From NCBI GenBank assembly GCA_964627245.1, contig CAZVGS010000001.1, forward strand, positions 89,256-153,255: 64,000 bases of DNA, in the 5' to 3' direction. This stretch comes from an uncultured Gammaproteobacteria bacterium (GTDB taxonomy: Bacteria > Patescibacteriota > Microgenomatia > Levybacterales > GWA1-39-11). Within the stretch, counting starts at the first letter, position 1. Each line of letters begins with the position of its first letter. The translations under genes and the position numbers were made by a program. Positions 1 to 64,000 of the stretch are shown here, piece after piece. A model generated the notes under the pieces. That model made no database searches, was not told where the DNA came from, and saw nothing but the letters and a program-made list of their open reading frames with translations.

Positions 1-132
1 ACAGAACCAGTATCAGGAGCACGCTACATTGATATTCTAGAATGTGGCATTACAATAATAAGAAAAAACGGGGATAAATATGAACTACTGAAAATCGGTG
101 ACATTTCCCATCTCTCTATTCCACTGATTTAA
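1..132 (+). CDS. 3' end of a plus-strand ORF running in from upstream (partial, C-terminal 43 aa); hypothetical
   Basis: Frame 1 is open from base 1 to the TAA at 130-132; there is no start inside the window. Confidence 0.3.
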   Translation, partial: TEPVSGARYIDILECGITIIRKNGDKYELLKIGDISHLSIPLI

Positions 133-226
133 GCAATTGCTGCAAATGAATATTTGTAAAACTCAATCTCTTTCAGTGGTAGTTTGCTATAATAAGTTCG
201 AACATCGTTCTGTAGCTGACCCCAAT

Positions 227-967
227 TTAGTTCTGATCAGTGAATAGAAAAACTTTCCCTGGAATTTCCCTCAATATCCTAGCAGGTGTTGTAGCCAGAT
301 CTCCTTCTTCAGAAAGCAAACGCAAAACTGCTTCCTTTTTATTATTTCCCGCAACATAACATACCGCCACATCAATTTTTCTTATTAAATTCATTGTTGT
401 TGTTGCCCGCAATGGATACTGGTTTTTATCTCCAGCATCATACCCCACAACCAATTTTTCAGTGTTCCCACCATCAAACATCTCATAGAATTTTTGCGGA
501 TTTTCAGGATACGGCATCATGCCCGATACATGACCGTCTGCACCTACACCTACTGTTGCAACAATTTTCCCATCAGGATTTTCTTTTAACCAATCTAAAA
601 GTGCTTGGTTAAAGCGCTTTGCCAGATTTTCTTGACTCTCACCCTGCAAAACTCTAGTGTCTATCATGCCCGCCCCATTTTCGCGTGCTTTTCTAAAAAA
701 ATCCGTCTGGTCAATTTGCCCCATATTATTCTCTTCAGGATTTGTGCTGTACCTTTCATCGAAGGGACATATAGTAACAGCAGGAGAAATAAGGTCTTCA
801 TTTATTCCCGCTAAAATTTCCAACGACGATCCCCCCGATAGCAGAAGGAGAATTTTTTTTTGCTCCTCACCAGCCTCCTCAAGCAAGGCATTCATGCAAG
901 CTTTTGCCCCGTCTAATGGCCCCACTTTTTCTTTAATTTCGGGATTTTCTGTAGTTACTATAATCAT
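227..967 (-). CDS. 6-phosphogluconolactonase / glucosamine-6-phosphate deaminase family protein
   Basis: 246 aa; LSGGSS motif and overall length are typical of the Pgl/NagB sugar-phosphate isomerase fold; last gene of a minus-strand operon. Confidence 0.5.
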   Translation of the reverse strand: MIIVTTENPEIKEKVGPLDGAKACMNALLEEAGEEQKKILLLLSGGSSLEILAGINEDLISPAVTICPFDERYSTNPEENNMGQIDQTDFFRKARENGAGMIDTRVLQGESQENLAKRFNQALLDWLKENPDGKIVATVGVGADGHVSGMMPYPENPQKFYEMFDGGNTEKLVVGYDAGDKNQYPLRATTTMNLIRKIDVAVCYVAGNNKKEAVLRLLSEEGDLATTPARILREIPGKVFLFTDQN

Positions 968-970
968 GAC

Positions 971-2449
971 CTAAAAGCTGAACTTAATAAAAGAACAATT
1001 GTCCGTAGTAACACCCTGGGCAGGCGTAAAGGTCTTTAGCTGAAGCTGTTTTCTTTGAGCTTCTGTCAGAGTAGGAGTTGGCGTCGGAGCGTCTACATTA
1101 TTCTGCACATTCTGCTGACCAAAGCCGAATAACCCGGCAAAGAAATTAACAATTCTTCCCCATAGACTAACCGGCTTGACATCTTCCGCTGCAAGCACAA
1201 CCTTGGTTGGATAAGCGTTAAATATTGCGGCGGTTTTTCTGGAACAGTCGGGCTTTGCTTGTATTCTGTACGTTTGGGAAGTATCAAGATCTAAAGGTAA
1301 ATCCAAATTCCAAATAGCCTGATAACGCGCCAATGTCGGCGTGTCCTCAATAACGGTTGTTGGAACAGTTTCTTTCTTTACTTGGTCAACCACCGTCCCG
1401 CTGCCTTTATAAAAGACGAAGGTAAATGTCGGAATCTTTGCATAATTTGTATTCTCGCCTTCTACTTTCCCGTATGCAGTAACTTTTGTAGTTGTTCCTA
1501 GTGCTATCGAACCAAAATCAAGGCTGTCGCATTTGCACATCGACTCATCAAAAGGCAATGGTGTTGGTGTTGCTGTTGGAGTCGGGGTTGGACTCGATGT
1601 AGGTGTTGGTGTTGCTGTTGCAGTCGGAACCGGCGTTGAAGTTGGGCTTGGAGTCGAAGTAGGCGTGGGAGCATCAGTTGGTGTCGGAGTTGGTGTGGGG
1701 GTTGGCGACTTTGGGACAGTGGGTGTCGCCGATGGCTTTGTGGTTGGAGTCGACTGTGGAGGATTTGTCGGACAAACTCCGCAGTCCTGAGGACACGTGC
1801 TGCATGTTTCACCGCCGCTGCAAACATTATTTGGACATGTTTGAGAAGGTGTTGTTGGCGTAGGAATATTAGGCGGAGTTGTGGGAGTGGGTGTGTTGGG
1901 CTTGCACTGTGTAAAACAATAACCTGCTTGAGCGTTATTTGAATTATACTTTGATGAAGAACACCAATCGTCTCCGGCAGGATTCCAATTCGTAGCTCCA
2001 TTTGGACACGCTTTTGAAAAATTTCCATTTGAATCGGCGCAATAACCGGAACCTCCGGGACAAGGGGTTGGAGGAGCGGGACAAGTCAATTTTAACTGCA
2101 TGCTGATTGCATTACCGTTAGTACCGCATGTCGGACCGCTTAGCGTTGAGGTGCATCCGGGAGGAAATTGTGAAGTGGGAATGTTGACACATCCGGATGC
2201 ATAAGGCGGACAACTGCACCGGGTCAAATTTATTGTACCCCCGGGCCCGGCAGAACCTGACTCCCCTATGCAGTTTGCACCGTTGTCTCCGGGACAGCTT
2301 GCCGTAATCACCCCTCCGGGCCAATTCGTAGCCGAAACAGTAACACTCATTTTTAAGCAATTTGCCAAATTTTGAGCATTGGCGCTTTCGACTCGCAAAA
2401 AACCAAACAAGAATGCAGAAATTATAACTAGAAAAATTTTTAATTTCAT
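971..2449 (-). CDS. secreted Cys-rich surface protein with a long Pro/Thr-rich linker
   Basis: N-terminal signal peptide (MKLKIFLVIISAFLFGFLRVESANA); many Cys; PTPTPTPT low-complexity linker; start overlaps the upstream gene's stop (ATGA). Confidence 0.6.
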   Translation of the reverse strand: MKLKIFLVIISAFLFGFLRVESANAQNLANCLKMSVTVSATNWPGGVITASCPGDNGANCIGESGSAGPGGTINLTRCSCPPYASGCVNIPTSQFPPGCTSTLSGPTCGTNGNAISMQLKLTCPAPPTPCPGGSGYCADSNGNFSKACPNGATNWNPAGDDWCSSSKYNSNNAQAGYCFTQCKPNTPTPTTPPNIPTPTTPSQTCPNNVCSGGETCSTCPQDCGVCPTNPPQSTPTTKPSATPTVPKSPTPTPTPTPTDAPTPTSTPSPTSTPVPTATATPTPTSSPTPTPTATPTPLPFDESMCKCDSLDFGSIALGTTTKVTAYGKVEGENTNYAKIPTFTFVFYKGSGTVVDQVKKETVPTTVIEDTPTLARYQAIWNLDLPLDLDTSQTYRIQAKPDCSRKTAAIFNAYPTKVVLAAEDVKPVSLWGRIVNFFAGLFGFGQQNVQNNVDAPTPTPTLTEAQRKQLQLKTFTPAQGVTTDNCSFIKFSF

Positions 2450-3381
2450 AATTTTGAAATCTCTGAGGTATTATATATCACACCGGTTTCGATTTTAGAC
2501 TTCAGCCAAGAATCATAATCCACACTTTCGCCTTTTGTTACATCTATTACATTAATTACAGCCCCTCCTGAACCGTCCGGCCAAATCCCTTTTGCAACTT
2601 GTCCCTTTTGAGAACTAAAAAGAAGTGTAAAAAATGGCTTATCTTGATCATCCGCCTCGGCCTGCAAAACCCTTGGCTGGGCAGCATCTTCAGGCTTAAG
2701 GTTAGATACCAAAGCTCCATTTAGTCCCAATATTCCTTGAAAAAGAGGATACTTTTCAGCAGTGTCCTTTACTATTGAATACGGGTCATCGCCATTTCTA
2801 AAACGGGTTTGTATCTCATTTGCCATTTCGTTTTGCACCTTCCTTTGCTCCTCAAACTCAGGCAATTGCTCGTAGGGTTCGGGAGGAATCCACCAGCTGA
2901 TATCGTACTCCGTAACCGAAACAACTTTTCCTTGAGTCACTTCACTCTTAAGTTTTTGGTAAAACTCCGCGGGCTCACCCTCAATCTTAGTGTTAAGTCC
3001 CATTAGTTGAGCTTCATTTTCCAATATTGCTCTTTCAACAGCCACCGGAATCATTTCTTTAATTACAGAACTTGTTACTGCAGACCCCAGGTATGATTCG
3101 AGAGCTATCTTTTTTACGTCAGTGTATCTGACCTCTTTATCTCCAATAGTAGCTAAGAGTACGTTTGCGGGTTCAGGCGGGGGAAGGTTGGTTGTTTTAC
3201 TATTTGTAAAAAATATAAATGCAGCAACTGCGAATACCAATATTGAAACTAAAATTCCCGCAATTACAAACATTTTTTTGGACTTTTTTGTTGGCTGCTT
3301 TGGGCTTGTGGAACCGCCGTTTTCTAATGGTGTTTCAATTGCTTCTACATCAGTTTGAGGTTTTTTTACATCATTTTCCAT
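2446..3381 (-). CDS. membrane-anchored protein (single N-terminal TM), function unknown
   Basis: 311 aa; Lys-rich N-terminus followed by a TM helix (FVIAGILVSILVFAVAAFIFF); weak SurA-N-like feel only. Confidence 0.45.
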   Translation of the reverse strand: MENDVKKPQTDVEAIETPLENGGSTSPKQPTKKSKKMFVIAGILVSILVFAVAAFIFFTNSKTTNLPPPEPANVLLATIGDKEVRYTDVKKIALESYLGSAVTSSVIKEMIPVAVERAILENEAQLMGLNTKIEGEPAEFYQKLKSEVTQGKVVSVTEYDISWWIPPEPYEQLPEFEEQRKVQNEMANEIQTRFRNGDDPYSIVKDTAEKYPLFQGILGLNGALVSNLKPEDAAQPRVLQAEADDQDKPFFTLLFSSQKGQVAKGIWPDGSGGAVINVIDVTKGESVDYDSWLKSKIETGVIYNTSEISKL

Positions 3382-3387
3382 AAGAAC

Positions 3388-3948
3388 TTATAACACAAAT
3401 AACAAGAAACCGCCTACTAGAAGGATTGCAATTCCCCCAATTATAGAAACAGTTTGAAAAATGCTTCCCGGAGGCTCTATTGTGGGGGTTGCTGTCGGGG
3501 GGACAGGTGTTGCGGTTGGCGGAACCGGGGTCGGTGTATCAATGATGGCATCAGCCTCACAGAGAAGCTGGTCGGTTCCTGCAGCAGACAACCCCCCGCA
3601 AGAGCTGACAGCAACAACATCACACTTGTAAGTTCTCCCTTGAGTTATAGCAAAACTAACCTTTGCCGTGGAAGATGTTTGGGACGCATTATTTATGATA
3701 ATAGTACCTGTCTCAACTTCGGTTACCGTCACATTGAAAGACGCAGCATCAGCCTGAGTACTCCACGCGCAACTTGCGGTAGTCAAATCACAACTCTCAC
3801 CATTACAGCCCGGGTATTCAACCGTAACGCCTGTAGGGGTTGCAGGCGCTGCGCAAGCTTGAGCGTATGAAGAGTCAACTTTGGTAAGAAAAAAAATAAT
3901 TCCAAAAAGAAATATTATCAAAAACTTTTTTAGCATAAACTCTAACAC
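3388..3948 (-). CDS. secreted Cys-rich protein with PT-rich linker and C-terminal TM anchor
   Basis: Signal peptide; Cys-rich domain; TPTPVPPTATPVPPTATPT linker; C-terminal hydrophobic helix GGIAILLVGGFLLFVL. Confidence 0.6.
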   Translation of the reverse strand: MLEFMLKKFLIIFLFGIIFFLTKVDSSYAQACAAPATPTGVTVEYPGCNGESCDLTTASCAWSTQADAASFNVTVTEVETGTIIINNASQTSSTAKVSFAITQGRTYKCDVVAVSSCGGLSAAGTDQLLCEADAIIDTPTPVPPTATPVPPTATPTIEPPGSIFQTVSIIGGIAILLVGGFLLFVL

Positions 3949-3971
3949 ATAAATGTATGTGTGCTTCCTAT

Positions 3972-4001
3972 AATATACTCAGAAAATAACTTGAAGGTCA
4001 A
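3972..4001 (-). promoter_or_regulatory. candidate sigma70-like promoter (TTGACC-N18-TATATT) for the 3948->227 minus-strand operon
   Basis: Reverse complement of 3972-4001 reads cTTGACCttcaagttattttctgagTATATT, placed about 25 nt upstream of the ATG at 3948. Confidence 0.3.
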
Positions 4002-4137
4002 GAGGAAATGGAAAAAATTTGTGAGCATGATGAGTATAGAATGGAACACCTTAGAATCCTCATTCATGCGAATCTATAATACTCTGAATAAGTATAACAT
4101 AGCGGTTCCTGCGTTTGCGTCTGTAGTATAATGCCGT

Positions 4138-4809
4138 ATGGAACTCCCATACAGTGAATATGTCTGGTTCTCTCCGCGATTCGCGATGAATTACCTCACA
4201 GACTTGATGAGAAAATACACTCCTGATGTTGTACTGAGAAGCCCCAAATACAAGAAAGAAAAAGAAGCATGGATTATGGGCGTAGCACTCTTCGGGGTTA
4301 TTAAAATCACCCGTGTTAGGTGGTGGTTACAAGTGCCAACTGATGACCCACCAGACATGAAGGCTATGATGTTAACGCCAGACCATGATAAAAACCTCAA
4401 TATCATGAATTATCGTGAAGTTGAAATAATGCAAATCACCAAACATACTAACGGAACTATTGTTGAGGAGATTTTGAGAAAGTTAAAGGGTAATTCATAC
4501 CCCAAGGAATGGGCACTAGTCGTCTACTTAAACCGTGCAATGTTTATAGAAGATATGCGAAAAATATCAAACGAACTCGTTGAGGCAAAACCGAAAATCG
4601 CAGATATATGGGTAGTTGCCAGCACTACACCAAATGCGAATAAATACATACTATTTTCTCTTTTCCCAGAGGTTCAGACAGTTACATACGATATTGATGA
4701 GGAGATGAGAAATTTAGAAATTGGAGACTCTATTGACCTCATGCCATACCATAAAGGTACGACAATGACATTAATCCGCAATGTTAAACGCACAAAATTT
4801 ATTCCCTGA
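4138..4809 (+). CDS. hypothetical protein (223 aa), leftmost gene of the putative element
   Basis: Intact ORF with GC content like the element block; no recognisable motif. Confidence 0.45.
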   Translation: MELPYSEYVWFSPRFAMNYLTDLMRKYTPDVVLRSPKYKKEKEAWIMGVALFGVIKITRVRWWLQVPTDDPPDMKAMMLTPDHDKNLNIMNYREVEIMQITKHTNGTIVEEILRKLKGNSYPKEWALVVYLNRAMFIEDMRKISNELVEAKPKIADIWVVASTTPNANKYILFSLFPEVQTVTYDIDEEMRNLEIGDSIDLMPYHKGTTMTLIRNVKRTKFIP

Positions 4810-4839
4810 CCTCTGAATTAGCTACTGCAAACCTCAAAA

Positions 4840-4862
4840 AAAACTTGACTTCCTGCCCGTTA
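4840..4862 (+). promoter_or_regulatory. promoter/operator-like motif AAAACTTGACTTCCTGCCCGTTA (copy 1 of 2)
   Basis: Contains a TTGACT -35-like hexamer; 22 of 23 nt identical to 10587-10609; both copies lie upstream of plus-strand gene blocks. Confidence 0.35.
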
Positions 4863-4881
4863 TCCGATTACGGTTATCAGT

Positions 4882-5037
4882 ATGAAGTCAACACGTGCGA
4901 CAATCATACTCTCTTCAGACGTTCATGAAGCCTTAAGACGAATGGCGTTTCAAAGACGGCTAAGCATCTCAAAACTGGTCCGACTTTCCCTCATTGACTT
5001 CCTTTTGAAGCATGGGGAGAAAAGACCGGAGGAATAG
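4882..5037 (+). CDS. ribbon-helix-helix (CopG/Arc-like) DNA-binding protein, 51 aa
   Basis: MKSTRATIILSSDVHEALRRMAFQRRLSISKLVRLSLIDFLLKHGEKRPEE; N-terminal beta strand then two helices is the RHH pattern; below the ORF-track size cutoff. Confidence 0.45.
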   Translation: MKSTRATIILSSDVHEALRRMAFQRRLSISKLVRLSLIDFLLKHGEKRPEE

Positions 5038-5209
5038 TATGACAGGGGTGAGATTGTCCATCCTTGCCCCGCATACTAATGATTAGCTATGAGCGCAAAA
5101 GATTTAACAATGATTATAGAAATACTGGTACAGATGGATTACATCAGGATTAAGCTCGATGAAAATCAGCGGGTACTTGAGATACTGGCCAAGAGACTGA
5201 AACGATAAT

Positions 5210-5509
5210 ATGAATTTAGAATTTAACAAAACATGCGAATTATGCAGGGATGAGTTTACCCTTACCCACAGGCCACACAGAGGCGGAACAATAGTCTCAC
5301 GGTTGTGTCCTAATTGTGAATCAATCAAACCTGAGATTGAAAAGGTAATGTACGGCAAATCCTACTCAAGCGCAACGGATGAGGATAAAGCCAGAATCTT
5401 CGAACGCGCACGGGAAAACAGAACAGTCAGACGCGGACCGTTCTTCAATCCCAAAGACAACGGAACGGGCGGAAAAGTTCAGTCAGAATACGAAAGGAGA
5501 AAAAGGTAA
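5210..5509 (+). CDS. zinc-ribbon protein (CxxC...CxxC), 99 aa
   Basis: CELCRDEF...CPNCES; the motif C-E-x-C-x-[DE]-x-F-T-[LI]-T is shared with ORF 16194-16553. Confidence 0.5.
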   Translation: MNLEFNKTCELCRDEFTLTHRPHRGGTIVSRLCPNCESIKPEIEKVMYGKSYSSATDEDKARIFERARENRTVRRGPFFNPKDNGTGGKVQSEYERRKR

Positions 5510-5712
5510 TGCCGACAAGAAATAATACAGAAGGAAAGGTATTCGGTGATATTGAGGGACAGACAAACCACCCTGAGGGACTGGACATGACAAAACAGTT
5601 AAAAATGAGGGAAGGACAGCGCAGCGGATTGGTCAGAATGGGAGTACCGAAAAGCATCGTCAGAGCAAGTATCAATCAGGCTCAGTTTAAGCCTACAAGA
5701 AAGGGTAAATAA
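5509..5712 (+). CDS. hypothetical small protein, 67 aa
   Basis: Start overlaps the upstream stop (translational coupling). Confidence 0.4.
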   Translation: MPTRNNTEGKVFGDIEGQTNHPEGLDMTKQLKMREGQRSGLVRMGVPKSIVRASINQAQFKPTRKGK

Positions 5713-5795
5713 TGATCACTTACTGTTCGGAATGCGGGTACAGACTTTTCCGGGGTAAATACCGATACTACTGTATTAACAAAGAATGCTTATGA
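5712..5795 (+). CDS. tiny zinc-ribbon ORF, 27 aa (MITYCSECGYRLFRGKYRYYCINKECL)
   Basis: Four Cys arranged as CxxC...CxxxC; overlaps neighbours at both ends (ATGA-type coupling); below the ORF-track size cutoff. Confidence 0.25.
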   Translation: MITYCSECGYRLFRGKYRYYCINKECL

Positions 5796-5968
5796 TAGAT
5801 GAATTACTTGATGATATGGCAATTGAGATTGAACGGCTAATGGTAAGCGATGCGGTTAAAGCCCGCCTGAGATTACAGCTTGCAGAGCTTGCGGATAATA
5901 CCCAGGAGCTACGGCTGAAAGCACTATTTGACTGTATTCTGTTCGAGGCCAAAAAACTAAACACATGA
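5786..5968 (+). CDS. hypothetical small protein, 60 aa
   Basis: Coupled chain of small ORFs. Confidence 0.4.
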   Translation: MLMIDELLDDMAIEIERLMVSDAVKARLRLQLAELADNTQELRLKALFDCILFEAKKLNT

Positions 5969-6264
5969 AACTATACGAAAAAGCAATAAAACAACTGGAG
6001 CGGGATAAACCTAAGGTAACTATTGAGGATAACACAGCCAAGAGAATAGAAATCCTGAACAAACTGTTACAGGCAGAATACGGATTCATTGAGCAGAACA
6101 AAGATGAAGTAACGAAAGAGCTGAAAGGACGGTTCAAAGAAACCCTGATAAATGAAGTACTTGAAGAGATTAAGAATCACAGCAATACCGGTAAAACACC
6201 GTACTATGTAGGACTACAGATCGCCAGCGATACGGTACAAAAACGAAAGGGAAAACAGCAATAA
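5965..6264 (+). CDS. hypothetical protein, 99 aa (Lys/Glu-rich, helical)
   Basis: ATGA overlap with the upstream ORF. Confidence 0.45.
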   Translation: MKLYEKAIKQLERDKPKVTIEDNTAKRIEILNKLLQAEYGFIEQNKDEVTKELKGRFKETLINEVLEEIKNHSNTGKTPYYVGLQIASDTVQKRKGKQQ

Positions 6265-6265
6265 T

Positions 6266-6613
6266 ATGAAACAAAATAAGACCATTTCCCCCTTAGAAGG
6301 AAATAATGAGGAAGCCGAACAGGCTACAAAAGAGATACGGTCAGGCAAGTCAGCTAGTGGAAAGAAATCTTCCCCCCCCGTTCCCCGTCCCCAACAAACA
6401 CCGTTTAAGATAAACAAACTCTCGGATATCCGCAAAGCAAGTAAGGTACTCATGACTGATTTAATCAACAAGGAGGGCAGGTTCACGGTTGCAGAAAGCA
6501 GAGTATTCAAGGACATGGCAGAGCTGTACTTTAAGGCGGAGGAGAACATTACAACCAAGAGACTAATGAATAAGCTGAAGAAAGAAAACGACACGGACAG
6601 AAAGGGGCGGTAG
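6266..6613 (+). CDS. hypothetical protein, 115 aa (basic)
   Basis: Starts immediately after the stop of the previous ORF. Confidence 0.45.
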   Translation: MKQNKTISPLEGNNEEAEQATKEIRSGKSASGKKSSPPVPRPQQTPFKINKLSDIRKASKVLMTDLINKEGRFTVAESRVFKDMAELYFKAEENITTKRLMNKLKKENDTDRKGR

Positions 6614-6760
6614 CGCAGGGGTATGGGTACTGAATAAACTGTACGGTATTTCAATGATGCTACACCACCCCCCACCTATACCTACACCCCGCGCGGTGGG
6701 ACACGGGTAAAGGGAGTGACATATAGAGGAAGTACTTAACGGTGTACAGAAGGTAACCCA

Positions 6761-7006
6761 TTGAAGCGAACTCTTATAAATTTTTTGGGAGATTTTTGTC
6801 ATAATAACTGTATGAATGATACCAACTTTCTAATTTCTCTGGCTATTGGTTTTGTTATATTTTTACTTTTTTCATTTAGTGGCCCAAAAACGCATCGCGA
6901 TCCATTCTATGGTGATATTGATAACATTTCGCATAGTATTGCTGTTGGATTGATCTGTATGGGGGCAACGTACAGTATTTTGCAAATTATTAGTAGTATG
7001 TTTTGA
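6761..7006 (+). CDS. small membrane protein (2 TM), start uncertain
   Basis: Hydrophobic helices LISLAIGFVIFLLFSF and IAVGLICMGATYSIL; lies in an AT-rich segment. Confidence 0.3.
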   Translation: MKRTLINFLGDFCHNNCMNDTNFLISLAIGFVIFLLFSFSGPKTHRDPFYGDIDNISHSIAVGLICMGATYSILQIISSMF

Positions 7007-7042
7007 TGTCCCAATTTGACAAAGATTGATTAGCACGATACG

Positions 7043-7399
7043 GTGTATAAGCTTGGTAAAGGATACTATGGCAGTATTCTAATCTACAAAGGAGCATCTC
7101 TCAGGAGGTGCTTTTTTGTGTCTATTTGGTATAATGAATTAATGGATTATAAAACTGCCAGTGAGCTACTTAGAGAACTTTCTCTACTTTGGATATGGGA
7201 AGCCGGAAACTATAATAATAAAATTCCATCCAACTTGCTTACCCGGGATCTTTGTTATTATGACCAGGCGTGCGACTATTTACGACGATTTCCTAAAACA
7301 GGTGATCTTGAACGTGTGGCCCTCGCTCAAATGCAGATGAATTACATTGACGATATTGAGGGGAATAATGAAATGGAAAAATTATTTTCCATCCTCTAA
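7043..7399 (+). CDS. hypothetical protein (118 aa as called; possibly starts at the internal Met, MDYKTASELL)
   Basis: ORF in an AT-rich segment. Confidence 0.3.
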   Translation: MYKLGKGYYGSILIYKGASLRRCFFVSIWYNELMDYKTASELLRELSLLWIWEAGNYNNKIPSNLLTRDLCYYDQACDYLRRFPKTGDLERVALAQMQMNYIDDIEGNNEMEKLFSIL

Positions 7400-7528
7400 C
7401 CTTTTAATTACATCAGCTCTTCTCTTCCGTACTTCATCAAGGAGTTTCTTACGTCTTTCACGGACTTCATTGTACATGGGTTTTACTACTACTCGTGGCT
7501 TTCTAAACTTCCCGTATTCAGTCATACG

Positions 7529-7822
7529 TTAGTACTCTCCTACGCGTTCAGCCCATTGAGGAGGTGTTCTTTCGTCCTCTTCGCTATGTAATTGAGTTTC
7601 AAATGATATTTTCGAGGCGTGTTCTATAGTGGAATCTTTACCTACTTCGCCACCTATTCCGAGTACGGTAATTCCTACTTTTCCGCCTCCCTTGTCACTC
7701 TTGGTAACTGCAATATCAAATTTAACGGAGCTTGAAACATAATTACCGCCAGTGTGAGCGTCCTTTATCTGCCTGAGGCTTTCTTGTATGAAGTCTTTTA
7801 GTTCGTTATTTTCGTCTGCCAT
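7529..7822 (-). CDS. small Gly-rich beta-type domain protein, 97 aa; reminiscent of Trypco2-like conflict-system domains (tentative)
   Basis: KFDIAVTKSDKGGGKVGITVLGIGGEVGKDSTIEH pattern; last gene of the minus-strand cargo operon. Confidence 0.4.
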   Translation of the reverse strand: MADENNELKDFIQESLRQIKDAHTGGNYVSSSVKFDIAVTKSDKGGGKVGITVLGIGGEVGKDSTIEHASKISFETQLHSEEDERTPPQWAERVGEY

Positions 7823-7823
7823 A

Positions 7824-8291
7824 TTATACGGTTACCTTCTTTTTCTTGAACCTTCTGTATCCTAAATATCCCAATCCCCCAAGTAGTGCCATTGCCACAA
7901 CCCCACCACCTCCACTATCTTCACTCGCTCCCTGAACGGCTATGGTTGGTGTAGGCTCTTTGGGCGAGGGTGTATTCGTGGGTTCATCCGTAGGTTCAGC
8001 GGTAGGAGTAGGAGTATTGGTAACAGCACGGGTTGGTATTCTCGAGGGTGCGGTTGTGTTTATCGGTGCAAATTGTTTTACGGGTGCGGTTGTTGCAACG
8101 GGTGCACTTTCAACCCTTTTTACGCTTCCGTCTGGGTTATGGTGGTGATATTCTCCAGAGCCTAAACCCCATTCTTCGCAATTAGTACGGCATCTATGAC
8201 CACCGCTCCCGTCGGTCCCTCCAGGATGGGCTTCTATAGGGGAAACAGATATATAGAAGAGCAGGGATAAGATAAGTAAAGTTTGATACAT
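7824..8291 (-). CDS. small secreted Cys/His-rich protein with PT-rich linker and C-terminal TM anchor
   Basis: Signal peptide MYQTLLILSLLFYISVSPIEA; GGHRCRTNCEEWGLGSGEYHHHNPDG; PT linker; C-terminal VVAMALLGGLGYLGYRRFKKKK. Confidence 0.55.
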   Translation of the reverse strand: MYQTLLILSLLFYISVSPIEAHPGGTDGSGGHRCRTNCEEWGLGSGEYHHHNPDGSVKRVESAPVATTAPVKQFAPINTTAPSRIPTRAVTNTPTPTAEPTDEPTNTPSPKEPTPTIAVQGASEDSGGGGVVAMALLGGLGYLGYRRFKKKKVTV

Positions 8292-8310
8292 TAACCAGTA
8301 TTATACTCCT

Positions 8311-10227
8311 TTAATCGTGCCAAATGTCATTACCTCTCGCATCCATACCTAACCACTGCTGAGATTTTTCTAATTCCTCACGCCAGTACCACCCGCCGGG
8401 AACTTTTTCTTCTGTCTTTTTCTTAATAGCTGGTTTCCGTGTTGGGGTCGGAGACGGAGCTTCAGTTGTTATCGGGCTAGGGGTAACTGATGGTATTGCG
8501 TTTACCGTTGCTACCGGAGAAAGAATTTCGAGAGCACTCACTTCTTTTATCTTTGTTGCCGAATCAAATAAATAGTAAGTAGTAAATCCAGATACAGTTG
8601 CAAATACAGAGATGAAAATAATGATTTGACTTACAGTGAGATAATTAGCTCTAATGTGTGAAAATGCATAATTAATCCGTTTTGATAGGGGTGGGATTTC
8701 ACTTAACCGTCTTTTGGTATTTCTCATCTGTACAACCAAAATAAACGTTATTATGAAATTCCAAAAAATCCAGAATTGAATAGAAAAATAATCAATATCA
8801 AATAAATGAATATCCCCTGTCCTTAGCCCAATCAGAATTAGAATAGTATAGAAAGTGAAATATATGGTTACAAACCGTGTCGTTTGTGAGAAAGCATGAG
8901 AGACAGATTTGTGTTTCGCGTTAGTTGAAACCCATCCGACAGATTTTTTGAACAATGCGGTTTTTACTGCGTGGGAATACGCATAAGTTCGAGCCATGAG
9001 AATTCCAAAATACCCGAATCGAAATTTAGCGACTGGGAATAACCACAGGTAAACAATTGCAAAAATTAAGTGAGGGTAAAAGAGCAAACTCTTACCGAGA
9101 GGAATATATTCATTGTATAAGAACAGTGTCCAAAAGAGATGGAAAGAGAAGAGGATCATCAAAGGGTGATGTAAATAGAACATAAACCCGGTAATAAAGC
9201 AGAATTTGGTTTTCCACGATGTCTTACCTTTCCAGAAAAATTTTGAAAGCATTAATCGCAAACTACCCATACACCATCTATGTTGTTGGTGGAAAAAGGC
9301 GTATTGATTATCCGGGCATAATCCAATAGATAGAAGTATCGGTACAAATAGAACCCTTAAACCTACTCTTGAAATAGCGTACCCAGTATGAGCATCTTCA
9401 CTGTATTCAATCTGATAGGGTCCGCCGATTGCCTCGATTGCACTTCTCCGATACAATGCACACGAACCACAGCATATAGCCCCCCCGAATCGACTTCTCG
9501 TCACTTGAATAAATCGGTAAAATGGCTCTTCGGCAAATGCTGCGTTATATGCGAATTTTGATTTTTTATATGCATTATCTGACAAATCAAAGTATTGAGG
9601 CGTTTGAACAATTCCGACAGTTGGATCATCCATATACGGGAGCGTTTCTTTTATAAAATCGGGATGGGGTGCGAAATCAGCATCAAAGATTGCGATAAAA
9701 TGACCATTAGACCTCTCAAAAGTATGTTTCAAATTTCCAGCCTTTTTCATATGTCCCTTATTCGGCCGTTCCATATAAACGAATCCAAAGTGTTGAGCCA
9801 ATTCTTTATGCGCCTCGAAATTTTCCTTCGAATCATCCAATACGTATACGGTTTTATTTTTATAGTTAATGTTTGATACGTGTTCCCAGGTATTTCTGAG
9901 TACGTCAACTTCTTCACCACAAATAGGCAAGAAAATATCAACGGGGGGTTCTTTGTCATATGATTTTACAAGTGCAAAGTGTTTCAGCAAGTCAAATTGA
10001 CGGTAAAACAAGTTAAGGCCAAAGCTGGCAAGGTGATAAATAGAGAGTAGTATAAAAATTGGAATGACAAAAAATGAATAAAACGGGTCTATCCCTATGA
10101 CGTTCCAGTACCCAAGCATAATCAAGATCCATGAGAAAATCCCAAATCCATACAGTAATCTAACTTTCCAGGTGGGAGTTTTTTCAATATACAGGTACTT
10201 ATTAATTGTCGAGGGGTTGGGGAGCAT
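8311..10227 (-). CDS. processive family-2 glycosyltransferase (cellulose/chitin/hyaluronan-synthase-like), multi-TM
   Basis: 638 aa; N-terminal TM helices, DD and DxD-type motifs (LDDSKEN, IFDADF), QQHRW (QxxRW) motif, C-terminal TM bundle, then a PT-rich tail. Confidence 0.8.
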   Translation of the reverse strand: MLPNPSTINKYLYIEKTPTWKVRLLYGFGIFSWILIMLGYWNVIGIDPFYSFFVIPIFILLSIYHLASFGLNLFYRQFDLLKHFALVKSYDKEPPVDIFLPICGEEVDVLRNTWEHVSNINYKNKTVYVLDDSKENFEAHKELAQHFGFVYMERPNKGHMKKAGNLKHTFERSNGHFIAIFDADFAPHPDFIKETLPYMDDPTVGIVQTPQYFDLSDNAYKKSKFAYNAAFAEEPFYRFIQVTRSRFGGAICCGSCALYRRSAIEAIGGPYQIEYSEDAHTGYAISRVGLRVLFVPILLSIGLCPDNQYAFFHQQHRWCMGSLRLMLSKFFWKGKTSWKTKFCFITGFMFYLHHPLMILFSFHLFWTLFLYNEYIPLGKSLLFYPHLIFAIVYLWLFPVAKFRFGYFGILMARTYAYSHAVKTALFKKSVGWVSTNAKHKSVSHAFSQTTRFVTIYFTFYTILILIGLRTGDIHLFDIDYFSIQFWIFWNFIITFILVVQMRNTKRRLSEIPPLSKRINYAFSHIRANYLTVSQIIIFISVFATVSGFTTYYLFDSATKIKEVSALEILSPVATVNAIPSVTPSPITTEAPSPTPTRKPAIKKKTEEKVPGGWYWREELEKSQQWLGMDARGNDIWHD

Positions 10228-10232
10228 ACGAA

Positions 10233-10532
10233 CTAGTTACCACCATTTCGTACACGGGACACAAAATCTCTAATTCTTTGTTGAAAGTCATTGTTATATT
10301 CTTTGAATTCTGGATTACGAACAGCTTTACAGCTTGGATAAGAAATTTGTCGATTAAATGGAAGTTCGCGTGTTACAGTCTGACAAACAATAGTTACAGG
10401 TGTATGAGGATTATCATAAATTGGCGGTGTTACTCCACCTCCACCATAAGCAGAAGCTGTTGGAACGTTAAATAAGAATACGGAGAGAATAAATGTGAGT
10501 ATAAATAACTTTTTCATCCTTAAAAGCATCAT
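10233..10532 (-). CDS. small secreted protein, 99 aa (possibly starting at the internal MKKLF)
   Basis: Signal peptide ...FILTFILSVFLFNVPTASA; first gene of the minus-strand cargo operon. Confidence 0.5.
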   Translation of the reverse strand: MMLLRMKKLFILTFILSVFLFNVPTASAYGGGGVTPPIYDNPHTPVTIVCQTVTRELPFNRQISYPSCKAVRNPEFKEYNNDFQQRIRDFVSRVRNGGN

Positions 10533-10544
10533 AACAGATGCATC

Positions 10545-10572
10545 TTATAATATCAATACCCATTTCTTACAA
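10545..10572 (-). promoter_or_regulatory. candidate promoter for the minus-strand cargo operon (TTGTAA-N16-TTATAA)
   Basis: Reverse complement reads TTGTAAgaaatgggtattgataTTATAA just upstream of the ATG at 10532; AT-rich divergent control region. Confidence 0.3.
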
Positions 10573-10586
10573 TATTTTAATTTTTG

Positions 10587-10609
10587 AAAACTTGACTTCC
10601 TGTCCGTTA
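10587..10609 (+). promoter_or_regulatory. promoter/operator-like motif AAAACTTGACTTCCTGTCCGTTA (copy 2 of 2)
   Basis: Near-identical to 4840-4862; precedes the second plus-strand gene block. Confidence 0.35.
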
Positions 10610-10684
10610 GTACGATAGGGTTTCATCATAAGCTAAACAGCCAAGCACTAGCACTTAGCGACTAATCGTATTTTCGAGAGGTCG

Positions 10685-10730
10685 CTTTTTTTGTGGCTGG
10701 AATGTTGAAAAGCGGGGGTTCCTCCTTCAA
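10685..10730 (+). promoter_or_regulatory. bipartite conserved element CTTTTTTTGTGGCTGGAATG ... GTTCCTCCTTCAA (copy 1; copy 2 at 17196-17247)
   Basis: Both halves recur in the same order and spacing upstream of the 17336 ORF; preceded by an AGCGAC/GTCGCT inverted repeat. Confidence 0.3.
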
Positions 10731-10789
10731 CAAGGGGTCCATAATGCCCCCGCCTTTGAGCCTTTCAGTTAAATGATACAAGGTTAAAT

Positions 10790-11062
10790 ATGAAGAAAGT
10801 AAGCAGAAACAATTTATACAGAGAGATAGACAAATTATTCCTTTGGTTAATTCAGTTACCCGATACTGATGCCGATGAGGATAAGTCTTTGCGTGAAATT
10901 CAGAAACATCTTGTCAGGTTATCAAATCTGAAAAGTGAGGAATACACTCAGGAAGCTCCTGAACAGCCGGAACAACCGCAACAGCAGGAACCGCAAAAGC
11001 CGTTAACCGATATGCAACGAAAAATTATGAGCGGGGAAATCTCGATAGGAGGACAGGAATAA
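10790..11062 (+). CDS. hypothetical protein, 90 aa (acidic, PEQPEQPQQQ repeat)
   Basis: First ORF of the second plus-strand block; the next gene starts 2 nt after its stop. Confidence 0.45.
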   Translation: MKKVSRNNLYREIDKLFLWLIQLPDTDADEDKSLREIQKHLVRLSNLKSEEYTQEAPEQPEQPQQQEPQKPLTDMQRKIMSGEISIGGQE

Positions 11063-11063
11063 A

Positions 11064-12101
11064 ATGGCTTGGGGCGAACAGGGACAGAAAATTACATGGA
11101 CACCGAACGTAGTTTCAGACGATAAGAAACAACACGGCGGATGGTATGACAATCCTTCAACGGGATATAACCAACGGTGGTACTCAGGCGGTGCAACCAG
11201 TGAAAACGGTAACTCTTCCTCTAGTGGCTTCTCAATTCCTCAACCTGATATGGAAGCAATCAATCGGGAGTATCAGCCTATTTATGAGAATTATGCCCGT
11301 GATGAGCAGTTCTTAAAAGAATCCCAGGCAAGTGAGCAGGAAATGCTTAATGACAATTTTACTCTTGCCGATACCCGACTTGATAGGAATAAAACGGAGC
11401 GCGAGTTACACAACAAGGAACAGGAAACTACACTTAATAATCAATACCGCTCAGCGTACGAGGAAGTAGTACGCGCACAGAACGCATTAACACAGCAGGG
11501 AAATGTACGATTCGGAGGCACATCTTCAGCGGGTCGGGCTATGGGAGAAATCGCACAAAGTGAATTCTTCCGACAGTCAGGAAAAATACAGAATACCCAT
11601 CTTGAGAATATAGGCAGAATTCAGTCCGATTGGAGAAAATATCTTTCTTGGCATGCGGACGAAGAGCAAAGACTGGTCCAGGAGAAAAGACACGAAACCA
11701 CAAAACTTCAAAACACGTACAAACAGATGTATGTTCAGATTGCAAATAACCGTAACATCACAAAATCAGAACAGGCACGGGCACAGCGCAACGCTCAGGA
11801 AACATACCAGGCACGTAAGGCAGACCTTGAGAACTCTATCAAACTCAGACAGATGGCAATGGATGAGTACGCCCAAAAACTCAGAATGGAACTTGATGCG
11901 CAAATTGAGTTAGCGGGTAAAACAGCCTATTCGGTATCGGATAACACGTTTGCAAGTGATACTCAGTCAGATGTTGACGGTGTAAGTTATGTTCCTTCCG
12001 AGAACGGCAGTCTTATGAATATGAATACCAGTTATGTAAATCCGTTCGCACGCGCACGATACAGCGATGATGAATTTGAGGATAATCCTTATTTCGCTTA
12101 A
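11064..12101 (+). CDS. hypothetical Gln/Asn-rich coiled-coil-like protein, 345 aa
   Basis: Long ORF with coding-like composition and no recognisable catalytic motif. Confidence 0.5.
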   Translation: MAWGEQGQKITWTPNVVSDDKKQHGGWYDNPSTGYNQRWYSGGATSENGNSSSSGFSIPQPDMEAINREYQPIYENYARDEQFLKESQASEQEMLNDNFTLADTRLDRNKTERELHNKEQETTLNNQYRSAYEEVVRAQNALTQQGNVRFGGTSSAGRAMGEIAQSEFFRQSGKIQNTHLENIGRIQSDWRKYLSWHADEEQRLVQEKRHETTKLQNTYKQMYVQIANNRNITKSEQARAQRNAQETYQARKADLENSIKLRQMAMDEYAQKLRMELDAQIELAGKTAYSVSDNTFASDTQSDVDGVSYVPSENGSLMNMNTSYVNPFARARYSDDEFEDNPYFA

Positions 12102-12106
12102 TAACT

Positions 12107-15100
12107 ATGGAATTAAAATCACTGCTCAGAGACGTTTCACGCCGTTATAACGAATATAACCGTAAACAGAAAAAACCACGCATACAGCCGAGTCTTATTG
12201 AAGATGTCGGGAACCGATTCCGCTCATTCGTAAAAGAACAGTCTCAGGAAGGCCAACCGCTCCACAAAATAACCCGCACCATTCAGGAATTACCGTTAGT
12301 TACACAACGCGAAGTAGATGAGGTCGGGACCCGCTTTCGCTCTTTCGTGGATGAAAGACAAAAAAATGTTGATGATGTGGGTAAACGATTCGGGGAATTC
12401 AAAGTAAAGGCTTCTCAGTTTTCAAAGGATTATGACCCGTTCAACTTTGATGAAAAAGCCCCGATAAATCAGCTTCCCGTTCTCGGCGATATCCGCAGAA
12501 CATTACAGCCGTATACAAATCCTTATAAATTAGGTCCTATGGAACTGATGCGCAGAAATACGGAACTCATGCAAAAAGAGAGTAAAGGAATTGCATTGAC
12601 CGATGAGGAAAAGGAATTTCAGAAGTATTACATGACCGAACAGGCTTCTATGGTTATGCCGATGGGTACGGTCGGTAAAGTGGCAAAACCCGCATTAACC
12701 GCATTGCAGAAAGAAGCCGTAAAGAAATTACCTAAAATACTCTATGAATTTGATGCTAAGACCGCAAACAAGGTAATTGATGAAGCAAAAGGAGCCTCTA
12801 AAGAATGGGTTGATGAATTCAAATCATGGGTAAATACCAGAGCATCCGCACAGCTTCAGGGACTGAATCAGCGGATGAAATTCAAGGATATGGATTCTGA
12901 GGGAATTGCAGGTATTTTTAAGTTCCAGGCAGGAGACAAGACGGGACGGTTTGCCGATGTGAAGAAATTTTTTGATTCCCGCTATTCAGAACTTCAGAAA
13001 GCAGGAGTTGAATTCAGATATAAACAGGAGTATCTACCGCAACTATGGCTTAATTCAAAAGAAGAGGTTGAGGAACGGCTCGGACGAACTCTTACTTCCC
13101 GTCCTTCCTTCTCTCTTCGATCAGTAATTGAGAATTATCAGAAAGGAATAGCTAACGGACTAAAACCGCGCTTTCAGACATTATCGGAACTTATCGGATG
13201 GTATGAGGCAAAAACGGCCAAAGTTATAGCGGATCAGAATTTTTACAACTACATGAAGAAGGCAAAGTATATTCTTCCTGAGGATACGGCTCCTGCATGG
13301 TGGAAAACGATAGATTCCGAGAAGTTTCCGAAGTTCACGGTTAAAGTAGGTTCGGAGGTTAAGAATCTGAACTATAAAGCTGAGGGAAGAATTGCGGATG
13401 CTATTAACAATTATCTTAATGACCCTGAAGGAGCATTACCAGCTTTTGCTGACTTTGCCACGAAGGTTAAGAATCTGGGATTATCGGCAGGCGTACCCCA
13501 TACTTCAATTAACTTTCACGGCTATAACATCTTCGTCCGTTCGGTCCTGGCAAGTAATAACCCCGTATCTTCTATTTTCAGAACAGGCCAATGGATGCTT
13601 AAACCCAAAATTGCGGAACGGTTTGTTATGAATAACCTTGAGGATGCGCAGTATTTTGTTAAAAACGGCATGACCATGAGTACCGAGGATTACGGACTGT
13701 TCGAGGCGGTTGAGAAGGTTAAAAAAAGCGGTGTAATTAATAAGACATTAGATAAATATGAGGAATGGTTCGGGGACCCTCTGTTTAAGAAATCCCTTCC
13801 CGCAATCAAAATTCAGTATACCCGCGCATTGTTTGATGATTTACTCAAAACATTGCCTGAAGAGGAAGCGGTAAAGATAGCCGTAAAAAGCGCAAATGAT
13901 GTATTCGGGGGAATTAATTTGAATGAACTGATGCGCAACAAACAAACACAAAATGTACTCCGTTCCGTTCTGCTCGCGCCAGACTGGGCTGAGTCTACAA
14001 TCAGAATGGGTAAAGGAATTGTTAAAGGAGTTGCCAACCCGTTAAGCCCCGAGTACAAAGCATACCGTACTTTTGCCAAAAACATGGTATTCGGGTATAT
14101 CACGGCCAACGTTGTGAATAAAGCTCTGTCAGGTCACTGGATGTTTGAAAATGAAGGTAACAATAAATTCAATATTGATACCGGTACATATACGGGAGAC
14201 GGTAAGAAACGGTACTTCAGAATCTGGGGTACGGCCGTTGATTTTGCCAGACTTCCTGTTGATATCGTTAACGGTCTCTCAAAAGGCGATCCGTCAGCAT
14301 TTGTCAGAACCTTCACTAACCGCTTATCCATGCCTGTAGGTTCAGCAGGACATTTACTATTCAATAAAGATTATCTCGGACGGCCCGTATACGGAAAAGA
14401 CCAATGGGGAAATGAAATCGACCCTATACAGTCAGCAGGAGGCATAACAAATGAAGTATTACGCGGTGTCGGAACTCCTACTCAGGTAATGGCGGGTATT
14501 GATTTACTTACAGGGCGTTCAAATCCCGAACAGGCTCTTGCTCAGTCACTTGAACTTCCGATGCGATATCAGGGAGGAGCAAGCTCGGACACACAGAAAA
14601 GAAGAAATGCAGCGTTTCAGTCTCTCGGCTTTGAAGGCGAAGCATTAGCCCGCGAAATGGAGAGAACAAAGGGTATGAGATATTCGGGAAGTCAGGGAGA
14701 AGAAAAGTCACTGCTTGACCATATCGGAGAAAAGTTCATGAGCGTATTCGGTAAGAAAGAACCTAACAGACCTCAGCCGAATGACCCGCTTACAAAGGCT
14801 TTTCTTGCGGATATCGAAAAGGATGAGAATGCTACCCGTGTAAGAGAAGTATTCAAATTAGGTTTAAGCAAGGAACAGACAGAACAGTTACTTGAAAAGG
14901 AAGGATTAGGTACGTATGAAGAAGCTGAATTGATAATTATGAAAGCTCTCGGTGTTGAGAACGGAACTCGTGGAAATTACATTCAGGAGATTACAAAGGG
15001 AATGGATGATGAAAGTAAAGAGGCCACTCTTTCCTATCTGGCCGAGAACGAAATTCTGACTACCTCAGTTATATCCCAATGGGTTGATGACGGGGAAATA

Positions 15101-15391
15101 ACAGACGAGGAAGCCGATTATCTGAAGGACCTGATTAAAAAAAGTAAAGGAACGTACAAAGGTCCGAAGGCAAAAGGCGGTAAGAAAGCGGGCGCAAAGA
15201 AAGTAACGGCAGGAAGTATCCCGACAATTAAGATTCCTACTTTTGCGGGCGGTACGGTTAAGAGTGTCAGCAAGGCATATTACAAACCGATACCAAAGAT
15301 TACCTATGAAAGACCTACGCCTACTTCAAAACAAAAAGTATCAGCTCCGAAGCCTGAGACTAATTTTAAATCATACGGAGGGAACAACTAA
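12107..15391 (+). CDS. large hypothetical protein, 1094 aa, with N-terminal repeats [DE][DE]VG-x-RF-x-[SE]F and a Lys-rich C-terminus
   Basis: Repeats DVGNRFRSFV / DEVGTRFRSFV / DDVGKRFGEF; C-terminal KAKGGKKAGAKK; could be an ejection/pilot, tape-measure-like or DNA-associated protein. Confidence 0.55.
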   Translation: MELKSLLRDVSRRYNEYNRKQKKPRIQPSLIEDVGNRFRSFVKEQSQEGQPLHKITRTIQELPLVTQREVDEVGTRFRSFVDERQKNVDDVGKRFGEFKVKASQFSKDYDPFNFDEKAPINQLPVLGDIRRTLQPYTNPYKLGPMELMRRNTELMQKESKGIALTDEEKEFQKYYMTEQASMVMPMGTVGKVAKPALTALQKEAVKKLPKILYEFDAKTANKVIDEAKGASKEWVDEFKSWVNTRASAQLQGLNQRMKFKDMDSEGIAGIFKFQAGDKTGRFADVKKFFDSRYSELQKAGVEFRYKQEYLPQLWLNSKEEVEERLGRTLTSRPSFSLRSVIENYQKGIANGLKPRFQTLSELIGWYEAKTAKVIADQNFYNYMKKAKYILPEDTAPAWWKTIDSEKFPKFTVKVGSEVKNLNYKAEGRIADAINNYLNDPEGALPAFADFATKVKNLGLSAGVPHTSINFHGYNIFVRSVLASNNPVSSIFRTGQWMLKPKIAERFVMNNLEDAQYFVKNGMTMSTEDYGLFEAVEKVKKSGVINKTLDKYEEWFGDPLFKKSLPAIKIQYTRALFDDLLKTLPEEEAVKIAVKSANDVFGGINLNELMRNKQTQNVLRSVLLAPDWAESTIRMGKGIVKGVANPLSPEYKAYRTFAKNMVFGYITANVVNKALSGHWMFENEGNNKFNIDTGTYTGDGKKRYFRIWGTAVDFARLPVDIVNGLSKGDPSAFVRTFTNRLSMPVGSAGHLLFNKDYLGRPVYGKDQWGNEIDPIQSAGGITNEVLRGVGTPTQVMAGIDLLTGRSNPEQALAQSLELPMRYQGGASSDTQKRRNAAFQSLGFEGEALAREMERTKGMRYSGSQGEEKSLLDHIGEKFMSVFGKKEPNRPQPNDPLTKAFLADIEKDENATRVREVFKLGLSKEQTEQLLEKEGLGTYEEAELIIMKALGVENGTRGNYIQEITKGMDDESKEATLSYLAENEILTTSVISQWVDDGEITDEEADYLKDLIKKSKGTYKGPKAKGGKKAGAKKVTAGSIPTIKIPTFAGGTVKSVSKAYYKPIPKITYERPTPTSKQKVSAPKPETNFKSYGGNN

Positions 15392-15393
15392 TT

Positions 15394-15579
15394 ATGAATA
15401 AAAAGTGTCTTACATGCGGGACGGAATTACAGAAACGAAAACATGAAAGCCGGGCAAGATTTGAAAAAAAGCAGTTCTGTACGGCCGAACATGCCAGGAC
15501 ACATATGAAGGAAACAGGGCGTGGCTGGTGGAATCCGGAATTTGATAGAGGAAAACTCAGAGCAAAGGGGGTGAATTAA
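15394..15579 (+). CDS. zinc-ribbon protein, 61 aa (CLTCGTE...CTAEH)
   Basis: CxxC plus C/H pair; strong SD upstream. Confidence 0.45.
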   Translation: MNKKCLTCGTELQKRKHESRARFEKKQFCTAEHARTHMKETGRGWWNPEFDRGKLRAKGVN

Positions 15580-15581
15580 AT

Positions 15582-15776
15582 ATGAACAAAGACCAATTAA
15601 GAGATGAAATGCAACAGGTAGCTTATGACACTATTCGGGGCGTTTCAGGACAACAGGTAAACGAGATTGATTACAAGAACGCGCTTGTATCAAAAACTCA
15701 GGAAGTCGTTGACGGAGCATATCAGCTCGGTTATAACGCGGGCTTTGAGGCGGGCAAAAACGCGCCACAAGGTTAA
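15582..15776 (+). CDS. hypothetical protein, 64 aa
   Basis: SD AAGGGGGTG upstream; coupled to the preceding ORF. Confidence 0.45.
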   Translation: MNKDQLRDEMQQVAYDTIRGVSGQQVNEIDYKNALVSKTQEVVDGAYQLGYNAGFEAGKNAPQG

Positions 15777-15808
15777 GAAATATTAAAAATGAAAGGAGGT
15801 GTAAAAAT

Positions 15809-16201
15809 ATGATTCGCAGAGATAAAACAAATTACGATCCTAACAAGGATAAATACAACTGGACGAACGACATGTACCGACAGGATGAGCTTTCTAACAG
15901 GGATTTAGAAGAACAGAAAGCGATAATCAATAACTGGCAGGCTATGAGTGAAAGTAAAAATGAAGCTGAAAAAGCCGAATGGGAACTGAACAGAAGAATT
16001 GCAGCGGTTACCGAAACGGATAATGCAGACATCAGACAGAAAGAGGCAATTAAGAGATACAAAATAGCCCAAAAATATGACGAGATAATCCGTAGCAAAA
16101 TGACAAGAGGCCAGACAGAGGAAGAATTTGAAGAAGAACGTCATGAATACGGAGCATTGCATCGCAGGGCTTTAAAAGAGGCTATGCGGTCAATTGAATA
16201 A
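15809..16201 (+). CDS. hypothetical charged helical protein, 130 aa
   Basis: SD AGGAGGTG, 8 nt upstream of the ATG. Confidence 0.5.
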   Translation: MIRRDKTNYDPNKDKYNWTNDMYRQDELSNRDLEEQKAIINNWQAMSESKNEAEKAEWELNRRIAAVTETDNADIRQKEAIKRYKIAQKYDEIIRSKMTRGQTEEEFEEERHEYGALHRRALKEAMRSIE

Positions 16202-16553
16202 TATGAGGGACGAGAAATGTATTGAATGCAGTGAGCAATTCACGATTACGGAAAGTGAACAATCATTTTATGTAAAGATGGGGTTCTTTCTTCCGAAAAG
16301 ATGCGCTGATTGCAGAAGAAAAAGAAAAGCTCAATTCGGGCAGGAAAGGAGGTTTAACTTAATGAATAATTCAAAACTTACAACATCAAGAATTACAAAG
16401 GCCACGAAGCAGGAAGCACCTAAAAATGCTATAGATTTTGCTTCTGACCAGAGAAAGGGAGTAACCAACTCTCAGGCTCCTGAAATTCGTGCGAATAACG
16501 GAACCATCTCTAGCAACGGCGGACGGTTCGGCGGATTCCTTAAGAACCGCTAA
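16194..16553 (+). CDS. zinc-ribbon protein, 119 aa; paralogue-like to ORF 5210-5509
   Basis: CIECSEQFTITESEQ ... CADCRRKRK; shares the C-x-E-C-x-[DE]-x-F-T-[LI]-T motif. Confidence 0.5.
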   Translation: MNNMRDEKCIECSEQFTITESEQSFYVKMGFFLPKRCADCRRKRKAQFGQERRFNLMNNSKLTTSRITKATKQEAPKNAIDFASDQRKGVTNSQAPEIRANNGTISSNGGRFGGFLKNR

Positions 16554-17043
16554 CGGTAATTGGAGGGCAGGTTGTTGTTCGTGAGTTCAAACGGAAACGA
16601 GCAGTTTCCGGGTAATGTGTTCCTCATGAGCAACGCTCTGTCCTTCAGGACGGAATGGCTTACAGCCTGAGATTTCATAGCTCTCAGTCAACACCAACGG
16701 GCGGAGCGGGTAAAGAATGTGCAGGAAAATCAGTCTCACAATAATAACTTTACCTGCCCGCTACGAAGTGCATACTCTACGGCTCTGTAATGCCTCAAAA
16801 ACGAGAGGAAATGCCTGAATCATACACATATACCATTAACGGGGTAAGACACGAAAAACGAAACTATACGGCCTTCTGGACCATAGATGAATAATAAATA
16901 TATTATGTATGTACAGGCACATAATTAGTTAAGATAACAGTAATTACTTAACGTACTATAAGCTTGACAAGTCACTTCCAGCATGATACAAATAATATGT
17001 AGCAATAAAAAAGCTATCGGGTAATAAGTGTTTGAGCAAATGA

Positions 17044-17112
17044 CCCTTTTCGGGTGCTGTTGTTCTAACTGCTTCAAACACGGCACAGCACTACCCGAAA
17101 GGGGTTTTTTAT
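17044..17112 (+). terminator. rho-independent terminator (long imperfect hairpin plus T-run)
   Basis: CCCTTTTCGGGTGCTGT ... ACAGCACTACCCGAAAGGGG followed by TTTTTTAT. Confidence 0.5.
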
Positions 17113-17195
17113 TGGCTTACTACTAGCCCTATTAGTAGTGCACATACGGTAGAGGCAATCAGATGAATCGCGTAAAAGCGGAAAATCGGTTGTCT

Positions 17196-17247
17196 CTTTT
17201 TTTGTGGCTTGAATGAGGGGAATCGTCAGCGCGTTCCTCTCCTTCAA
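17196..17247 (+). promoter_or_regulatory. bipartite conserved element CTTTTTTTGTGGCTTGAATG ... GTTCCTCTCCTTCAA (copy 2)
   Basis: See 10685-10730; lies about 90 nt upstream of ORF 17336. Confidence 0.3.
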
Positions 17248-17335
17248 TTCGCAAGAATTGAGGTAAGTAGTTAAGTCCTTTGTCTGGCTGGCATTTGCTT
17301 CTTTGTCAGTCAGTCAAAGCATTTAAGGAAAGGGG

Positions 17336-17608
17336 GTGAAAATTATGGACAAAAGTAACGAAAACAACCTATGCAATCATTCATTCGGCGAAATAACTGA
17401 ATCAACTGACGGAGTATTTTTTATTGACTGTGAACTTTGCGAAAAGAGAGTAAGAATGACTGATGAACAGTCTGAAGAATTCATGAAATTTAGAGAAAGT
17501 ATGTGTCAGAAATGCAAATCGAATACGGCCGATTGCGGTGATTTATGTAAACGTTGTGACGGTATTTACAAAATTTTAGAGGCTACAAGAACGGAAGAAT
17601 CATGGTAA
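17336..17608 (+). CDS. Cys-rich (multi-CxxC) zinc-binding small protein, 90 aa
   Basis: CNHSF...CELCEKR...CQKCKS...CGDLCKRCDG; strong SD AAGGAAAGGGGGTG. Confidence 0.5.
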   Translation: MKIMDKSNENNLCNHSFGEITESTDGVFFIDCELCEKRVRMTDEQSEEFMKFRESMCQKCKSNTADCGDLCKRCDGIYKILEATRTEESW

Positions 17609-17689
17609 GAGCTGAGAGTTTGTGAGTTTTGCCTGGAGTGGTCCCGGATCACTTCAGACAAAGAACATAAGAGAAGGAGGTGTATTAAT

Positions 17690-18106
17690 ATGGAACACAA
17701 AATATTTAATAAAAAGCATGGATTTACGCAGATTGAAAACTGTATTCTGCGCAGTTCTGTTTTAAGCCAGTCAGCAAAGTTGGTTTATGCTGACCTCGTT
17801 TCTTATGACTTTAATAGTAAAGGAGTTTTCCCGGGACAAGACAGAATGGCATGGGATTTGAGAATGTCACTTAGAACCATCATCCGCGCAATTAAAGAAC
17901 TGGAATCCTGGGGTTTGATAACCGTTGAGCGAAGGGGTAGGAACAAACCCAACTTTTACATTATTGAAGAGGTCCCCCAGAAATTAAAAGATATGTTCAA
18001 CTTTACCCAGCTCGAATGGAAAATACAAAAGGATATGTCACCGGAACAAAGAGCTGAAAGAAACAAAGTTGTGAAAAAACAATGGAAAGAATTCGGCTGG
18101 ATTTGA
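17690..18106 (+). CDS. winged-helix DNA-binding protein, phage/plasmid replication-initiator or regulator-like
   Basis: 138 aa; LSLRTIIRAIKELESWGLITVERRGRNKPNFYII resembles wHTH initiator/regulator domains; SD AGAAGGAGGTG; followed by direct repeats. Confidence 0.5.
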   Translation: MEHKIFNKKHGFTQIENCILRSSVLSQSAKLVYADLVSYDFNSKGVFPGQDRMAWDLRMSLRTIIRAIKELESWGLITVERRGRNKPNFYIIEEVPQKLKDMFNFTQLEWKIQKDMSPEQRAERNKVVKKQWKEFGWI

Positions 18107-18108
18107 GC

Positions 18109-18143
18109 GGGATGTGACAAATGGGATACTTCAGGATGTGACA
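18109..18143 (+). repeat. two direct copies of GGATGTGACA, 25 bp apart (iteron or operator-like)
   Basis: 18109-18118 and 18134-18143, immediately downstream of the wHTH gene. Confidence 0.3.
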
Positions 18144-18345
18144 CCAGAGTAACCGAAGAATACTAAGATCTAATAATACTAAGTCTCACACTCACTCGCT
18201 TTCGCTCGCTCGTTGGCGCAGCAGAAATAATTGTTTTACCACGAATGATTACTATTAAGTTTTCTTTCGAGGCTTTTCTTATTCTCGGCTATAACGACAA
18301 GAGGTTTTCGCTTATCATTAACTCTCACAAAAATGATCAATAGTG

Positions 18346-18422
18346 TTGAGTATATAAGATAAAAGTGCTATATTGTATATATCTTTTCTGATAGAACGTG
18401 AGAGGTTCTACTTACTCACGTT
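18346..18422 (+). promoter_or_regulatory. candidate promoter (TTGAGT-N17-TATATT) followed by a perfect 8-bp inverted repeat AACGTGAG-N12-CTCACGTT (operator-like) ahead of the small-ORF/recombinase operon
   Basis: -35 at 18346-18351; -10 at 18369-18374; inverted repeat at 18395-18422 ends 1 nt before the ATG at 18423. Confidence 0.35.
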
Positions 18423-18560
18423 ATGACTATTCAGGAAAAAGAACAATTAAAAAATTTACCTCCCTTACCTGAAGAGGTTGAAGCTAAATTGCGTGCATTC
18501 GTTAATCTGATTATCGACCGCGTGCAGGAAGAACAGGCCAAGGGGGTAGTAAAAAAATGA
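18423..18560 (+). CDS. small ORF (45 aa) translationally coupled to the recombinase; candidate directionality factor or accessory protein
   Basis: MTIQEKEQLKNLPPLPEEVEAKLRAFVNLIIDRVQEEQAKGVVKK; its TGA stop overlaps the recombinase ATG (ATGA); below the ORF-track size cutoff. Confidence 0.3.
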   Translation: MTIQEKEQLKNLPPLPEEVEAKLRAFVNLIIDRVQEEQAKGVVKK

Positions 18561-20233
18561 AGTATCAGGCAGTTGCTTTACTCCGTGTATCATCGACAAA
18601 ACAGGGCCTTCAGGGCGATTCTCCAGACGACCAAAAAGTTCAGATTATAATCAAGGCTTCCACCTTCAACATCTTACCCGAACAGATTAAATTCTTTAAG
18701 CTCATACAGTCAGCATCGGGCGAAATTCAGCCCGCACAGGACGTTATAGACTTCTGTAAAACAAATCAGGTTGAATACTGCTTTATTAAATCCATTGACC
18801 GATTTACGCGCGGTGGTGCCGATTTTTATCCATATCTTAAGAATCAACTTATAAAAGTAGGTGTTCAGTTAGTAGATGTATTCGGTGTGATCAATCCGAC
18901 AGAAGTGAATACTCTTGAACATCTCGGAATGTCATTCAAGTGGAGCAAATACCACCCTTCCTATACCTCCGAATTACTGGAAGCCGAACGCGCAAAGTCT
19001 GAGGTCCGGGATATTCTTTCCAGACTTATCGGGGCGGAAATCCGTTATATCCGTATGGGTTATTGGGTAGGTCCACCGCCACAGGGATTAGTTACCGATA
19101 AGATAGAGACTGACTTTGACGGAAAAAGAACAATTCTTTCCCCTGACCCGAAGCGAAGCATCTTCTTTAAGCGGATGTTTGAACTTCGCGCTCAGGGTAA
19201 TCTTACCGACCATGAAATAGTTACCGCAATCAATGAAATGGGATATAAATCCCCTGAAAGACGAAGAAGAAAGAGCAAGCACGACCCGACCGTTATCGGA
19301 ATAATCGGTGGTACGCCGTTAACCTGCAAGCAGATGAGAAACTTTATCGAAAACCCCATATACGCGGGAATAATCGTTCACGGATTCTCACAATTCAAGC
19401 CCGTAAAAGCGAAGTTCGAAGGACTTGTGAGTGTTGGTACATGGAACAAGGCCAATAGAGGCAGAGCTACAATCGTAACAGACGGAGATACGATCAGAAT
19501 TCTCAGACAGGAACCTGAATCGTGGCAATTAACCAAGCAGAAGCAGAATCCTGAATTTCCGTACAGGGAGTTCGTATTATGTTCTGAGTGTAAACACCCG
19601 CTGAAAGGTTCATTCTCTACCGGGAAACTCGGCAAAAAGTATCCGGGATATCATTGTTCGCTCAGACATAAGCTTTATAGAATCCCGAGGAAGGACTTTG
19701 ATAAAACCATAGAGAAATTTGTATCAGAGGTAAAGTTCTCCGACCGATTCAAACTATATCTCAAAAAGTACGCGCTTGAGGAAATGGAGAAACGAAGAAT
19801 GCTTGCGGTTGATGATTCGCTGCATTTCCAACAACTCACGGCAAACCTGACGGCCGAGAAAAAACTAATCCTTGAGAAAGTGAAAATCCTCTCAAATCCT
19901 CTCATGCTCAAAGAACTTGAAAAACAGCTTGAAGATGTGGAGGCAAAGCTTATTCAGGCCAAGCAGAAGCGCAATAATAAGGAAGAAGCTGAGGTTCAAA
20001 TTGACACTTTAATTGCACATGCGAATTATTACATGGAACACCTCAAGGAATTACTCTTTTCAGGCACGAATCCGATACGGGACGCGGAGTTTTTCAGCCT
20101 GTTATTTGAAGAATTACCTACCTATAAAGAACTGGAGGATGGAACACCTAAATTAGATTGTCTGTTCAGGCTAAATGAAGCATTCAATACGCCTCAAAGT
20201 GATGTTGTGAGCGGCCAGGGACTCGAACCCTGA
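18557..20233 (+). CDS. large serine recombinase (phage-integrase type)
   Basis: 558 aa. N-terminal resolvase-type catalytic motif (ALLRVSSTKQG), central recombinase domain, Cys-containing zinc-ribbon region (CSECKHP...YHCS) and C-terminal coiled-coil region. Its 3' end overlaps tRNA-Lys. Confidence 0.85.
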   Translation: MKYQAVALLRVSSTKQGLQGDSPDDQKVQIIIKASTFNILPEQIKFFKLIQSASGEIQPAQDVIDFCKTNQVEYCFIKSIDRFTRGGADFYPYLKNQLIKVGVQLVDVFGVINPTEVNTLEHLGMSFKWSKYHPSYTSELLEAERAKSEVRDILSRLIGAEIRYIRMGYWVGPPPQGLVTDKIETDFDGKRTILSPDPKRSIFFKRMFELRAQGNLTDHEIVTAINEMGYKSPERRRRKSKHDPTVIGIIGGTPLTCKQMRNFIENPIYAGIIVHGFSQFKPVKAKFEGLVSVGTWNKANRGRATIVTDGDTIRILRQEPESWQLTKQKQNPEFPYREFVLCSECKHPLKGSFSTGKLGKKYPGYHCSLRHKLYRIPRKDFDKTIEKFVSEVKFSDRFKLYLKKYALEEMEKRRMLAVDDSLHFQQLTANLTAEKKLILEKVKILSNPLMLKELEKQLEDVEAKLIQAKQKRNNKEEAEVQIDTLIAHANYYMEHLKELLFSGTNPIRDAEFFSLLFEELPTYKELEDGTPKLDCLFRLNEAFNTPQSDVVSGQGLEP

Positions 20234-20279
20234 ACCGATTCCTTAAGAGGGAATTGCTCTACCATTGAGCTAGCCGCCC
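20208..20279 (-). tRNA. tRNA-Lys (anticodon CTT)
   Basis: Hand fold: acceptor GGGCGGC/GCCGCTC (one G-U), D arm GCTC-AATGGTA-GAGC, anticodon loop CTCTTAA, T arm CAGGG-TTCGAGT-CCCTG; no encoded CCA; the 3' 26 nt lie inside the recombinase ORF. Confidence 0.75.
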
Positions 20280-20319
20280 GCGTAAAACTCACTGCGTTCG
20301 TCACGCGGTGAACCCTACT

Positions 20320-20607
20320 CTACATCTCACCGACCTTGTCACTGTGTGAATGATGTATTATATAATTTTTAAGTTGCTTTTTTAAGTAATTTCTTCCTGA
20401 ACCACTTTTTAAGAATTTTTCCTTTGAAGTGGCATCGGATCTGTTCAAATAGGCCTCACAGTATATAAGCTTCCAAGGCTTATAAGATTTAGTTGATTGA
20501 ACTAAACCCTTGTTATGTTTGCCCAAACGAACTATCACATTTGATGGTGTGAATCCGATATACCACTTTTTCGTGCTTATACTTTCTAGAACGTAAACTT
20601 TATACAT
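20320..20607 (-). CDS. GIY-YIG nuclease family small protein (YhbQ/UPF0213-like), 95 aa from the internal Met
   Basis: MYKVYVLESISTKKWYIGFT...LGKHNKG...KPWKL matches the GIY-YIG core; the longer called ORF (to 20682) would overlap tRNA-Arg, so start at 20607. Confidence 0.6.
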   Translation of the reverse strand: MYKVYVLESISTKKWYIGFTPSNVIVRLGKHNKGLVQSTKSYKPWKLIYCEAYLNRSDATSKEKFLKSGSGRNYLKKQLKNYIIHHSHSDKVGEM

Positions 20608-20655
20608 TCCGCTCTTGCTTGCAACGTGATCCCGCAATTGCGGGATTTTACGCTG

Positions 20656-20728
20656 CGCGCCCGAAGGGAGTCGAACCCCCAACCGTCTCGTCCGAAGCGA
20701 GATGCTCTATCCATTAAGCTACGGGCGC
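20656..20728 (-). tRNA. tRNA-Arg (anticodon TCG)
   Basis: Hand fold: acceptor GCGCCCG/CGGGCGC, anticodon stem TCTCG/CGAGA with loop CTTCGGA, T-loop TTCGACT; T-stem has two G-U pairs; ends are +/-1. Confidence 0.7.
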
Positions 20729-20852
20729 CCGAACTCCTTCACTAAAAAAGCTATAGGTTTGAATGAACTTACTTATTTTACCAGAAAGTATGTTTTACCT
20801 CAATTCGTATATTTTTGGACTTTTTTTTGCTATACTCAGTTTGAGGTCAAAT

Positions 20853-21800
20853 ATGAATCCTGAATTTTCAGTTATAGTTCCTGTTTTTAACGAAGAAGAA
20901 AGTCTTTCCGAGCTTATAGCGCGTATTGGATCTGGTTTTAAGAGTTTTGGCAGAACTTACGAGATAATTTTTGTTGATGACGGATCAACAGATGCGTCAC
21001 TTGAGCTTTGCAAAAAATATGCACGTGATCACAAGAATATTCATGTGCTTTCATTTAGAAAAAATCTCGGAAAGTCTCCTGCATTAACAGTAGGTTTTGA
21101 GCATGCAAAAGGCGATTTTATTGTTACAATGGATGCCGATTTGCAAGACGATCCTAACAATATTCCCAAGTTGTTTGCAAAACTTGAAAAGGACAATTTA
21201 GATCTGGTGTCAGGATGGAGAAAAGAAAGACGTGACAGTTTTACAAAAAAAATCTCATCAAAACTATTTAATAAAGTTATTATTCCTGTTCTTTTTAACG
21301 TTAACTTTCATGATATGAATTGCGGACTCAAACTTTATAAAAAAAGCTTGGCAAAAGAGTTGAGGATTTACGGAGGAATGCACAGATTTATCCCTGTATT
21401 GGCATCTGAGATGGGATACAAGGCAGCAGAGGAAGCCATAGTCCATCATGCCAGAAAATACGGCTACTCAAAATACAAACCAACTAAAATACTAACGGAC
21501 ATCCCCGATATTTTTACGATGTTTTTCTTAACAAAGTACACAAGACGTCCTCTTCATTTCTTTTTCCAACTGGGTGCTATTTTGCTTTTTTTAGGATTTT
21601 CAATACTTTTATATTTAACATTTATCAAGTTGTTTCTTGGGGAAACTATTGGAGGTAGACCTCTTTTAATATTTGGCGTACTTTTTGTAATCGGAGGAGC
21701 ACAAACTATATTTACGGGTCTTCTTGCCGACTTGATAGTAAAAGTAAATGAAAAAAGCATTAATAACTATCTCATAAAATTTAAGTCGCCTTCTTTATGA
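20853..21800 (+). CDS. family-2 glycosyltransferase, polyprenyl-phosphate sugar transferase type (DPM1/ArnC/GtrB-like) with C-terminal TM helices
   Basis: SVIVPVFNEEESL, FVDDGSTD and TMDADLQDDP motifs; two C-terminal TM helices; SD GAGG 5 nt before the ATG at 20853 (the called ORF's upstream 30 codons are probably not translated). Confidence 0.75.
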   Translation: MNPEFSVIVPVFNEEESLSELIARIGSGFKSFGRTYEIIFVDDGSTDASLELCKKYARDHKNIHVLSFRKNLGKSPALTVGFEHAKGDFIVTMDADLQDDPNNIPKLFAKLEKDNLDLVSGWRKERRDSFTKKISSKLFNKVIIPVLFNVNFHDMNCGLKLYKKSLAKELRIYGGMHRFIPVLASEMGYKAAEEAIVHHARKYGYSKYKPTKILTDIPDIFTMFFLTKYTRRPLHFFFQLGAILLFLGFSILLYLTFIKLFLGETIGGRPLLIFGVLFVIGGAQTIFTGLLADLIVKVNEKSINNYLIKFKSPSL

Positions 21801-24079
21801 ATTTGAAGAATCTGCTCCGTTTTTTCTTAGGAATTCCTCTAACAATAATTGCGTTCATTTTTATAGGAAAAATTTTTGTTGACGGACGCTATCAAATATT
21901 TGACTCAATCAAAACAATCAAGCCAGAGCTTTTTTTTCTTGGATTTTTATTTTATGCTACCTTTTTTGCGGTTAAGTCTTTTGCTTGGATTAAGATTTTA
22001 TCCGCGCGCGGACACAGCCCAGATCCCAGACAAACCATTTACCACTACTCTCTTTCCGAAATAAGAAGATACATACCCGGTAGTATTTTTGCATTCATCG
22101 GCAGGGTTGACACACACAAAACAATTCCTAAAAAAGAAACCCTGAAAGGAATTGGCATTGAAGCAATTCTTTTAGTAAGCTCTGCACTAATTGTTTCAAT
22201 GCCGGCACTTTTTTTCCTTGTACAAAAAACTCTTCCGCAGATATTGCTGGGTATGAAGATTTTAGTTATATCCCTTACTGTTTTTTTTATATTTTTGTCA
22301 TTATTTAAAAAGAAAGTTGGTACTATAGTAATAAAGTATATAAACTTATTTTTTATCTTCGTGATTGCCTGGTCCTTCTATGCTATTGGCAGTCTTCTTA
22401 TTTTTTTATCTCTCACTTTTGTAAATCCGCAAGATTATATAACAATAGCATCAATTTTTACGCTTTCATGGATGGGAGGATACTTACTTTTTATAACCCC
22501 TATGGGTCTTGGGGCAAGGGAACTTATTACGACTTTTGCACTCTCTTTTTATATTTCGCCTGCACTTGCAGGAGCGCTAGCCGTTATTACAAGACTTTCA
22601 ATGATATGCGGTGAATTATTTTACCTTGCATTTTCTTACTCTTTCTCAAAAGTAAAAAACAATTCTTTTATTGTTAAAGTAAATCCTTTTCTTACAATAG
22701 TTGTTGCGATTGCATTTCTTTATTTTATTTTTTTCTCCTACTACAGCATCGCAAAACACGACACTTTCTTGACTGGACGGTTTGATCTGGGGAATATGGA
22801 TCAGACCGTTTGGAATACTCTACACGGGAGATTTTTTGAACTTACAAATCCTGACGGGGTGAATAATATTTCAAGACTTGGAGTACATTCCGATATTTTT
22901 CTCATTTTTCTAGCTCCTCTTTATCTGCTTTGGGAAAGCCCAAAAATACTTCTTATCTTTCAATCATTATCTTTAGCCACAGCTGGAATTTTGATTTATC
23001 TAATCGCAAAAAAAATAACCGGTAAAGAAATAATTTCTTTTATCTTCGCCCTGTCTTTTTATTCAAATTTTTGGATTCATGAACAAAATCTCTTTGATTT
23101 TCATGCCGTATCAATTGCAACCATGCTACTGCTTGCTGCGTTTTACTTTCTTATTGAGAAGAAAGCACGGTTGTTTCTGTTTTTTCTTCTGCTTGCAGCA
23201 TCCACAAAAGAAAATATATTTTTTATTCTTTCTATATTCGGATTGTTCTTTCTCAAGAAAAAAGCCTGGGGTATTGGTCTAGTTTTAACCATTGTACCAA
23301 TTATAATTTTTTTCTTTCTGATAACTTATGCCATACCTGTAGCAAGAGGAGAAGAGCATTTTGCTCTTGATGCTTATCAATATCTCGGAAATTCACCGAT
23401 AAATATGCTAAAAAATGCAATACTAAATCCTTCAATAATAAGTCGTCAAATATTCAATTATTCTACTTTTGAGTATCTTAATAATCATTTTTTCCCTACT
23501 GGATATTTAACATTGCTTTCCCCTTTTTATATTCTTTTTGCATTACCCGATATGGCAATTTATCTATTCTCCGCAAATTTTGGCTACAGATCATACCAGT
23601 ACCATTTTGGAGCAGCAATTCTTCCCTTTATCTATATTGGCGCTATGTTTGGTTTTAATAAACTCATCACCAAATTTAAGAATTATAAATCAGAAAACAT
23701 TATTTACTATTACTTAGTATTTATAACCTTATATACTCTTTACTATTACTCGCCAATTCCGGGAATGAAGAATGGAGACGCCTCACCGCTTTATGTTAAA
23801 AACGCGGAAGTTATTGAAAAATATCTTACTTATATTCCGTCAACTATCGATGTTGCCGCGTCAAATTCGCTTGGAGCTCATTTATCCCAAAGAGAAAAAA
23901 TTTATGTTATCCCTTACGGAATAAATCGATCTACATATATAGCCCTGTATAAGGAACAGCAGGCAATACTTGACATGGTAGACTGGACTAAGTATGACTT
24001 TGTTATACGGGATGAAAAAAATAATTTTTTTATACTTAGGAGAAAATTCAATTTAACATGCGCGGACTGCATGCCCTAA
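21797..24079 (+). CDS. polytopic membrane protein: N-terminal flippase-like (lysyl-PG synthase TM-region-like) part fused to a DUF2079-like putative glycosyl/mannosyltransferase membrane domain
   Basis: 760 aa with more than 15 TM segments; GRFDLGNMDQTVWNTLHGRFFE resembles the DUF2079 N-terminus; ATGA overlap with the upstream GT2 gene. Confidence 0.5.
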   Translation: MNLKNLLRFFLGIPLTIIAFIFIGKIFVDGRYQIFDSIKTIKPELFFLGFLFYATFFAVKSFAWIKILSARGHSPDPRQTIYHYSLSEIRRYIPGSIFAFIGRVDTHKTIPKKETLKGIGIEAILLVSSALIVSMPALFFLVQKTLPQILLGMKILVISLTVFFIFLSLFKKKVGTIVIKYINLFFIFVIAWSFYAIGSLLIFLSLTFVNPQDYITIASIFTLSWMGGYLLFITPMGLGARELITTFALSFYISPALAGALAVITRLSMICGELFYLAFSYSFSKVKNNSFIVKVNPFLTIVVAIAFLYFIFFSYYSIAKHDTFLTGRFDLGNMDQTVWNTLHGRFFELTNPDGVNNISRLGVHSDIFLIFLAPLYLLWESPKILLIFQSLSLATAGILIYLIAKKITGKEIISFIFALSFYSNFWIHEQNLFDFHAVSIATMLLLAAFYFLIEKKARLFLFFLLLAASTKENIFFILSIFGLFFLKKKAWGIGLVLTIVPIIIFFFLITYAIPVARGEEHFALDAYQYLGNSPINMLKNAILNPSIISRQIFNYSTFEYLNNHFFPTGYLTLLSPFYILFALPDMAIYLFSANFGYRSYQYHFGAAILPFIYIGAMFGFNKLITKFKNYKSENIIYYYLVFITLYTLYYYSPIPGMKNGDASPLYVKNAEVIEKYLTYIPSTIDVAASNSLGAHLSQREKIYVIPYGINRSTYIALYKEQQAILDMVDWTKYDFVIRDEKNNFFILRRKFNLTCADCMP

Positions 24080-25426
24080 TTAGTCTTTCAAAACATTATA
24101 CTCTTTCGGAAAATATAAAAAAGAAGCAGGAACATCATCTGTTAAATACTTCTGAAAATCGGAATATATCTTTTTTCTCTCCTCAACATCTGTAATTGAT
24201 CTTCCGTCTTCAAGTAATTTATCTATTCTAAGATTTTTATAGAAAGTTATGTTATTAACTTGATCGGAATGCCAAAGTACGTATTGATCGGGATCCTTAG
24301 GAAGCTTAATTTTATACATGAAGGCTTGAAAGTCGGAAGGCATATCTCCCACAATTTTTATTTTTGAATCTATTCCAATTTTCTTCCAAGCTTTTTGCAC
24401 CTCTTCAGCAACCTTGTGATATTCATCTGTTGTTGAAATTTCGATAGGCTCTATCGGCTTATCCTCAACCATATCAAGTATAGTTTTTGCAAGCTCAAAA
24501 TCAGCAATTTTATAAGAGGGAGGCTGACTAAAATATTGGGAGGTCGGCGGTATGGGACCAAAAGCTCTCTCGCCTGCATCCAGGCCCCCCGGAAGAGCAT
24601 AATTTAAGGCTTGACGTATTTTTTTATTATTTAACACTGAGTCATTGCTGTTATAAAAAATTGCAACAAGGGAATCGTAATTAATGTAAGCCTCCGACTT
24701 AACCTTTCCCCACTTTGAAAGATCAGTATTGTCAATAAGAGTATTTGAAACTCCATAGATCCTGCTGACTTCACCTAACATAAAAGCAATTTTTAAGGCC
24801 CTTTGGGTTGGATAAAAGTATATTTTCTGCTTTTTTTCTTTTGACTTAGGATCCGACAAAGTCAAACTCCTGACATAACCTCCATTAAGATCAACGTCAG
24901 ATACCTTATACTTGCCTATTCCCGATAAATTTTTTCCGAATATAGGCCTGGAGGTGCTTACAAGAAAAGGTGAGTATGCGTTTTTTAGAGTATAAGAAAT
25001 AGTATATTTATCTACAGGTTTTACCAAAACATCCGCAAAATTGAGGTCAACATTCTCACTGGTTAGTTCTTTTCCATCATGAAATTTTATACCTTTCTTC
25101 AGCTTGAATGTATAAGTTTTTTCGTCTTTAACTGTCCATGACTCAGCAGCGCCCGGCTGAATTTCTCCTTTTTCGTTCACTTTGGTAAGTCCATAGCTTA
25201 CATTTTCCAATATGTCATCAGGCAGTGTTTGAATAGTATAAGTTCCGGCATAACCAATATCCTGACTCGTCTTGAAGATTAGTGGTCTGAAGTAATAATT
25301 TAGAAGCCCAATGAATGCAAAAAAAACAAATATCCCAAGAATCGCAGAACTTATTATAGTTTTGCTCATTTTCCTGAAATACGCCTTGATAAGCCACGCG
25401 TAGTAGCGCCTCTTTAAACTTGCCAT
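24080..25426 (-). CDS. membrane-anchored solute-binding protein, family 5-like (Opp/Dpp-type)
   Basis: N-terminal TM; WTVKDEKTYTFKLKKGIKFHDGKELTSENV resembles the SBP_bac_5 signature region. Confidence 0.5.
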   Translation of the reverse strand: MASLKRRYYAWLIKAYFRKMSKTIISSAILGIFVFFAFIGLLNYYFRPLIFKTSQDIGYAGTYTIQTLPDDILENVSYGLTKVNEKGEIQPGAAESWTVKDEKTYTFKLKKGIKFHDGKELTSENVDLNFADVLVKPVDKYTISYTLKNAYSPFLVSTSRPIFGKNLSGIGKYKVSDVDLNGGYVRSLTLSDPKSKEKKQKIYFYPTQRALKIAFMLGEVSRIYGVSNTLIDNTDLSKWGKVKSEAYINYDSLVAIFYNSNDSVLNNKKIRQALNYALPGGLDAGERAFGPIPPTSQYFSQPPSYKIADFELAKTILDMVEDKPIEPIEISTTDEYHKVAEEVQKAWKKIGIDSKIKIVGDMPSDFQAFMYKIKLPKDPDQYVLWHSDQVNNITFYKNLRIDKLLEDGRSITDVEERKKIYSDFQKYLTDDVPASFLYFPKEYNVLKD

Positions 25427-25433
25427 ATAAAAA

Positions 25434-25649
25434 CTACTGCAGTACGAGAGCTAAGATGGAGTTGGCCGCAAAAAGAACAGCTAGTATTATTGTTGCGTAA
25501 AATAAGAATTTTTCAAGACCCCGCTTGCTCCGAAAACTCTCTCCGCCGCCGCCAAATGCAATTCCTGCTTCACTTCCCCTTCTTTGAAGGGTAATGACCA
25601 GAACTAAACCTATTGATAAGAATACCTGAACAATAGCAAAAATATTCAT
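25434..25649 (-). CDS. secG: preprotein translocase subunit SecG
   Basis: 71 aa; two TM helices flanking a Gly-rich loop IAFGGGGESFRSKRGLEKFL, typical of SecG. Confidence 0.7.
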   Translation of the reverse strand: MNIFAIVQVFLSIGLVLVITLQRRGSEAGIAFGGGGESFRSKRGLEKFLFYATIILAVLFAANSILALVLQ

Positions 25650-25650
25650 T

Positions 25651-26055
25651 TTATTTCCCGAAAAGCCAGTTTATGACCTTAGTGATGAGGTATATTGTAA
25701 CAGAAATGAGCACGTAAGACAAAAGGGTTGTTACGTAAAATCGGTGGACTTCAATTCCCCAAAAACTATATCCGGAAAAGGTAAACGGCCTTATTTCAAT
25801 CGGAGGATATATAAGGGTTATTAGAAAGAGTATAAAAGCAATTATAAGCACGCTGAATAATCCAAGGCTTATTAAATTGAAAGGTAAAGAGATAATAGAC
25901 AATACAGGCTTTAACACTTTATAGCCTATTGCAAGAAGTATTCCCCCAATAAAAAGCGTGTTAAATCCTCCGTGAAGCACCAATCCCTCAAAAATAATTT
26001 GAGTTAAATAAAGAGCGAATGCGTAAAGCAGGATGTTTTTTAGAATTGCTTTCAT
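25651..26055 (-). CDS. small polytopic membrane protein (4 TM), unknown
   Basis: Hydrophobic helix pattern only. Confidence 0.4.
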   Translation of the reverse strand: MKAILKNILLYAFALYLTQIIFEGLVLHGGFNTLFIGGILLAIGYKVLKPVLSIISLPFNLISLGLFSVLIIAFILFLITLIYPPIEIRPFTFSGYSFWGIEVHRFYVTTLLSYVLISVTIYLITKVINWLFGK

Positions 26056-26085
26056 CTATATAGAATAACATAAATGAAGGTGAAA

Positions 26086-27378
26086 TTATTGCTTCTTGGC
26101 TATAAAATTTCTCTTTCTGAGCAACCTATGATATGTAATTGCAAATCTGTGCGCTTCATCTCTAATCCTTCTTACTAAATTTATTCCTGGTGTTGATTTA
26201 GGAAGTCTGACTTCGGCAAATTCAAGACTCCTAATATTTTTAAGCGGTACTATTATTGTTTCTTCTTTTTTTGCGAGCCCAACAAGAGGAAATTTTACAC
26301 TTTGTGAAGCAAGAGACTTTAGCGCAGCACTTACTTGACCCTTTCCACCATCAATTATTACAAGATCTGGACTTGGCCAATCCTGTTTCTTAAATCTTCT
26401 TGCAAGCATTTCGCTCATCATAAAAAAATCGTCAGGAGTATCTTTTGTTTTTATCTTAAAACGTCTATACTCTGATGACTTTTTATCTCCGTTTTCAAAA
26501 ACAACCATGCTACCTGTAGCGTTTTTTCCCGAAATGTTTGAAATATCATAGCACTCAATTCTTGTAAGTTTTTTAAGATCGGGAAAATAAGGCTTAAGCA
26601 GCTCAACTAGAGATGTTAATTCATTTCTTATCCTTTCATAGTAAAAATCCGGCTTTTCAATGTAATGGAACGGCTCAAAGGTAGAACTCGTTATAAGATT
26701 TATCCTATCTATTCTTTCTTGAACAGCTGATGCATTTTCAAACTCTTCCTTCTTCGAAAAATCATCCCGCTCTTTTACAAGATTATTTATAACAAGCTCT
26801 TTCTTGCCCATCAAAAACTTTTCAATTGAGGAAAGATTTTTTTTGTAAACCTGAAGGTTTTGAGGCTCTGCAGGCACACACGGACAAAGACCAATATGAT
26901 AGTAAAGGCATTTTCTTTTTGGATGATTTTTTACGGATTGATAAGGAAATATTCTTCGGAGTAACCTTAACACTGCTTTAAGAGCCGAAGCATCGGAATA
27001 CGGTCCAAAATACTTTGCATTTTTATCAATTTTTTTTCGTGTAAGTGTAACTGATGGATTTCCATTATTTGTTACTTCAATCATCGGATAAGACTTGTCA
27101 TCAACTAGCTTGATATTGTAAAAAGGTCTGTGCTTTTTTATAAGCTCGGATTCCAGTAAAAAAGCTTCAATCTCAGAGGCTACACTGATAGTTTTAATAT
27201 CCCTAATTTGGCTGACAAGCGTAATGGTCTTTGCATCAAGTGCCTTATTTGAAAAATAGGAAGATACCCGCTTTTTAAGGTCCTTAGCTTTACCTACGTA
27301 TAGAATTTTTCTTTTTTCGTCTTTGAACAAGTAAACTCCCGGTGTGGAAGGTAACTGCCGCAGTAATGATTGATACAC
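26086..27378 (-). CDS. uvrC: excinuclease ABC subunit C, short form (GIY-YIG plus RNase-H-like endonuclease domains; no recognisable C-terminal HhH)
   Basis: PGVYLFKDEKRKILYVGKAKDLKKRVSSYF (GIY-YIG); ECYDISNISG...SMVVFENGDKKSSEYRRFKIK and PDLVIIDGGKGQ (UvrC endonuclease domain). Confidence 0.75.
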   Translation of the reverse strand: MYQSLLRQLPSTPGVYLFKDEKRKILYVGKAKDLKKRVSSYFSNKALDAKTITLVSQIRDIKTISVASEIEAFLLESELIKKHRPFYNIKLVDDKSYPMIEVTNNGNPSVTLTRKKIDKNAKYFGPYSDASALKAVLRLLRRIFPYQSVKNHPKRKCLYYHIGLCPCVPAEPQNLQVYKKNLSSIEKFLMGKKELVINNLVKERDDFSKKEEFENASAVQERIDRINLITSSTFEPFHYIEKPDFYYERIRNELTSLVELLKPYFPDLKKLTRIECYDISNISGKNATGSMVVFENGDKKSSEYRRFKIKTKDTPDDFFMMSEMLARRFKKQDWPSPDLVIIDGGKGQVSAALKSLASQSVKFPLVGLAKKEETIIVPLKNIRSLEFAEVRLPKSTPGINLVRRIRDEAHRFAITYHRLLRKRNFIAKKQ

Positions 27379-29128
27379 CTATAATTCCTCCTAATATCAA
27401 AAGAAGTTTTATATCAGGAATAAAAGAAACACTTATATTCTTTTTATATCCCTTCTTTCCAACCTGAATTGTAATTATATATTTATCTTTTGTCAAAATA
27501 GGCGTATCCGAAAATGAGGTGGTTATCTCTTTGTGGCCATAAGGCGGAATATAGCCAATACTGAATTGTCTTTTTGAGCCCGTTGATGTCGTAATGTCTA
27601 CGGTCAAGTCCGAAAGAGGCGTATTCCCCGAGTTCTTAATTGAAACTGTTCCCTGAATTCCAAATTTGGGAAAAACAGCATTTGGAAAAGTATCACTAAT
27701 ACTTACTCCCTCAATCTTCTTAAACTCCTCAGCCGAAGCAAATTCTATTCCAACGTCCTTCGACTCTTTACTAAATTTGTAACCGCCTGCAGGAATTGGA
27801 TATTCACTGTCTTTCCCCTTTATCGCAAAAGCTACATGGGAAAAATCAAGTGAATTAAAATAGTCCATGCCATTTGTCGTATTCCCCCACGTTGGGTCTA
27901 TCATTATCCACTTTTTGCCTTTTGAATCGTAATACTCAGGCCATGCATGCAGTATGTCACTTACCAAAGAAAGCGGTCTTAGCTTCGAGTTGGTTGTATA
28001 AGCAAATCCCTCAACAGCTCTTGCCGGAATTCCGCTGGCTCTTGCGAGAGATATGAAAAGGTCGGTAAATTCTAGACAAACGCTATTTTTTGAGTCAGAA
28101 AGCGCTCCTTTCCCACCCAAGCGCAAATTGTCAGTCGCTATCTTATTTTTGTTATATAAAAGATTTGTTCTGACAAATTCATAAATCTGCTCAGGTGTTT
28201 TAAGGTCTCTGGACACCTCAATTATATCCGGATCGGATGCATCCCAGAATTTTTTACCCACAGTAAATTCCTGCTTTTTTTCATTATCAATATCTTCCAT
28301 CTTTGCCTCTGCAAGAACTTCAACTACACCCTTCACCTCAACCGTCTTTTTTTGCTGTGGCAACAGATTGTATTCCGCTATCCAATTACCATCATAATCT
28401 GCAGTTACGTTAAGCGGGTCTTCTGAGAAGGACGTAACTATAGTATTCTGGTAATTCGTTGTAGGGGGAAGTGCAATCTCAGTTGTTACTGGAAATAAAT
28501 TAGGGTTTGAAATATTGTACTTAAGGTGGAACTTGTAGTATTGCCTTAATCCAAAAAGGATATAAATACCCGACTTTCCAATTTCATTTTTGTCATATTT
28601 CAAAATTTTTGAATTAGCAACTTTTGAAGGTTTAGAAATTTTCGCTACCCCAAAAGTCTCAGGTACAGTAATTTGCGCGTAGTAAGAGTCAAATTCCGAA
28701 AGGTCTTCAATCCCGGGAACAGTAACCTCCCAAACCGACCCCTGTTTTTTTGCAATATCCTTTGTTACGAATTTAATTGTAAATTTATGGGTCTCACCAA
28801 GACCTGCGTACCTTTCCTGAAATGTTAACTTGATACTCTTGTTGTCGGGGTCTTTTGCATCAAAAGTTGCAGGTATTATACCGTCGTCATTGAATGCCTG
28901 AATATTTGATACATCTGAAAAACCTACCTTCATAGTGTAGCTTGGGGTGTAATAAAATTCGGTTTTGTTAGTTATTGATATATCTTGTGTAACCTCAGTT
29001 GACCCTTCTTCATCCACTTCATACAATGCCTCTACGTCAATTTCAAATTGTTCAGCAGCATATGAATTTTGGGGTAAAAAAACAAAAAGAAAAGCAAAAA
29101 GAAAAATTAGATAAAACTTCTTTGCCAT
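27290..29128 (-). CDS. secreted, C-terminally membrane-anchored transglutaminase-like (Cys-His-Asp) domain protein
   Basis: Signal peptide; SVCLEFTDLFISLARASGIPARAVEGFAY ... HAWPEYYD ... WIMIDPTWG core; C-terminal TM; overlaps the uvrC start by 89 nt. Confidence 0.65.
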   Translation of the reverse strand: MAKKFYLIFLFAFLFVFLPQNSYAAEQFEIDVEALYEVDEEGSTEVTQDISITNKTEFYYTPSYTMKVGFSDVSNIQAFNDDGIIPATFDAKDPDNKSIKLTFQERYAGLGETHKFTIKFVTKDIAKKQGSVWEVTVPGIEDLSEFDSYYAQITVPETFGVAKISKPSKVANSKILKYDKNEIGKSGIYILFGLRQYYKFHLKYNISNPNLFPVTTEIALPPTTNYQNTIVTSFSEDPLNVTADYDGNWIAEYNLLPQQKKTVEVKGVVEVLAEAKMEDIDNEKKQEFTVGKKFWDASDPDIIEVSRDLKTPEQIYEFVRTNLLYNKNKIATDNLRLGGKGALSDSKNSVCLEFTDLFISLARASGIPARAVEGFAYTTNSKLRPLSLVSDILHAWPEYYDSKGKKWIMIDPTWGNTTNGMDYFNSLDFSHVAFAIKGKDSEYPIPAGGYKFSKESKDVGIEFASAEEFKKIEGVSISDTFPNAVFPKFGIQGTVSIKNSGNTPLSDLTVDITTSTGSKRQFSIGYIPPYGHKEITTSFSDTPILTKDKYIITIQVGKKGYKKNISVSFIPDIKLLLILGGIIGVSIITAAVTFHTGSLLVQRRKKKNSIRR

Positions 29129-32010
29129 TAGGTCATCTCCTTCGCAAGATATTGCCCCGTGTATGATTCCTTAATTTTTGAAACTTCTTCTGGGGTTCCG
29201 GATGCAATGATATTTCCCCCCTGATCTCCGCCTTCAGGACCCAAGTCGATAATGTAATCCGAATTTTTAATTAAATCCAAATTGTGCTCAATAACAACAA
29301 CCGTATTTCCTTTATCAACTAACCGCCTAAGAACAAGTATTAGTTTTTCGAGATCTGCAAAGTGGAGACCGGTTGTTGGCTCATCCAAAACGTATAGAGA
29401 CCCGCCTCCTCCTTTTTTCGAAAGCTCCGAAGCAAGTTTTATTCTTTGAGCTTCTCCCCCTGATAAGGTTGTAGCAGGCTGACCAAGTCTAATGTATGAA
29501 AGCCCTACCTCTTTAAGAGTTGTCAATCTTGAGGAAAGCGGCTCATGGAAGGAGAAAAAAGGGATAGCTTCTTCAACTGACATGTTGAGTATTTCTGAGA
29601 TATTTTTTCCCTCAAACTGAATTTCCAAGGTGTCTTGAGTGTATCTCGTTCCGTTGCATGATTCGCATTTAACATAAACGTCAGACAAAAATTGCATTTC
29701 TATTTTTATCTGACCTTCACCCTCGCAAGTCTCACATCTTCCTCCTTTAACGTTGAATGAAAACCTCCCTGGACCATACCCCCTCATCCTTGCATCTCTT
29801 GAATTTGCAAATATATCTCTAATATATGTGAATGCTCCCGTGTACGTTGCAGGGTTTGACCTTGGAGTTCTACCTATAGGACTTTGATCTATCATAAATA
29901 TTCTTTTTATCTCATCTTGTCCTGTAATCTCATCGAATTTACCCGGTCTTTCTTTATGGAACGGATTTTTGTAATGCGCAATCGCATGATAAAAGACATC
30001 ATTTATAAGCGTTGACTTTCCGCTTCCCGAAACACCGGTTATACAGATGAATTTGCCTAAAGGAAACTTTACGTTAACATTCTTTAAGTTGTGCTCGGAT
30101 ACTCCCGTTAAGGTTATATACCTTTGACTCTCGGGCTCAATAAGCTTTTCCTTTTTTATTTTTATCTTTACCTTTCCGGATAGATACTGACCGGTAATAG
30201 ACTTGTCGTCATTGATGATTTGTTTTGGAGTACCGTGCGCGATAATATGTCCCCCATGTTCTCCCGCCCCGGGGCCGAAATCAAATATATAATCGCTCTC
30301 TTCCATCATTTCTTTATCATGTTCCACAACCAAAACACTATTTCCAATATCCCTCAAGTGCTTTAGTGTGCCTATCAATTTAGTATTGTCTCTCGGATGA
30401 AGTCCTATGGAGGGCTCGTCCAAAACGTACAAAACACCCGACAGACCGCTTCCTATCTGCGACGCTAGCCTGATCCTTTGCGCTTCTCCTCCTGCCAATG
30501 ACTCGGCTGATCTTGAAAGTGTCAAATAGGAAAGACCGACATCGAATAAAAATTTAAGACGGGAATTGATCTCCTTTAGAATTATTGTCGCTATTTCAAG
30601 CTCCTTTCCGCTTAGCTTTTTATCAAGATTTTTCATAAAATCATAACAATTCTCAATAGACATATCCGATACTTCAACAATTGACTTGTCAAGTATAGTC
30701 ACAGCCAGTGATTCGACCTTTAGTCTGGCACCAAGACACATATCGCATATTTTTGCTGTCATAAATTTTTGGATTTCTTTTTTAATAAGCTCACTGTCAG
30801 TCTCTAAATACCTTGCCTGCAAATATCCGACAACTCCGGGATAAGGCTCATAAATGGAAGTGTTTTCCCCAAACCTGTTGCGCCCCTTAACCTTGTAAAC
30901 CCTATCCCCTGTGCCGTAAAGAATTATTTTCTTCTGCTCGTGAGTTAATGTCATGATAAGATCAGTCATCGGTATATCATTTTCCTCAAATGCGGTTTTT
31001 AGAGTTCTTGTAAGCCAGGTGTCTCTATCATATAGATTGGCAAAAGCCAAAATCCCGCCCTCTGCAATCGTCAGGTTGGGATTTAAGACCAAATCTTCAT
31101 CAACAGTCATAATAGTCCCAAGACCGTTACACTCGGGACACGCACCAAAGGGGGAGTTGAAGGAAAAAATCCTCGGCTCAATTTTTGGCATAGGCGTAGC
31201 ATCATACGGGCATGCAAACTTCTCAGAATAAAAAGTGTCCTCCATTTCAGCCGGATACTCGGGAAAACTAAAGCTTTTATCGTTTACTTTTGCAACTATT
31301 ACCTCGCCATTTCCAAGTGCTAAAGCCTGCTCCACAGAATCCAGTATCCTTTGTCTTTCATAATTTTTATCCAAAATTATCTTGTCAACAACCGCTTCAA
31401 TGCTGTGCTTGTTGGTCTTTATGAGGGAAATGTCCGAAGAAAGACTTAATACTTTTCCGTCAATTCTTACTTGCTGAAAAGATCTTTTCCGAAGATCCTT
31501 AAATAAATCAACGTACTCTCCTTTTCTTCCGGATACAATTGGAGACAGAATCATGATCTTGACTGGATGAACAAGCGCAAATTTCGAAATTATTTCTTCA
31601 ACTATTTTTTCCTTTGTAGTTCTTGTAATCTCACGCCCGCACTTAGGACAGTGAGGGTGTCCGATACGGGCATATAAAAGTCTTAAATAATCATATATCT
31701 CAGTAACCGTTCCAACTGTTGATCTGGGATTGTGTGAAGTTGTCTTTTGATCGATTGAAATTGCAGGGGACAGACCTTCAATAAAATCCACATTGGGCTT
31801 CTTCATAATACCCAAAAACTGCCGGGCATATGACGAAAGACTTTCAACATATCGGCGCTGTCCTTCCGCATAAATCGTGTCAAAAGCAAGGGACGACTTT
31901 CCGCTTCCTGAAAGTCCTGTAAAGACGACTAATTTGTCTTTGGGAATTTCGATATCGATATTTTTAAGATTGTGTTCCCTTGCTCCTTTAATTATTATTT
32001 TTTTCTCCAT
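29128..32010 (-). CDS. uvrA: excinuclease ABC subunit A
   Basis: Two ABC ATPase modules ([14 protein letters not shown]; second Walker [11 protein letters not shown]), zinc-finger Cys clusters, LSGGEAQR signatures; start taken at the internal Met ([17 protein letters not shown]) by analogy with other UvrA proteins; the called ORF begins 13 codons earlier. Confidence 0.9.
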
Positions 32011-32085
32011 GAAACGAGAGGATGATCCGGCAAAGTGTCCGGACAAAGTTAACTATTGTACACCCAAATGAGGACAAACTTCAAG

Positions 32086-33360
32086 CTATGCTGCGTGATC
32101 CCAGGTGTATCCGCGGAATTGGATCTGTGGTTTATCAGTTATTTCTCCAGCTATTGCCGCTTCTTGTCCTTCATCTTCCGCCATGTTTACCACTTTTCTT
32201 GCTTCCGCAATATTTTCTGTAACTACCAAAAGTCCAATCCCTCTATTCCATTGCTGACATGCAATTCTATCATTTAGATTAACTTCTTCTGCAAGTTTTG
32301 CGGGCAACTCGCTCGCAAGCTTCATAAGTGAAACAACAGCTGGGGGATCAGGAAATACAGCATCCACCGCAGCTCCAAGTCCATGCGGTTCGACCATCCT
32401 TTTGGCTTTTTCAGGAACTCCACCTCCCGAGATGTGCGCTACTCCGGTAATATTTACATTTGAAGGTTCGTCAATATTGCCTAACAAAGAATACATCACT
32501 CTCCCATAAAGTTTTGAGGGTAATAAAAGCTCTCTTGCTATTTCAGGATTTTTAACATGCCAAGGAGTCAATACCTGCTCAATTGTATCATGTCCAAAAA
32601 CTCTTTCCAAAGTGCCCGCAAGCCTATCCCTATCATTTACAGTAACAGCCTCATCGCGTTCTAATTCTTGAACGATATAATCAAGCTTTTCATCTAACCC
32701 AAGACTTGCTAAAAAAACTGCTTCTGCAATGCTTCGTGCTTTTGTTAATCCATTAGATCTTATTGATTTTTCTCCAAATGCAACAATGGGTTGCCCTGGT
32801 TTTAGCCTATCACCCAATATCAGTTTATCTTTGTTAAAAATACTGATAGCAACAGCATTCCAGTTGAGTCTGTCTTTCCCATATCCGCTGGTTCTGTAAC
32901 CAAGCTCAGCAGTCTCTCCATTTAAGATAGCGACTTGTTCTTCATTTGCTGCTTCACGCAAACCTCTCGCAGCATTTGAAGCAATATCGGGATTTTTAGC
33001 ATTGTTTACGTCAAAAATATTTGCAACTCCAACCGGGTATCTGCCAAATCGCCACTCGTCTGTAGTTACCATTGCGAGCAGATCCCTTGCAACTGATCTA
33101 AATAACTCAGGCTCTGGCTTGCCTGTCAACAAACTTAAATCATAAAGTCTTTCAGCCATTTCAGGCTTTGTACCTACACCATCTGCTGTTGGCCAAAATT
33201 CATAAGGAAAAAGGTTTATTCCAGCAATTGTGTAGTGAGGTGTTTCTAGATAAATGTTTGGTCGAAATCTTTTATCAGGAAAGTTGTTTGCGGTCTGTTT
33301 TATAACACCCCCAAATGTAATAGAGGCCAGCGCCTTCTCGTCATGTTGAATCTCATTCAT
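32086..33360 (-). CDS. PurM-like superfamily (AIR-synthase-related) protein
   Basis: TADGVGTKPEMAERL (DGVGTK motif) and HISGGG motif. Confidence 0.5.
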   Translation of the reverse strand: MNEIQHDEKALASITFGGVIKQTANNFPDKRFRPNIYLETPHYTIAGINLFPYEFWPTADGVGTKPEMAERLYDLSLLTGKPEPELFRSVARDLLAMVTTDEWRFGRYPVGVANIFDVNNAKNPDIASNAARGLREAANEEQVAILNGETAELGYRTSGYGKDRLNWNAVAISIFNKDKLILGDRLKPGQPIVAFGEKSIRSNGLTKARSIAEAVFLASLGLDEKLDYIVQELERDEAVTVNDRDRLAGTLERVFGHDTIEQVLTPWHVKNPEIARELLLPSKLYGRVMYSLLGNIDEPSNVNITGVAHISGGGVPEKAKRMVEPHGLGAAVDAVFPDPPAVVSLMKLASELPAKLAEEVNLNDRIACQQWNRGIGLLVVTENIAEARKVVNMAEDEGQEAAIAGEITDKPQIQFRGYTWDHAA

Positions 33361-33417
33361 CGCAAAGGGGCAATTTGGAGTTAGTATAGATTATTGATAA
33401 TTCTTTGTAAATAGCTC

Positions 33418-34392
33418 TCATTTCCAAATTTTTTCAGTCGCGGCTAAACCTTTTTTACCAAGATTTAACCAGTGGTTATTTTCTTTAGAATCACGGCCTT
33501 CTTCTTTTTCCCTGGTTGCACGAATAACGTGCATAGCATGGGAAAGCTTTATAAATAAAGGCAAAACTTCTAATTCTTTTTTTGTCAGCTTTTCGTATTT
33601 TTGATATTCTTCAAGAAGCAATTTGTAATATTTTTCAACTCCTATTTTACCTGTTGGATCAAACATAACATCGCACATAAGCACTGCAAGCTCAACAATT
33701 CTTGGATAGAAATTCGCGACAGAATAATCGACGAAGTATATTTTTTCTTTAGATTTTATGATATTCGTACTTATTAAATCACCATGCACTAATGCGTGGG
33801 GCAGTGCTTTCACATCAAACTTATCAAACTCATCCTTCAACTTATCAAGAACTGCCAAATCATCCTCAGACAAATACTTTCTTGCCTTTTTCAATTCGTT
33901 ATTAAAATTAATAAGTGCCCAGCTGTCATAAAGAGGCGCCGGTTTATAATCAATTTTATTTGAGATAGCAGCCATTTTTATTATTTCTTTAAGATCGTCT
34001 AAAGCCGGGTTCTTTTTTAATTCATAGTAAGTTTTTCCTTCAATCCATTCAAATACTGCAAGCCTTATATTGAATTGCTCATATTGGTTTCTAAAAATAT
34101 AACCCACATCTCTTTTCAAAAATTGCGGATGGGAAATTCCCTTATCAAGGGCACTTTTTATGACATTAATAAGCCGTAGGCATTCTGCATCATCACGGTT
34201 GTCCGCGAAAATTTTTACAAAGTAGTTACCTTTTGAGGTAATAAGCTTTATATTTACGTCTTCGTATCCTGCTTTTATAAATCCAAAATCCAAAAAACTC
34301 CCGATTTTATAAGAACTTGAAACATCACTCAGAAGCTCGCTAAATTCTCCTTGAAAATTTATTCTATTACGAAGATGTGGGGGTATATTCAC
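33418..34392 (-). CDS. aminoglycoside-phosphotransferase / choline-kinase-like small-molecule kinase
   Basis: HGDLISTNII (catalytic-loop HGDxxxxN) and downstream FVDYS (DxS-like) motif. Confidence 0.55.
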   Translation of the reverse strand: MNIPPHLRNRINFQGEFSELLSDVSSSYKIGSFLDFGFIKAGYEDVNIKLITSKGNYFVKIFADNRDDAECLRLINVIKSALDKGISHPQFLKRDVGYIFRNQYEQFNIRLAVFEWIEGKTYYELKKNPALDDLKEIIKMAAISNKIDYKPAPLYDSWALINFNNELKKARKYLSEDDLAVLDKLKDEFDKFDVKALPHALVHGDLISTNIIKSKEKIYFVDYSVANFYPRIVELAVLMCDVMFDPTGKIGVEKYYKLLLEEYQKYEKLTKKELEVLPLFIKLSHAMHVIRATREKEEGRDSKENNHWLNLGKKGLAATEKIWK

Positions 34393-34416
34393 ACTCCATT
34401 ATAGCATACTTTGAAG

Positions 34417-36390
34417 CTAATTTTGCTGCAGGAATTTAACCTTATCACGAATAAGCGCTGCGGTTTCAAAATCAAGGTCTTTGGCGGCTGCTATCATTTC
34501 TTTTCTCAAACTCTTTATCAGCTTCTCCTTTTCGTCAGGAAGCAAAACATCTTTTTCAATTAATGGCTTTAGGTCTTCCAAAATTCTTTCGCGCTCAATT
34601 AATTTTGCCCGTATCTCCTTTTCGACTGTTTTGGCAGTTATCCCATGGTCTTTGTTGTACTTTAGCTGATACTCCCGCCTTCTATTAACTTCCCCAATTG
34701 CTTCTTCCATGGATCCTGTCACATTATCCGCATATAGAATAACGTGTGAATCAACTCTTCTTGCCCCCCTTCCCATTATTTGAATGAGTGAACTTTTTGA
34801 ACGTAAAAACCCTTCCTTGTCAGCATCCAAAATTGCAACTAACCCCACTTCAGGAAGATCAAGACCTTCTCGAAGCAGATTTATACCGACCAATACGTCA
34901 TACACACCGGATCTCAAATCATCCAAAACGTCCTGTCTTGATAAAGTATCAACATCCGAATGAAGATAATTAACCTTTATTCCTTTTTCCTCTAAATATG
35001 TCGTCAAGTCTTCAGACATCCTTTTGGTCAATGTGTTGACGAGCACTCTTTCACCTTTTTTAATTACTCTTTCAATCTCTATTATCAAATCCTGTATCTG
35101 CCCTTCTGTTGATCTGACTTCTATTTCCGGGTCTACAACACCTGTCGGTCTTATCAATTGCTCCGCAATATTTTCTTTCCCCGATTTTTCGATTTCATAA
35201 TCACTTGGGGTTGCTGACATATAGATTGTCCGCTTCACTTTCGGCCAGAACTCCTCTGCCTTAAGAGGTCTGTTGTCGTATGCTGCAGGAAGCCGGAAGC
35301 CGTAATCAATCAATGTCGTTTTTCTTGCTCTATCCCCGTTATACATTCCTCTAACTTGCGGAATAGTCATGTGGGATTCATCCATTACAAGCAGCCAGTC
35401 TTTTGATACTTGGTTGAAGAATTCTAAAAGGGAATATGGAGGATCACCAGGGGATCTCCCGTCAAAATACCGTGAGTAATTTTCAATACCGTTGACATAG
35501 CCCAATTCTTTGATCATCTTAAGGTCATATTCAGTTCTTTGTCTGATTCTTTGCGCCTCAACCAATTTACCTGCTTTTTCAAACTTTTTGACCTGTCCTT
35601 TCATGTCAGATCTTATTTCATCAAACACCCTCTCGTATGTCGATGCATCCGTTACATAATGCTTGGCCGGATAAATAATGACTTCTTTTTCTTCTTTTAC
35701 TATGTCCCCTGTCAAAGGGTCTACCTGCTCAATTTTTTCAATAAAATCCCCATTGAAAGTAATCCTGAACGACTTGTCTTCATAGCCCGGTATTATTTCA
35801 ACAACATCTCCCCTGACCCGAAAAGTGCTTCTTGTGAAATTGTAATCATTTCTTTGATACATCAGATCCAAAAGCCTGTCTACGACTGAAGTGCGTGTTA
35901 TTTTCTCACCTATTGCGACGCGAAGAGTTAGCTTGCCGTATTCATCAGGAGAACCTAGATTGTATATGCACGACACTGATGCAACAACAATTGTGTCAGG
36001 TCTTGTCATTAGATTGGTTGTTGCTGCGAGCCTGAGCTTGTCAATCTCGTCATTTATTTCTGTCTCCTTTGCAATATATGTATCGGTTGTCGGAATATAC
36101 GCCTCTGGCTGGTAGTAGTCATAGTAAGAAACGAAATATGATACAGCATTATTGGGAAAAAAATCCCTCAACTCCTGATAAAGCTGAGCAGCAAGCGTTT
36201 TGTTGTGAGACATGACCAAGGTCGGTCTCCCGTAATTTTTGATGACATTAGCGATTGTATAAGTCTTTCCGCTTCCCGTAACCCCAAGGAGAACTTGATC
36301 TTTTTTATTTTTTTCCAAACCAGAAGATAATTTTGCAATGGCATTTGGCTGGTCTCCGGTTGGCTTGTATTTGCTTACTAAGTCAAACAT
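34417..36390 (-). CDS. uvrB: excinuclease ABC subunit B
   Basis: GVTGSGKTYT Walker A, helicase motifs, C-terminal UVR domain (LRKEMIAAAKDLDFETAALIRDKV). Confidence 0.9.
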   Translation of the reverse strand: MFDLVSKYKPTGDQPNAIAKLSSGLEKNKKDQVLLGVTGSGKTYTIANVIKNYGRPTLVMSHNKTLAAQLYQELRDFFPNNAVSYFVSYYDYYQPEAYIPTTDTYIAKETEINDEIDKLRLAATTNLMTRPDTIVVASVSCIYNLGSPDEYGKLTLRVAIGEKITRTSVVDRLLDLMYQRNDYNFTRSTFRVRGDVVEIIPGYEDKSFRITFNGDFIEKIEQVDPLTGDIVKEEKEVIIYPAKHYVTDASTYERVFDEIRSDMKGQVKKFEKAGKLVEAQRIRQRTEYDLKMIKELGYVNGIENYSRYFDGRSPGDPPYSLLEFFNQVSKDWLLVMDESHMTIPQVRGMYNGDRARKTTLIDYGFRLPAAYDNRPLKAEEFWPKVKRTIYMSATPSDYEIEKSGKENIAEQLIRPTGVVDPEIEVRSTEGQIQDLIIEIERVIKKGERVLVNTLTKRMSEDLTTYLEEKGIKVNYLHSDVDTLSRQDVLDDLRSGVYDVLVGINLLREGLDLPEVGLVAILDADKEGFLRSKSSLIQIMGRGARRVDSHVILYADNVTGSMEEAIGEVNRRREYQLKYNKDHGITAKTVEKEIRAKLIERERILEDLKPLIEKDVLLPDEKEKLIKSLRKEMIAAAKDLDFETAALIRDKVKFLQQN

Positions 36391-36497
36391 AATTCTTTAT
36401 AAAGTTAACTTATAATTATAGCACAAATTTGAGGCTATACTACATTTGGTAAGATACCAAACTCAATACTGATATAGTTTGTAGTAATTTGCATATC

Positions 36498-36527
36498 TTG
36501 ACATACTTCTACTTTTTTTCGTATAAA
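36498..36527 (+). promoter_or_regulatory. candidate lexA promoter TTGACA-N18-TATAAA
   Basis: -35 at 36498-36503; -10 at 36522-36527; about 45 nt upstream of the lexA ATG. Confidence 0.4.
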
Positions 36528-36533
36528 TTTAGT

Positions 36534-36556
36534 GTAGTTTACTAATAATTAACTAC
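36534..36556 (+). promoter_or_regulatory. inverted repeat GTAGTT-N11-AACTAC, candidate LexA operator (SOS box) in the divergent lexA/uvrB control region
   Basis: Perfect 6-bp arms immediately downstream of the -10; additional ACTAC/GTAGT half-site-like copies at 36439-36444 and 36480-36485. Confidence 0.35.
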
Positions 36557-36571
36557 AACTTTTTTCTAATT

Positions 36572-37225
36572 ATGACAGCAGTTCTTTACAGACGAGAGCG
36601 TGAACTTTTAACATTTATCTGGCAATTCCAGGAAAGGAATGGGTACTCTCCTACTCTTCGTGAAATGGCAGATGCCATGAACAGACGGGCACCTTCAACA
36701 ATTCATTCACTCATTAGAGGGTTGGTGGAAAAAGGTTATCTTCAAAAAGTCGACGGAAATATGCGTACCCTAAAAATTCTCAAGAAAGAACAAATCGGTG
36801 CGCTCATTGGAGAAAAACTCAAAGGAGTAGGAACAACCATATCGCTACCTTTAATGGGCTATATTGCCGCGGGAGCACCCCTAGAACCCCATTCTGACCC
36901 TGAAGCCTCACTTGACGTAGCGTCATCAATGATATCGGGCAAAAAAACCTCATATGCTCTCCAAGTAAAAGGAAATTCTATGATAGAGGATGGGATATTT
37001 GACGGGGACTTTGTAGTTGTTGAGAAGACCGATGTCTGTAGCGAGGGAGATATTGTTGTAGCGTTGGTGGATGACAGCCTGGCGACTTTAAAAAGGTTTT
37101 ATAAAAAAGACGGCAGAATAGTTCTTATGCCTTCAAATAGCGAAATGGATCCAATTTATCCGAATGAATGCCGAATACAAGGAGTTGTTACAGGGCTTGT
37201 CAGGAAGTTTGGAACAGTCAACTAA
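36572..37225 (+). CDS. lexA: LexA repressor (S24 peptidase)
   Basis: N-terminal wHTH (YSPTLREMADAMN); cleavage-site region; Ser/Lys catalytic dyad context (GNSMIEDGI ... TLKRF). Confidence 0.85.
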   Translation: MTAVLYRRERELLTFIWQFQERNGYSPTLREMADAMNRRAPSTIHSLIRGLVEKGYLQKVDGNMRTLKILKKEQIGALIGEKLKGVGTTISLPLMGYIAAGAPLEPHSDPEASLDVASSMISGKKTSYALQVKGNSMIEDGIFDGDFVVVEKTDVCSEGDIVVALVDDSLATLKRFYKKDGRIVLMPSNSEMDPIYPNECRIQGVVTGLVRKFGTVN

Positions 37226-37917
37226 CTCTTTTGTTTTTCTTTAACGGCTTTTTTTATTTCCTTATATGACGTTGCTGCCTCTTTCTCTTTTCTTTTTTGA
37301 AGTCTGTGCTTTATTACTTCAAATATCATCGGTAATAAAGAGACAAAAATAATTAAATAAATTGCATATTCGAAATTATCTTTCACTATTGGCAAATTTC
37401 CAAAGAAATAACCGGCAAAAACAAGACTTGTTACCCACACAAACCCACCAATGATATTGTAACTGAGAAAAACACTGTATTTCATATTCCCTATTCCAGC
37501 CACAAAGGGAGCAAATGTTCTAACAATTGGCACAAACCGTGCAATTATAATAGTTTTACCTCCGTATTTTTCATAAAACTCTTCAGTTTTCTTCAGATAT
37601 TTCCTGTTAAATATCTTTGAATTTTCATTTTTAAAAACTTTAGCACCGAGTTTGTTCCCAAACCAATAATTTGCTGTGTCTCCTAATACAGCCGCTATTA
37701 GCAAAATTACATAGGCAACCCAAATATTTAAGTGTCCTAGCCCAGCAAAAGCACCCACGATAAAAAGAAAAGAGTCTCCGGGTAAAAATGGAGTAACCAC
37801 AAAACCGGTTTCGGCGAATATCACTAGAAAAAGAATTATGTATGTCCAAACTCCAAAAATAGATATGATTTGCGTAAGATAATCACCAAGGTGCAAGAAG
37901 AGATCGATAATTTGCAT
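37222..37917 (-). CDS. DedA/VTT-domain family membrane protein
   Basis: FLPGDSFLFIVGAFAG motif typical of DedA; multi-TM. Confidence 0.75.
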   Translation of the reverse strand: MQIIDLFLHLGDYLTQIISIFGVWTYIILFLVIFAETGFVVTPFLPGDSFLFIVGAFAGLGHLNIWVAYVILLIAAVLGDTANYWFGNKLGAKVFKNENSKIFNRKYLKKTEEFYEKYGGKTIIIARFVPIVRTFAPFVAGIGNMKYSVFLSYNIIGGFVWVTSLVFAGYFFGNLPIVKDNFEYAIYLIIFVSLLPMIFEVIKHRLQKRKEKEAATSYKEIKKAVKEKQKS

Positions 37918-37975
37918 TGTAAAATTTTATCAAGAGTCGCTGGTAAATAGCAATCAGTTAAATTAAAATACAAAA

Positions 37976-38653
37976 ATGCACAACAAAGAAAATTTATACA
38001 TAGTTGCAACGCCGATTGGAAATCTCATGGACATAACTTTACGTGCCTTAGAAATCTTAAAAGAGGTCGGCACAATTGTCTGCGAAGACACTAGGGTGAC
38101 TTCAATACTCCTGAATAAGTACGGAATTAAAAAACCGCTTGTCCCGCTTAATGAATACAACGAAGAACAGACAGTTTATTCCATTCTTGCAAAACTTGAG
38201 ACTGAAAGCGTAGCACTGGTAAGTGATGCCGGAACACCGCTTATATCAGATCCAGGATTTAGACTTGTTTCAATGGCCAAAAAGAAGGGATTTAAGGTAA
38301 TACCAATACCCGGCCCCTCAGCACTTATTGCCTCGCTTAGCGCATCAGCACTTCCTACAGATAAATTTATTTTCTTAGGTTTTTTGCCAAAAACTCCTTC
38401 AAAAGCAGAAAGCGTACTTATGTCAGTCAAGAATCTTGGCATGACTGTTATTATCTACGAATCTCCGCATAGAATTCTTCAGACCTTAAAAGTCATTCAG
38501 GAGATTTTTGGAGACATAGAAATAACACTTGCGAGGGAGCTGACAAAAAAATTTGAAGAGATAAAAAACCTTAAGGTATCTCAACACTTACTAGAGTATG
38601 TATCCAAAAATCCGAAGGGAGAATTTACTATACTTTTTTCCTCCAAACCCTAG
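37976..38653 (+). CDS. rsmI: 16S rRNA (cytidine1402-2'-O)-methyltransferase RsmI-like (tetrapyrrole-methylase fold)
   Basis: LYIVATPIGNLMDITLRALEILKEV...VCEDTR N-terminal signature. Confidence 0.75.
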   Translation: MHNKENLYIVATPIGNLMDITLRALEILKEVGTIVCEDTRVTSILLNKYGIKKPLVPLNEYNEEQTVYSILAKLETESVALVSDAGTPLISDPGFRLVSMAKKKGFKVIPIPGPSALIASLSASALPTDKFIFLGFLPKTPSKAESVLMSVKNLGMTVIIYESPHRILQTLKVIQEIFGDIEITLARELTKKFEEIKNLKVSQHLLEYVSKNPKGEFTILFSSKP

Positions 38654-39915
38654 ACAAATTTTCCCTGAGATAACTCCATAGAGATTGCGGAAAGCCTATT
38701 GTATTTTGCAATTCTTTCACGGGCCGGAGCTCCGAATTTAACATAGTCTGCATCAATTGCCGCCGCAAAATCAACAATAAAATCATCATCTGTTTCCCCG
38801 CTTCTGCCACTTACGATTATCTTTAACTGCTTAAACCTTGCGATTTCGGCAACTGCCAATGCTTCACTTACTGTCCCTATTTGATTTGGCTTTATCACGA
38901 TAGCATTCAAAATATTACTATTAAGTGCTGCCTGAAGTCTATAAGGATTTGTACTAGTCACTTCATCTCCTGAAACCAATACTTTTGAAGAAAATGCAGT
39001 GTACATTTTTTTCCAGCCGTCCCAATCGTCTTCAGCAAATGGATCCTCAAAATAAACCAACGAAAATTCATTCTGTAAATCCTGATAAATTTGTATCAGA
39101 TCATCTTGATCCAATTGACCATTCTTGTCTTTGATAACATATTTTTTGTTGGAAAGAATTGAATTTGCGCCAACATCTAGGCCCAAAAATACGTCTTTAA
39201 GAAATCCGAATTTGGATTGCTCAATAACTGTCTTAAGCATTTTCAAGGCATCCGCATTTGAAGCAAAAGAGGGAGCAAACCCTCCCTCATCCGCTACAAG
39301 AACCGACTGATTATTGTCGATCAAAAATGACCTTGTCTTTTTGTATATCGTAACCCCTATCTCCAATGCTTCGGAAAGCGTATGAGAAGTAGCAGGAATT
39401 ACCAAAAACTCCTGAAAATTTAGTGTATTTTCAGCATGTTTCCCTCCTTCAACGATATTAAACATTGGAGTCGGTATTTTATGCCTTGCGGAAGCTAGCG
39501 ATATAAACTGTCTTATATGAAGAACTAACGGAAGAAGCGAACTTTTTGCAGCTGCTTTGCAAACGGCTTGGGATATTGGAAGGATTGCGTTACTCCCCAA
39601 TTTTACTTTATTCTGTGTTCCATCAAGCTCTATCAATGCCTTGTCGATACTCTGCTGTTCATGCGCCTCCATGCCAACTATTTTAGGAGCAATAATTGTA
39701 TTAATATTATCAATTGCGCGCATAACCCCAAGTCCAAAATATCTTTCCGGATCTGCGTCTCTTAAGGGTTGAGCCTCATATGTTCCCTGGGATGCACCGG
39801 TTGGAACGCTTGAAGAAGCAACAGTCCCGTCATCGAGCGATACTATTGCCTCGACGGTAGGGTTACCTTTTGTATCAAGAATTTCTCTTGCTGTTATTTG
39901 TTCAATTTTTGCCAT
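38650..39915 (-). CDS. eno: enolase
   Basis: MAKIEQITAREILDTKGNPTVEA N-terminus and conserved enolase motifs throughout. Confidence 0.9.
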   Translation of the reverse strand: MAKIEQITAREILDTKGNPTVEAIVSLDDGTVASSSVPTGASQGTYEAQPLRDADPERYFGLGVMRAIDNINTIIAPKIVGMEAHEQQSIDKALIELDGTQNKVKLGSNAILPISQAVCKAAAKSSLLPLVLHIRQFISLASARHKIPTPMFNIVEGGKHAENTLNFQEFLVIPATSHTLSEALEIGVTIYKKTRSFLIDNNQSVLVADEGGFAPSFASNADALKMLKTVIEQSKFGFLKDVFLGLDVGANSILSNKKYVIKDKNGQLDQDDLIQIYQDLQNEFSLVYFEDPFAEDDWDGWKKMYTAFSSKVLVSGDEVTSTNPYRLQAALNSNILNAIVIKPNQIGTVSEALAVAEIARFKQLKIIVSGRSGETDDDFIVDFAAAIDADYVKFGAPARERIAKYNRLSAISMELSQGKFV

Positions 39916-39916
39916 T

Positions 39917-41095
39917 TTATGAAACGAGCATGCTGCCTCTTTTTATCTCTCCGGTTGTAGCGTTTAGACTGACCACGTCCCCTGTTGAGTAAAGCAGAGG
40001 TTTTTTATTTTTTCTTACTAGAGTTGGAATTCCGGCATTTTTCAACACGTCTGCTACTTCGGGCTCGGGTTCCTCACCCAAAACAATTCCCTTTGCCCTC
40101 TTTACTGTTTCGATCATTTTCCTGTCAAGTCTTTGTAAAACAACAATTTCATCACTGAGAATAACTCCTGAATGCTTTACCTCATCGATAACCTTGAGTT
40201 TTCCGACGGTTACCCCAGGATGAACGGTGATGTTCTCGATCAAAGAATTAAATGTATCTTTATAGTCTATCAGGTCACTATTTGCCAAGATTTTTGTTAC
40301 AAAAAAATTGTTCTCAAATTTTTCCCAAAATGCCGTATGGGGGTGATAAAATACCTCTTCTACCTTTTTTGCAGTATCAAGAAGCAATTTTATTTCGGAG
40401 GGCGTTAACGCGTCCTTAATTCCCCCAGGCAGTACTTCGCCTTTTTCAATTTTTCCGGAATGCTTATTGAAAGAAAATTTTACCATCGAATAAGCCTCAA
40501 TTTCATATTCATGCTTAGATAAAATCTTCACATGCCCCGAAAGAGTGTAATTAAACACAGGGAAAATGGCGATAACAACTCTGAACTCATGGTGATTTTG
40601 ATGATGTATTTTGTATGAAGCTAAATTCTTGACCGTAAATAAATCACTCCAGGCCTCTCTTACTTTTTCAACTACTGAAGCGTCCCCCTTCAAATCATTA
40701 AATTCTGCCGCTGAAATAAGTTTCTTTCCTTCATAATAATACGCCTTCAAAGAGATGCTCCTGTCTTCAAATGCCTCAAGTTTTTTATACATAGGCTTGT
40801 ATACTTCTTCAGGAATTTTTGATTTTAGAATAAGCTTTCGTATGTGATTTGAAATTTGCGAAACTGAATCGTGCCTATCGTGGTTGATTGATCCTAAAAG
40901 ATGCTTTATTTGCTCGTTGATATTATTAACTTCCTTAAAATAGATAAAAGAACTTGCAGTAACTACAAGGCGGGGCAAACATTCAATATTATTTCTCAAC
41001 AGTTCTCCAAATCCAGCCAACTCTTCACCGACTTCGTCTTTGTCATTAAATGACAGTTCTTTATCCCACACTACATAATCTCCGGGCAGAAGCAT
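39917..41095 (-). CDS. hypothetical protein with a possible PEP-utilising-enzyme-like (PPDK_N / mobile-domain-like) arrangement
   Basis: Weak resemblance only (GIPTLV...GDVVSLNATTGEIK C-terminal); called by eye. Confidence 0.25.
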   Translation of the reverse strand: MLLPGDYVVWDKELSFNDKDEVGEELAGFGELLRNNIECLPRLVVTASSFIYFKEVNNINEQIKHLLGSINHDRHDSVSQISNHIRKLILKSKIPEEVYKPMYKKLEAFEDRSISLKAYYYEGKKLISAAEFNDLKGDASVVEKVREAWSDLFTVKNLASYKIHHQNHHEFRVVIAIFPVFNYTLSGHVKILSKHEYEIEAYSMVKFSFNKHSGKIEKGEVLPGGIKDALTPSEIKLLLDTAKKVEEVFYHPHTAFWEKFENNFFVTKILANSDLIDYKDTFNSLIENITVHPGVTVGKLKVIDEVKHSGVILSDEIVVLQRLDRKMIETVKRAKGIVLGEEPEPEVADVLKNAGIPTLVRKNKKPLLYSTGDVVSLNATTGEIKRGSMLVS

Positions 41096-41159
41096 ATAGT
41101 TCTATTGTGGAGAATTTACAAGAAAAAAGCAAGAACAGATGAGGCTACATAACAGTGGT

Positions 41160-42092
41160 TTATGTTTGTGATTCAGATCCGGGAACTATGAGATCAAAGG
41201 ACTTCGTATCCGATCCATAAGCCTTAGGACCATAATCGCTAACATAATTTCCAATATTGTCTCTGAAATATTGCGGCTTCGATGCTTGGATTTTTCCTAC
41301 TATATAGTAGGTCATAGCCATCATGCCCGCAAAATTGATGTTCCCGCTTGGGAAAATATCCCAACGGCTCTGGGTTTCCCCAAAGAAGTCATTTTTACTG
41401 CCAATTGAAATTACAAGCTCATCTTTATCTCTTATAACAAATTTTGCATGTCTTGCATGTCCCTGGCTGAAAGCCCTTAAGGACAATTTTGGACCAAATA
41501 ACTCACTTTTTTTAATCTCTAGCATCGGGCAGATAGGCATAAATTTGTCAGGCAATACAAAAGCATATGAACTATAACTGCCGAAATTCTCAGGAAAACC
41601 AAGCGCTAGAACTTCTTCTTTAATCCCAGTAGGGTTTTCTTTTGTTGATGCCATAATCATGCCCATATATGTAGAAGTGTTATATGTGTATGGTTCTGCT
41701 ATTGATTTGAATACGTATACCTTATCCGCAATTTTAGCAGCATCTGACTCTCCTTTTGTAGTTAAGAGAGATGTTGTAAGCCCATGCTTCTTCGCAAGCT
41801 CAATCTCCCAGACCGAATCTTTGCCTCCTGAAGCTGAGATAACAACAGCTTGGGTTATCATTTTGTTTTCAATTGCTTTTTCATAAGAGACAATAATTTT
41901 TTTGAAATTGCTTTCATCGGCAAATATTGCAGAGCTTTCAGAAAAAAGGATAAGTCCGGTATTGTAAGCGTTGCCTGAACCGACAACAAACGGCAAATTA
42001 TAGTCAGACACTTCGAATGGAGGTGGGGTATTACCTGCAAAAAAATCTAGTGCCTTGATTACAACTTCATCTAAATTTAATATATTATCCAT
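41160..42092 (-). CDS. hypothetical protein with an internal PP-loop-like SGGKDS motif
   Basis: ISASGGKDSVWE at about residue 88; otherwise unrecognised. Confidence 0.3.
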   Translation of the reverse strand: MDNILNLDEVVIKALDFFAGNTPPPFEVSDYNLPFVVGSGNAYNTGLILFSESSAIFADESNFKKIIVSYEKAIENKMITQAVVISASGGKDSVWEIELAKKHGLTTSLLTTKGESDAAKIADKVYVFKSIAEPYTYNTSTYMGMIMASTKENPTGIKEEVLALGFPENFGSYSSYAFVLPDKFMPICPMLEIKKSELFGPKLSLRAFSQGHARHAKFVIRDKDELVISIGSKNDFFGETQSRWDIFPSGNINFAGMMAMTYYIVGKIQASKPQYFRDNIGNYVSDYGPKAYGSDTKSFDLIVPGSESQT

Positions 42093-42094
42093 AA

Positions 42095-42934
42095 TTAGTC
42101 ATCCCCCAAATACTTACTTCTCTCAGCCCTTCTTACCTCATCTGTCTGATCACCTCTAGCGTATTTATCGTGAATTCTCCATGTGGTACTTCCATCCTCT
42201 GGTGTCGATACTTCATATACATCCATCTTGGATACCCCTTTATGCCTATGTCTTTGTCCAACTTTAGTAGTATATCCCTTATCATACTCTAACGGAAATT
42301 CAACAAGCTCCCTCTTCTGATTTTCCATAACCATCATGCAGCTGCCGTATGACATATAGTAGCTTTCAACTTTTACTGCGTGCGCCTGGAGTGAAAGCCA
42401 ACCGTCTTGCTCGATATGAAGTATCTTCATTGCTATCGGATCTCCTTCAGATTTTTTAGAGAATATAGGCTCATTACCCCATGGCTTGCTATAATCAACA
42501 GCTACAAATGGTTCGGCGGTAAATTTCCCGCTTTCAACTTTTTGACTTGGATTTTTTTCACTTCCCTCAATAATACGTGTTTTACCTTCTGTCTCAATGC
42601 CGTAGTTTTGCCCTGATTGAATTCTAAAACCGACAGCATATTCCATAGGCAGTCTTTGCATCACTCCATTTGCGTCTTCAAGAATAATTGTTCCTTTCCC
42701 ATCCCGAAGCGTTAGGATGCGGAATCTATCGCTCACATTAACCGGAATACTCCTTCCTTCATCGATTTGAAGTTCCTTTCCTAAATAATTAACGCTTTCA
42801 GGAGTCCAGGTAACGATTTTACCCCATTCAATTGCGTCTTCATGGCGATAGGGATCATTCGTAAAAGTAGAAGGATCATACTCATTCTTGTGATTTTCGT
42901 AGTCGGATAATGATTGCGCGGTCTTAGGATCCAT
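42095..42934 (-). CDS. cupin-domain protein, mannose-6-phosphate-isomerase type II-like (paralogue A)
   Basis: KILHIEQDGWLSLQAHAVKVESYYMSYGSCMMVMEN cupin motif; tandem with a 278-aa paralogue. Confidence 0.5.
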   Translation of the reverse strand: MDPKTAQSLSDYENHKNEYDPSTFTNDPYRHEDAIEWGKIVTWTPESVNYLGKELQIDEGRSIPVNVSDRFRILTLRDGKGTIILEDANGVMQRLPMEYAVGFRIQSGQNYGIETEGKTRIIEGSEKNPSQKVESGKFTAEPFVAVDYSKPWGNEPIFSKKSEGDPIAMKILHIEQDGWLSLQAHAVKVESYYMSYGSCMMVMENQKRELVEFPLEYDKGYTTKVGQRHRHKGVSKMDVYEVSTPEDGSTTWRIHDKYARGDQTDEVRRAERSKYLGDD

Positions 42935-42938
42935 ACCT

Positions 42939-43775
42939 CTAAAAACTCTGCCCTCTCTCTAATTTTCTTTGTTCATCTGTTTCATCCGGTCTTTCATAAT
43001 CATCCTGAACCCTCCATGTCTTGCCGTGCTCGGGTGTACTTACCTCAAAAACAGCACAATCAGTCATTCCCTGCTGTCTATGCCTTTGACCGACCGCAGT
43101 TGTATAACCTTTATCGTACTCCAAATTAAATGTAACCATTTGCCTGTCCGAATTCTCAGCTATCACATCGCACTGCCCATCAAGTATCCAATAGCTCTCT
43201 CTTTTTACTCTATGCGCCTTTTCGGATAGTCTGTCACCGGCGTTTATATGCAAGATCTTTACCATCAAAGGATCATCCTCTTTAGCAAAGTGAAGTTCGT
43301 GTCCCCAGGGTTTTCCTATACGCAAAACGTATTCCTCCGACTGGAAGTGATTGCGGTGCACCTCTCCATCCCAAGCCTCAGACATGGTACCCTCTAAAAT
43401 TCTGCTCACTACATGTGCCTCTATACTAAACCTTTGACCCTTGTGAAGTCTGTACCCAAGACCGGTCTCCATTTGTTCCTCAACAATATTTCCCTGCGGG
43501 TCTTCCATTCGAAGCGTTGCACGGCCGTCACGGAAAACAAGTATTCTAAATCTGTCATTTATCTGCTCGTCCATTTTCCCTCCTTCGTTAAACCTCAACT
43601 CAGAACCAATATACGGAAGCCCTTCGGGAGTAAAAAGATGTCTTTCTCCCCACGGGGCTGTTTCAACTTTTACAAAAGGGGTAACTGAAAAAGTTGAAGG
43701 ATCAAAATACCTTGCAGCATCCTGATAATTCAAGTTGTTAATGTCTATCTCTTCTTTTGTAGAATCCATGTTCAA
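42939..43775 (-). CDS. cupin-domain protein (paralogue B)
   Basis: KILHINAGDRLSEKAHRVKRESYWILDGQCDVIAEN; same architecture and length as the neighbour. Confidence 0.5.
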   Translation of the reverse strand: MNMDSTKEEIDINNLNYQDAARYFDPSTFSVTPFVKVETAPWGERHLFTPEGLPYIGSELRFNEGGKMDEQINDRFRILVFRDGRATLRMEDPQGNIVEEQMETGLGYRLHKGQRFSIEAHVVSRILEGTMSEAWDGEVHRNHFQSEEYVLRIGKPWGHELHFAKEDDPLMVKILHINAGDRLSEKAHRVKRESYWILDGQCDVIAENSDRQMVTFNLEYDKGYTTAVGQRHRQQGMTDCAVFEVSTPEHGKTWRVQDDYERPDETDEQRKLERGQSF

Positions 43776-43851
43776 AATACGTCCACTCTTATCGTTGCAA
43801 GAATATCCTCAATTTTTTTTGGTTAAGAATTTTTCTGATCTCAGCCATGAG

Positions 43852-45234
43852 TTATTTAATAAGTGACTCTATGAGAGCTTTTAATTTATCTCTTTTTGCT
43901 TCCATCTCATTTTTATCAAAAGACTCAACATTTAACCTTAGAAGCGGCTCCGTATTTGACGTTCTGACAGACATTCTCCATGTCGGGTAAGAAATTGCGA
44001 CTCCATCCATTGTTTCAATCTCGCCGTCTGAATATTTCTCCTTCAGTGCATCAAGAATTTCCGGCGCATTTGTAACCTTAAAGTTAAATTCACCCGACTC
44101 AAAACTTCTTCTATTTTCCTCAACTATCTCAGAAAGCGGCCGCGCTTCTTCAGTCATGACCTGTAGAACGGTCAAAATCATAGGCATTTGACTTTCTGCG
44201 TTTCCTGTATTTCTAAAAAAGTAATGGCCTGAGGATTCGCCTGCAAAAATACCACCCGAATCATTCAATCCTTCAGTAATGTAAGCGTGTCCGACTTTGG
44301 TAACCATCATTTTTCCGCCATTCTCCTCAATGATTTTTTTAGGGGTAAGAAGGTACCTAATATCAACCAGTATCTGCTCACCCGGATTTTCCTTAAGAAG
44401 CTCTTTTGCAACTATTGAGGTAATTATTGTAGGAGGAATTATCTGGCCCTTTTCATCTATAAAAAATAGCCTGTCCCCATCCCCATCCGGCGCAAGACCA
44501 AGATCGGCATTTTCTTCTATAACTTTTTTCTGAAGATCAACCAGAGTCTCAGATTGCAACGGATCAGGCTGGTGCGCAGGGAAATTTCCATCTAAATCAA
44601 AGTTCATCTTGACTAAATCTGCATCAACTTTAGAAAAAATTGCGCCTATGTATTGTGCTCCCATAGCATTTGCGGTATCGGCAACAATCTTAAATTTATT
44701 AAAATTCGGATTACCTACAATTTTTAAGGCATTTTCCACTTCCTCCTCTAAGAAACCGTCCTTCTTGTCAACTTTTCCTCCTTCTTTTTCAGGCAAACTC
44801 TCTCCGGAAAGGGCCATCTTCTTTATTTCTTCCAGGCCTTGAGATCTTCCAATTTTCAACAGCCCTTTGGGACTGTTTTTTACGATTTTAATACCGTTCC
44901 ATTCTTTAGGATTGTGTGATGCCGTAACCTGAAAGCCCGCTTCGTATCCATAGTGACTGACACAAAAATAAAAGGTGGGAGTTGAGACAACCCCGATATC
45001 AATCACATGCGCTCCTAAAGAAACTAGTGTTTTAATAGCTGCTTCTGTTAATGACGGTGAGGATGTGCGCATATCCGTACCGACAACCAATTTTAACGGC
45101 TCGTTTTCGTCTTTTCCTTCGTGTAAAAATTTATAAATTGCCTTAACAATCGGAACTATTTTTTCTTCGTCCATCTCGTCCGGATATATTGCGCGGATAT
45201 CGTAACCTTTGAAGATGTGTTCGGGTATATTCAT
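43852..45234 (-). CDS. phosphomannomutase / phosphoglucomutase (alpha-D-phosphohexomutase)
   Basis: Active-site TASHNP; GTDMR and GDGDR(L) metal/sugar loops. Confidence 0.85.
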   Translation of the reverse strand: MNIPEHIFKGYDIRAIYPDEMDEEKIVPIVKAIYKFLHEGKDENEPLKLVVGTDMRTSSPSLTEAAIKTLVSLGAHVIDIGVVSTPTFYFCVSHYGYEAGFQVTASHNPKEWNGIKIVKNSPKGLLKIGRSQGLEEIKKMALSGESLPEKEGGKVDKKDGFLEEEVENALKIVGNPNFNKFKIVADTANAMGAQYIGAIFSKVDADLVKMNFDLDGNFPAHQPDPLQSETLVDLQKKVIEENADLGLAPDGDGDRLFFIDEKGQIIPPTIITSIVAKELLKENPGEQILVDIRYLLTPKKIIEENGGKMMVTKVGHAYITEGLNDSGGIFAGESSGHYFFRNTGNAESQMPMILTVLQVMTEEARPLSEIVEENRRSFESGEFNFKVTNAPEILDALKEKYSDGEIETMDGVAISYPTWRMSVRTSNTEPLLRLNVESFDKNEMEAKRDKLKALIESLIK

Positions 45235-45242
45235 TCGGTAGA

Positions 45243-45920
45243 TTATGTTAACTTTGAAAGTATTAAGATGTCAAGATGCTTTGATAAACTGGTTGGTAAA
45301 GCCCCGGTCTTGAGTTTGATTTCCGTCTGCTTGAGCGCTTCGTAGAATGAAAAGAGACTTTCTTTCTTCCACATCTGAATTTGTCTTTTAAGATTTGATA
45401 GCTGCCATGGGGACATTTTTTCGGTTTCCTCGGTTCTTTCGCCTTTTGAGATCACAACCAGCTGTCTTACTCTTTTAAGTAGTGAATAGAAAACCTGCTC
45501 CGGTGCGTAGCTTTGTAAAAGCTCATGGTAAAGCTTAAAAGATTCTTTTTTACTTCTTGGGGAAAGTGTATCCAAAAATCTAAAATAATAGCTTGGAAGT
45601 AAAAATTCCTCAATTTTTGCGTTCTTAAGGGACGAAAAGCTGGTTTTTAATGCTTTTTTATCCTCCCATAAAATAATTGGAAATGTGGATTTTTCTGTAC
45701 TTAAATAGGAAAGGATTTCTTTTTTTTTCGGATTTTTAGTAATGTTTTCGACAACAACTGCCTTGTTCTCTTCAAAAAGCCCTGATGATAAAATGCTTTC
45801 CTCAAGTTCTTTTAACTGTAAATATTTACCGTCAAAAGTATTTGTGATCAATCCTTCACAAAGCGCAATCAAACGTTTGCGTGAGCTGGTTGTGTCGTCT
45901 CCATGCAGTATATAAATCAT
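45243..45920 (-). CDS. holA: DNA polymerase III delta-subunit-like protein
   Basis: N-terminal YILHGDD pattern and overall helical C-terminus; short (225 aa). Confidence 0.4.
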   Translation of the reverse strand: MIYILHGDDTTSSRKRLIALCEGLITNTFDGKYLQLKELEESILSSGLFEENKAVVVENITKNPKKKEILSYLSTEKSTFPIILWEDKKALKTSFSSLKNAKIEEFLLPSYYFRFLDTLSPRSKKESFKLYHELLQSYAPEQVFYSLLKRVRQLVVISKGERTEETEKMSPWQLSNLKRQIQMWKKESLFSFYEALKQTEIKLKTGALPTSLSKHLDILILSKLT

Positions 45921-46360
45921 AATTTTGCCGAATTTTTATATCTATCAAACAATGTATTAACCTCCCTGTCAATTCTTGTGTTTCCGTACTTATGGGGAAG
46001 AAGACTCCCGGAAAAGTTTTTCGGTATGTGTAAAAGCTCATGAATAATAACTTTTTTTCTGTCTTCATGATTTAGCCTGTCAAATTTTTCAGATATTATT
46101 TCCATGACATAAGCGGGATCTATCTCAAGCGCTGTCTGGAAGATCTTTGGAAATGACCAGATCCTGGCGTAAGCCCGGGCTTTTGAACCGGTAGTCCTGT
46201 AGCAAAAAACCCTCTTTGAATCTATATGAGACATATCAAGAGCGTCTATTATTTCTTCCATCTCCTTTTGAATTGCATGATCAACCTCCCATTCGAGCTT
46301 AACCGTTTTTTTTCTTTTAATAACTTTCTTTTTGGGTTTTGATGTAAAGAAAAATGTCAT
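45917..46360 (-). CDS. putative zinc metallopeptidase (HExxH)
   Basis: VIIHELLHI motif; 147 aa; ATGA overlap with the downstream gene. Confidence 0.4.
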   Translation of the reverse strand: MTFFFTSKPKKKVIKRKKTVKLEWEVDHAIQKEMEEIIDALDMSHIDSKRVFCYRTTGSKARAYARIWSFPKIFQTALEIDPAYVMEIISEKFDRLNHEDRKKVIIHELLHIPKNFSGSLLPHKYGNTRIDREVNTLFDRYKNSAKL

Positions 46361-46361
46361 C

Positions 46362-47507
46362 TTAAAAGAACAGCTTAACGAATTCTACTACAACAATTTT
46401 TGATATGTCAGTATCATTCCTATTGCTTTCGAGTAATTTCCTAAATTCTGATATCTTTTCAACGGCTGCCCCTTTAACGGCCTCAAGAAGAGGCTGGCCT
46501 TTCTTCTTTTCCATCTTTTGACTTTGTTCATAATATTTTGTCTGCCTGCCATCCTTCACAAATGAAAATGTGTCAAACACTCCTCCCTGGGAACTCAAAA
46601 GAAAAGGGGTAATTGCAACGATTTTGTCACTGTCGTTATTCCAAAAATTCTCATAAGCAATTTTATAGTAATTGGCTATTAGACTTTCAGGGAGCTTGGT
46701 GCTGTCCCATCCGGTCTCCGTAATAAAGGCGGGTTTTTTACCATTTGTGTGCGAGTTTATGAGGTTGTATTCGAATTGATACGTTGTTATTCCGACTGGC
46801 TTATTTTTTAAGGGAGGCGCTACAAACCCGGGATTAGGATATGAATGAGAAGCAAAACCGTCAATTTTGTTAAAAATTTCCGGATTATACTCAACCATTT
46901 CTTCCAGAAAAACCATATTATCCATATACTTCACCCTGTCATTTGGCGACGCATTATCAAGCCCCGCCATGATCATGTAGAAATTTGTATTTCTATTTTT
47001 AAATATCTCTACTGCATAAGAAAGGATGTCAGCATATTCTTTCGGATTTGGAGGCTCACCGGACCATTCATCAAACCTGTTTACTTCGTTGAAAAGTATC
47101 ACATACCTATTCTCAACCGGCCACGAAAGACTATCTAAAAAATTGGCAAAGTCCAAAACATCAAGCGTTGTGGGCTTAGACCAAACCGAGGTATTTTGAT
47201 AATCCGCTTGAGTTGCAAGCCTAATAATCGGTATCAACTTATAAGTCTTACAATCGTTCATGAATTTTTGCCATTTCTCAAGATCTTTGTCTCCTGCCTG
47301 AATGGGAATCGTTACATAACCCCATTCGCCTGTTTTGGAATTAACAAGATTTGCGGCATCAGAAAGCTCGGAAGGAAATAAAATGTGAATGCCGTGGAAA
47401 TTATTCGGACGCGACAAAGGATCAAAAAAAGCTCTTGAGTAATTCTTAGGGTAAAAAAGAAAAAGAATTAGTAAAAATAACCATACAAAAAAAACTATTT
47501 TTCTCAT
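46362..47507 (-). CDS. secreted glycoside-hydrolase-like (clan GH-A/TIM-barrel-like) protein
   Basis: Signal peptide; ILFNEVNRFDEW (NE acid/base-like) and AFITETGW (ETG nucleophile-like) motifs. Confidence 0.4.
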   Translation of the reverse strand: MRKIVFFVWLFLLILFLFYPKNYSRAFFDPLSRPNNFHGIHILFPSELSDAANLVNSKTGEWGYVTIPIQAGDKDLEKWQKFMNDCKTYKLIPIIRLATQADYQNTSVWSKPTTLDVLDFANFLDSLSWPVENRYVILFNEVNRFDEWSGEPPNPKEYADILSYAVEIFKNRNTNFYMIMAGLDNASPNDRVKYMDNMVFLEEMVEYNPEIFNKIDGFASHSYPNPGFVAPPLKNKPVGITTYQFEYNLINSHTNGKKPAFITETGWDSTKLPESLIANYYKIAYENFWNNDSDKIVAITPFLLSSQGGVFDTFSFVKDGRQTKYYEQSQKMEKKKGQPLLEAVKGAAVEKISEFRKLLESNRNDTDISKIVVVEFVKLFF

Positions 47508-47549
47508 CGTGAATAATCATAAAGGAATTGAGGCTTGAGGTCAAACGTA

Positions 47550-47810
47550 TTAGCTTTTTTTCCTTGAGCTTTTTTCAGGTAAAAACCAAAGGATAACTCC
47601 GCCGACAGCAAAAAGTGCGCCGGTCAACTGACTTCCTTCTGAGGTAAATTGCTGAAATTGGGGGTAAAAATAAATGATAACTCCAACTACTACTAAAATT
47701 AGGGCAAGATTGCGCTTGTTCATATCCCATTTAGCGTACCACCTTTCAAAAAAAATTGTCAATAGGTAAAAAAAGATAAAGTATAATACAGTATGAAATT
47801 TTCTTGGCAA
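47550..47810 (-). CDS. small membrane protein (2-3 TM)
   Basis: Hydrophobic helices only; overlaps the dus start by 18 nt on the opposite strand. Confidence 0.35.
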   Translation of the reverse strand: MPRKFHTVLYFIFFYLLTIFFERWYAKWDMNKRNLALILVVVGVIIYFYPQFQQFTSEGSQLTGALFAVGGVILWFLPEKSSRKKS

Positions 47811-48770
47811 AATATAGAAAAACCCTTTTTTGTACTAGCTCCCATGGAGGGAGGGACAGACACTGTTTTTAGACAAATCGTCGCTTCTTGCGGCAGACCT
47901 GATGTGATGTTTACTGAATTTACGAATGTTGAGGGGCTTATGTCCAAAGGCAGGGATGACGTTGCAATAAGACTTAAATTTGAAAAATTTGAAAAACCTT
48001 TGATTGCACAAATCTGGGGAAAAGATCCCAATTCTTATTTTGAAGTTGCAAAACAGCTGGTTGAAATGGGGTTTGACGGGATAGATATCAATATGGGATG
48101 CCCGGAGCGCACGGTTGTTAGAAATGGATGCTGCTCTGCCCTTATTGAAAACCACGCACTTGCTAAAGAAATAATTGACGCAGTCAAAAAAGGAGCAGAA
48201 AACCTACCCGTTAGTGTCAAAACACGCATCGGATTTAAAACTATCCAAACAGAAGAGTGGCTCGGTTTTCTTCTGCAACAAAATCTCGATGCCCTGACGA
48301 TCCATTTCCGTACTCAAAAAGAAATGTCATTGGTTCCTGCCCACTGGGAAGAAGCGAAAATGGCTGTGAGCATGCGCAATAATATCTCAAAACAAACTGT
48401 AATTATTGGAAATGGAGACGTAATGAGCCGTAATCAAGGCATAGAGTTGGCACAAAAATACAGCTTGGACGGGATCATGATAGGACGCGGAGTTTTTCAC
48501 AATCCATACGTATTTGACGAATCGGTAAATTATGAATTACAGACTAAACAGGAGAAAATAGAACTGTTAAAAAAACACCTGAATCTTTTTGAAAAAACCT
48601 GGAAAGATAAGTACAAAGTCGATGAAAAAACTTATAACAAGCTTTATCCTCCCCTAAAAAGGTTTTTCAATATATATATAAGTGGATTCGACGGAGCAGC
48701 TGAGCTTAGAGGTGAATTAATGTTTACCACAAATATCGAAGAGGCAAGACTGATTTTTTCTAAAATGTAA
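47793..48770 (+). CDS. dus: tRNA-dihydrouridine synthase
   Basis: LAPMEGGTDTVFRQI, INMGCP and TIM-barrel Dus motifs. Confidence 0.85.
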   Translation: MKFSWQNIEKPFFVLAPMEGGTDTVFRQIVASCGRPDVMFTEFTNVEGLMSKGRDDVAIRLKFEKFEKPLIAQIWGKDPNSYFEVAKQLVEMGFDGIDINMGCPERTVVRNGCCSALIENHALAKEIIDAVKKGAENLPVSVKTRIGFKTIQTEEWLGFLLQQNLDALTIHFRTQKEMSLVPAHWEEAKMAVSMRNNISKQTVIIGNGDVMSRNQGIELAQKYSLDGIMIGRGVFHNPYVFDESVNYELQTKQEKIELLKKHLNLFEKTWKDKYKVDEKTYNKLYPPLKRFFNIYISGFDGAAELRGELMFTTNIEEARLIFSKM

Positions 48771-48783
48771 TCAAGCGATATGC

Positions 48784-49287
48784 TTGTGCTATTATTTACA
48801 GGTGAGAATACTCGGAATCGACCCCGGAATTGGGCGTATGGGGTGGGGAATAATCGACAAGGAGGGACAAAAAGTAGCCCCGGTTGATTTTGGCTGCTCG
48901 ACAACCGAGTCGACAACCGATATAGCCACAAGGCTCAAAGAGATACACAGATGTGTTGCCGATTTGATCGCAAAATACGAGCCTACTGAATTTGCAATTG
49001 AAGAGCTCTTCTTCAATACCAATGCAAAAACAGCTTTTGTCGTTGGCCAAGCACGGGGAGTTATACTTCTTGCCGCAGGGCAAAACAATCTTACGCCTGC
49101 CATATACACCCCCCTGCAAGTAAAAATTGCGCTCACAGGATACGGCAGAGCCGAAAAAAGACAGGTGGGAGAGATGGTCAAAAACAGTCTCAAGCTTGAA
49201 AAAATACCAACCCCCGACGACACGGCGGACGCATTAGCAGTAGCCCTTACCCATGCCTTTTCAGTTAAGCAGAAAAGGGTGCTATAA
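48784..49287 (+). CDS. ruvC: Holliday junction resolvase RuvC (true start may be the GTG at about 48802)
   Basis: ILGIDPGIGRMGWG with catalytic Asp; acidic residues downstream. Confidence 0.85.
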   Translation: MCYYLQVRILGIDPGIGRMGWGIIDKEGQKVAPVDFGCSTTESTTDIATRLKEIHRCVADLIAKYEPTEFAIEELFFNTNAKTAFVVGQARGVILLAAGQNNLTPAIYTPLQVKIALTGYGRAEKRQVGEMVKNSLKLEKIPTPDDTADALAVALTHAFSVKQKRVL

Positions 49288-49294
49288 TCACTTC

Positions 49295-49867
49295 ATGATC
49301 GGACTTGTTAAAGGAACAGTTGATACCATACGCTCATCATTTATCCTGATTGATACCGGACCTGTTGGCTACAAAGTACTCGTAACCCAAAATATCCTGG
49401 CAAAAAAAAAGGTAGGAGACAGCATCAAGTTATATACATATACCCATGTCAGGGAAGACGCTTTGGATCTTTTCGGATTTAGTACCGTTGAAGATTTATC
49501 TCTTTTCGAACTTTTCTTGACTGTTCCAGGAGTAGGACCCAAAACTGCACTCGGCATTTTTTCAGCAGGAGATTCAAAGCAGATAACAAACGCGGTACTG
49601 ACCGCAGATGTTGCCTTTTTTGCAAAAGTGCCCAGGCTCGGAAAAAAGAACGCTCAAAAGGTAATTCTTGAGCTGAGAGGCAAATTGGGAGACACCGAAT
49701 CAACTTTGGACTTTGCAGCGCAAGACGAAGAAAAAGAGATATCAGCGGCTCTGAAAGGCTTTGGATTTAAGCCTGAGGAAATTTCCGAAGTTCTCAAAAA
49801 AATCCGCGGACACGACGGGACAGTCGAGCAAAAAATGAAACTGGCTCTCAAGCAATTGGCAAAATGA
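49295..49867 (+). CDS. ruvA: Holliday junction branch-migration protein RuvA
   Basis: MIGLVKGTV... OB fold, two HhH motifs, C-terminal RuvB-interaction domain; start set at the internal Met. Confidence 0.85.
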   Translation: MIGLVKGTVDTIRSSFILIDTGPVGYKVLVTQNILAKKKVGDSIKLYTYTHVREDALDLFGFSTVEDLSLFELFLTVPGVGPKTALGIFSAGDSKQITNAVLTADVAFFAKVPRLGKKNAQKVILELRGKLGDTESTLDFAAQDEEKEISAALKGFGFKPEEISEVLKKIRGHDGTVEQKMKLALKQLAK

Positions 49868-50892
49868 CACAAGATACAAAACCCAAAAAAAAGGCAGACG
49901 TCATAGACTCAGAGGAAGAAGTGGTATTTACCTCTCTTCGTGCCACTTCGTGGGATGAATTTTGCGGCCAGGCGACTGTCAAAAAATCCCTCCAGATAGC
50001 AATTGCAGCAGCACAAAATAGATCGGAGGCGATCGAGCACGTACTTCTTTACGGCCCTCCCGGTCTTGGAAAAACGAGCCTTTCACACCTGATCGCCCGC
50101 GAGATGAATTCAAATATCAGAATGACTTCAGGACCTGCGATCGTTAGGGTCGGGGATTTGGCAGCAATTTTAACCAACCTTGAAAAGGGAGATGTGTTAT
50201 TTATCGATGAAATCCACCGGCTTAATACGGCGGTTGAGGAAACACTTTACTCTGCTATGGAAGATTACGCTCTTGATGTAATTATGGGAAAGGGTCCCTC
50301 CGCCCGTACTTTACGCCTTGATCTTCCTCAATTTACCGTAATAGGTGCAACGACTAGGGTAGGCATGCTCTCCGCTCCCCTCAGAGACAGATTTGGTGTT
50401 ATTCATCACCTCACCTTTTACAATCCGTCAGAGCTTTCGGTCATCATAAAAAAGGCCGCCAAAAAACTCACCATCGGAATCGATGACGATGCTGTGGGGG
50501 AATTAGCAAAAAGAGCGCGGGGCACACCTAGAATAGCATTAAGACTACTCAAAAGGGCACGCGACTACGCAAGCGTGCACGAAAAAACAACGGTTAACTG
50601 CGATGTGGTAATCGATGCTTTAGATCTTATCGAGATCGACCCACTAGGACTGGATCCCATCGACAGGCACTATCTGAATGCTGTTATCAACAAACACGGT
50701 GGAGGGCCTGTGGGAGTGGAGACAATAGCTGCAAGCATTTCAGAGGATGTAGAGACAATCGAGGAAGTAGTCGAGCCGTATCTCATGCAGATAGGGTTTA
50801 TTAAGAGATCCCCAAGAGGAAGAGTAGCAACTGACGCTTCCTATTATCACTTGGGAATAAACCTGCCGAAAGAGAGAGTTAGCGAAAAATAA
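49864..50892 (+). CDS. ruvB: Holliday junction ATP-dependent helicase RuvB
   Basis: GPPGLGKTSL Walker A, DEIHRL Walker B, sensor motifs; ATGA overlap with ruvA. Confidence 0.9.
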   Translation: MTQDTKPKKKADVIDSEEEVVFTSLRATSWDEFCGQATVKKSLQIAIAAAQNRSEAIEHVLLYGPPGLGKTSLSHLIAREMNSNIRMTSGPAIVRVGDLAAILTNLEKGDVLFIDEIHRLNTAVEETLYSAMEDYALDVIMGKGPSARTLRLDLPQFTVIGATTRVGMLSAPLRDRFGVIHHLTFYNPSELSVIIKKAAKKLTIGIDDDAVGELAKRARGTPRIALRLLKRARDYASVHEKTTVNCDVVIDALDLIEIDPLGLDPIDRHYLNAVINKHGGGPVGVETIAASISEDVETIEEVVEPYLMQIGFIKRSPRGRVATDASYYHLGINLPKERVSEK

Positions 50893-50939
50893 AGCAAAGA
50901 TAGACAGCAAAACCTGTCAATAGCCTCCACAGTATCTGT

Positions 50940-51671
50940 TTATTTTTTGGAAATATTGAGGACTTTTTTTACAGGTGTTGCTTTTTTTGAAAGTGTTTTT
51001 TTAACAATCTCATTAATTATTATTCCATCTTTAAGCTCAATATTTCTCTGAGCTAATTTAGCGTACTCAGATTCATGAGTAACCATAATAATAGTTTGAC
51101 CCTGCCGATGCAAATCTAAAAAAATATCCAGCACTTTTTCAGAGGATTCGGAATCAAGATTTGCGGTAGGCTCATCGGCAAAAAGAATTTTTGGATTGTG
51201 AACAATTGCCCTTGCAATACTTACGCGTTGTTGCTGCCCGCCGGAAAGTTGGCTTGGAAGATTATCCAACCTATCCTGAAGATCAACCTTCATAAGAGCA
51301 TCTATAGCTTTTTTTTGAGCCACGCTTTCATCTAAACCCTGCATGAGAAGTGGCATCATGACATTTTCTTTGGCAGTAAGCATAGGAAGGATGGCATAGT
51401 CTTGGAAGATATATCCCAAATTTTTTAGCCTAAATGATATTTTTTCCTCACTCGTCAGTTTAGTTGTGTCTATGTCCTCAATAGTAACAGTGCCCTGATT
51501 TGGTGTGTCAAGCAAGCTAAGCTGATATAATAATGTGCTCTTGCCGGACCCTGACATGCCTGTAATTGCTAAGAACTGTCCACCCGGTACACTAAAGCTA
51601 ATTTTTTTTAATGCCGTTAGTGTGTTGTCACCGATTGTAAATATTCTCGTTACGTCTTTTACTGTGATCAT
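50940..51671 (-). CDS. ABC transporter ATP-binding protein (MacB/LolD/FtsE-like)
   Basis: [25 protein letters not shown] and ILFADEPT motifs. Confidence 0.85.
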   Translation of the reverse strand: MITVKDVTRIFTIGDNTLTALKKISFSVPGGQFLAITGMSGSGKSTLLYQLSLLDTPNQGTVTIEDIDTTKLTSEEKISFRLKNLGYIFQDYAILPMLTAKENVMMPLLMQGLDESVAQKKAIDALMKVDLQDRLDNLPSQLSGGQQQRVSIARAIVHNPKILFADEPTANLDSESSEKVLDIFLDLHRQGQTIIMVTHESEYAKLAQRNIELKDGIIINEIVKKTLSKKATPVKKVLNISKK

Positions 51672-51674
51672 ATA

Positions 51675-52949
51675 TTATCTTCCTAAAATCGCATCTAACG
51701 TATTTTGTTTGGTTACCATTCTTGCCGGAACATACCCCGAGATAAATGCGGTTAGAGTCAGGATAAGGCCTCGCATAACAAGCCCGCTTGTGGTAACTGC
51801 TAACTTCCCTTCCGTTACCGGGAATTTGAGAGGGTGAATATCAAACCAAGGCGCTAAAAACCAGATAATAATAAGACTTGAAAAAATTATTCCAGATAAG
51901 GCATAAAATAGTGACTGCATCACATACGAGACCTCAATTGACCGAGCTGATATCCCAATACCCTTCATGATACCTATATATTTTCTTCTTGTTATGGCAT
52001 TTACAAAAATTACAATAAAAATTGTAATAGCGCCTACAATAAGAGAAATTACACCCACAATATTACCCAGCATTGAAAAAGTCTTTTTCATATCAGATAT
52101 AGCTTTTGGCAATGTTTCTTCTGCGGTTTCGACAATAACGTCGGTGTCATAAGAGAAATTTTTTAGTATATACTCCTTTGCTTCTTCCCTGCTTGAGTCA
52201 GGGTTCAACAATACTGCAATTTCACTAGCATTAAGACTATGATTGTTGATAAGTGGACGCATTGTACTTTCAAGCATGAATGCACGGCCGTCGACCGTGC
52301 TATTTCCTGTATCAACTATTCCCCTCACAAAAACGTCGATATCCTCATTGCCAATAATCAGCTTTAGTCGAGATCCAATGGTTATATCCTTCAACCGTGG
52401 CTCTGTTGAGGAGCCCTGAGAGTATTCTACAAGAAGACTTTTTCCCAGTATAATTCCATCCGTGTCATATTCCTTCAAATATTCGCCTAAAATAATTTCA
52501 GAGGATATTCCCGTAACTGCATCTTCATCTTTCGGATTAATTCCAACTATCGTGCTGTTTACTCTCTGTCCAATATCAATAGCGCGGATTTTTACTTTAT
52601 TTTCATTTTCTAGTATTGCTGGTGTCGTGTATCTGCTTGAAGACGCCTGATAAGAAGGCAGGCTTTTTATCACAGAATTCAACATGCTAGACTGCGATAT
52701 TGAGACGTACTGAGTAGCTGGTTTTATTAAAATGTCTGACGAATAATAAGTCTTAAAAGAATTCATCATACCTTCAGCCAAACCGGTCAAAATTCCACCC
52801 ATCAACACCATATTAAGGAAAGTTAGTGACATTACAAAAATAATAAGAGCAGTTGACCAGGGATTATTACGTTTTAATTCTCGGAAAGCTAAGAATTGAC
52901 CTACAAATATATCTTTCTGAAATTTACTGAAGAGATCTAGTATTTTCAT
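51675..52949 (-). CDS. ABC transporter permease, FtsX/MacB-type
   Basis: N-terminal TM, large extracytoplasmic domain, C-terminal FtsX 3-TM bundle. Confidence 0.8.
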   Translation of the reverse strand: MKILDLFSKFQKDIFVGQFLAFRELKRNNPWSTALIIFVMSLTFLNMVLMGGILTGLAEGMMNSFKTYYSSDILIKPATQYVSISQSSMLNSVIKSLPSYQASSSRYTTPAILENENKVKIRAIDIGQRVNSTIVGINPKDEDAVTGISSEIILGEYLKEYDTDGIILGKSLLVEYSQGSSTEPRLKDITIGSRLKLIIGNEDIDVFVRGIVDTGNSTVDGRAFMLESTMRPLINNHSLNASEIAVLLNPDSSREEAKEYILKNFSYDTDVIVETAEETLPKAISDMKKTFSMLGNIVGVISLIVGAITIFIVIFVNAITRRKYIGIMKGIGISARSIEVSYVMQSLFYALSGIIFSSLIIIWFLAPWFDIHPLKFPVTEGKLAVTTSGLVMRGLILTLTAFISGYVPARMVTKQNTLDAILGR

Positions 52950-53899
52950 GGACTTTTACTATCTGGCCTTGCAAGAACTTCTGTTCCATTATTAAGACCG
53001 GATAGTATTTCGGCTTTTACAAATCCTTTTTCACCAATTTTTACTTCTGTAAGCTGACCGTCTCTGTCTTCAGCTTTTTGTACATATATTTTTCCGTCTC
53101 TATAAATTAAAGCACTCATAGGAACAGTAAGCGTATCTTCTTTGCGGATAAGTTGAATTGTAGCTATTGCAGTCATATTTGGTTTTACACTTGCAGGCAG
53201 GTCGTTAACTTGAATTTTTGATTCAAAAGTCACAACTCCTCCATCGATGGCTCCAGCTGTATCGATAGATTTGACTTTTCCCGACAAAGACAAGTCTTTA
53301 ATCGCATCAAAAGTGATATCCACTTTTTGTCCGGAAGAGATTTTTGGAGCATATATCTCATTGATATAAACAGTTAAATATGGCTCATCTTCCAAAGTAT
53401 CTTCATACGCAATCTTTGCCAGATTTACTTGAGCTTGAGCTGCTGAAATAGCAATGTCTGCCTCCTTGTACTTTGTTTCTGCTGATCGGAAATCTTTTTC
53501 TGCTTCAACAAGGACAGAGTCTATGCTTAATTTTTCGAGGGTTGTATACTCATCCTTAGTAGCCGGATTGGTCGTATTATCATTTTTATAATTCACACTG
53601 TTTTCTGCATCCAAAACTGCCTGTCTTTTCACCCACATCGCAGCATCTGCAGCCTGTTTGTTTTGCTTTGCGGTAGCTAATGAGTTAATTGCGCTTTGAT
53701 ATTCTGCGTATGCTGACGCTTTTTCTGTATCGGTTGCTGTCTTATGAAATGTGCCGCTTACCTGAACAGTTTCAAGAAAGGTTTCTTTTTGTACCGTATG
53801 CAACAGACGGGTATCAGGCTTTTGCAATACCAGAAATTTAAATCCGATGGCAGATATTACTATAAAAGCGACGACAAAATAAATTTTACGTAGTTTCAT
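52946..53899 (-). CDS. periplasmic adaptor (HlyD/MacA-type membrane fusion protein)
   Basis: N-terminal TM, coiled-coil hairpin region, beta-barrel C-terminus; overlaps the permease start. Confidence 0.65.
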   Translation of the reverse strand: MKLRKIYFVVAFIVISAIGFKFLVLQKPDTRLLHTVQKETFLETVQVSGTFHKTATDTEKASAYAEYQSAINSLATAKQNKQAADAAMWVKRQAVLDAENSVNYKNDNTTNPATKDEYTTLEKLSIDSVLVEAEKDFRSAETKYKEADIAISAAQAQVNLAKIAYEDTLEDEPYLTVYINEIYAPKISSGQKVDITFDAIKDLSLSGKVKSIDTAGAIDGGVVTFESKIQVNDLPASVKPNMTAIATIQLIRKEDTLTVPMSALIYRDGKIYVQKAEDRDGQLTEVKIGEKGFVKAEILSGLNNGTEVLARPDSKSP

Positions 53900-53900
53900 G

Positions 53901-54338
53901 TTATTTAATTTTAGCTTGAGAGTCCAATATGCTGGTAAATATTCTTATCATCTCTTTGATGTCATTTTCAGGAATGGCTTTAAAGACATTAAAATGAGTT
54001 TTTTGTAGTTGATCTTTAAACACTTTTGTCTGTTTTACCCCATCTTGAGTAATAGAAAGACAAATAATTCTGCGGTCGGATGAGCTATTTTCTCTTTTAA
54101 TGAAATTTCCCTCAGCAAGACGATTGGTAAGTTGAGTTGTTGCGGATATTGACATCGATAACTCATCTGCAAGAGACCCGACAGAAGCATTAGGATTCTC
54201 GTAGATGAATGAAAGTGCCTGGGCTTGAAGAAGCGTTACTGCCTTGTCTTCAAAAGAACTTGTTTGCTCGATGAGCTTTCGGACCTTGATTGCTTTGCTA
54301 AAAAATTCAGACAATAATTTTGGGTTAATATTTTTCAT
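53901..54338 (-). CDS. MarR-family transcriptional regulator
   Basis: wHTH with LTxxQ...LS pattern; first gene of the efflux operon. Confidence 0.7.
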   Translation of the reverse strand: MKNINPKLLSEFFSKAIKVRKLIEQTSSFEDKAVTLLQAQALSFIYENPNASVGSLADELSMSISATTQLTNRLAEGNFIKRENSSSDRRIICLSITQDGVKQTKVFKDQLQKTHFNVFKAIPENDIKEMIRIFTSILDSQAKIK

Positions 54339-54545
54339 TCTTTTAAGAAGATAGTTTATGACATAAATATTTTATAGTATAAACTATATTCTGTCAAGGA
54401 ACGATTTCATAATACAGATTTTAAATTCAAACCTTTTTACCTAAATACTTATTTGTAAGCAGTGCTTTCGAATATAGAAATTCAGGTATATCCTAAATGT
54501 AATCTTATTGGAGAAAGACTGTCAACCTAAGTAATCAAAAAAAGT

Positions 54546-54575
54546 TAAGATATTCCGCCAATGTGGTATAATTTG
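54546..54575 (+). promoter_or_regulatory. candidate promoter TTAAGA-N17-TATAAT upstream of the kinase gene
   Basis: gTTAAGAtattccgccaatgtggTATAAT, about 45 nt before the ATG at 54618. Confidence 0.3.
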
Positions 54576-54617
54576 TCCACAAAAATACCAAAGAAGTACT
54601 CAGACCAGTAATATTCT

Positions 54618-55601
54618 ATGGAAAGACACATTAGTGAATTGGACTCTCAATATACTCCCGAAGTTCTAAAAACTGTAAGGCAGGACCCATTTCTTGCGAA
54701 TTTGAAGGAAATTAATGAAATCACTCCTGTTTCAAATGGTGTTTCTCATTACGTATATAAAATTACTACAGACAAAGATAATTTTTTTTTGAAGATACGA
54801 GAGAATCACTTTTCAAGGCTTCCTGAAATTGCAATAAGACCAGAGGACATTAAGAGTGAATATAAAGCACTAACCATTTACGAATCTTTCATGCCAAATA
54901 ATTTCCCCCAAATAGTCTCTTTTAGTGACCAAAAACACTACCTAATAACTACAGACGCAACATTCAATGGTATGTTGTTCCAGGAAACTTTAATAAGTGG
55001 AGACGCTACAGGAGAAATGGTTTATAATCTTGGATCAACATTGAAGGAGATTCATACTTCAACTGCAGCATACACGGATGATATCAGGGAAGAGGGGGAT
55101 AGCACCCATTATGATCTGAAGCTATTGCATAGATTTGAATTCGCTAAAAACGATGGACTCGATGAGGTAGTTGAGAAATTAAAAAAACAAAAAAAACAAT
55201 TAATTTTGGGGGACCCAGCCCCTAAAAACATTGGCATCAATAATAATGGACTACTCTTTATCTTCTTTGATCTCGAAGATGCTCATCAAGGTAATCCCAT
55301 CTTTGACTGTGGCTATTTGCTTGGTCATATATTATTACATAATCTTTTGGATCCAAAAAAAGCGAGCGAATTAGCGGATGACTATACAAGCGGTTATGGA
55401 ATAGAAAAGTTTGATGAAGATATGCTTAAAAAAATTGCATTGGGAATAGTAAGATACCGATTAGGAGGTAAAATTCCATATCCGGCACCAAATATTCCGC
55501 AAGACATGAAAATACCGATAATGAATAGAATCGAAAACATTTTTCAGGTAAATCTCAAAACTTCAGATTGGACTACAATATTTACTTATTTGAAAGCGTG
55601 A
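54618..55601 (+). CDS. aminoglycoside-phosphotransferase-like kinase (protein-kinase-like fold)
   Basis: GDPAPKNIGI (HGD-equivalent loop) and IFFDLEDAHQG (DxE/D metal site). Confidence 0.5.
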   Translation: MERHISELDSQYTPEVLKTVRQDPFLANLKEINEITPVSNGVSHYVYKITTDKDNFFLKIRENHFSRLPEIAIRPEDIKSEYKALTIYESFMPNNFPQIVSFSDQKHYLITTDATFNGMLFQETLISGDATGEMVYNLGSTLKEIHTSTAAYTDDIREEGDSTHYDLKLLHRFEFAKNDGLDEVVEKLKKQKKQLILGDPAPKNIGINNNGLLFIFFDLEDAHQGNPIFDCGYLLGHILLHNLLDPKKASELADDYTSGYGIEKFDEDMLKKIALGIVRYRLGGKIPYPAPNIPQDMKIPIMNRIENIFQVNLKTSDWTTIFTYLKA

Positions 55602-55615
55602 AAAAATTAAATTTA

Positions 55616-57040
55616 ATGCTTATTGGCGTGGGTCCGCATGCAAAGCGGATTTATTATCCAATTTGCAAACAGGAAAAGTCTTTAGGCGTTAAAATTGTAT
55701 GTGGGGTTGATTTAATAGAAAAAAGGAACGACATTGAGGAATACTTTGAAAAATATCAAGATAGAATGCCCATGCATTATGTGGCTAAGAATGCATATTC
55801 TAAAAAACTAACAAAACAAACAGCAGCAGCACTTAACAAGCTTGTACGAAAATATCAAGTCGATGGAGTAATCATTTCAACTGATCCTTTAGCTCACCTT
55901 CGCTATGGCTTGTGGGCCATTAGCCAAAATCTTCACGTATTGATGGATAAACCTATCTCTGCAGTCCCAGGATCATCAGTAAATGAGACAGCAGCAAGTG
56001 AAATTCTTTCTGATTTTTATTTACTGAAGAAAGCTCATATCAAAACAGGTAAAGATGCAATATTTAGTATCATGGCTCAAAGGCGGTTTCATCAAACATA
56101 TATAAAAGTACGCAAAATGGTAGAGGAAATTTTCAAAAAAACTAATTGTCCTATTACTTCTATTCAAACCGCTCACTCTGACGGTCAATGGAGACTTCCA
56201 TCGGAAATAATTGATATGGATTATCATTCTTTTGATCAGGGCTTAGGCAAGATTTCTCATTCTGGGTATCACTTCCTAGATATGATTTGCTGGCTTATAA
56301 GCGCTGCTACTACAGAGAAGAAGAAGGTAAATAATGTTGACATTTTTGCGCAAGCAATGCGTCCTACTGATTTTATCTCTCAAATAAATTTTTCTGATTA
56401 CAAAAATTTATTTGCAGATTTTTCCAAAATAAACAAATATTCCGAAAAAGAATTTAGAGAAATAACAAAAAAATACGGAGAAATTGACACATTTATCAAT
56501 TTCGCTTTCAAACATAATTCTGATGTAATTACTTTGAGTAGCTCAAATTTAATGCATAATGGTTTCTCTCAGCGAGGTTGGCTATTACCTAAGAAAGATT
56601 TGTACAAGGGAAATGGAAGAGTGAGACAGGAAGCAATGTTCATCGAACAAGGCCCCTTTCAGTCTATTTCGCTCGTCTCTTATCAGTCAAATGAAATAAA
56701 TAAAAATTCTAATAAAAAAGTTTATGATATAGGCGGTGAGTACCACTTGGACGTACATGTTTTTAGAAATAACAATTATAATCCAGAGTGGAAAGACTAT
56801 GAAAAGTTCTCGGTTGAGGATTTATCAGAAAATAGACTAAGAGGTTATTCTAGGGGTCATCAAGAAGATGCACGAAGAAACTCGATTATTGAATTTATAG
56901 AATGCGCGAAAGGTAATCACATAAAACAAAAATCTAGTCTGCTATCTCATGAATCTACTGTTAAACTTATGAGTGGAACATATCTTTCAATGGCGAAAAA
57001 ATTTAATTCTGAAAATCCTGTTGTAAATATCAGGCTCTAG
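55616..57040 (+). CDS. Gfo/Idh/MocA-family NAD(P)-dependent oxidoreductase-like protein with a long C-terminal extension
   Basis: MLIGVGPHAK Rossmann N-terminus and DGVIISTDPLAHLRYGLWAISQNLHVLMDKPI matching the Gfo/Idh/MocA consensus; start moved to the internal Met to avoid overlap. Confidence 0.55.
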   Translation: MLIGVGPHAKRIYYPICKQEKSLGVKIVCGVDLIEKRNDIEEYFEKYQDRMPMHYVAKNAYSKKLTKQTAAALNKLVRKYQVDGVIISTDPLAHLRYGLWAISQNLHVLMDKPISAVPGSSVNETAASEILSDFYLLKKAHIKTGKDAIFSIMAQRRFHQTYIKVRKMVEEIFKKTNCPITSIQTAHSDGQWRLPSEIIDMDYHSFDQGLGKISHSGYHFLDMICWLISAATTEKKKVNNVDIFAQAMRPTDFISQINFSDYKNLFADFSKINKYSEKEFREITKKYGEIDTFINFAFKHNSDVITLSSSNLMHNGFSQRGWLLPKKDLYKGNGRVRQEAMFIEQGPFQSISLVSYQSNEINKNSNKKVYDIGGEYHLDVHVFRNNNYNPEWKDYEKFSVEDLSENRLRGYSRGHQEDARRNSIIEFIECAKGNHIKQKSSLLSHESTVKLMSGTYLSMAKKFNSENPVVNIRL

Positions 57041-57043
57041 TCC

Positions 57044-57739
57044 ATGAGATTTCAAATACTAGGAAGGAATACTATTGAGAAGGCTTCAGGTCTCGTTGTG
57101 GTAATAGACGTCCTCAGAGCGTTTACAACAGCATGCTACATATTTTCAAAAGGAGCAAAAGAAATCGTGCTTGCATCAACTCCCGAGGAGGGACTTCTTT
57201 TGAAAAAGCAGTATCCTAAATATCTTTTAGTAGGTGAGCGTAAGGGGCTAAAACTCACAGGATATGATTATGGAAACTCTCCATTTGAAATAAAACAAGC
57301 CAGTCTTTTAGATAAGACTGTCGTGATGACAACTTCCCTGGGGACCTCAACTCTTCTTGATTTGTACACATTATCAAAAGGCAAAGAATTTATTACTGGA
57401 AGTTTTGTTAATGCATCGGCCATTATTAACTACATAAAAAAAAGCAAATATGAAATAGTGAGCCTTATATGCACAGACGACTCCTTCAATGATAACGAGG
57501 ATTACATGTGTGCAAAATATATAGTAAGCAACTTTATAGGAAAATCTCTTGACTTTCAAAAAATAAAGGAAGATTTGACCAAACATCCAATATCTGAAGG
57601 GTTTCTTAAAAAACCTTTAACTAAATACGCACCAGATGATTTCAATCTGTGTTTGCAAGTGAATAAATTTAGGTTTATTATAATGTCAAATAGATCAGCT
57701 GAGAGAATACTTTTGAAGCCTATAAATTATGAGCGCTGA
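57044..57739 (+). CDS. 2-phosphosulfolactate phosphatase (ComB) family protein
   Basis: VVIDVLRAFTTACY motif and the family-typical 231-aa length. Confidence 0.65.
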   Translation: MRFQILGRNTIEKASGLVVVIDVLRAFTTACYIFSKGAKEIVLASTPEEGLLLKKQYPKYLLVGERKGLKLTGYDYGNSPFEIKQASLLDKTVVMTTSLGTSTLLDLYTLSKGKEFITGSFVNASAIINYIKKSKYEIVSLICTDDSFNDNEDYMCAKYIVSNFIGKSLDFQKIKEDLTKHPISEGFLKKPLTKYAPDDFNLCLQVNKFRFIIMSNRSAERILLKPINYER

Positions 57740-59201
57740 AAGAAGTCAAGGTGCACCCAATAGATTTACGCTCCGAAAAGAATACTTTGGCGGTCTGGTC
57801 CTTGATTCCCATTCACCCAAGAATGAATTTATCCAGCCAGATGAATATGAGTTTTTAAGCGAATTAAAAGAAACAGAAGCGGCTATATATGATCAAGTCG
57901 CCCAAAATAATCCCAATTTAGCCCAAAGAGTTGATGCTTTTGCCCAGACTGGATTTGTGGAAAAAGGTCCTAATGGTGAAATTCTTTTGACAAACATCAG
58001 ACTTGTGGATCCTCCTCAAACAATCCGCGAAGGCGTTCTTACCGCTCCCATACGTGTATACGATATGTATACCAGAAAATGCAATCTCACCTGCGAACAT
58101 TGCTACGCTGCAAGCAATCCATTTATTAAAGAGGATAGACGCACCTTAGATCAGACAGCAGATATCATGAGGAAGTTTTATGATGCCGGAGCTATAGAAT
58201 GGCGCTTCACGGGTGGGGAACCCACAGTTTACCCTGACTTATTTGACGCTATTGATGTTGCGCAAGGATTAGGTATGAATGTTAGCCTGAATTCAAATGG
58301 ATGGTGGAGCGAAAATACTGCAAAAAAAGTACTTAGTGCTGGAATATCAGAAATGGTAATTAGCATTGAAGGTGAACCAGGAACAAATGACTTAAGAAGA
58401 AAGGTGGGTTCTTATGATCATGTAGTCGACACTCTCGATAAAGTGGCGCATCACAATAAATTATATCCGGATAAATATATGAATGTAATTATAAATACCG
58501 CGGTAGGCAGGGATAATATAAATGACGTAGAATTTGTGGTAAGACTGGCTGCAAAATATGGACACGATATGAACTTTCTTCCATTAAAACCCAGCGGAAG
58601 AGCAAGACATGGACTGCAAACCACGATGCTAAGCCCAAGGGAATGGATGGAATTTTCAAGAAAAGTAAACGAACTTAGATCGGATCCCGAAATAAAAGAT
58701 TCAGGAATTAAACTCAGTCATAAATATAAAGATCTGTTCTGCCCTACTGCTCCTGATCAATCCAATAAACCTTATCCCTTTAACTATGCTGAGTGTGGAG
58801 CAACAACCACAGCTATAAGCATGTTTCCAGATGGAAGGGTTTTCGCATGCCCCTTCGTAATAGAATTTGATGTTAATAATAAATTCGTTGGCCCCAATAT
58901 GATTACGTCATCAGTGGAAGACGCATGGAACGACTTACATATTGACACATTCAGAACTGCCGAGAAAACGCAAGGCTGCTCTAATTGCGGACATCTATCA
59001 AAAGGGTGCAGGGGTGCATGCAAGGCAACAGTTCTTGGGTATGGAGGAGAAATATCGGACGGTAAATTAAAAGGAGAAGATCCGTATTGCTATGCAAATC
59101 TCATGAACGAGAATGGCAAAAACATAGTAATTCCTGAAGACAAAAAGCAAGGACGCCAAATGCTCCCACTTATTGCAATAGATGATATCCCCACACTATA
59201 A
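57729..59201 (+). CDS. radical SAM enzyme with C-terminal SPASM/twitch Cys cluster and an N-terminal extension of about 115 aa
   Basis: CNLTCEHCY (CxxxCxxC) at residues 118-126; C-terminal CSNCGHLSKGCRGACKA; 11-nt overlap with the ComB-like gene. Confidence 0.8.
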   Translation: MSAERSQGAPNRFTLRKEYFGGLVLDSHSPKNEFIQPDEYEFLSELKETEAAIYDQVAQNNPNLAQRVDAFAQTGFVEKGPNGEILLTNIRLVDPPQTIREGVLTAPIRVYDMYTRKCNLTCEHCYAASNPFIKEDRRTLDQTADIMRKFYDAGAIEWRFTGGEPTVYPDLFDAIDVAQGLGMNVSLNSNGWWSENTAKKVLSAGISEMVISIEGEPGTNDLRRKVGSYDHVVDTLDKVAHHNKLYPDKYMNVIINTAVGRDNINDVEFVVRLAAKYGHDMNFLPLKPSGRARHGLQTTMLSPREWMEFSRKVNELRSDPEIKDSGIKLSHKYKDLFCPTAPDQSNKPYPFNYAECGATTTAISMFPDGRVFACPFVIEFDVNNKFVGPNMITSSVEDAWNDLHIDTFRTAEKTQGCSNCGHLSKGCRGACKATVLGYGGEISDGKLKGEDPYCYANLMNENGKNIVIPEDKKQGRQMLPLIAIDDIPTL

Positions 59202-59483
59202 GTTCTATTAAAAATCTTGATACTTTCAGATTTTATATTTGGATTAATCCAGACAATTCCGCATAATAACTTCAATCTCGTAGAATAACTAGGTTAATAA
59301 CCTTGAATAGTCACCCATTCAACATGTTAATCAAATTAATATTATATGAAAAACTGATTGGGAACGAGAAAATATACTAAAATTAGGCTATCTAAGGTCA
59401 ATTACTTAAATTTTGTTATTAAATCCTGATTTGTTTGAGGCATTAATTTAGTTGGTCGCATAACTGTTGTGAGCTACCCGACC

Positions 59484-59633
59484 CTATTTTCGAACGGATT
59501 GTTTCTCACGCTTTAAAGGTTTGGGAAGTGTACCAGCAGCTTCTCTAGCTAGGAAATCATCAGCTAGTAATTCTGCAAGCTCATCTAATATTTCATCTTC
59601 AGTTTTCTTTTTCTTAACTACCTGACGGGACAT
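59484..59633 (-). CDS. small acidic ORF, 49 aa (MSRQVVKKKKTEDEILDELAELLADDFLAREAAGTLPKPLKREKQSVRK), speculative
   Basis: Overlaps the 3' end of the 161-aa ORF by 16 nt in another frame; below the ORF-track size cutoff. Confidence 0.2.
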   Translation of the reverse strand: MSRQVVKKKKTEDEILDELAELLADDFLAREAAGTLPKPLKREKQSVRK

Positions 59634-60103
59634 AATATAAAAGCATGATGATGAACAATAGTATTTTTATATTCTATTGATTCAAGAGAGGTAGTAACAC
59701 TTGTTTCAGGGTAACTACCGGTTAGTTTATATCTGTATTGCCAATCTCCCTCAGGTTCAGGTTCACAATCTTCCATTAATCTAGTCTTCTCTCCAAGTTC
59801 TAATATCATATGTTTTAAATATGAGCCCACTTCTTTATCAGATATACCTAATGACGATAAAACTTCATCATTTGGTGTTCCGCCAGCATACAAACGAGTA
59901 AAGGTTTCATCTCCTACACGGACCAGTTCCTGTCCCCCACCAGAGCTACTAGCAAACCACTCGTCATGATAAGTTGCACCCTCTGGAAGCTCAACATGAC
60001 TCACATTACCAGAAAAATCTCCACGATTTATACTTTCAGGTTTGCCTCCAGCATACCCAGCGTTTAGACCGTTTGTTAAAGCTGATTTAAATTCCTGTTT
60101 CAC
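59618..60103 (-). CDS. hypothetical protein, 161 aa
   Basis: Intact ORF; no recognisable motif. Confidence 0.4.
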   Translation of the reverse strand: MKQEFKSALTNGLNAGYAGGKPESINRGDFSGNVSHVELPEGATYHDEWFASSSGGGQELVRVGDETFTRLYAGGTPNDEVLSSLGISDKEVGSYLKHMILELGEKTRLMEDCEPEPEGDWQYRYKLTGSYPETSVTTSLESIEYKNTIVHHHAFILCPVR

Positions 60104-60221
60104 TAAGTTGATTATACACCACAGCCATAAGGGACTCGAACGAAAAGTGAAGCTATAAATTAAAAGTTAAAAGTGGAAATAGTGTTTTCGAACCAAGTTT
60201 TGAGGTCAAAAAGAAATGTTG

Positions 60222-60293
60222 TGATCCGGCAGGGACTCGAACCCTGAACCCAAAGCTTAAAAGGCTTTTGCTCTACCATTGAGCTACCGGACC
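60222..60293 (-). tRNA. tRNA-Lys (anticodon TTT)
   Basis: Hand fold: acceptor GGTCCGG/CCGGATC (one G-U), anticodon loop CTTTTAA, T arm CAGGG-TTCGAGT-CCCTG identical to that of tRNA-Lys(CTT). Confidence 0.75.
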
Positions 60294-60441
60294 ATTCGGC
60301 TCAACCTTGGCCTTGTTCCACATAACCTCAATTGAACCGACCCTAATTTTACCAAATTTAGCCTTGTCTACGCAAATACCCCGTTAATTTGACAAAAAGT
60401 AAAAAGTTGCCCATACTATGCGTGAAAGGAGGTGAAAGATA

Positions 60442-61098
60442 ATGAATAGTGTTAATGACATTTTAATTAACACCCTCAACGGCTCGGTCACAACAATAAT
60501 ATCTTTTATTCCGCTCTTTCTATCAGGCTTCATAATTCTTCTAATTGGAGTAATAGCTTCAACTTTTTTAAGACAAATTGTAAGAGAAAGCTTGAAATTT
60601 ATTAAGTTCGAGAGTTTTCTAAGAAAATACGGAGTACCGCAAACAAAAGAAGCAGCCGACTGGAGCACAATCCTATCAGAAATCGCCAGATGGTTTATTA
60701 TAATTGTCTTTCTGATACCAGCAGCTCAAATCTGGGGACTTGGAAAATTTGGAGATGTTTTGAATAACTTACTTCTCTTCTTACCAAATGTTTTTATATC
60801 TGTATTACTGCTTTTGGTAGGATTTGTTGTATCAAAGCTTGTTTATGACCTTTTGATTGCATCTGTACAAGGGCTTTCTAGAGACGGTGCCAAGAGCATT
60901 GCTTTAACCGGGAAATGGGCTGTCTTGGCATTTGTTTTTTTGATAGTATTAAATCAGCTTGGTATTGCAAGCGATCTAATACAAATTCTCTTCTCTGGAA
61001 TTGTAGCAATGATCGCTATTGCAGGAGGTCTGGCTTTTGGGCTTGGAGGTAAAGATACCGCCAAAGATATTATCGAAAAATTTAAAAAAAGACTTTGA
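60442..61098 (+). CDS. membrane protein with repeated conserved TM-helix modules (MscS-associated TM_helix-like)
   Basis: Four TM segments with the GxxxG-rich repeats ISFIPLFLSGFIILLIG and VLNQLGIASDLIQILFSGIVAMIAIAGG. Confidence 0.45.
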   Translation: MNSVNDILINTLNGSVTTIISFIPLFLSGFIILLIGVIASTFLRQIVRESLKFIKFESFLRKYGVPQTKEAADWSTILSEIARWFIIIVFLIPAAQIWGLGKFGDVLNNLLLFLPNVFISVLLLLVGFVVSKLVYDLLIASVQGLSRDGAKSIALTGKWAVLAFVFLIVLNQLGIASDLIQILFSGIVAMIAIAGGLAFGLGGKDTAKDIIEKFKKRL

Positions 61099-61142
61099 TT
61101 TGAGTTGAAACAAAATTTTTCGTATAATACGATTGCAACAAA

Positions 61143-61216
61143 AGGCCCCATCGTCTAGTGGCCTAGGACGTCGGGCTTTCATCCCGAAAATCGCGGGTTC
61201 GACTCCCGCTGGGGTC
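61143..61216 (+). tRNA. tRNA-Glu (anticodon TTC)
   Basis: Hand fold: acceptor GGCCCCA/TGGGGTC, anticodon stem TCGGG/CCCGA with loop CTTTCAT, T arm GCGGG-TTCGACT-CCCGC; lies inside the 5' extension of the called 466-aa ORF. Confidence 0.75.
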
Positions 61217-61257
61217 ACAATTAACTTGCTCACTTTGGTTGAGATTTATTTTGTCAT

Positions 61258-62533
61258 TATGGGTGTAGTACTTATTTTAGGAACTCAGTGGGGAGATGAG
61301 GGAAAGGGAAAAGTTATCGATGCGCTGAGCAAAAACTCGGAATTCGTTGTCCGCTTCCAGGGCGGTAACAACGCAGGACATACGGTCATAAATCCTCTTG
61401 GAGAATTCAAACTTCACCTAATTCCTGCTGGTGTATTTGAAAAAAAATCAAAAGTAGCAATAGCAAATGGTGTTGTAATTGATCCTGAAGTACTTGTTGA
61501 AGAAATTGAAAGTCTTGAAAAAGCAGGAATTGATCTCAAAAATAGGCTATACATATCTCCAAGATGCCATATTATTTTGCCTTATCATAAGCTTTTGGAA
61601 AAGGTGTATGAGGAGGCAAAAGGAAAAGGCAAAACAGGAACCACGGGGCGTGGAATAGGTCCTGTCTATTCGGATAAAGTCGGCTACAACGGCATCAGAC
61701 TTTATGACTTAATGGATCCTAAAAAATTTAAGAACAAGCTTGAAATTCAGCTTGGGTTAAAAAATGCAATTCTTAAATCATACGGAATAAAACCTTTGTC
61801 ATTTAGCACCATAGAAAAAACAATGAAACCTATACGAAAAAAGTTGCTGCCGTATATTAATGAACCCTTTCCCTTCATCCAAGAAGCATTAAAGAAAAAT
61901 AAAAAAATTATGATCGAGGGCGCGCAAGCTGTTTTTCTTGACAACGACTGGGGAACCTACCCATTCGTGACTGCTTCAACCATCGTTTCTGGCGGCATAA
62001 CGGGAGGTGCGGGAATTGCACCTAAATACCTGAAAGAAATTATTGGAGTAATCAAAGCATATACCACAAGAGTTGGTGAAGGACCTTTTCCGACTGAATT
62101 TGATGCTAGCGAAAGTGAGCATATCAGAAACCTTGGCCTGGAATTTGGAGCAACGACAGGAAGGGCAAGAAGGTGCGGATGGCTTGATTTGGAGATGGTA
62201 AGATTTGCAGTCGAGTTGAATGGAATTACTGACCTTGCACTAACCAAAATTGATGTCCTAGATACATACAAAGAAATAAAGCTCTGCACCGGCTACAAAT
62301 TGGAAGGCAAAATCCTGAGGTATTATGACGGTGATGAAATCTTTCTTGATAACGTAGAACCTGTATACAAGACGATGAAAGGCTGGCAATCAAGCACAAA
62401 AGGCGTAACCTTATTTGATAAGCTTCCTAGAGAAGCAAAAGCTTACATCGCGGAGATTGAAAAGCAGACAGGAGTAAAAGTCGCATACATCTCAACAGGT
62501 CCTTCAAGGGAAGAGATGATAGCAAGAAGCTAG
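61258..62533 (+). CDS. purA: adenylosuccinate synthetase
   Basis: MGVVLILGTQWGDEGKGK P-loop, GGNNAGHT and later PurA motifs; start placed at the Met after the tRNA (coordinate +/-1). Confidence 0.85.
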
Positions 62534-62994
62534 TCTATTTTTATAATCATATAGAAGACTTCGCCTTTCGGAGCATTTAGCACTGCCATATCTCCAACTT
62601 TTTTACCAATAAGTACCTTTCCCAAAGGTGAATGCTGAGAAATTTTTCTATTTGAAGGATCAGCTTCATAGTCTCCTACTATTGAAAAGACCGCTTGGTT
62701 TTTATTGTTTTCCACGGTAACTTTTGACCCTATACATACTCTATCCGAACCTGCTGTATCAGAAACTTCAGCAAGCTTTATCTGAATATCGAGTCTGAAT
62801 ATTTGGTTGTCAATTGACCTAAGCCTTGCTTTAGCAGCAGTATATAGCCCGTTTTCCGAAAGATCCCCCATACCTCGAGCATCAGCCAAGGTTCTGACTG
62901 CCTCAGGTCTTTCTTTTTTGAGTTTTTGAAGCTCATCTTGAAGTTTTTGGTATCCCTCCTTTGTTACGGGAATTCTTTTAATTTTCTTAATCAC
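62530..62994 (-). CDS. greA: transcription elongation factor GreA
   Basis: N-terminal coiled-coil then FKBP-like C-domain (VCIGSKVTVENNKNQAVFSIVG). Confidence 0.8.
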   Translation of the reverse strand: MIKKIKRIPVTKEGYQKLQDELQKLKKERPEAVRTLADARGMGDLSENGLYTAAKARLRSIDNQIFRLDIQIKLAEVSDTAGSDRVCIGSKVTVENNKNQAVFSIVGDYEADPSNRKISQHSPLGKVLIGKKVGDMAVLNAPKGEVFYMIIKID

Positions 62995-63044
62995 AATAAA
63001 GTGTATTATACCCTATTCTGTGGTATAATTAACACATACTACAG

Positions 63045-63070
63045 GACACGAGCAACTCGTGTCTTTTTTT
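63045..63070 (+). terminator. hairpin GACACGAG-caa-CTCGTGTC plus T7 in the 5' leader of typA, downstream of a TGgTATAAT extended -10 at 63021-63029
   Basis: Perfect 8-bp stem followed by TTTTTTT; possible leader attenuator. Confidence 0.3.
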
Positions 63071-63077
63071 GACTAAC

Positions 63078-64000
63078 ATGGACAGCGATCAAATAAGAAA
63101 TATTGCAATAATTGCTCACGTCGACCACGGCAAAACAACCCTTGTCGATTCTATGCTCAAGCAAACTCATACATTCAGGGATAACCAAAAAGAAATGAGT
63201 GAAAATCTTATCATGGACTCAAATGATCTTGAGAAAGAAAAAGGTATTACAATTCTGTCAAAAAATAACTCGGTTAAATATAACAATGACAGTATGCCAC
63301 ACGGTGTAAAAATAAATATTATCGATACTCCAGGGCATGCCGATTTTGGCGGTGAAGTTGAGAGGATACTCAATATGGCGGATGGAGCAATTCTATTGGT
63401 TGACGCAGTTGAAGGACCTCTTCCCCAAACCAAATTCGTACTTAAAAAAGCTCTTGAGAGACATCTTAAAATAATTCTTCTTATTAATAAAATAGACAAA
63501 AAAGACGCACGCCCCAATGAAATTATTCAGGAAGTCGAAGGACTTTTTCTAGAATTAGCAACACACGATGACCACCTAAATTTCAAAACCCTATATGCTG
63601 TGGGCCGTGATGGCAAGGCTTTTGACAAGCTTCCTCAGAATTACGACACAAATACGCAAGGGGATCTCAAACCATTGTTTGAAGCGATTGTTTCAGAAAT
63701 TCCGAACAGTATTAAAGATCAGAATAAACCTTTTCAAATGCTTATCTCAACACTTGATGCAGATCCTCATGTCGGAAAGATATGTATCGGAAAGGTAACT
63801 CAGGGAAAATTGAAAAAAGGAGACATGGTAGCGCTGGTTGATGAGGATAGAGTAATTGGAACCAACAGGGTCCAGAAATTATTTACAAGCATCGGTCTTG
63901 AGAGGGTTGAAGTTGATGAAGTAACTGCAGGAGATATTGTAGCAATTGCAGGAATTCCAAATCTTACAATTGGCCAAACCGTCGCAGACCCTTCAAATCC
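63078..64000 (+). CDS. typA: translational GTPase TypA/BipA (N-terminal part; runs off the window end)
   Basis: IAIIAHVDHGKTTLVD (G1), DTPGHADFGGEVER (G3), NKIDK (G4); the LIMDSNDLEKEKGITI context matches BipA better than LepA. Confidence 0.75.
   Translation, partial: MDSDQIRNIAIIAHVDHGKTTLVDSMLKQTHTFRDNQKEMSENLIMDSNDLEKEKGITILSKNNSVKYNNDSMPHGVKINIIDTPGHADFGGEVERILNMADGAILLVDAVEGPLPQTKFVLKKALERHLKIILLINKIDKKDARPNEIIQEVEGLFLELATHDDHLNFKTLYAVGRDGKAFDKLPQNYDTNTQGDLKPLFEAIVSEIPNSIKDQNKPFQMLISTLDADPHVGKICIGKVTQGKLKKGDMVALVDEDRVIGTNRVQKLFTSIGLERVEVDEVTAGDIVAIAGIPNLTIGQTVADPSN

Follow-up and report, generated by a model that had tools for sequence, protein, structure and literature searches.

The use of one operator in two promoters, so that a single repressor silences both, is familiar from lambda (OL and OR) and from P22 (Arc and Mnt at Pant). 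Arc is a ribbon-helix-helix (RHH) protein, and its operator lies between the -35 and -10 elements. The late promoter PR' of lambdoid phages works with the terminator tR' and with antitermination by Q. Among plasmid regulators, CopG has for its operator one pseudo-symmetric 13-bp element, at a single promoter. CopG, which is encoded by plasmid pMV158, represses its own promoter, Pcr, by binding over the promoter core (PMC2724298), and omega, the RHH ParB protein of pSM19035, controls several promoters, its own included, via short non-palindromic direct or inverted repeats (PMC9499535).

Here, we describe a 23-nt repeat that occurs twice in a 64-kb stretch of DNA (the window), each time ahead of a plus-strand gene block. 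Most likely, it is a promoter that was duplicated and whose two copies have a control box in common. The proposed arrangement, in which one promoter and operator, used twice, would place two operons of a mobile element under joint control, is a textbook one, and the promoter wiring itself is ordinary; the element family in which it is found is previously undescribed, and the element itself is new and poorly understood.

RESULTS

A unique 23-nt repeat within one integrated element

The two copies of the repeat, AAAACTTGACTTCCTGCCCGTTA (copy 1) and AAAACTTGACTTCCTGTCCGTTA (copy 2), have the consensus AAAACTTGACTTCCTG[C/T]CCGTTA and are identical at 22 of 23 positions, the sole mismatch being at 4856/10603 (Table 1). 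These were the only matches on either strand of the window when as many as three mismatches were allowed, and none of 100 dinucleotide-preserving shuffles yielded a match; the pair is also the top internal repeat of the element described below (self-BLAST, E = 9e-4 within 16.4 kb). Beyond the 23 nt, the copies continue with 6 unlike bases and then with TA[C/G]GGTT, where 6 of 7 positions agree in register (4869-4875 and 10616-10622); we estimate the chance of such a match at about 0.001. Since the shuffles were negative and the putative -10 elements lie in register, a chance repeat is excluded. The repeat is real and non-random, and the original prediction of a 23-nt motif present twice, with 22 of 23 positions in common, was borne out to the exact coordinates. 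Both copies are intergenic and on the plus strand; the ATG at 4882 is 19 nt past the end of copy 1 and the ATG at 10790 is 180 nt past the end of copy 2.

The limits of the element that holds both copies were derived from synteny with locus L023, where only 25 nt separate a 223-aa host gene from the tRNA genes that come next, along with a GIY-YIG gene. The window has the element between its 223-aa gene (4138-4809) and its GIY-YIG homologue (20377-20625). Because the flanking host genes adjoin in L023, the intervening DNA is an insertion of ~15.4 kb, whose left junction falls somewhere within 4810-4839 and whose right end abuts tRNA-Lys(ctt) (20207-20279, minus strand). Homologues of the 223-aa gene occur in ordinary chromosomal settings. 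That gene was also considered as a route to relatives of the early region and was set aside: it is a host gene, which fixed the element boundary and yielded no further instance of copy 1. A large serine recombinase gene (18557-20233) occupies the right end of the element, and this integrase ORF runs, with its last 27 nt (20207-20233), into the 3' part of the oppositely oriented tRNA-Lys(ctt). The attachment junctions were not located exactly, because there is no terminal repeat, as is expected for a serine integrase. Both copies, the early ORFs, the glycosyltransferase cargo and the 90/345/1094-aa block all fall within the insertion limits and thus belong to one element; synteny therefore independently upheld the earlier proposal that the two blocks belong together despite the minus-strand cargo between them.

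Table 1. Features of the integrated element and of the two promoter regions, in window coordinates
Feature	Position	Strand	Remarks
Integrated mobile element, ~15.4 kb	4810-20206	+	Holds both copies; limits from synteny with L023
Copy 1	4840-4862	+	A-tract, -35 TTGACT (4845-4850), first 12 nt of spacer
Putative -10 of copy 1, TACGGT	4869-4874	+	18 nt past -35; 7 nt ahead of ATG 4882
CopG-like RHH gene, 51 aa	4882-5037	+	Candidate autorepressor
Inverted exact box TTGACTTC	4884-4891	-	Overlaps RHH codons 1-4
Third box copy, TTGACTTCCT	4994-5003	+	10 nt identical to motif; inside RHH gene
P3, third promoter of the class	7016-7044	+	TTGACA, 17-nt spacer, TACGGT
Intrinsic terminator after P3	7085-7120	+	~40 nt downstream of P3; predicted RNA ~70 nt
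Copy 2	10587-10609	+	-35 TTGACT (10592-10597)
Putative -10 of copy 2, TAGGGT	10616-10621	+	Preceded by TTAGTACGA; predicted start near 10628
Intrinsic terminator T1, promoter-proximal	10657-10693	+	7-bp G+C-rich stem and run of 7 T; kept in L005
Leader hairpin 2, 74 nt	10696-10769	+	Fold z-score -3.2; all pairs kept in L005
Core operon, 90/345/1094/61/64/130/119 aa	10790-16553	+	Downstream of copy 2

Both copies can be read as promoters

Each copy is readable as a full sigma-70-type promoter with a weak, G+C-rich -10 element. Both consist of an A-tract, a TTGACT -35 element, an 18-nt spacer and a -10 element of TACGGT (copy 1) or TAGGGT (copy 2). The -35 element agrees with TTGACA at five of six positions and the -10 elements agree with TATAAT at three of six; these three (T-12, A-11 and T-7) are the most conserved ones. 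A promoter consensus scan listed neither site, and the pattern TTGACT-N17-19-TA[CG]GGT was matched in the window by copies 1 and 2 alone. At the position of copy 2, the closest relative, L005 (assembly GCA_020049755.1), has AACTTGACA, which provides a TTGACA -35 element, followed by a 17-nt spacer and TAGCGT. The motif had been called promoter-like, with a TTGACT hexamer noted in it, and this view is supported by the TAnnnT -10 element in register and by the retention of the -35 and -10 elements in L005.

A third promoter of the same class, P3, lies between the two copies and has TTAGyACGATAsGGT in common with the 3' half of copy 2 (13 of 15 positions). When five promoters (copy 1, copy 2, P3 and those of L005 and L007) were aligned, TTGAC, the TTA at -21 and TA...T were invariant. 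The composite pattern TTGACn-N8-9-TTAG-N5-TAnnnT occurred five times in the family loci and not at all in the host part of the window, which amounts to 48.6 kb (shuffle mean, 0.16); copy 1 has TTAT where the composite has TTAG. Five of the 18 occurrences of TA[CG]GGT are intergenic, and intergenic DNA makes up 15% of the element, a modest enrichment that was not counted as evidence alone.

Other promoters of the element have canonical extended -10 elements (TGGTATAAT at 7127-7135 and TGATACAAAT at 16984-16993), and the poor -10 elements of the motif copies, set beside these, suggest that there are two promoter classes. The TGGTATAAT site lies directly past the P3 terminator, 6 nt from the ATG (7142) of a predicted leaderless 85-aa gene. 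The second site forms part of a conserved canonical promoter at 16964 (TTGACA, a 17-nt spacer containing TG, and TACAAA), which is followed by two tandem strong terminators (~17042-17112 and 17151-17204) and by more hairpins; within 16964-17340, a region of 350 nt is strongly structured (fold z-score, -5.95), and the 90-aa, HTH_36 and integrase genes lie downstream of it.

Copy 1 and a putative RHH gene at the left end of the element

Copy 1 is at most 30 nt from the left junction of the element. It had been described as preceding the RHH gene and the early small ORFs, and its position was as described; what had been missed is that this is the extreme left end of the element and that the mRNA is predicted to be leaderless. 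The RHH gene has no Shine-Dalgarno sequence, whereas strong ones are found at many other genes of the element, and its ATG lies so close to the putative -10 element that a transcript starting 6 to 8 nt past the latter would be leaderless. The RHH mRNA is therefore probably leaderless. The same layout is seen elsewhere, with TGGTATAAT placed 6 nt before the ATG at 7142, TATAAT 5 nt before the host-gene ATG at 4138 and, in L007, TATAGT 6 nt upstream of the first early gene, so that leaderless expression looks normal in this system.

The RHH ORF matched three Pfam RHH families at E values of 0.02 to 0.05, all under the family cut-offs. Its best natural PDB match was to the CopG structures 2cpg and 1b01 (E about 0.23 to 0.25), with full-length alignment. 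A single-sequence AlphaFold model gave an extended N-terminus and one long helix and was uninformative on the fold, and no homologues were detectable by search. An imperfect 17-nt palindrome, CCGTTATC-c-GATTACGG (4857-4873; 7 of 8 positions per arm), is present at copy 1 only; it covers the end of the motif and the putative -10 element and may be a copy-1-specific operator.

The element also encodes two small proteins with CxxC...CxxC treble-clef zinc fingers, at 5210-5509 (99 aa) and at 16194-16553, the latter of which matches zf_Tbcl (E = 2e-9). Both are possible nucleic-acid binders, and similar proteins are encoded in L006 and L007 as well as in L023, a host-type locus.

Copy 2 is followed by a conserved, structured leader

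Copy 2 stands back-to-back with a promoter-like site of the minus-strand cargo operon (~10528-10575). The 90/345/1094-aa block does lie downstream of copy 2, as had been stated; between the two, however, is a conserved leader with an intrinsic terminator. This leader of ~160 nt (10626-10785) is 81% identical to its counterpart in L005 (2472-2628), the terminator T1 and hairpin 2 included. All 41 predicted pairs are kept in both sequences, and 3 of them have changed on both sides, a degree of conservation that is supportive, not conclusive, given that two sequences were compared. A 22-nt stretch of the leader, AGCTaAACAGCCAAGCACTAGC, is nearly identical in L005. A promoter-like site followed by an intrinsic terminator also precedes the core genes in L005, L006, L007 and L008.

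In Rfam searches of the window, only tRNAs scored above threshold; 10560-10800 gave chance-level matches alone, and neither promoter region had a match. A covariance model of the leader, built from the two sequences, gave weak hits at the syntenic place in L007 (E = 0.04) and in L016 and L017. Considered as an antisense seed, the conserved leader segment has no complementary site within the window. A weak extended -10-like site, TGATACAAG, lies 7 nt ahead of the ATG at 10790 and might drive the core operon without copy 2.

The second-best internal repeat of the element (10685-10704 and 17196-17215), CTTTTTTTGTGGCT[G/T]GAATG, takes in the tail of the terminator and the beginning of the hairpin that follows. 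Its second copy precedes the replication/integration block, and a close variant is syntenic in L005 (8541-8559). The 216 nt of noncoding DNA after the last core gene (16557-16772) are 73% identical to L005 8094-8315 and have no Rfam match; they may represent an origin, a site of recombination or a structured RNA.

Immediately ahead of the core promoter is a cargo slot, which in the window holds a GT2 glycosyltransferase operon (7529-10532, minus strand) and in L005 a restriction-modification system of DNA methylase, R.HinP1I and Vsr (219-2440, plus strand). The L005 cargo extends to 2440, and the -35 element there begins at 2437.

A candidate operator common to both copies

The 8-mer box TTGACTTC, which consists of the -35 element and two further bases, occurs exactly at 4845(+), 4884-4891(-), 4994(+) and 10592(+). 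Three of these sites fall within 157 nt at the RHH gene, and the fourth is at copy 2; the box is found once in the host DNA. The 10-mer TTGACTTCCT is present at 4845, 4994 and 10592. In a simulation that took the motif as given, the probability that any sub-8-mer would have at least two extra copies within 160 nt was 0.0011. Beyond the box, the copies have the spacer sequence TCCTGYCCGTTA in common. RNA polymerase does not require the identity that extends over 12 nt of the spacer. The spacer segment TCCTGTCCG (TCCTGyCCG), which is common to copies 1 and 2, is not conserved in L005. The failure of L005 to keep the spacer, together with the recurrence of the box around the RHH gene, suggests a shared operator. 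It is plausible that one regulator acts at both copies and that the RHH protein, as a reasonable candidate, is the binder: a cluster of boxes at the gene for a small DNA-binding protein, with a further box at a distant promoter, looks like an autoregulated repressor with a second target.

The three boxes at the RHH gene are 39 and 110 bp apart and non-contiguous, which counts against an operator. Two of them lie in coding sequence, where codon choice could partly explain them, and neither dyad nor tandem symmetry, which RHH operators usually show, is clear in the 23-mer. The weak assignment of the protein to the RHH fold is a further point against. Because no relative was found that has an early as well as a core promoter and is close enough for comparison, selection on the spacer is inseparable from recent duplication.

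The motif is not widespread, and the 1094-aa core protein has few homologues

A wider search had been proposed along with the motif. Across 185,579 species genomes, AACTTGACTTCCTGNCCGTTA gave three hits (L001, L002 and L003), which were taken as chance since all are in unrelated phyla; the L003 hit is inside a 475-aa ORF, and the other two, judged from sequence alone, are apparently coding too. There were no hits in IMG/VR and none in the 48.6-kb host part of the window. The motif is thus not widespread, and a generic host promoter is ruled out by these scans. The leader 18-mer GGTCCATAATGCCCCCGC, tried as a way to close relatives, matched IMG/VR twice, both times by chance in coding DNA rich in G+C, and was abandoned. 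The window also has a 12- to 18-nt periodic DNA repeat (1560-1757), which is unrelated to the motif and stems from the long Pro/Thr-rich linker of a host secreted protein (971-2449, minus strand).

The 1094-aa protein (12107-15391) has few homologues, most of them on contigs of 14.3 to 16.5 kb, and the one in L005 is 58% identical. Only the genes for the 345-aa and 1094-aa proteins are common across the family; some of its members carry serine recombinases, primase-helicases, ribosomal protein S21 (L008, 4301-4498) and a weak CHAP-domain hit (L009, 11845-12687) that is a possible lysin. The S21 homologue and the faint CHAP domain hint that the family leads a virus-like life. In L004 to L007, none of the five largest repeat families listed for each locus was comparable to the repeated promoter, and L007 is the sole locus with two moderately similar promoters.

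No match to the 1094-aa protein was found in Pfam, in PHROGs, in the PDB (by sequence or fold) or in the GenBank phage and PLSDB plasmid collections. Its AlphaFold model is of low to moderate confidence (mean pLDDT of 54, with values of about 70 to 85 over much of residues 230 to 670). The sole informative matches were by fold, to phage proteins in BFVD that are labelled 'large polyvalent protein associated domain' (E = 1.5e-12; TM score, 0.35 to 0.45); the large polyvalent protein family has been described (PMC5512222). The protein has VGxRFxxF repeats in its N-terminal part and a lysine-rich C-terminus.

DISCUSSION

Based on these data, we consider the two copies to be paralogous promoters of the sigma-70 type within a single integrated element of ~15.4 kb, with an operator in common through which they would be controlled together; we put the probability of this reading at about one-half. 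Under this model, host RNA polymerase would read both copies. Transcription from copy 1 would begin at the first base of the ATG at 4882 or 1 to 2 nt ahead of it, and the resulting leaderless mRNA would carry the gene for the CopG-like RHH protein along with about eight small ORFs. Transcription from copy 2 would begin at the predicted start given in Table 1 and would first produce the structured leader; T1 would have to be read through for expression of the 90/345/1094-aa core, and most transcripts would stop there unless read-through were promoted. The identity between the copies extends beyond what RNA polymerase needs, to TTGACTTCCT and the rest of the spacer, and a shared operator is its best explanation. 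One DNA-binding protein encoded by the element would then set the activity of both promoters, the RHH protein being the most likely candidate: this protein, or another early protein, sitting on the box and spacer, would hold the left and core operons at a common low level.

It is also possible, and we entertain it as a tentative alternative, that both copies are promoters and that their extra identity records history only, namely, duplication or recombination at module junctions, with no dedicated regulator. Both copies lie exactly at module boundaries, copy 1 near the left end and copy 2 flush with the cargo slot; copy 2 is a mosaic, its 5' half being like copy 1 and its 3' half like P3 and the promoters of L005 and L007; and the whole 36-nt promoter can be aligned with two small indels, as common descent predicts. 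Simple duplication, however, does not predict the two additional TTGACTTC boxes around the RHH gene (p about 0.001), and an identity that breaks and then resumes in register around a 6-nt patch looks more like positional constraint than like one recent contiguous copy. We prefer the shared operator.

The restriction of the TTGACn-N8-9-TTAG-N5-TAnnnT pattern to the element clade, its absence from host DNA and the contrast between the poor -10 elements of the copies and the canonical extended ones at TGGTATAAT and TGATACAAAT would suit a special promoter class under an element-encoded activator or alternative sigma factor, that is, a positive middle or late control that recognizes the TTAG at -21 and the G+C-rich -10 element. 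We regard this as unlikely, given that copy 1 carries TTAT instead of TTAG, that no sigma factor or known activator domain was recognized among the element proteins and that the near-consensus -35 element is atypical of activator-dependent promoters. The suggestion of a dedicated sigma factor for both blocks found no support, none being encoded in the element according to Pfam and PHROGs. A promoter of the ECF or alternative sigma type (AAC...CGT) was likewise rejected: AAAAC and CGTTA are 13 nt apart, about 3 nt short of the approximately 16 to 17 nt needed, and no sigma factor was found among the element proteins. That the motif is no promoter at all, and instead a recombination, packaging or replication site (for example, for integrase attachment) or a chance repeat, is highly improbable. 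The closeness of copy 1 to the left junction and the existence of two copies in all would agree with such a site, but copy 2 is internal, the right end (20150-20206) has neither a direct nor an inverted copy, each copy faces a gene block on its own strand, and promoter-like conservation is seen at the position of copy 2 in relatives. As an attachment site for the serine integrase in particular, the motif was discarded, since it has no right-end partner and no dyad typical of such sites.

The shared-promoter model has a practical value, in that it marks two probable transcription starts and a candidate repressor-operator pair in an element family with no annotated relatives in phage, plasmid or PDB sequence collections. 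If the pairing of the RHH protein with the box is correct, it would supply, for an uncultivated lineage, both a determinant of immunity and a regulated promoter of compact size. A broader proposal is that the motif is part of the control circuit of an undescribed, possibly virus- or satellite-like integrative family of ~15 kb in uncultivated bacteria, defined by the 345-aa gene and by a gene of about 1100 aa related to polyvalent-protein domains. Each major operon would be gated by a terminator close to its promoter, an element-encoded factor would help to read the clade-specific promoter class (TTGAC, TTAG at -21 and a G+C-rich -10 element), and a new form of antitermination or activation would act alongside the RHH protein as a box-specific immunity repressor; we hold this to be doubtful, although not negligible. 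The terminator-gated leaders would be a lead to new read-through control.

Membership of this locus in the CopG, omega, temperate-phage or lambdoid-late families is not established. Like CopG of pMV158 (45 aa), the RHH protein of the element (51 aa) is very small and is encoded by the first gene of its operon. Unlike the CopG operator, the candidate boxes are non-palindromic and dispersed 8- to 10-mers, and the box is present at a distant second promoter too. In being short non-palindromic repeats, direct or inverted, that overlap promoters, these candidate boxes are reminiscent of the omega sites. The latter, however, are arrays of 7 to 10 contiguous heptads (WATCACW), whereas the element has one box per promoter and two isolated ones in the RHH gene, and it is without a ParA partner, unlike the omega system. 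As in the temperate phages, one candidate operator would be embedded in two promoters that face different gene blocks of an integrated element; the element lacks operator symmetry of the lambda or Arc type, as well as recognizable capsid, terminase and repressor genes.

The comparison with the lambdoid late promoter concerns copy 2. Unlike the lambdoid late module, copy 2 has no Q homologue, as no Q-family antiterminator was found in the scanned ORFs of the element (Pfam and PHROGs); its leader has no Rfam match, and control by read-through is predicted from the layout. Like PR', copy 2 is followed within about 40 to 70 nt by an intrinsic terminator and then by a long operon for probable virion or delivered proteins, and it has conserved DNA in the spacer and in the initially transcribed region, with a -10-like TAAGCT at about +2 to +7. 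The promoter-proximal terminator, T1, is a trait of Q-type modules, and its analogues are found in L006, L007 and L008.

Follow-up and report, generated by a model that had tools for sequence, protein, structure and literature searches.

We find that four minus-strand genes in a 64-kb window (the whole 64,000-nucleotide stretch of DNA analysed) lie inside an integrated element, at a position where related elements carry other genes. The reading we favour, to which we give a probability of roughly two in three, is that a secreted-protein gene and a BcsA-type synthase gene from the host's own lineage, joined by two added genes, form the slot cargo of a ~16-kb element integrated at tRNA-Lys(CTT). 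Such cargo would be a plausible way for the element to alter the surface of its host cell.

An operon in a variable slot of an integrated element

The four genes are tightly packed at 7529-10532 in the ORF list of the window, with gaps of 5, 19 and 1 nt from 5' to 3', and are flanked by two plus-strand blocks (Table 1), as the original prediction had described. They are not chance reading frames because their products have homologues: 2,691 at E<=1e-5 for the glycosyltransferase family 2 (GT2) protein, 36 representative ones for the 99-aa protein, whose family is narrow, and 10 for the 97-aa protein. Immediately upstream of the operon there is a promoter-like site with an extended TG; sites of this kind show no enrichment relative to shuffles. 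Searches for a terminator downstream of the operon, and for an intrinsic terminator between the 97-aa gene and a possible fifth ORF, found none.

Table 1. Features of the operon and its carrier element, in window coordinates
Feature	Position	Strand	Basis or remark
Left block, small genes	4138..7399	+	23-nt motif; homologues in related elements
RHH-like protein (putative)	4882-5037	+	Read from sequence
Zinc-ribbon protein	5210-5509	+	Homologues in related elements L038, L041
Possible fifth ORF, 47 aa, very basic	7382-7525	-	Starts 3 nt past stop codon of 97-aa gene
Cytoplasmic Gly-rich protein, 97 aa	7529..7822	-	ORF; homologues
YHYH surface protein, 155 aa	7824..8291	-	Signal peptide, YHYH (His-rich) domain, PT linker, C-terminal membrane anchor
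BcsA-type processive GT2 synthase, 638 aa	8311..10227	-	Pfam, NCBIfam, PDB, AF2/Foldseek
Small secreted protein, 99 aa as listed	10233..10532	-	ORF; signal-like hydrophobic N-terminus
Sigma-70-like promoter match	10528..10556	-	TTGATA, 17-nt spacer, TG-TATGAT; 10/12; consensus match only
Right edge of cargo slot	10587..10790	+	23-nt promoter motif and ~200-nt structured leader of right block
Right block	10790..20233	+	Pfam and PHROGs matches; synteny with L018
345-aa coiled-coil protein	11064-12101	+	Right block
Hallmark protein, 1,094 aa	12107-15391	+	Right block; homologues found
wHTH replication-initiator-like protein	17690-18106	+	Right block
Large serine integrase, 558 aa, intact ORF	18557-20233	+	Resolvase, Recombinase, Zn_ribbon_recom
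tRNA-Lys(CTT)	20207..20279	-	3' end overlaps end of integrase ORF

The carrier appears to be an integrated element of ~16 kb (~3950/4137-20233) with a large serine integrase, inserted at tRNA-Lys(CTT); its exact ends we infer. All three Pfam families of the integrase match, two of them just below the cut-off, and the integrase family phrog_95 matches at 2.6e-31. The tRNA gene is probably where the element integrated and where it ends on the right, and the same layout of integrase and tRNA recurs in a related locus, L041 (loci from other genomes are numbered with an L), there with tRNA-Arg. On the other side, the host 6PGL gene continues straight into the genes at 971-3948, and because these run on from it we place the left end at 3949-4137. 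We found no attL/attR pair or target duplication, and near 3949-4137 neither a second tRNA 3' end nor a convincing repeat. Since the core left by a serine integrase is just 2 bp long, the missing att repeat is uninformative.

The two plus-strand blocks belong to one unit because they share regulatory motifs: a 23-nt promoter motif at 4840-4862 recurs upstream of the right block, in the leader region listed as the slot's right edge, and a 24-nt motif is common to 10681 and 17192, with 0 matches expected by chance in either case. The right block opens with a 90-aa gene and, besides the larger genes of Table 1, holds small genes and one for a zf_Tbcl protein. When the element is read as a circle, the order of integrase, small-gene block, slot, 345-like gene and hallmark gene is that found in the integrated relatives L044 and L054.

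Within this unit, element DNA bounds the operon on both sides, and homologues of its GT2, 99-aa, 155-aa and 97-aa proteins were found in none of ~40 related element loci. Nucleotide homology to the closest relative, L018, starts abruptly at about window position 10586, and exactly at the junction where that homology ends L018 carries a methylase, R.HinP1I and Vsr. The leader at the start of the right block is conserved with L018 at most aligned positions (77% mean column identity, with the unrelated left flank counted in). It holds a terminator-like hairpin with a T7 run, plus a long GC hairpin, and the right block that follows is syntenic with L018. In five further relatives (L019, L038, L039, L041 and L044) the slot position is taken by other ORFans, mostly on the minus strand. 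The earlier claim of element-borne cargo is thereby upheld, and the comparison it had proposed, of what related elements carry at the same position, yields a restriction-modification (R-M) system in one relative and ORFans in the others. Judged from its flanks and from these comparisons, the operon is accessory cargo in a variable slot of an integrative element.

Among the proteins of that element, Pfam and PHROGs pick out nothing recognisable as a capsid, portal or terminase, and the same is true of its close ~15-kb relatives (L018-L020, L038-L044). Its one link to viruses is the hallmark protein, which it shares with podovirus-like contigs: the family is present in 15 IMG/VR contigs, and in distant relatives the gene closes a tail/virion module and is accompanied by a PolA gene. 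The protein has no match among 50,697 GenBank phage records, and its sequence matches nothing in Pfam, PHROGs or PDB. In BFVD, a low-confidence model of it (pLDDT 53.8) resembles LPD-containing Caudovirales proteins in fold (best E = 1.5e-12, TM-scores 0.35-0.45), a hint of likeness to the polyvalent proteins of phages and conjugative elements that concerns the carrier and not the operon. We may be dealing with a satellite, with an integrative element of plasmid-like character or with a remnant in decay, and lysogenic conversion would then be the wrong frame for the cargo.

The synthase and its neighbouring genes

By sequence and by predicted fold, the GT2 protein is a processive synthase of the cellulose/chitin/hyaluronan class with BcsA as its nearest relative, which agrees with the class first assigned to it. 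It matches the Pfam families Glycos_transf_2, Glyco_tranf_2_3 and Glyco_trans_2_3. Among NCBIfam models it scores best with CelA (1.4e-51, below the cut-off), ahead of NodC (2e-19) and PgaC (3e-10), and its best PDB sequence match is BcsA (2e-33). An AF2 model (pLDDT 86.5, pTM 0.81) returned BcsA for all of the top eight Foldseek matches (E 6e-23 to 5e-17, TM-scores 0.46-0.56), followed at lower rank by chlorovirus HAS (1.6e-12), plant CesA (~1e-11) and chitin synthase (~1e-7). The catalytic motifs are intact, namely D131, D182xD184, S276-E277-D278 and the H313-Q-Q-x-R-W318 region (QQHRW, with Q314-W318 as QxxRW); they are invariant or nearly so across 82 relatives and align to those of BcsA. 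The best matches come from metagenome-assembled genomes of Saccharibacteria and other CPR, and the host lineage is CPR, probably Saccharibacteria-like.

The resemblance to BcsA (PDB 4HG6/4P00, 9B8V; TIGR03030) covers the GT-A domain with its D, DxD, (T/S)ED and QxxRW motifs, the HxKAGN, QTPx and xxCGS motifs, an equivalent of the WxxTNAK gating loop, and TM channel helices that come after the catalytic domain. Identity to BcsA is, however, only ~20-30%, and we rejected an assignment to BcsA proper, as the protein scores 175.4 bits against an equivalog cut-off of 699.1 (TIGR03030) and 131.2 against 992 (PRK11498). That assignment is also disfavoured by the lack of a PilZ domain in a Pfam search and of any BcsB match among the neighbouring genes (Pfam, NCBIfam), and by the conserved neighbour, a ~95-aa protein. 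BcsC and BcsZ neighbours are likewise missing, and the partner is instead a small secreted protein with a mature form of ~70 residues. Hydropathy suggests ~7 TM segments, with two N-terminal helices rather than the four of BcsA. After the last core TM helix the element synthase adds a further TM helix, a disordered PT linker and a short Trp-rich tail, and this C-terminal tail is common only to L009.

A polytopic membrane protein of ~570 aa follows the synthase in the nearest sister loci, L009 and L062, and is fused to it in L016. It is absent at the element operon, as it is in L010, L012 and L013. Given this missing protein, the element copy of the synthase may be incomplete or may work differently.

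Of the three companion genes, only the 99-aa one is conserved beside the synthase in other genomes. These two genes were found together by tblastn in more than ten loci, and 99-aa homologues lie immediately upstream of GT2 in L001/L012, L002, L003, L009, L010, L013-15, L016 and L062. The partner aligns well across the loci that bear the pair, and its family alignment has an invariant A-Y-G-G stretch that follows the signal peptide; Cys45, Pro61-x-Cys63 and Arg81 are likewise invariant. The true start of the gene is probably M6, at 10517.

The other two genes have different associations. The 155-aa protein was found beside GT2 homologues in none of the fetched loci, and its family assignment is a marginal pass: NF033223 YHYH_alt matches residues 20-51 with E=3.3e-7 and 30.5 bits, where the cut-off is 30. 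The 97-aa protein, which has a GGGKVGITVLGIGGEVG stretch and lacks a signal peptide, is encoded once within the window, and its homologues are stand-alone chromosomal genes adjoining GreA or FtsZ. Its match to Trypco2 (PF19631) is below cut-off (16.9 bits against a Pfam gathering threshold of 24.2, E=0.0075) and is the only hit, none being significant, in a Pfam search of the synthase's neighbour genes; one distant homologue (P0138) carries a precomputed Trypco2 match. The original prediction had described the members correctly (a signal segment, a multi-TM GT2 with QxxRW, an anchored His-rich protein with a PT linker and a 97-aa Gly-rich protein), and it had also treated them as a single module. 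The latter view does not survive the comparison of loci, by which only the 99-aa and GT2 genes form a conserved pair. The four genes are not a coherent functional unit, and the 155-aa and 97-aa genes are unrelated additions downstream of the pair.

Origin of the cargo and comparison with known systems

The pair has an existence outside elements of this kind. It sits at plain, element-free chromosomal sites in L013 and L014 and is chromosomal in L016 too; in L010 it is on a plasmid-like contig with Rep3, ParA and relaxase genes, and in L012/L001 it adjoins a serine recombinase and a diversity-generating retroelement (DGR). As it is found at chromosomal, plasmid-like and recombinase-linked sites, we regard it as a host-lineage module picked up by mobile elements. 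The synthase gene is 65-73% identical to chromosomal genes of the host lineage, and in the tree mobile copies of the module are interleaved with chromosomal ones. The 97-aa gene, too, is by its homologues of host-lineage (CPR) origin: the chromosomal loci L058 and L059 are syntenic with the window's host genes. The original prediction had named the same operon at an unrelated chromosomal site in element-free relatives as the observation that would tell against it. That observation is partly made, as L013 and L014 carry the synthase pair; it shows a host origin of the cargo without placing the present operon outside the element.

Base composition adds little. The third-position GC of the operon (0.345) is that of the host (0.337 +/- 0.046) rather than that of the element blocks (0.41-0.42), and to this extent the earlier description of the genes as host-like in GC holds. 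Their whole-gene GC of 0.399 is intermediate between host and element, and their tetranucleotide distance to the host, 0.019, only just falls within the 0.008-0.020 spanned by 3-kb stretches of the host itself. We regard the composition as intermediate and not clearly host-like, and count the third-position value only weakly toward host origin.

Viruses offer a precedent for the enzyme. Genes for hyaluronan synthase and chitin synthase are present in chloroviruses (PMC5408694), and gp158 of Synechococcus cyanophage S-CBWM1, annotated 'putative cellulose synthase', is 27% identical to the element synthase. In each case a genetic parasite carries a membrane-embedded processive synthase whose polymer would reach the host surface, and by Foldseek the chlorovirus enzymes are of the same fold class as the one described here. 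Those carriers, however, are lytic viruses of large size, in which expression of the gene is part of the infection, whereas ours is a 16-kb integrative element without recognisable virion genes, and its synthase closely resembles those encoded on chromosomes of the host lineage.

GtrABC-type cassettes are a precedent for the arrangement. They bring about lysogenic conversion by temperate phages through O-antigen glucosylation, with single sugars transferred via a lipid carrier; they vary among related elements, are transcribed apart from the element modules and often lie near regulatory or att regions. The likeness is that surface-glycan genes are accessory cargo of an integrated element. The difference is that this GT2 is a processive polymer synthase and not an enzyme of O-antigen decoration, and a CPR host probably has no outer membrane.

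Proposed mechanism and alternative readings

The motifs and domain layout suggest how the pair might work. A UDP-sugar would be used at the cytoplasmic GT-A domain via D131, D182xD184, S276-E-D278 and Q314xxRW318, and a beta-linked homopolymer would be extruded through the synthase's own TM channel. The most likely product would be a beta-glucan. In the sequence comparison NodC, PgaC and HAS rank well below cellulose synthase. Control by c-di-GMP would be lacking because there is no PilZ domain, and the secreted partner and the external Trp-rich tail may act outside the membrane, where the nascent chain emerges. With its own promoter-like site, and oriented away from the terminator-gated plus-strand blocks, the operon could be expressed from the integrated state, which would make a cell-surface change possible. 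Phage exclusion or altered attachment would be examples of a possible benefit.

Several other readings deserve consideration. The genes might be an ordinary host surface-polysaccharide operon, not moved by the element at all, that lies between two element remnants or in a long-dead, domesticated element. The element-free chromosomal sites of the pair in relatives, the chromosomal homologues of the 97-aa protein, the host-like third-position GC, the att sites that were not found and the absence of structural virus genes would all fit. We nonetheless consider it very unlikely, given that regulatory motifs link the left and right blocks as one unit, that the circular gene order is as in integrated relatives, that the integrase ORF is intact, that homology to L018 stops exactly at the slot edge and that slot contents vary across the element family. 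The carrier might instead be a temperate phage with a classic moron, a beta-glucan coat expressed by the lysogen that blocks adsorption of other phages (superinfection exclusion). Of the moron or lysogenic-conversion module originally proposed, the accessory-cargo part stands and the prophage premise is open to question: the window and its close ~15-kb relatives lack a recognisable capsid, portal or terminase, the hallmark protein is unmatched among GenBank phage records, and PADLOC finds nothing in the operon. These observations leave the phage reading doubtful, even with the hallmark family in IMG/VR contigs and its place beside tail/virion and PolA genes in distant relatives, the divergence of the operon from blocks with terminator-containing leaders, the defence-type cargo (the R-M system) that a neighbouring family member has in the same slot, and the chlorovirus precedent.

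A further reading, which we hold at similarly low confidence, is that the polymer serves episymbiotic attachment or a biofilm matrix and that the element spreads this trait among CPR strains, in the manner of plasmid-borne bcs/pga operons. It is consistent with the module on a plasmid-like contig and beside other recombinases in close relatives, with the interleaving of these copies among chromosomal ones in the tree, and with the occurrence of BcsA-like genes in 729 plasmid records; the Trp-rich tail on the outside, like the YHYH protein anchored at the surface, points to interactions beyond the cell. Against this, the case for attachment is purely inferential.

Host-lineage cargo in the slot of an integrated element is thus the reading we prefer, and it could be part of something larger. 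On a speculative view that we think unlikely, the secreted protein and the PilZ-less, BcsA-like synthase would constitute a CPR-specific minimal exopolysaccharide system, mobile between Saccharibacteria-like episymbionts via plasmids, serine-recombinase elements and an undescribed, capsid-less ~15-kb integrative family that has in common with CPR podoviruses a large protein, perhaps an injected one of the polyvalent type. If this is true, gaining such an exopolysaccharide system would alter the contacts that the surface of an episymbiont makes with phages or with its host cell.

A four-gene operon around a BcsA-type synthase

The four minus-strand genes that the original prediction placed at 7529-10572 are confirmed as an operon-like array, with ORFs at 7529-10532 and intergenic gaps of 5, 19 and 1 nt. 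Because homologues exist for the 638-aa protein (2691 at E ≤ 1e-5), the 99-aa protein (36 representatives in a search of 1.84 billion proteins) and the 97-aa protein (10), we regard all four ORFs, on this comparative evidence, as genuine genes and not chance ORFs. A sigma-70-like match (10/12, with extended TG) lies directly 5' of the operon, and a search for an intrinsic terminator 3' of it returned none. We also noted an unannotated, very basic 47-aa ORF that begins 3 nt past the stop codon of the 97-aa gene and shares 18 nt with the end of the plus-strand ORF converging on it; it is a possible fifth member of the operon. No IS- or transposon-like repeats were found around the operon, no second copy of the GT2, 99-aa or 97-aa gene within the 64-kb window, and no defence-system match to the operon or its neighbours with PADLOC.

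Features of the operon, its carrier element and related loci (window positions unless a locus is named)
Feature	Position	Strand
Three host genes	971-3948	minus
Element left end	3949-4137
Left block, small genes	4138-7399	plus
223-aa protein	4138-4809	plus
23-nt motif, left block	4840-4862
Left-block gene with homologues in related elements	5210-5509
Last left-block ORF, as listed	7043-7399	plus
Terminator-like hairpin in that ORF	7085-7120
47-aa ORF	7382-7525	minus
97-aa protein	7822-7529	minus
YHYH surface protein, 155 aa	8291-7824	minus
Synthase, 638 aa	10227-8311	minus
Small secreted protein, 99 aa	10532-10233	minus
Sigma-70-like match	10556-10528
23-nt motif, right block	10587-10609
Leader (L018 2433-2650)	10588-10790	plus
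Leader, terminator-like hairpin and T7 run	~10657-10692
Leader, long GC hairpin	~10714-10756
24-nt motif, two copies	10681-10704; 17192-17215
Right block	10790-20233	plus
345-aa coiled-coil protein	11064-12101	plus
Hallmark protein, 1094 aa	12107-15391	plus
~570-aa membrane protein	L009 2920-4632; L062 4724-5578
~570-aa membrane protein, fused to the synthase (P0012)	L016 11564-13237
DGR	L012 421-1827

The 638-aa protein, which Pfam assigns to GT2 families, is a processive synthase nearest to BcsA, as comparison with the BcsA, HAS and NodC families bears out. NCBIfam ranks CelA first (1.4e-51) ahead of NodC (2e-19) and PgaC (3e-10), a sequence search of the PDB returns BcsA (2e-33), and Foldseek with the AlphaFold model returns BcsA (6e-23) followed by chlorovirus HAS (1.6e-12), plant CesA (~1e-11) and chitin synthase (~1e-7); the sequence and fold rankings are thus concordant, with cellulose synthase first in each. 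The model, built from an alignment of 82 relatives, is confident (pLDDT 86.5, pTM 0.81). Residues invariant or nearly so across the family include D131, K161-K-A-G-N165, D182xD184, Q208-x-P-Q211, C252-C-G254, S276-E-D278, Q314-x-x-R-W318 and W432..T435-N-x-K438. Although BcsA is its closest counterpart in both sequence and fold, the protein is not a BcsA equivalog: its CelA score falls well under the equivalog cut-off, and Pfam and NCBIfam find neither a PilZ domain in it nor a BcsB-like neighbour. Most relatives are ~515-550 aa long; the 638-aa protein and three others (P0002, P0003 of L009 and P0011 of L062) carry a C-terminal extension, which consists of an extra transmembrane helix (~530-552), a disordered PT linker and a Trp-rich tail. 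A resemblance between the GGWYW of this tail and a GGWY at the N terminus of the element's 345-aa protein was not significant (E = 0.15).

Composition and origin of the cargo

Comparing all window proteins by tblastn with loci that carry close GT2 homologues, we found that only the small secreted protein encoded upstream travels with the synthase (L001/L012, L002, L003, L009, L010/11, L013-15, L016 and L062). In its alignment, the A-Y-G-G at the junction with the signal peptide is invariant; further features are a Cys...Pro-x-Cys pair and a conserved Arg. The 155-aa surface protein, which combines a YHYH domain with a PT linker and membrane anchor, has no homologue beside the synthase in any GT2 locus carrying the pair (tblastn), and the 97-aa protein has its homologues encoded singly on chromosomes, adjoining GreA or FtsZ. 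One such copy (64% identity) is in L058/L059, loci that are syntenic with window host genes at 42-47 kb and 60.4 kb (39-60% identity); the corresponding host site in the window lacks it, leaving the operon's as the sole copy in the window. Together, these patterns argue that the 'operon' is a mosaic, in which a conserved 99-aa and GT2 pair is joined by two unrelated host-lineage additions. The proposed four-gene unit therefore holds as a co-directional, tightly spaced arrangement but not as an association conserved across loci.

Chromosomal versions of the system may be larger. In the nearest sister loci, L009 and L062, the synthase is followed by a ~570-aa polytopic membrane protein, which in L016 is fused to the synthase; it has no Pfam match and no counterpart in the window, and is likely to be a third component of the chromosomal synthase system. 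In more distant CPR lineages (L004-L007), a second, paralogous GT2 of 536-593 aa precedes the synthase and the small secreted protein is absent beside it.

The pair occurs in different surroundings. It has a plain chromosomal setting in L013/L014, beside HtpX-like, LemA, GatCAB and DnaE genes, and in L016, beside glycan genes; in L010 it lies on mobile-looking DNA with Rep3, ParA, relaxase and resolvase genes, and in L012/L001, which are one contig of a Saccharibacteria MAG, beside a large serine recombinase and a DGR (bAvd plus reverse transcriptase). These chromosomal and mobile contexts are interleaved in a neighbour-joining tree. Composition is equivocal as evidence of origin: the original claim of host-like GC is borne out at third positions (0.345 for the operon, 0.337 for the host and 0.41-0.42 for the element), but the operon's tetranucleotide distance to the host, 0.019, nearly reaches the upper limit seen among 3-kb stretches of the host itself (0.008-0.020). 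Contexts, tree and composition together indicate that the cargo stems from the host lineage and has repeatedly been picked up by mobile elements. A scan of viral contigs with the GT2 found no relative. The original prediction had reasoned that copies on the chromosomes of element-free relatives would mark the operon as ordinary host surface biosynthesis caught within the proposed boundary; such copies exist for the pair (L013/L014), but what they show is where the cargo came from, not that the operon lies outside the element.

A phage-related carrier with a variable slot

The operon is flanked by two plus-strand blocks. The left consists of small genes; the right encodes, co-directionally, a 90-aa product, the 345-aa coiled-coil protein, the 1094-aa protein (hereafter the hallmark), several small proteins, a treble-clef zinc-finger protein, a wHTH protein resembling phage replication initiators and a 558-aa large serine integrase, whose ORF ends within tRNA-Lys(CTT). 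A 23-nt motif containing TTGACT lies 5' of each block and a 24-nt motif occurs twice, each with 0 matches expected by chance; these near-identical pairs are probably shared promoter/operator and terminator elements. Because of these shared motifs, the homologues of the 5210-5509 product in related elements and a circular gene order agreeing with that of the integrated relatives L044/L054, the two blocks are best read as one element.

We take the minus-strand genes at 971-3948, which carry straight on from the host 6-phosphogluconolactonase gene, as belonging to the host, so that the element's left end falls at 3949-4137. The products of these three genes, which adjoin that end, are Cys-rich, secreted or anchored, and have long PT linkers; the repeats coding for these linkers resemble those of the 155-aa gene and the GT2 tail. 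We looked for att sites in two ways: for direct or inverted repeats shared by 3380-4200 and 20000-20330, and for copies of the tRNA-Lys 3' end in 1-20000. Only an 11-mer and a 9-mer, both of uncertain significance, came up; the lack of att repeats is as expected for an integrase of the serine type. At the extreme left of the element, 5' of the first promoter motif, a 223-aa protein with no family match may be further end-of-element cargo. The last left-block ORF, as listed, contains a strong terminator-like hairpin of 16 pairs; its gene probably starts at M34 (~7142), perhaps as a unit of its own bordering the cargo slot on the left.

The hallmark has seven homologues, mostly on contigs of 14-16 kb, and also marks 15 IMG/VR loci and 23 metagenome loci, the latter from a scan with a 5-sequence alignment. 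Among these relatives, L018 is syntenic with the window across six genes, and L041 has the same integrase/tRNA arrangement, but at tRNA-Arg. Homologous elements do carry different cargo at the same position, directly 5' of the 345-like and hallmark pair: L018 has a methylase, R.HinP1I and Vsr, L019 three small minus-strand genes, and L038, L039, L041 and L044 other minus-strand ORFans without a Pfam match. Homologues of the four operon genes are absent from all ~40 related loci. Homology with L018 starts abruptly at ~10586, to the left of which the two are unrelated, and this fixes the right edge of the slot.

Nucleotide alignment with L018 reveals strong conservation of a ~200-nt leader, which separates the conserved promoter motif from the first right-block gene; mean column identity is 77% across the full alignment, with the unrelated left flank counted. 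The leader's fold comprises a terminator-like hairpin plus T7 run, followed by a long GC hairpin, with three compensatory pairs, and no Rfam family matches it. A possible role for the leader is that of an antitermination-type switch controlling the late block of the element.

Whether the carrier is a prophage is a separate question. The hallmark family (the window protein and loci L017-L057) spans both ~15-kb integrase-bearing elements without capsid genes and 30-45-kb podovirus-like contigs. The more distant hallmark-bearing contigs resemble small podoviruses, encoding PolA as well as tail and host-specificity proteins; on these, the hallmark sits at the end of the virion module. The hallmark itself has no match in Pfam, PHROG, a PDB profile search or GenBank phages, and its BFVD matches to 'large polyvalent protein associated domain' phage proteins, weak and from a low-confidence AF2 model (pLDDT 53.8), offer a hint at most. 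As Pfam and PHROGs recognize no capsid, portal or terminase gene in the window element or its ~15-kb close relatives, yet the hallmark is shared with podovirus-like contigs, we call the carrier a phage-related integrative element. The accessory-cargo part of the moron or lysogenic-conversion reading is borne out; the prophage that it assumes is less likely. The carrier family, with its ~15-kb contigs, serine integrase, 345-aa and hallmark pair and variable slot, is undescribed in the libraries searched.

Putative function and implications

The synthase has an intact BcsA-type catalytic and channel architecture and lacks PilZ; the operon adds external accessory parts, has a promoter-like site of its own and is oriented opposite to blocks with terminator-like hairpins in their leaders. 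On these grounds together we propose that, while the element is integrated, the synthase would make and extrude a beta-linked polymer, the likeliest being a beta-glucan, under constitutive or independent control, and that the polymer would change the surface of the host cell. Precedent for virus-encoded polymer synthases comes from chloroviruses, which encode hyaluronan and chitin synthases (PMC5408694). One cyanophage among 50,697 phage records, S-CBWM1, has a 'putative cellulose synthase' (gp158), and plasmid-borne BcsA-like genes are many and common. Searches of the literature library found no paper linking cellulose synthase with Saccharibacteria and none pairing S-CBWM1 with cellulose synthase; they also only rarely turn up CPR mobile elements analysed in any detail.

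Overall, the original interpretation is supported in part: it stands as to a BcsA-type processive synthase carried as element cargo but not as to a coherent four-gene unit, and a prophage as carrier is the less likely reading. That mobile elements carry surface-glycan genes is well known; what is new here is to see this theme in a little-studied host group, with an undescribed family of elements as the carrier. The 99-aa and synthase pair is a compact candidate for the biochemistry of a cellulose-synthase-type machine without PilZ or BcsB. CPR bacteria (Patescibacteria) live attached to other cells, and although the cell-surface function and phenotype of the cargo are putative, a synthase in the cargo slot of an element offers a concrete way to test how horizontal transfer and cell-surface phenotype are linked in this group.

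Follow-up and report, generated by a model that had tools for sequence, protein, structure and literature searches.

The window analysed here, a stretch of 64 000 nucleotides of DNA, contains a ∼10 kb element whose largest gene encodes a protein of 1094 residues, and the locus raises the question of what a protein of this size contributes to so small an element. The initial annotation had described the gene as the largest of the element, which an ORF check confirms, and had proposed a genome-ejection/pilot, tape-measure-like or DNA-packaging scaffold function. The analysis described below suggests that it is probably a virion-internal protein that is ejected into the host, an assignment drawn from synteny, from domain fusions and from similarity of its fold to predicted structures. 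The chances appear evenly balanced that it is, more specifically, an effector-less podophage protein of the ejection/polyvalent type residing in a satellite-like element that borrows the capsid and tail of a helper. The features of the element are listed in Table 1.

Table 1. Features of the element, in window coordinates.
Feature	Residues	Nucleotides	Strand	Basis or remark
90-residue protein, first gene of the operon		10790..11062	+	42% identity to the gene at the same position in L001
345-residue partner, disordered Q/N-rich ends flanking a long three-helix coiled coil		11064..12101	+	AF2 model
1094-residue large protein		12107..15391	+	ATG start; predicted internal-virion/ejection-type protein
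Three-motif region, [DE][DE]VG-x-RF-x-x-F		12200..12400	+	Pattern match
Motif 1, EDVGNRFRSF	32-41	12200-12229	+	
Motif 2, DEVGTRFRSF	71-80	12317-12346	+	
Motif 3, DDVGKRFGEF	89-98	12371-12400	+	
Conserved ∼600-residue core, mostly α-helical, family-defining	227-830	12785..14596	+	Alignment, profile search, AF2
Basic, Pro/Gly-rich C-terminal tail	1010-1094	15134..15388	+	Net charge +18
Small genes (61, 64 and 130 residues), 3' of the large gene		15394..16201	+	61- and 130-residue genes conserved with L001
119-residue treble-clef zinc-finger protein (zf_Tbcl)		16194..16553	+	Pfam PF13451, 37.5 bits
138-residue HTH_36 protein		17690..18106	+	Pfam PF13730, 40 bits; phrog_270, phrog_186
558-residue large serine recombinase (integrase), at the end of the element		18557..20233	+	phrog_95, E 2.6e-31; Pfam Recombinase
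tRNA-Lys(CTT), directly adjoining the element, with an overlap into the end of the recombinase ORF		20207..20279	-	ARAGORN, Rfam

The N-terminal region of the large protein contains exactly three occurrences of the pattern [DE][DE]VG.RF..F, all within residues 32-98, in agreement with the triplicated motif reported initially. Two or more copies of the six-residue core of the motif were obtained in only one of 20,000 shuffles of the protein. The positions of the motifs are kept in the closest homolog, P0001 (residues 34, 75 and 93), and the motifs are recognizable in the homolog P0012, while the three copies are only 46-58% identical at the DNA level; judged from these comparisons, the triplication is therefore old and selected and not a recent duplication. 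The shorter pattern [DE][DE]VG.RF is present in one of the 150 best family members, and by this distribution the triplication is confined to the sub-clade of the window protein. The helical hydrophobic moments of the motif 14-mers are 0.68, 0.53 and 0.41, compared with a protein-wide median of 0.29 and a 95th percentile of 0.54. At the other end of the protein, what had been noted as a Lys-rich tail is more generally basic: the last 85 residues contain 23.5% Lys and Arg and 22% Pro and Gly, with a net charge of +18. A basic tail is common to the family, with a median net charge of +13 over the last 80 residues of 150 members. No Pfam or PHROG family matches the protein at E<=0.1, with the exception of one sub-threshold match to a DUF, which bears out the earlier statement that it lacks enzyme motifs; neither resource shows a lytic transglycosylase domain. 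No signal peptide was found and no transmembrane helix is predicted, with no 19-mer exceeding a Kyte-Doolittle mean of 0.95.

The large gene lies in an operon of 90-, 345-, 1094- and 61-residue genes, which are all intact and tightly packed. The stop codon of the 90-residue gene, whose product has no family match in Pfam or PHROGs, is 1 nt before the start of the gene for the 345-residue partner, and the stop codon of the latter is 5 nt ahead of the start of the large ORF. The partner and the large gene together span 4,328 bp and the partner contains 17.4% Gln and Asn, as anticipated in the initial description of a Q/N-rich protein forming a pair of about 4.3 kb. The AF2 model of the partner (pLDDT 65.7, pTM 0.38) places helices at residues 63-150, 155-227 and 234-286. 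No match to the partner was found in Pfam, PHROGs or the PDB, where a profile search returned sub-threshold SH3 and coiled-coil matches only; a scaffold-like role of this coiled-coil protein is possible. A partner-type gene is located upstream of the large gene in most related loci. The BLAST cluster of the window partner (C1) comprises nine loci and is homologous to a second cluster, C17 (hhalign probability 97%, E 8e-11); the partner of PolA-type phages (C8) has no detectable relation to C1. The partner is not universal among the loci of the family. Downstream of the large gene, the 61- and 130-residue genes are 54% and 65% identical to genes that occur in the same order in L001, and homologs of the zf_Tbcl protein follow the large gene in L002 and L023. 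The HTH_36 protein is similar to the N-terminal domain found in replication initiators and in DnaD-like loaders.

The helical core of the large protein defines a family that word-indexed homolog searches largely miss. Such searches returned only seven relatives, whereas an exhaustive profile search recovered 4,464 representatives of 50%-identity clusters at E<=1e-3; the apparent rarity of the family was therefore rejected as an artefact of the word-indexed search. An alignment of eight sequences contains 74 invariant columns in the core, and many of the invariant residues are polar (Asn, Asp, Arg and His). Outside the core, the members have variable N-terminal extensions and basic tails. No match was found when the window core and three divergent phage-borne members were compared by tblastn with 50,697 phage records, nor any relative in 72,556 plasmid records (tblastn) or in two scans of 185,579 GTDB species representatives. 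The family is large, uncharacterized and metagenome-only.

The initial annotation had proposed structure prediction followed by a Foldseek search, and this yielded matches among viral polyvalent proteins and none in the PDB, in which sequence searches with the core were equally negative. The AF2 model of the core, calculated from the eight-sequence alignment, is of moderate quality (pLDDT 68.6, pTM 0.69). The only proteins with a related fold, all in BFVD, are annotated as 'large polyvalent protein associated domain' and come from uncultured Caudovirales; there are 28 matches at E<=1e-3 and the best has E 1e-11 and TMq 0.56, the alignments having a high r.m.s.d. of about 10 Å. A few of the 32 long members carry effector-type domains identified by Pfam, namely ART-PolyVal (two members, best E 1.2e-9), RelA_SpoT, a DUF6782 or SprT-like metallopeptidase, ParB_N and HNH. 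Each type is rare, occurring in one or two of the 32, and the domains are fused N-terminal to the core. Among the five longest members, one contains HATPase_c and four contain no Pfam domain. All of these effector types (ART-PolyVal, RelA_SpoT, metallopeptidase, ParB_N, HNH and HATPase_c) are listed for injected polyvalent proteins (PMC5512222). The window protein itself has no effector domain recognizable by Pfam.

All contexts examined for the family are phages or integrative elements, and no conjugation genes were seen. In the phage relatives, the large gene is co-oriented with the capsid, adaptor and tail genes of the late structural operon and is the last gene of an SU10/T7-like module consisting of capsid protein, adaptor, nozzle-like protein, partner and large protein. 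In L019 the order is SU10_MCP (82.7 bits), an SU10-type adaptor (cluster C4), a nozzle-like protein (C2), small genes and the large protein; in L008 and L021 it is tail fibre, adaptor (46.9 bits), C2, the virion structural protein C5, partner and large protein. L007 has an adaptor (47.9 bits) two genes downstream. A slot in the late operon after adaptor/nozzle and smaller proteins was encountered in L007, L008, L014, L019, L020 and L021. In SU10, the major capsid protein gp9, adaptor gp11, nozzle gp17 and needle gp18 precede the ejection proteins gp20-24 (PMC9509320), and by analogy the end of the late module corresponds to the position of the ejection ('pilot') proteins. As such proteins diverge quickly in sequence, they are usually equated with one another by size and synteny (PMC8954989). 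The genome-ejection/pilot function proposed initially is thus supported by the slot in phage loci, the polyvalent-like fold of the core and the effector fusions.

The setting of the window copy is different. The gene pair lies within the serine-recombinase element adjoining tRNA-Lys, which also carries replication and regulatory genes and is flanked by host-like GT2 genes. The recombinase is full length, with additional sub-threshold matches to Resolvase and Zn_ribbon_recom, and the Rfam matches are tRNAs only. A search for att sites gave no convincing direct repeats and, at the left end, no partial copy of the tRNA, as expected for a serine recombinase, and the left boundary can consequently be placed only approximately, between 10228 and 10789. 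Searches with Pfam and PHROGs detected no capsid, portal, terminase or tail gene in the element and no virion gene across the 64 kb window; the element also lacks a primase, and tblastn with all of the small-element proteins revealed no terminase remnant in it. The pair is the only candidate structural module, as initially stated, but this statement is incomplete in that the element, having none of these genes, could not build a particle alone.

Related elements share this organization. L002, L003, L004, L013 and L023 likewise combine a serine recombinase and replication genes with the gene pair, and at least six independent small elements have a common architecture with different replication modules. 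In a neighbor-joining tree the large-protein copies of the small elements form one clade, with L023 as an outlier; on this tree, the window copy belongs to a clade of capsid-less elements of 10-16 kb. The relative L013 (IMG/VR contig 3300020192_000784) is a closed genome of ∼16.3 kb, with a 238 nt end overlap of 97.9% identity, and a circularly permuted contig from a second sample agrees with it. Besides the gene pair it carries genes for a primase-helicase, for a TerL split into two ORFs (265 and 209 residues) and for a serine recombinase, and neither a capsid nor a portal gene was found. L020, a type-A podophage, shares its source sample with L013. These closed ∼16 kb genomes are classed as viral by IMG/VR. 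The TerL of L013 is absent from the window element, which counts against the satellite idea. Restriction-modification systems lie directly upstream of the gene pair in L001 and L024. Comparison of the small elements, at a dS of about 0.12, gave dN/dS values of 0.25 (large gene) and 0.11 (partner), and by this measure the pair is under purifying selection.

Comparison with known systems shows where the resemblance begins and ends. In T7 gp16-type proteins the C-terminus is basic and carries predicted transmembrane helices. The podovirus ejection proteins (T7 gp14-gp15-gp16, SU10 gp20-24 and P22 gp7/gp16/gp20) are resembled in that, in the phage relatives, a large helical protein comes last after the adaptor and nozzle genes, in the mid-sized helical partner that precedes it and in the basic C-terminus (+18 in the window protein). 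Unlike them, the window protein has no transglycosylase domain or predicted transmembrane helices and sits in an element without virion genes, and neither sequence nor structure searches link its core to a solved ejection protein, those of the T7 type included. T7 gp16 consists largely of helices and needs its basic C-terminus for infectivity, and the presence of a transglycosylase domain differs from phage to phage, also among accepted gp16 analogues (PMC8954989). Polyvalent proteins are defined by two or more domains of disparate activity, shared noncatalytic LPD modules and linkage to late or conjugative genes (PMC5512222). The family shares with them the linkage to virion late genes in the phage relatives, the fusions of some members to ART-PolyVal, RelA/SpoT, zincin-like peptidase, ParB or HNH domains, and a core whose only fold relatives are LPD-annotated, a likeness that may or may not lie in the LPD part of the matched proteins. 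However, the core matches no Pfam LPD model, most long members have no Pfam domains and the window protein, having no recognized domain, is not itself 'polyvalent'. Large helical regions are also found in giant ejected proteins such as the virion RNA polymerase gp50 of phage N4, where they serve encapsidation and injection (PMC5512222), although the window protein has neither a polymerase module nor detectable homology to gp50.

The element itself can be compared with phage satellites (P4-like, PICI, cfPICI, PLE and PICMI), in which hallmark genes such as Sid, Psu and Delta of P4, those of PICI and PLE and the capsid set of cfPICI are known. It resembles them as an integrative element in the 10-16 kb class with its own integrase and replication genes and an incomplete virion set, and one of its relatives has its own terminase. 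It differs in integrating by a large serine recombinase, in the lack of hallmark gene names among the Pfam and PHROG matches of the elements (these being general models) and in that the retained 'virion' genes are of the ejection type rather than capsid-remodelling or small-terminase genes; dependence on a helper is putative. No known satellite family has been reported in the literature to carry ejection proteins, which likewise weighs against the satellite proposal.

Taken together, the 1094-residue protein may be described as a minimal, effector-less member of the internal-virion ('ejection' or 'pilot', polyvalent-type) family of short-tailed phages, with three putative parts: a lineage-specific N-terminal region with amphipathic DVGxRFxxF motifs, the helical core and a disordered basic tail. 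The large protein and its coiled-coil partner would be loaded into the procapsid, would leave through the portal and tail before or together with the DNA and would help to build or extend a conduit across the cell envelope, where the basic tail may touch the incoming DNA. We propose a satellite-like element because the window copy sits in a clade of elements without capsid, portal or tail genes; the capsid and tail would come from a helper podophage and the ejection proteins from the element. That the element is a helper-dependent satellite is a tentative proposal, to which we assign somewhat less than an even chance. A bolder and rather doubtful version would make these elements a new family of podophage satellites of 10-16 kb, which integrate by serine recombinases, hijack helper capsids and carry their own ejection pair and, in some cases, their own split TerL, with the core as a carrier module for protein injection. 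Such satellites would themselves control the delivery of their genome and possibly its packaging.

The pair could instead be what is left of a podophage late operon in a decayed prophage, immobile and either nonfunctional or domesticated by the host. The window element, with no terminase, primase or virion gene and no att repeats, would fit such a remnant, and with no relatives among the 185,579 GTDB representatives persistence in lineages is not demonstrable. We nevertheless consider decay improbable: at least six independent elements with one architecture, differing replication modules and large-protein copies in a single clade are hard to reconcile with it, as are the closed circular or concatemeric relative with permuted forms in two samples, the purifying selection on the pair, the intact and tightly packed ORFs of the operon and the full-length recombinase. 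A similarly low probability is given to a role outside the virion, whether superinfection exclusion, a decoy poisoning the ejection apparatus of related incoming phages, or replication, partition or DNA transfer. In elements unable to form particles the pair is the sole conserved cargo, the restriction-modification systems next to it in L001 and L024 recall a defence island, and the invariant polar residues of the core could reflect catalysis. Against this, the phage copies lie within the late structural operon and run in the same direction as its capsid, adaptor and tail genes, Pfam and PHROGs give no match to an enzymatic or defence family, and the terminase of L013 points to encapsidation.

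Autonomous minimal viruses, with a particle built by the large protein and partner, are very unlikely. The closed ∼16 kb genomes are viral according to IMG/VR and the pair is their only large conserved gene set, but in relatives the protein coexists with the HK97-type SU10_MCP and is thus not the capsid protein there, the transmembrane segment or signal peptide that a spike should have is missing, the partner is a plain coiled coil in the AF2 model, and the TerL of L013 implies a portal-containing capsid that L013 does not encode. A tape-measure or head/packaging scaffold protein, as initially considered, would also be long, largely helical and variable in length among homologs. However, tape-measure genes lie between the tail-assembly chaperone and the distal tail or baseplate genes of long-tailed phages, and the recognizable phage contexts are all of the short-tailed type, with adaptor and nozzle-like genes and no tail-tube, tail-chaperone or distal tail genes. 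A core of 600 residues in which 74 columns are invariant does not resemble the low-complexity helices found in tape measures, no tape-measure or scaffold family is matched in Pfam or PHROGs and candidate scaffold genes are found elsewhere, upstream of the capsid gene in L019, so that both suggestions are highly improbable for the 1094-residue protein. Only its size and repeats would suggest a host surface adhesin or another cellular protein unrelated to mobile elements; a protein with no signal peptide or transmembrane segment, with exclusively phage or integrative-element contexts and absent from the GTDB representative genomes, makes this scarcely credible.

The reading of the large protein as an ejected virion component would give meaning to more than 4,000 clusters at 50% identity around a core for which neither Pfam nor PHROGs has a model and no structure has been solved. 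With the core recognized as a likely carrier of ejected/polyvalent proteins, many uncultured short-tailed phages would gain an annotation for one of their largest genes. Should the element prove to be an ordinary remnant, the protein would be a new member of a fast-evolving class of ejection proteins. To our knowledge, the satellite strategies described to date all work through capsid remodelling, redirected packaging or the theft of tails. If the proposal is true, satellites equipped with ejection proteins of their own would represent a strategy apart from all of these and would raise the question of whether the ejection proteins select the DNA to be delivered or act to exclude the helper.

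The ATG-initiated open reading frame encodes a protein of 1094 residues and is the biggest gene between the host-like flanking genes. Both it and the three motif copies described in the initial annotation were recovered: [DE][DE]VG.RF..F occurs at residues 32–41, 71–80 and 89–98, and its six-residue core reached at least two copies in just one of 20,000 shuffles of the protein. In the closest homolog, P0001 (58% identity), the three copies occupy matching positions, and in the homolog P0012 they are still recognizable. The DNA of the three copies is only 46–58% identical, so the triplication, limited to a small sub-clade, is old and has been kept by selection. The motifs would be strongly amphipathic if helical (hydrophobic moments of 0.68, 0.53 and 0.41; protein-wide 95th percentile 0.54) and may serve as an interaction or membrane motif. 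The C-terminal 85 residues are Pro/Gly-rich with a net charge of +18. No transmembrane segment was predicted and no match was obtained in Pfam, PHROG or PDB-sequence searches.

A word-indexed protein search returned only seven homologs. These share a core of ∼600 residues (227–830 of the window protein), in which 74 columns are invariant. The sequences N-terminal to it are unrelated, and the tails that follow it are basic and loosely alike. When the core alignment was used as an HMM in an exhaustive search, 4,464 cluster representatives matched at E ≤ 1e-3 and 848 at E ≤ 1e-30. The family is large rather than rare, and the word-indexed search (7 versus 4,464) badly underestimates family size for phage proteins that evolve fast. 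N-terminal extensions ahead of the core range from 0 to about 1,400 residues, and a basic tail is typical (median net charge of +13 over the last 80 residues of the best 150 members). At BLAST sensitivity the family is metagenome-only: neither the window core nor any of three divergent members had a match in 50,697 deposited phage genomes, and 72,556 plasmids gave no family match. No relative was found among GTDB species representatives.

The AF2 model of the core (pLDDT 68.6, pTM 0.69) is mainly helical with one small β-insertion; the core is therefore not a portal, capsid or tail protein, nor a recognizable relative of the solved T7-type core proteins. In BFVD, a collection of predicted viral structures, 28 entries match the core at E ≤ 1e-3. 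The top matches come from uncultured Caudovirales and are labelled 'large polyvalent protein associated domain' (E 1e-11, TMq 0.56); the remainder include proteins with RelA/SpoT, zeta toxin, ART or methylase annotations. Consistent with these matches, ART-PolyVal, RelA_SpoT, metallopeptidase (DUF6782, SprT-like), ParB_N or HNH domains lie N-terminal of the core in a few of 32 long family members. Domains of the ART, RelA/SpoT, metallopeptidase, ParB and HNH types are typical effectors of polyvalent proteins, a class believed to be carried in the virion and injected together with the DNA (PMC5512222). The window protein is a minimal member without an effector domain.

The 345-residue partner ends 5 nt upstream of the large gene, and partner homologs precede that gene in most loci. 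Partner cluster C1 is related to C17 (hhalign 97%); the C8 partner of PolA-type phages shows no detectable relation to C1. The partner has no database match, and its AF2 model consists of three very long helices with disordered ends. Its N-terminus holds a conserved GGWYDNPxTGxNQRW motif, predicted as a β-hairpin, with sub-threshold SH3 matches (E 0.4). The C-terminus of the neighbouring host-like GT2 protein contains VPGGWYWREELEKSQQWLG; this may be a binding motif shared with the partner or a coincidence.

A late-operon order recurs around the large gene in IMG/VR and metagenome contigs. In L019, an SU10-type major capsid protein (82.7 bits) and SU10-type adaptor cluster are followed by a ∼650-residue tail/nozzle-like protein (PHROG matches to head closure, tail appendage and internal virion protein), small genes and the large protein. 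L008/L021 carry a tail fibre, adaptor (46.9 bits), nozzle-like protein, virion structural protein, partner and large protein. The adaptor of L007 (47.9 bits) lies two genes downstream, a divergent primase/PolA/methylase module follows in L011, L015 and L016, and L005 has a CHAP endolysin and a tail-fibre-like gene. This order mirrors that of SU10, in which capsid gp9, adaptor gp11, nozzle gp17 and needle gp18 lie ahead of ejection proteins gp20–24 (PMC9509320), as well as T7 gp11–gp16. Ejection proteins are matched through size and synteny, and gp16 is largely helical with a required basic C-terminus (PMC8954989, a review). Thus, the genome-ejection/pilot function first proposed for the 1094-residue protein is supported chiefly by its late-operon position in phage relatives, that is, by position and analogy and not by homology.

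The window's copy of the large gene is not located in a phage. Its element is bounded by host-like glycosyltransferase genes (≤10227 and ≥20763), and the large serine recombinase ORF at its end overlaps tRNA-Lys(CTT). Its only products besides the partner and large protein are small proteins, one treble-clef zinc-finger protein and one HTH_36 replication-initiator-like protein; neither the element nor the rest of the window holds a capsid, portal, terminase or tail gene. A conserved sequence lies ahead of each operon. Its 24-nt core, GTCKCTTTTTTTGTGGCTKGAATG, is identical at 22 of 24 positions, and each copy continues into a GGGG...TCCTC(T)CCTTCAA stretch. The sequence could act as a promoter or operator common to both operons, or as a terminator–antiterminator element; a sigma-70 scan did not flag it. 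A stretch lacking longer ORFs contains a peptide conserved with L001, so a small unannotated gene, origin or RNA may lie there. Upstream of the element there may be a further foreign island.

Features of the window and of related loci (L numbers)
Sequence	Position (strand)	Feature
Window	1–20000	G+C 0.41–0.43, versus 0.34–0.39 over 20000–47000
Window	227–4809	ORFs (e.g. 971–2449, 492 aa) with no Pfam or PHROG family
Window	8311–10227 (-)	Host-like GT2 protein
Window	10681–10730	Conserved sequence before operon starting at 10790
Window	11064–12101 (+)	Partner
Window	12107–15391 (+)	1094-residue protein
Window	16553–17336	780 bp without ORF ≥60 aa
Window	16575–16667	Peptide conserved with L001 (54% over 33 aa, tblastn)
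Window	17192–17250	Conserved sequence before operon starting at 17336
L001	219–2440	R-M cargo (cytosine methylase, restriction enzyme, Vsr) directly upstream of small-gene/partner/large-protein operon
L024	688–3186	R-M cargo, as in L001
L002	2389–2592	Weak homolog of the L004 S21-like gene
L004	4301–4498	Ribosomal protein S21-like gene (Pfam PF01165, precomputed)
L025	3654–5258	Serine recombinase region compared with L027
L027	13372–14101	Most of recombinase gene replaced; 180-aa ORF remains
L030	12005–13183 (-)	TnpB RNA-guided nuclease (E 8.7e-69 to PDB 8h1j)

The same architecture of serine recombinase, variable replication module, partner and large gene is repeated in L002, L003, L004, L013 and L023; L001 and L024 are incomplete contigs. 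In a neighbour-joining tree of the core, indicative only as it lacks bootstrap values, the small-element copies group into a single clade nested among those of phages, L023 being an outlier. The two ends of the 16,505-bp IMG/VR contig 3300020192_000784 (L013/L030, IMGVR_UViG_3300020192_000784) overlap by 238 nt (97.9% identity), and a contig from another sample is its circular permutation. This closed genome carries, in order, genes for the partner, the large protein, a prim-pol and a D5-type helicase, then small genes, a TerL in two ORFs (ATPase, 265 aa; nuclease, 209 aa), the serine recombinase gene and an inserted gene for TnpB, leaving no space for a capsid or portal gene. The TerL split recurs in three samples (L013/L030, L025 and L027) and is therefore a genuine two-gene or frameshifted form and not a sequencing error. 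The TnpB gene sits in a ∼1.3-kb insertion between recombinase and partner genes that is missing from L025 and L027. L027 has an imperfect ∼40-nt repeat at the contig end and at ∼1160; its replaced recombinase gene suggests a copy that is immobilized or uses another recombinase. Between 94–96%-identical copies, dN/dS is 0.25 for the large gene and 0.11 for the partner. These observations point to maintained, mobile, packaging-competent elements that lack a capsid.

Five rival, less likely explanations were ranked. The first takes the element for a prophage remnant; the window element does lack every virion gene sought, and the closed relative and the dN/dS values point to maintenance. Next comes a non-virion role, such as excluding related phages, and after it an autonomous minimal virus. 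A tape measure or scaffold ranks fourth; the tape-measure-like and DNA-packaging scaffold options of the initial annotation were not supported. A cellular protein ranks last.

The observations comprise the size of the family, its fold relatives, the gene order in phages, the domain fusions, the lack of capsid genes around the window's copy and the selection on the pair. The 1094-residue protein is most likely a virion-internal, ejected protein of the podophage type. It would reside in the virion and be ejected, perhaps as a conduit or DNA escort, and the element may be a satellite that depends on a helper. A literature search found no precedent for capsid-less integrative elements that keep ejection-type proteins, in some cases with TerL. 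The 1094-residue protein is a new, unmodelled branch within a known functional class.
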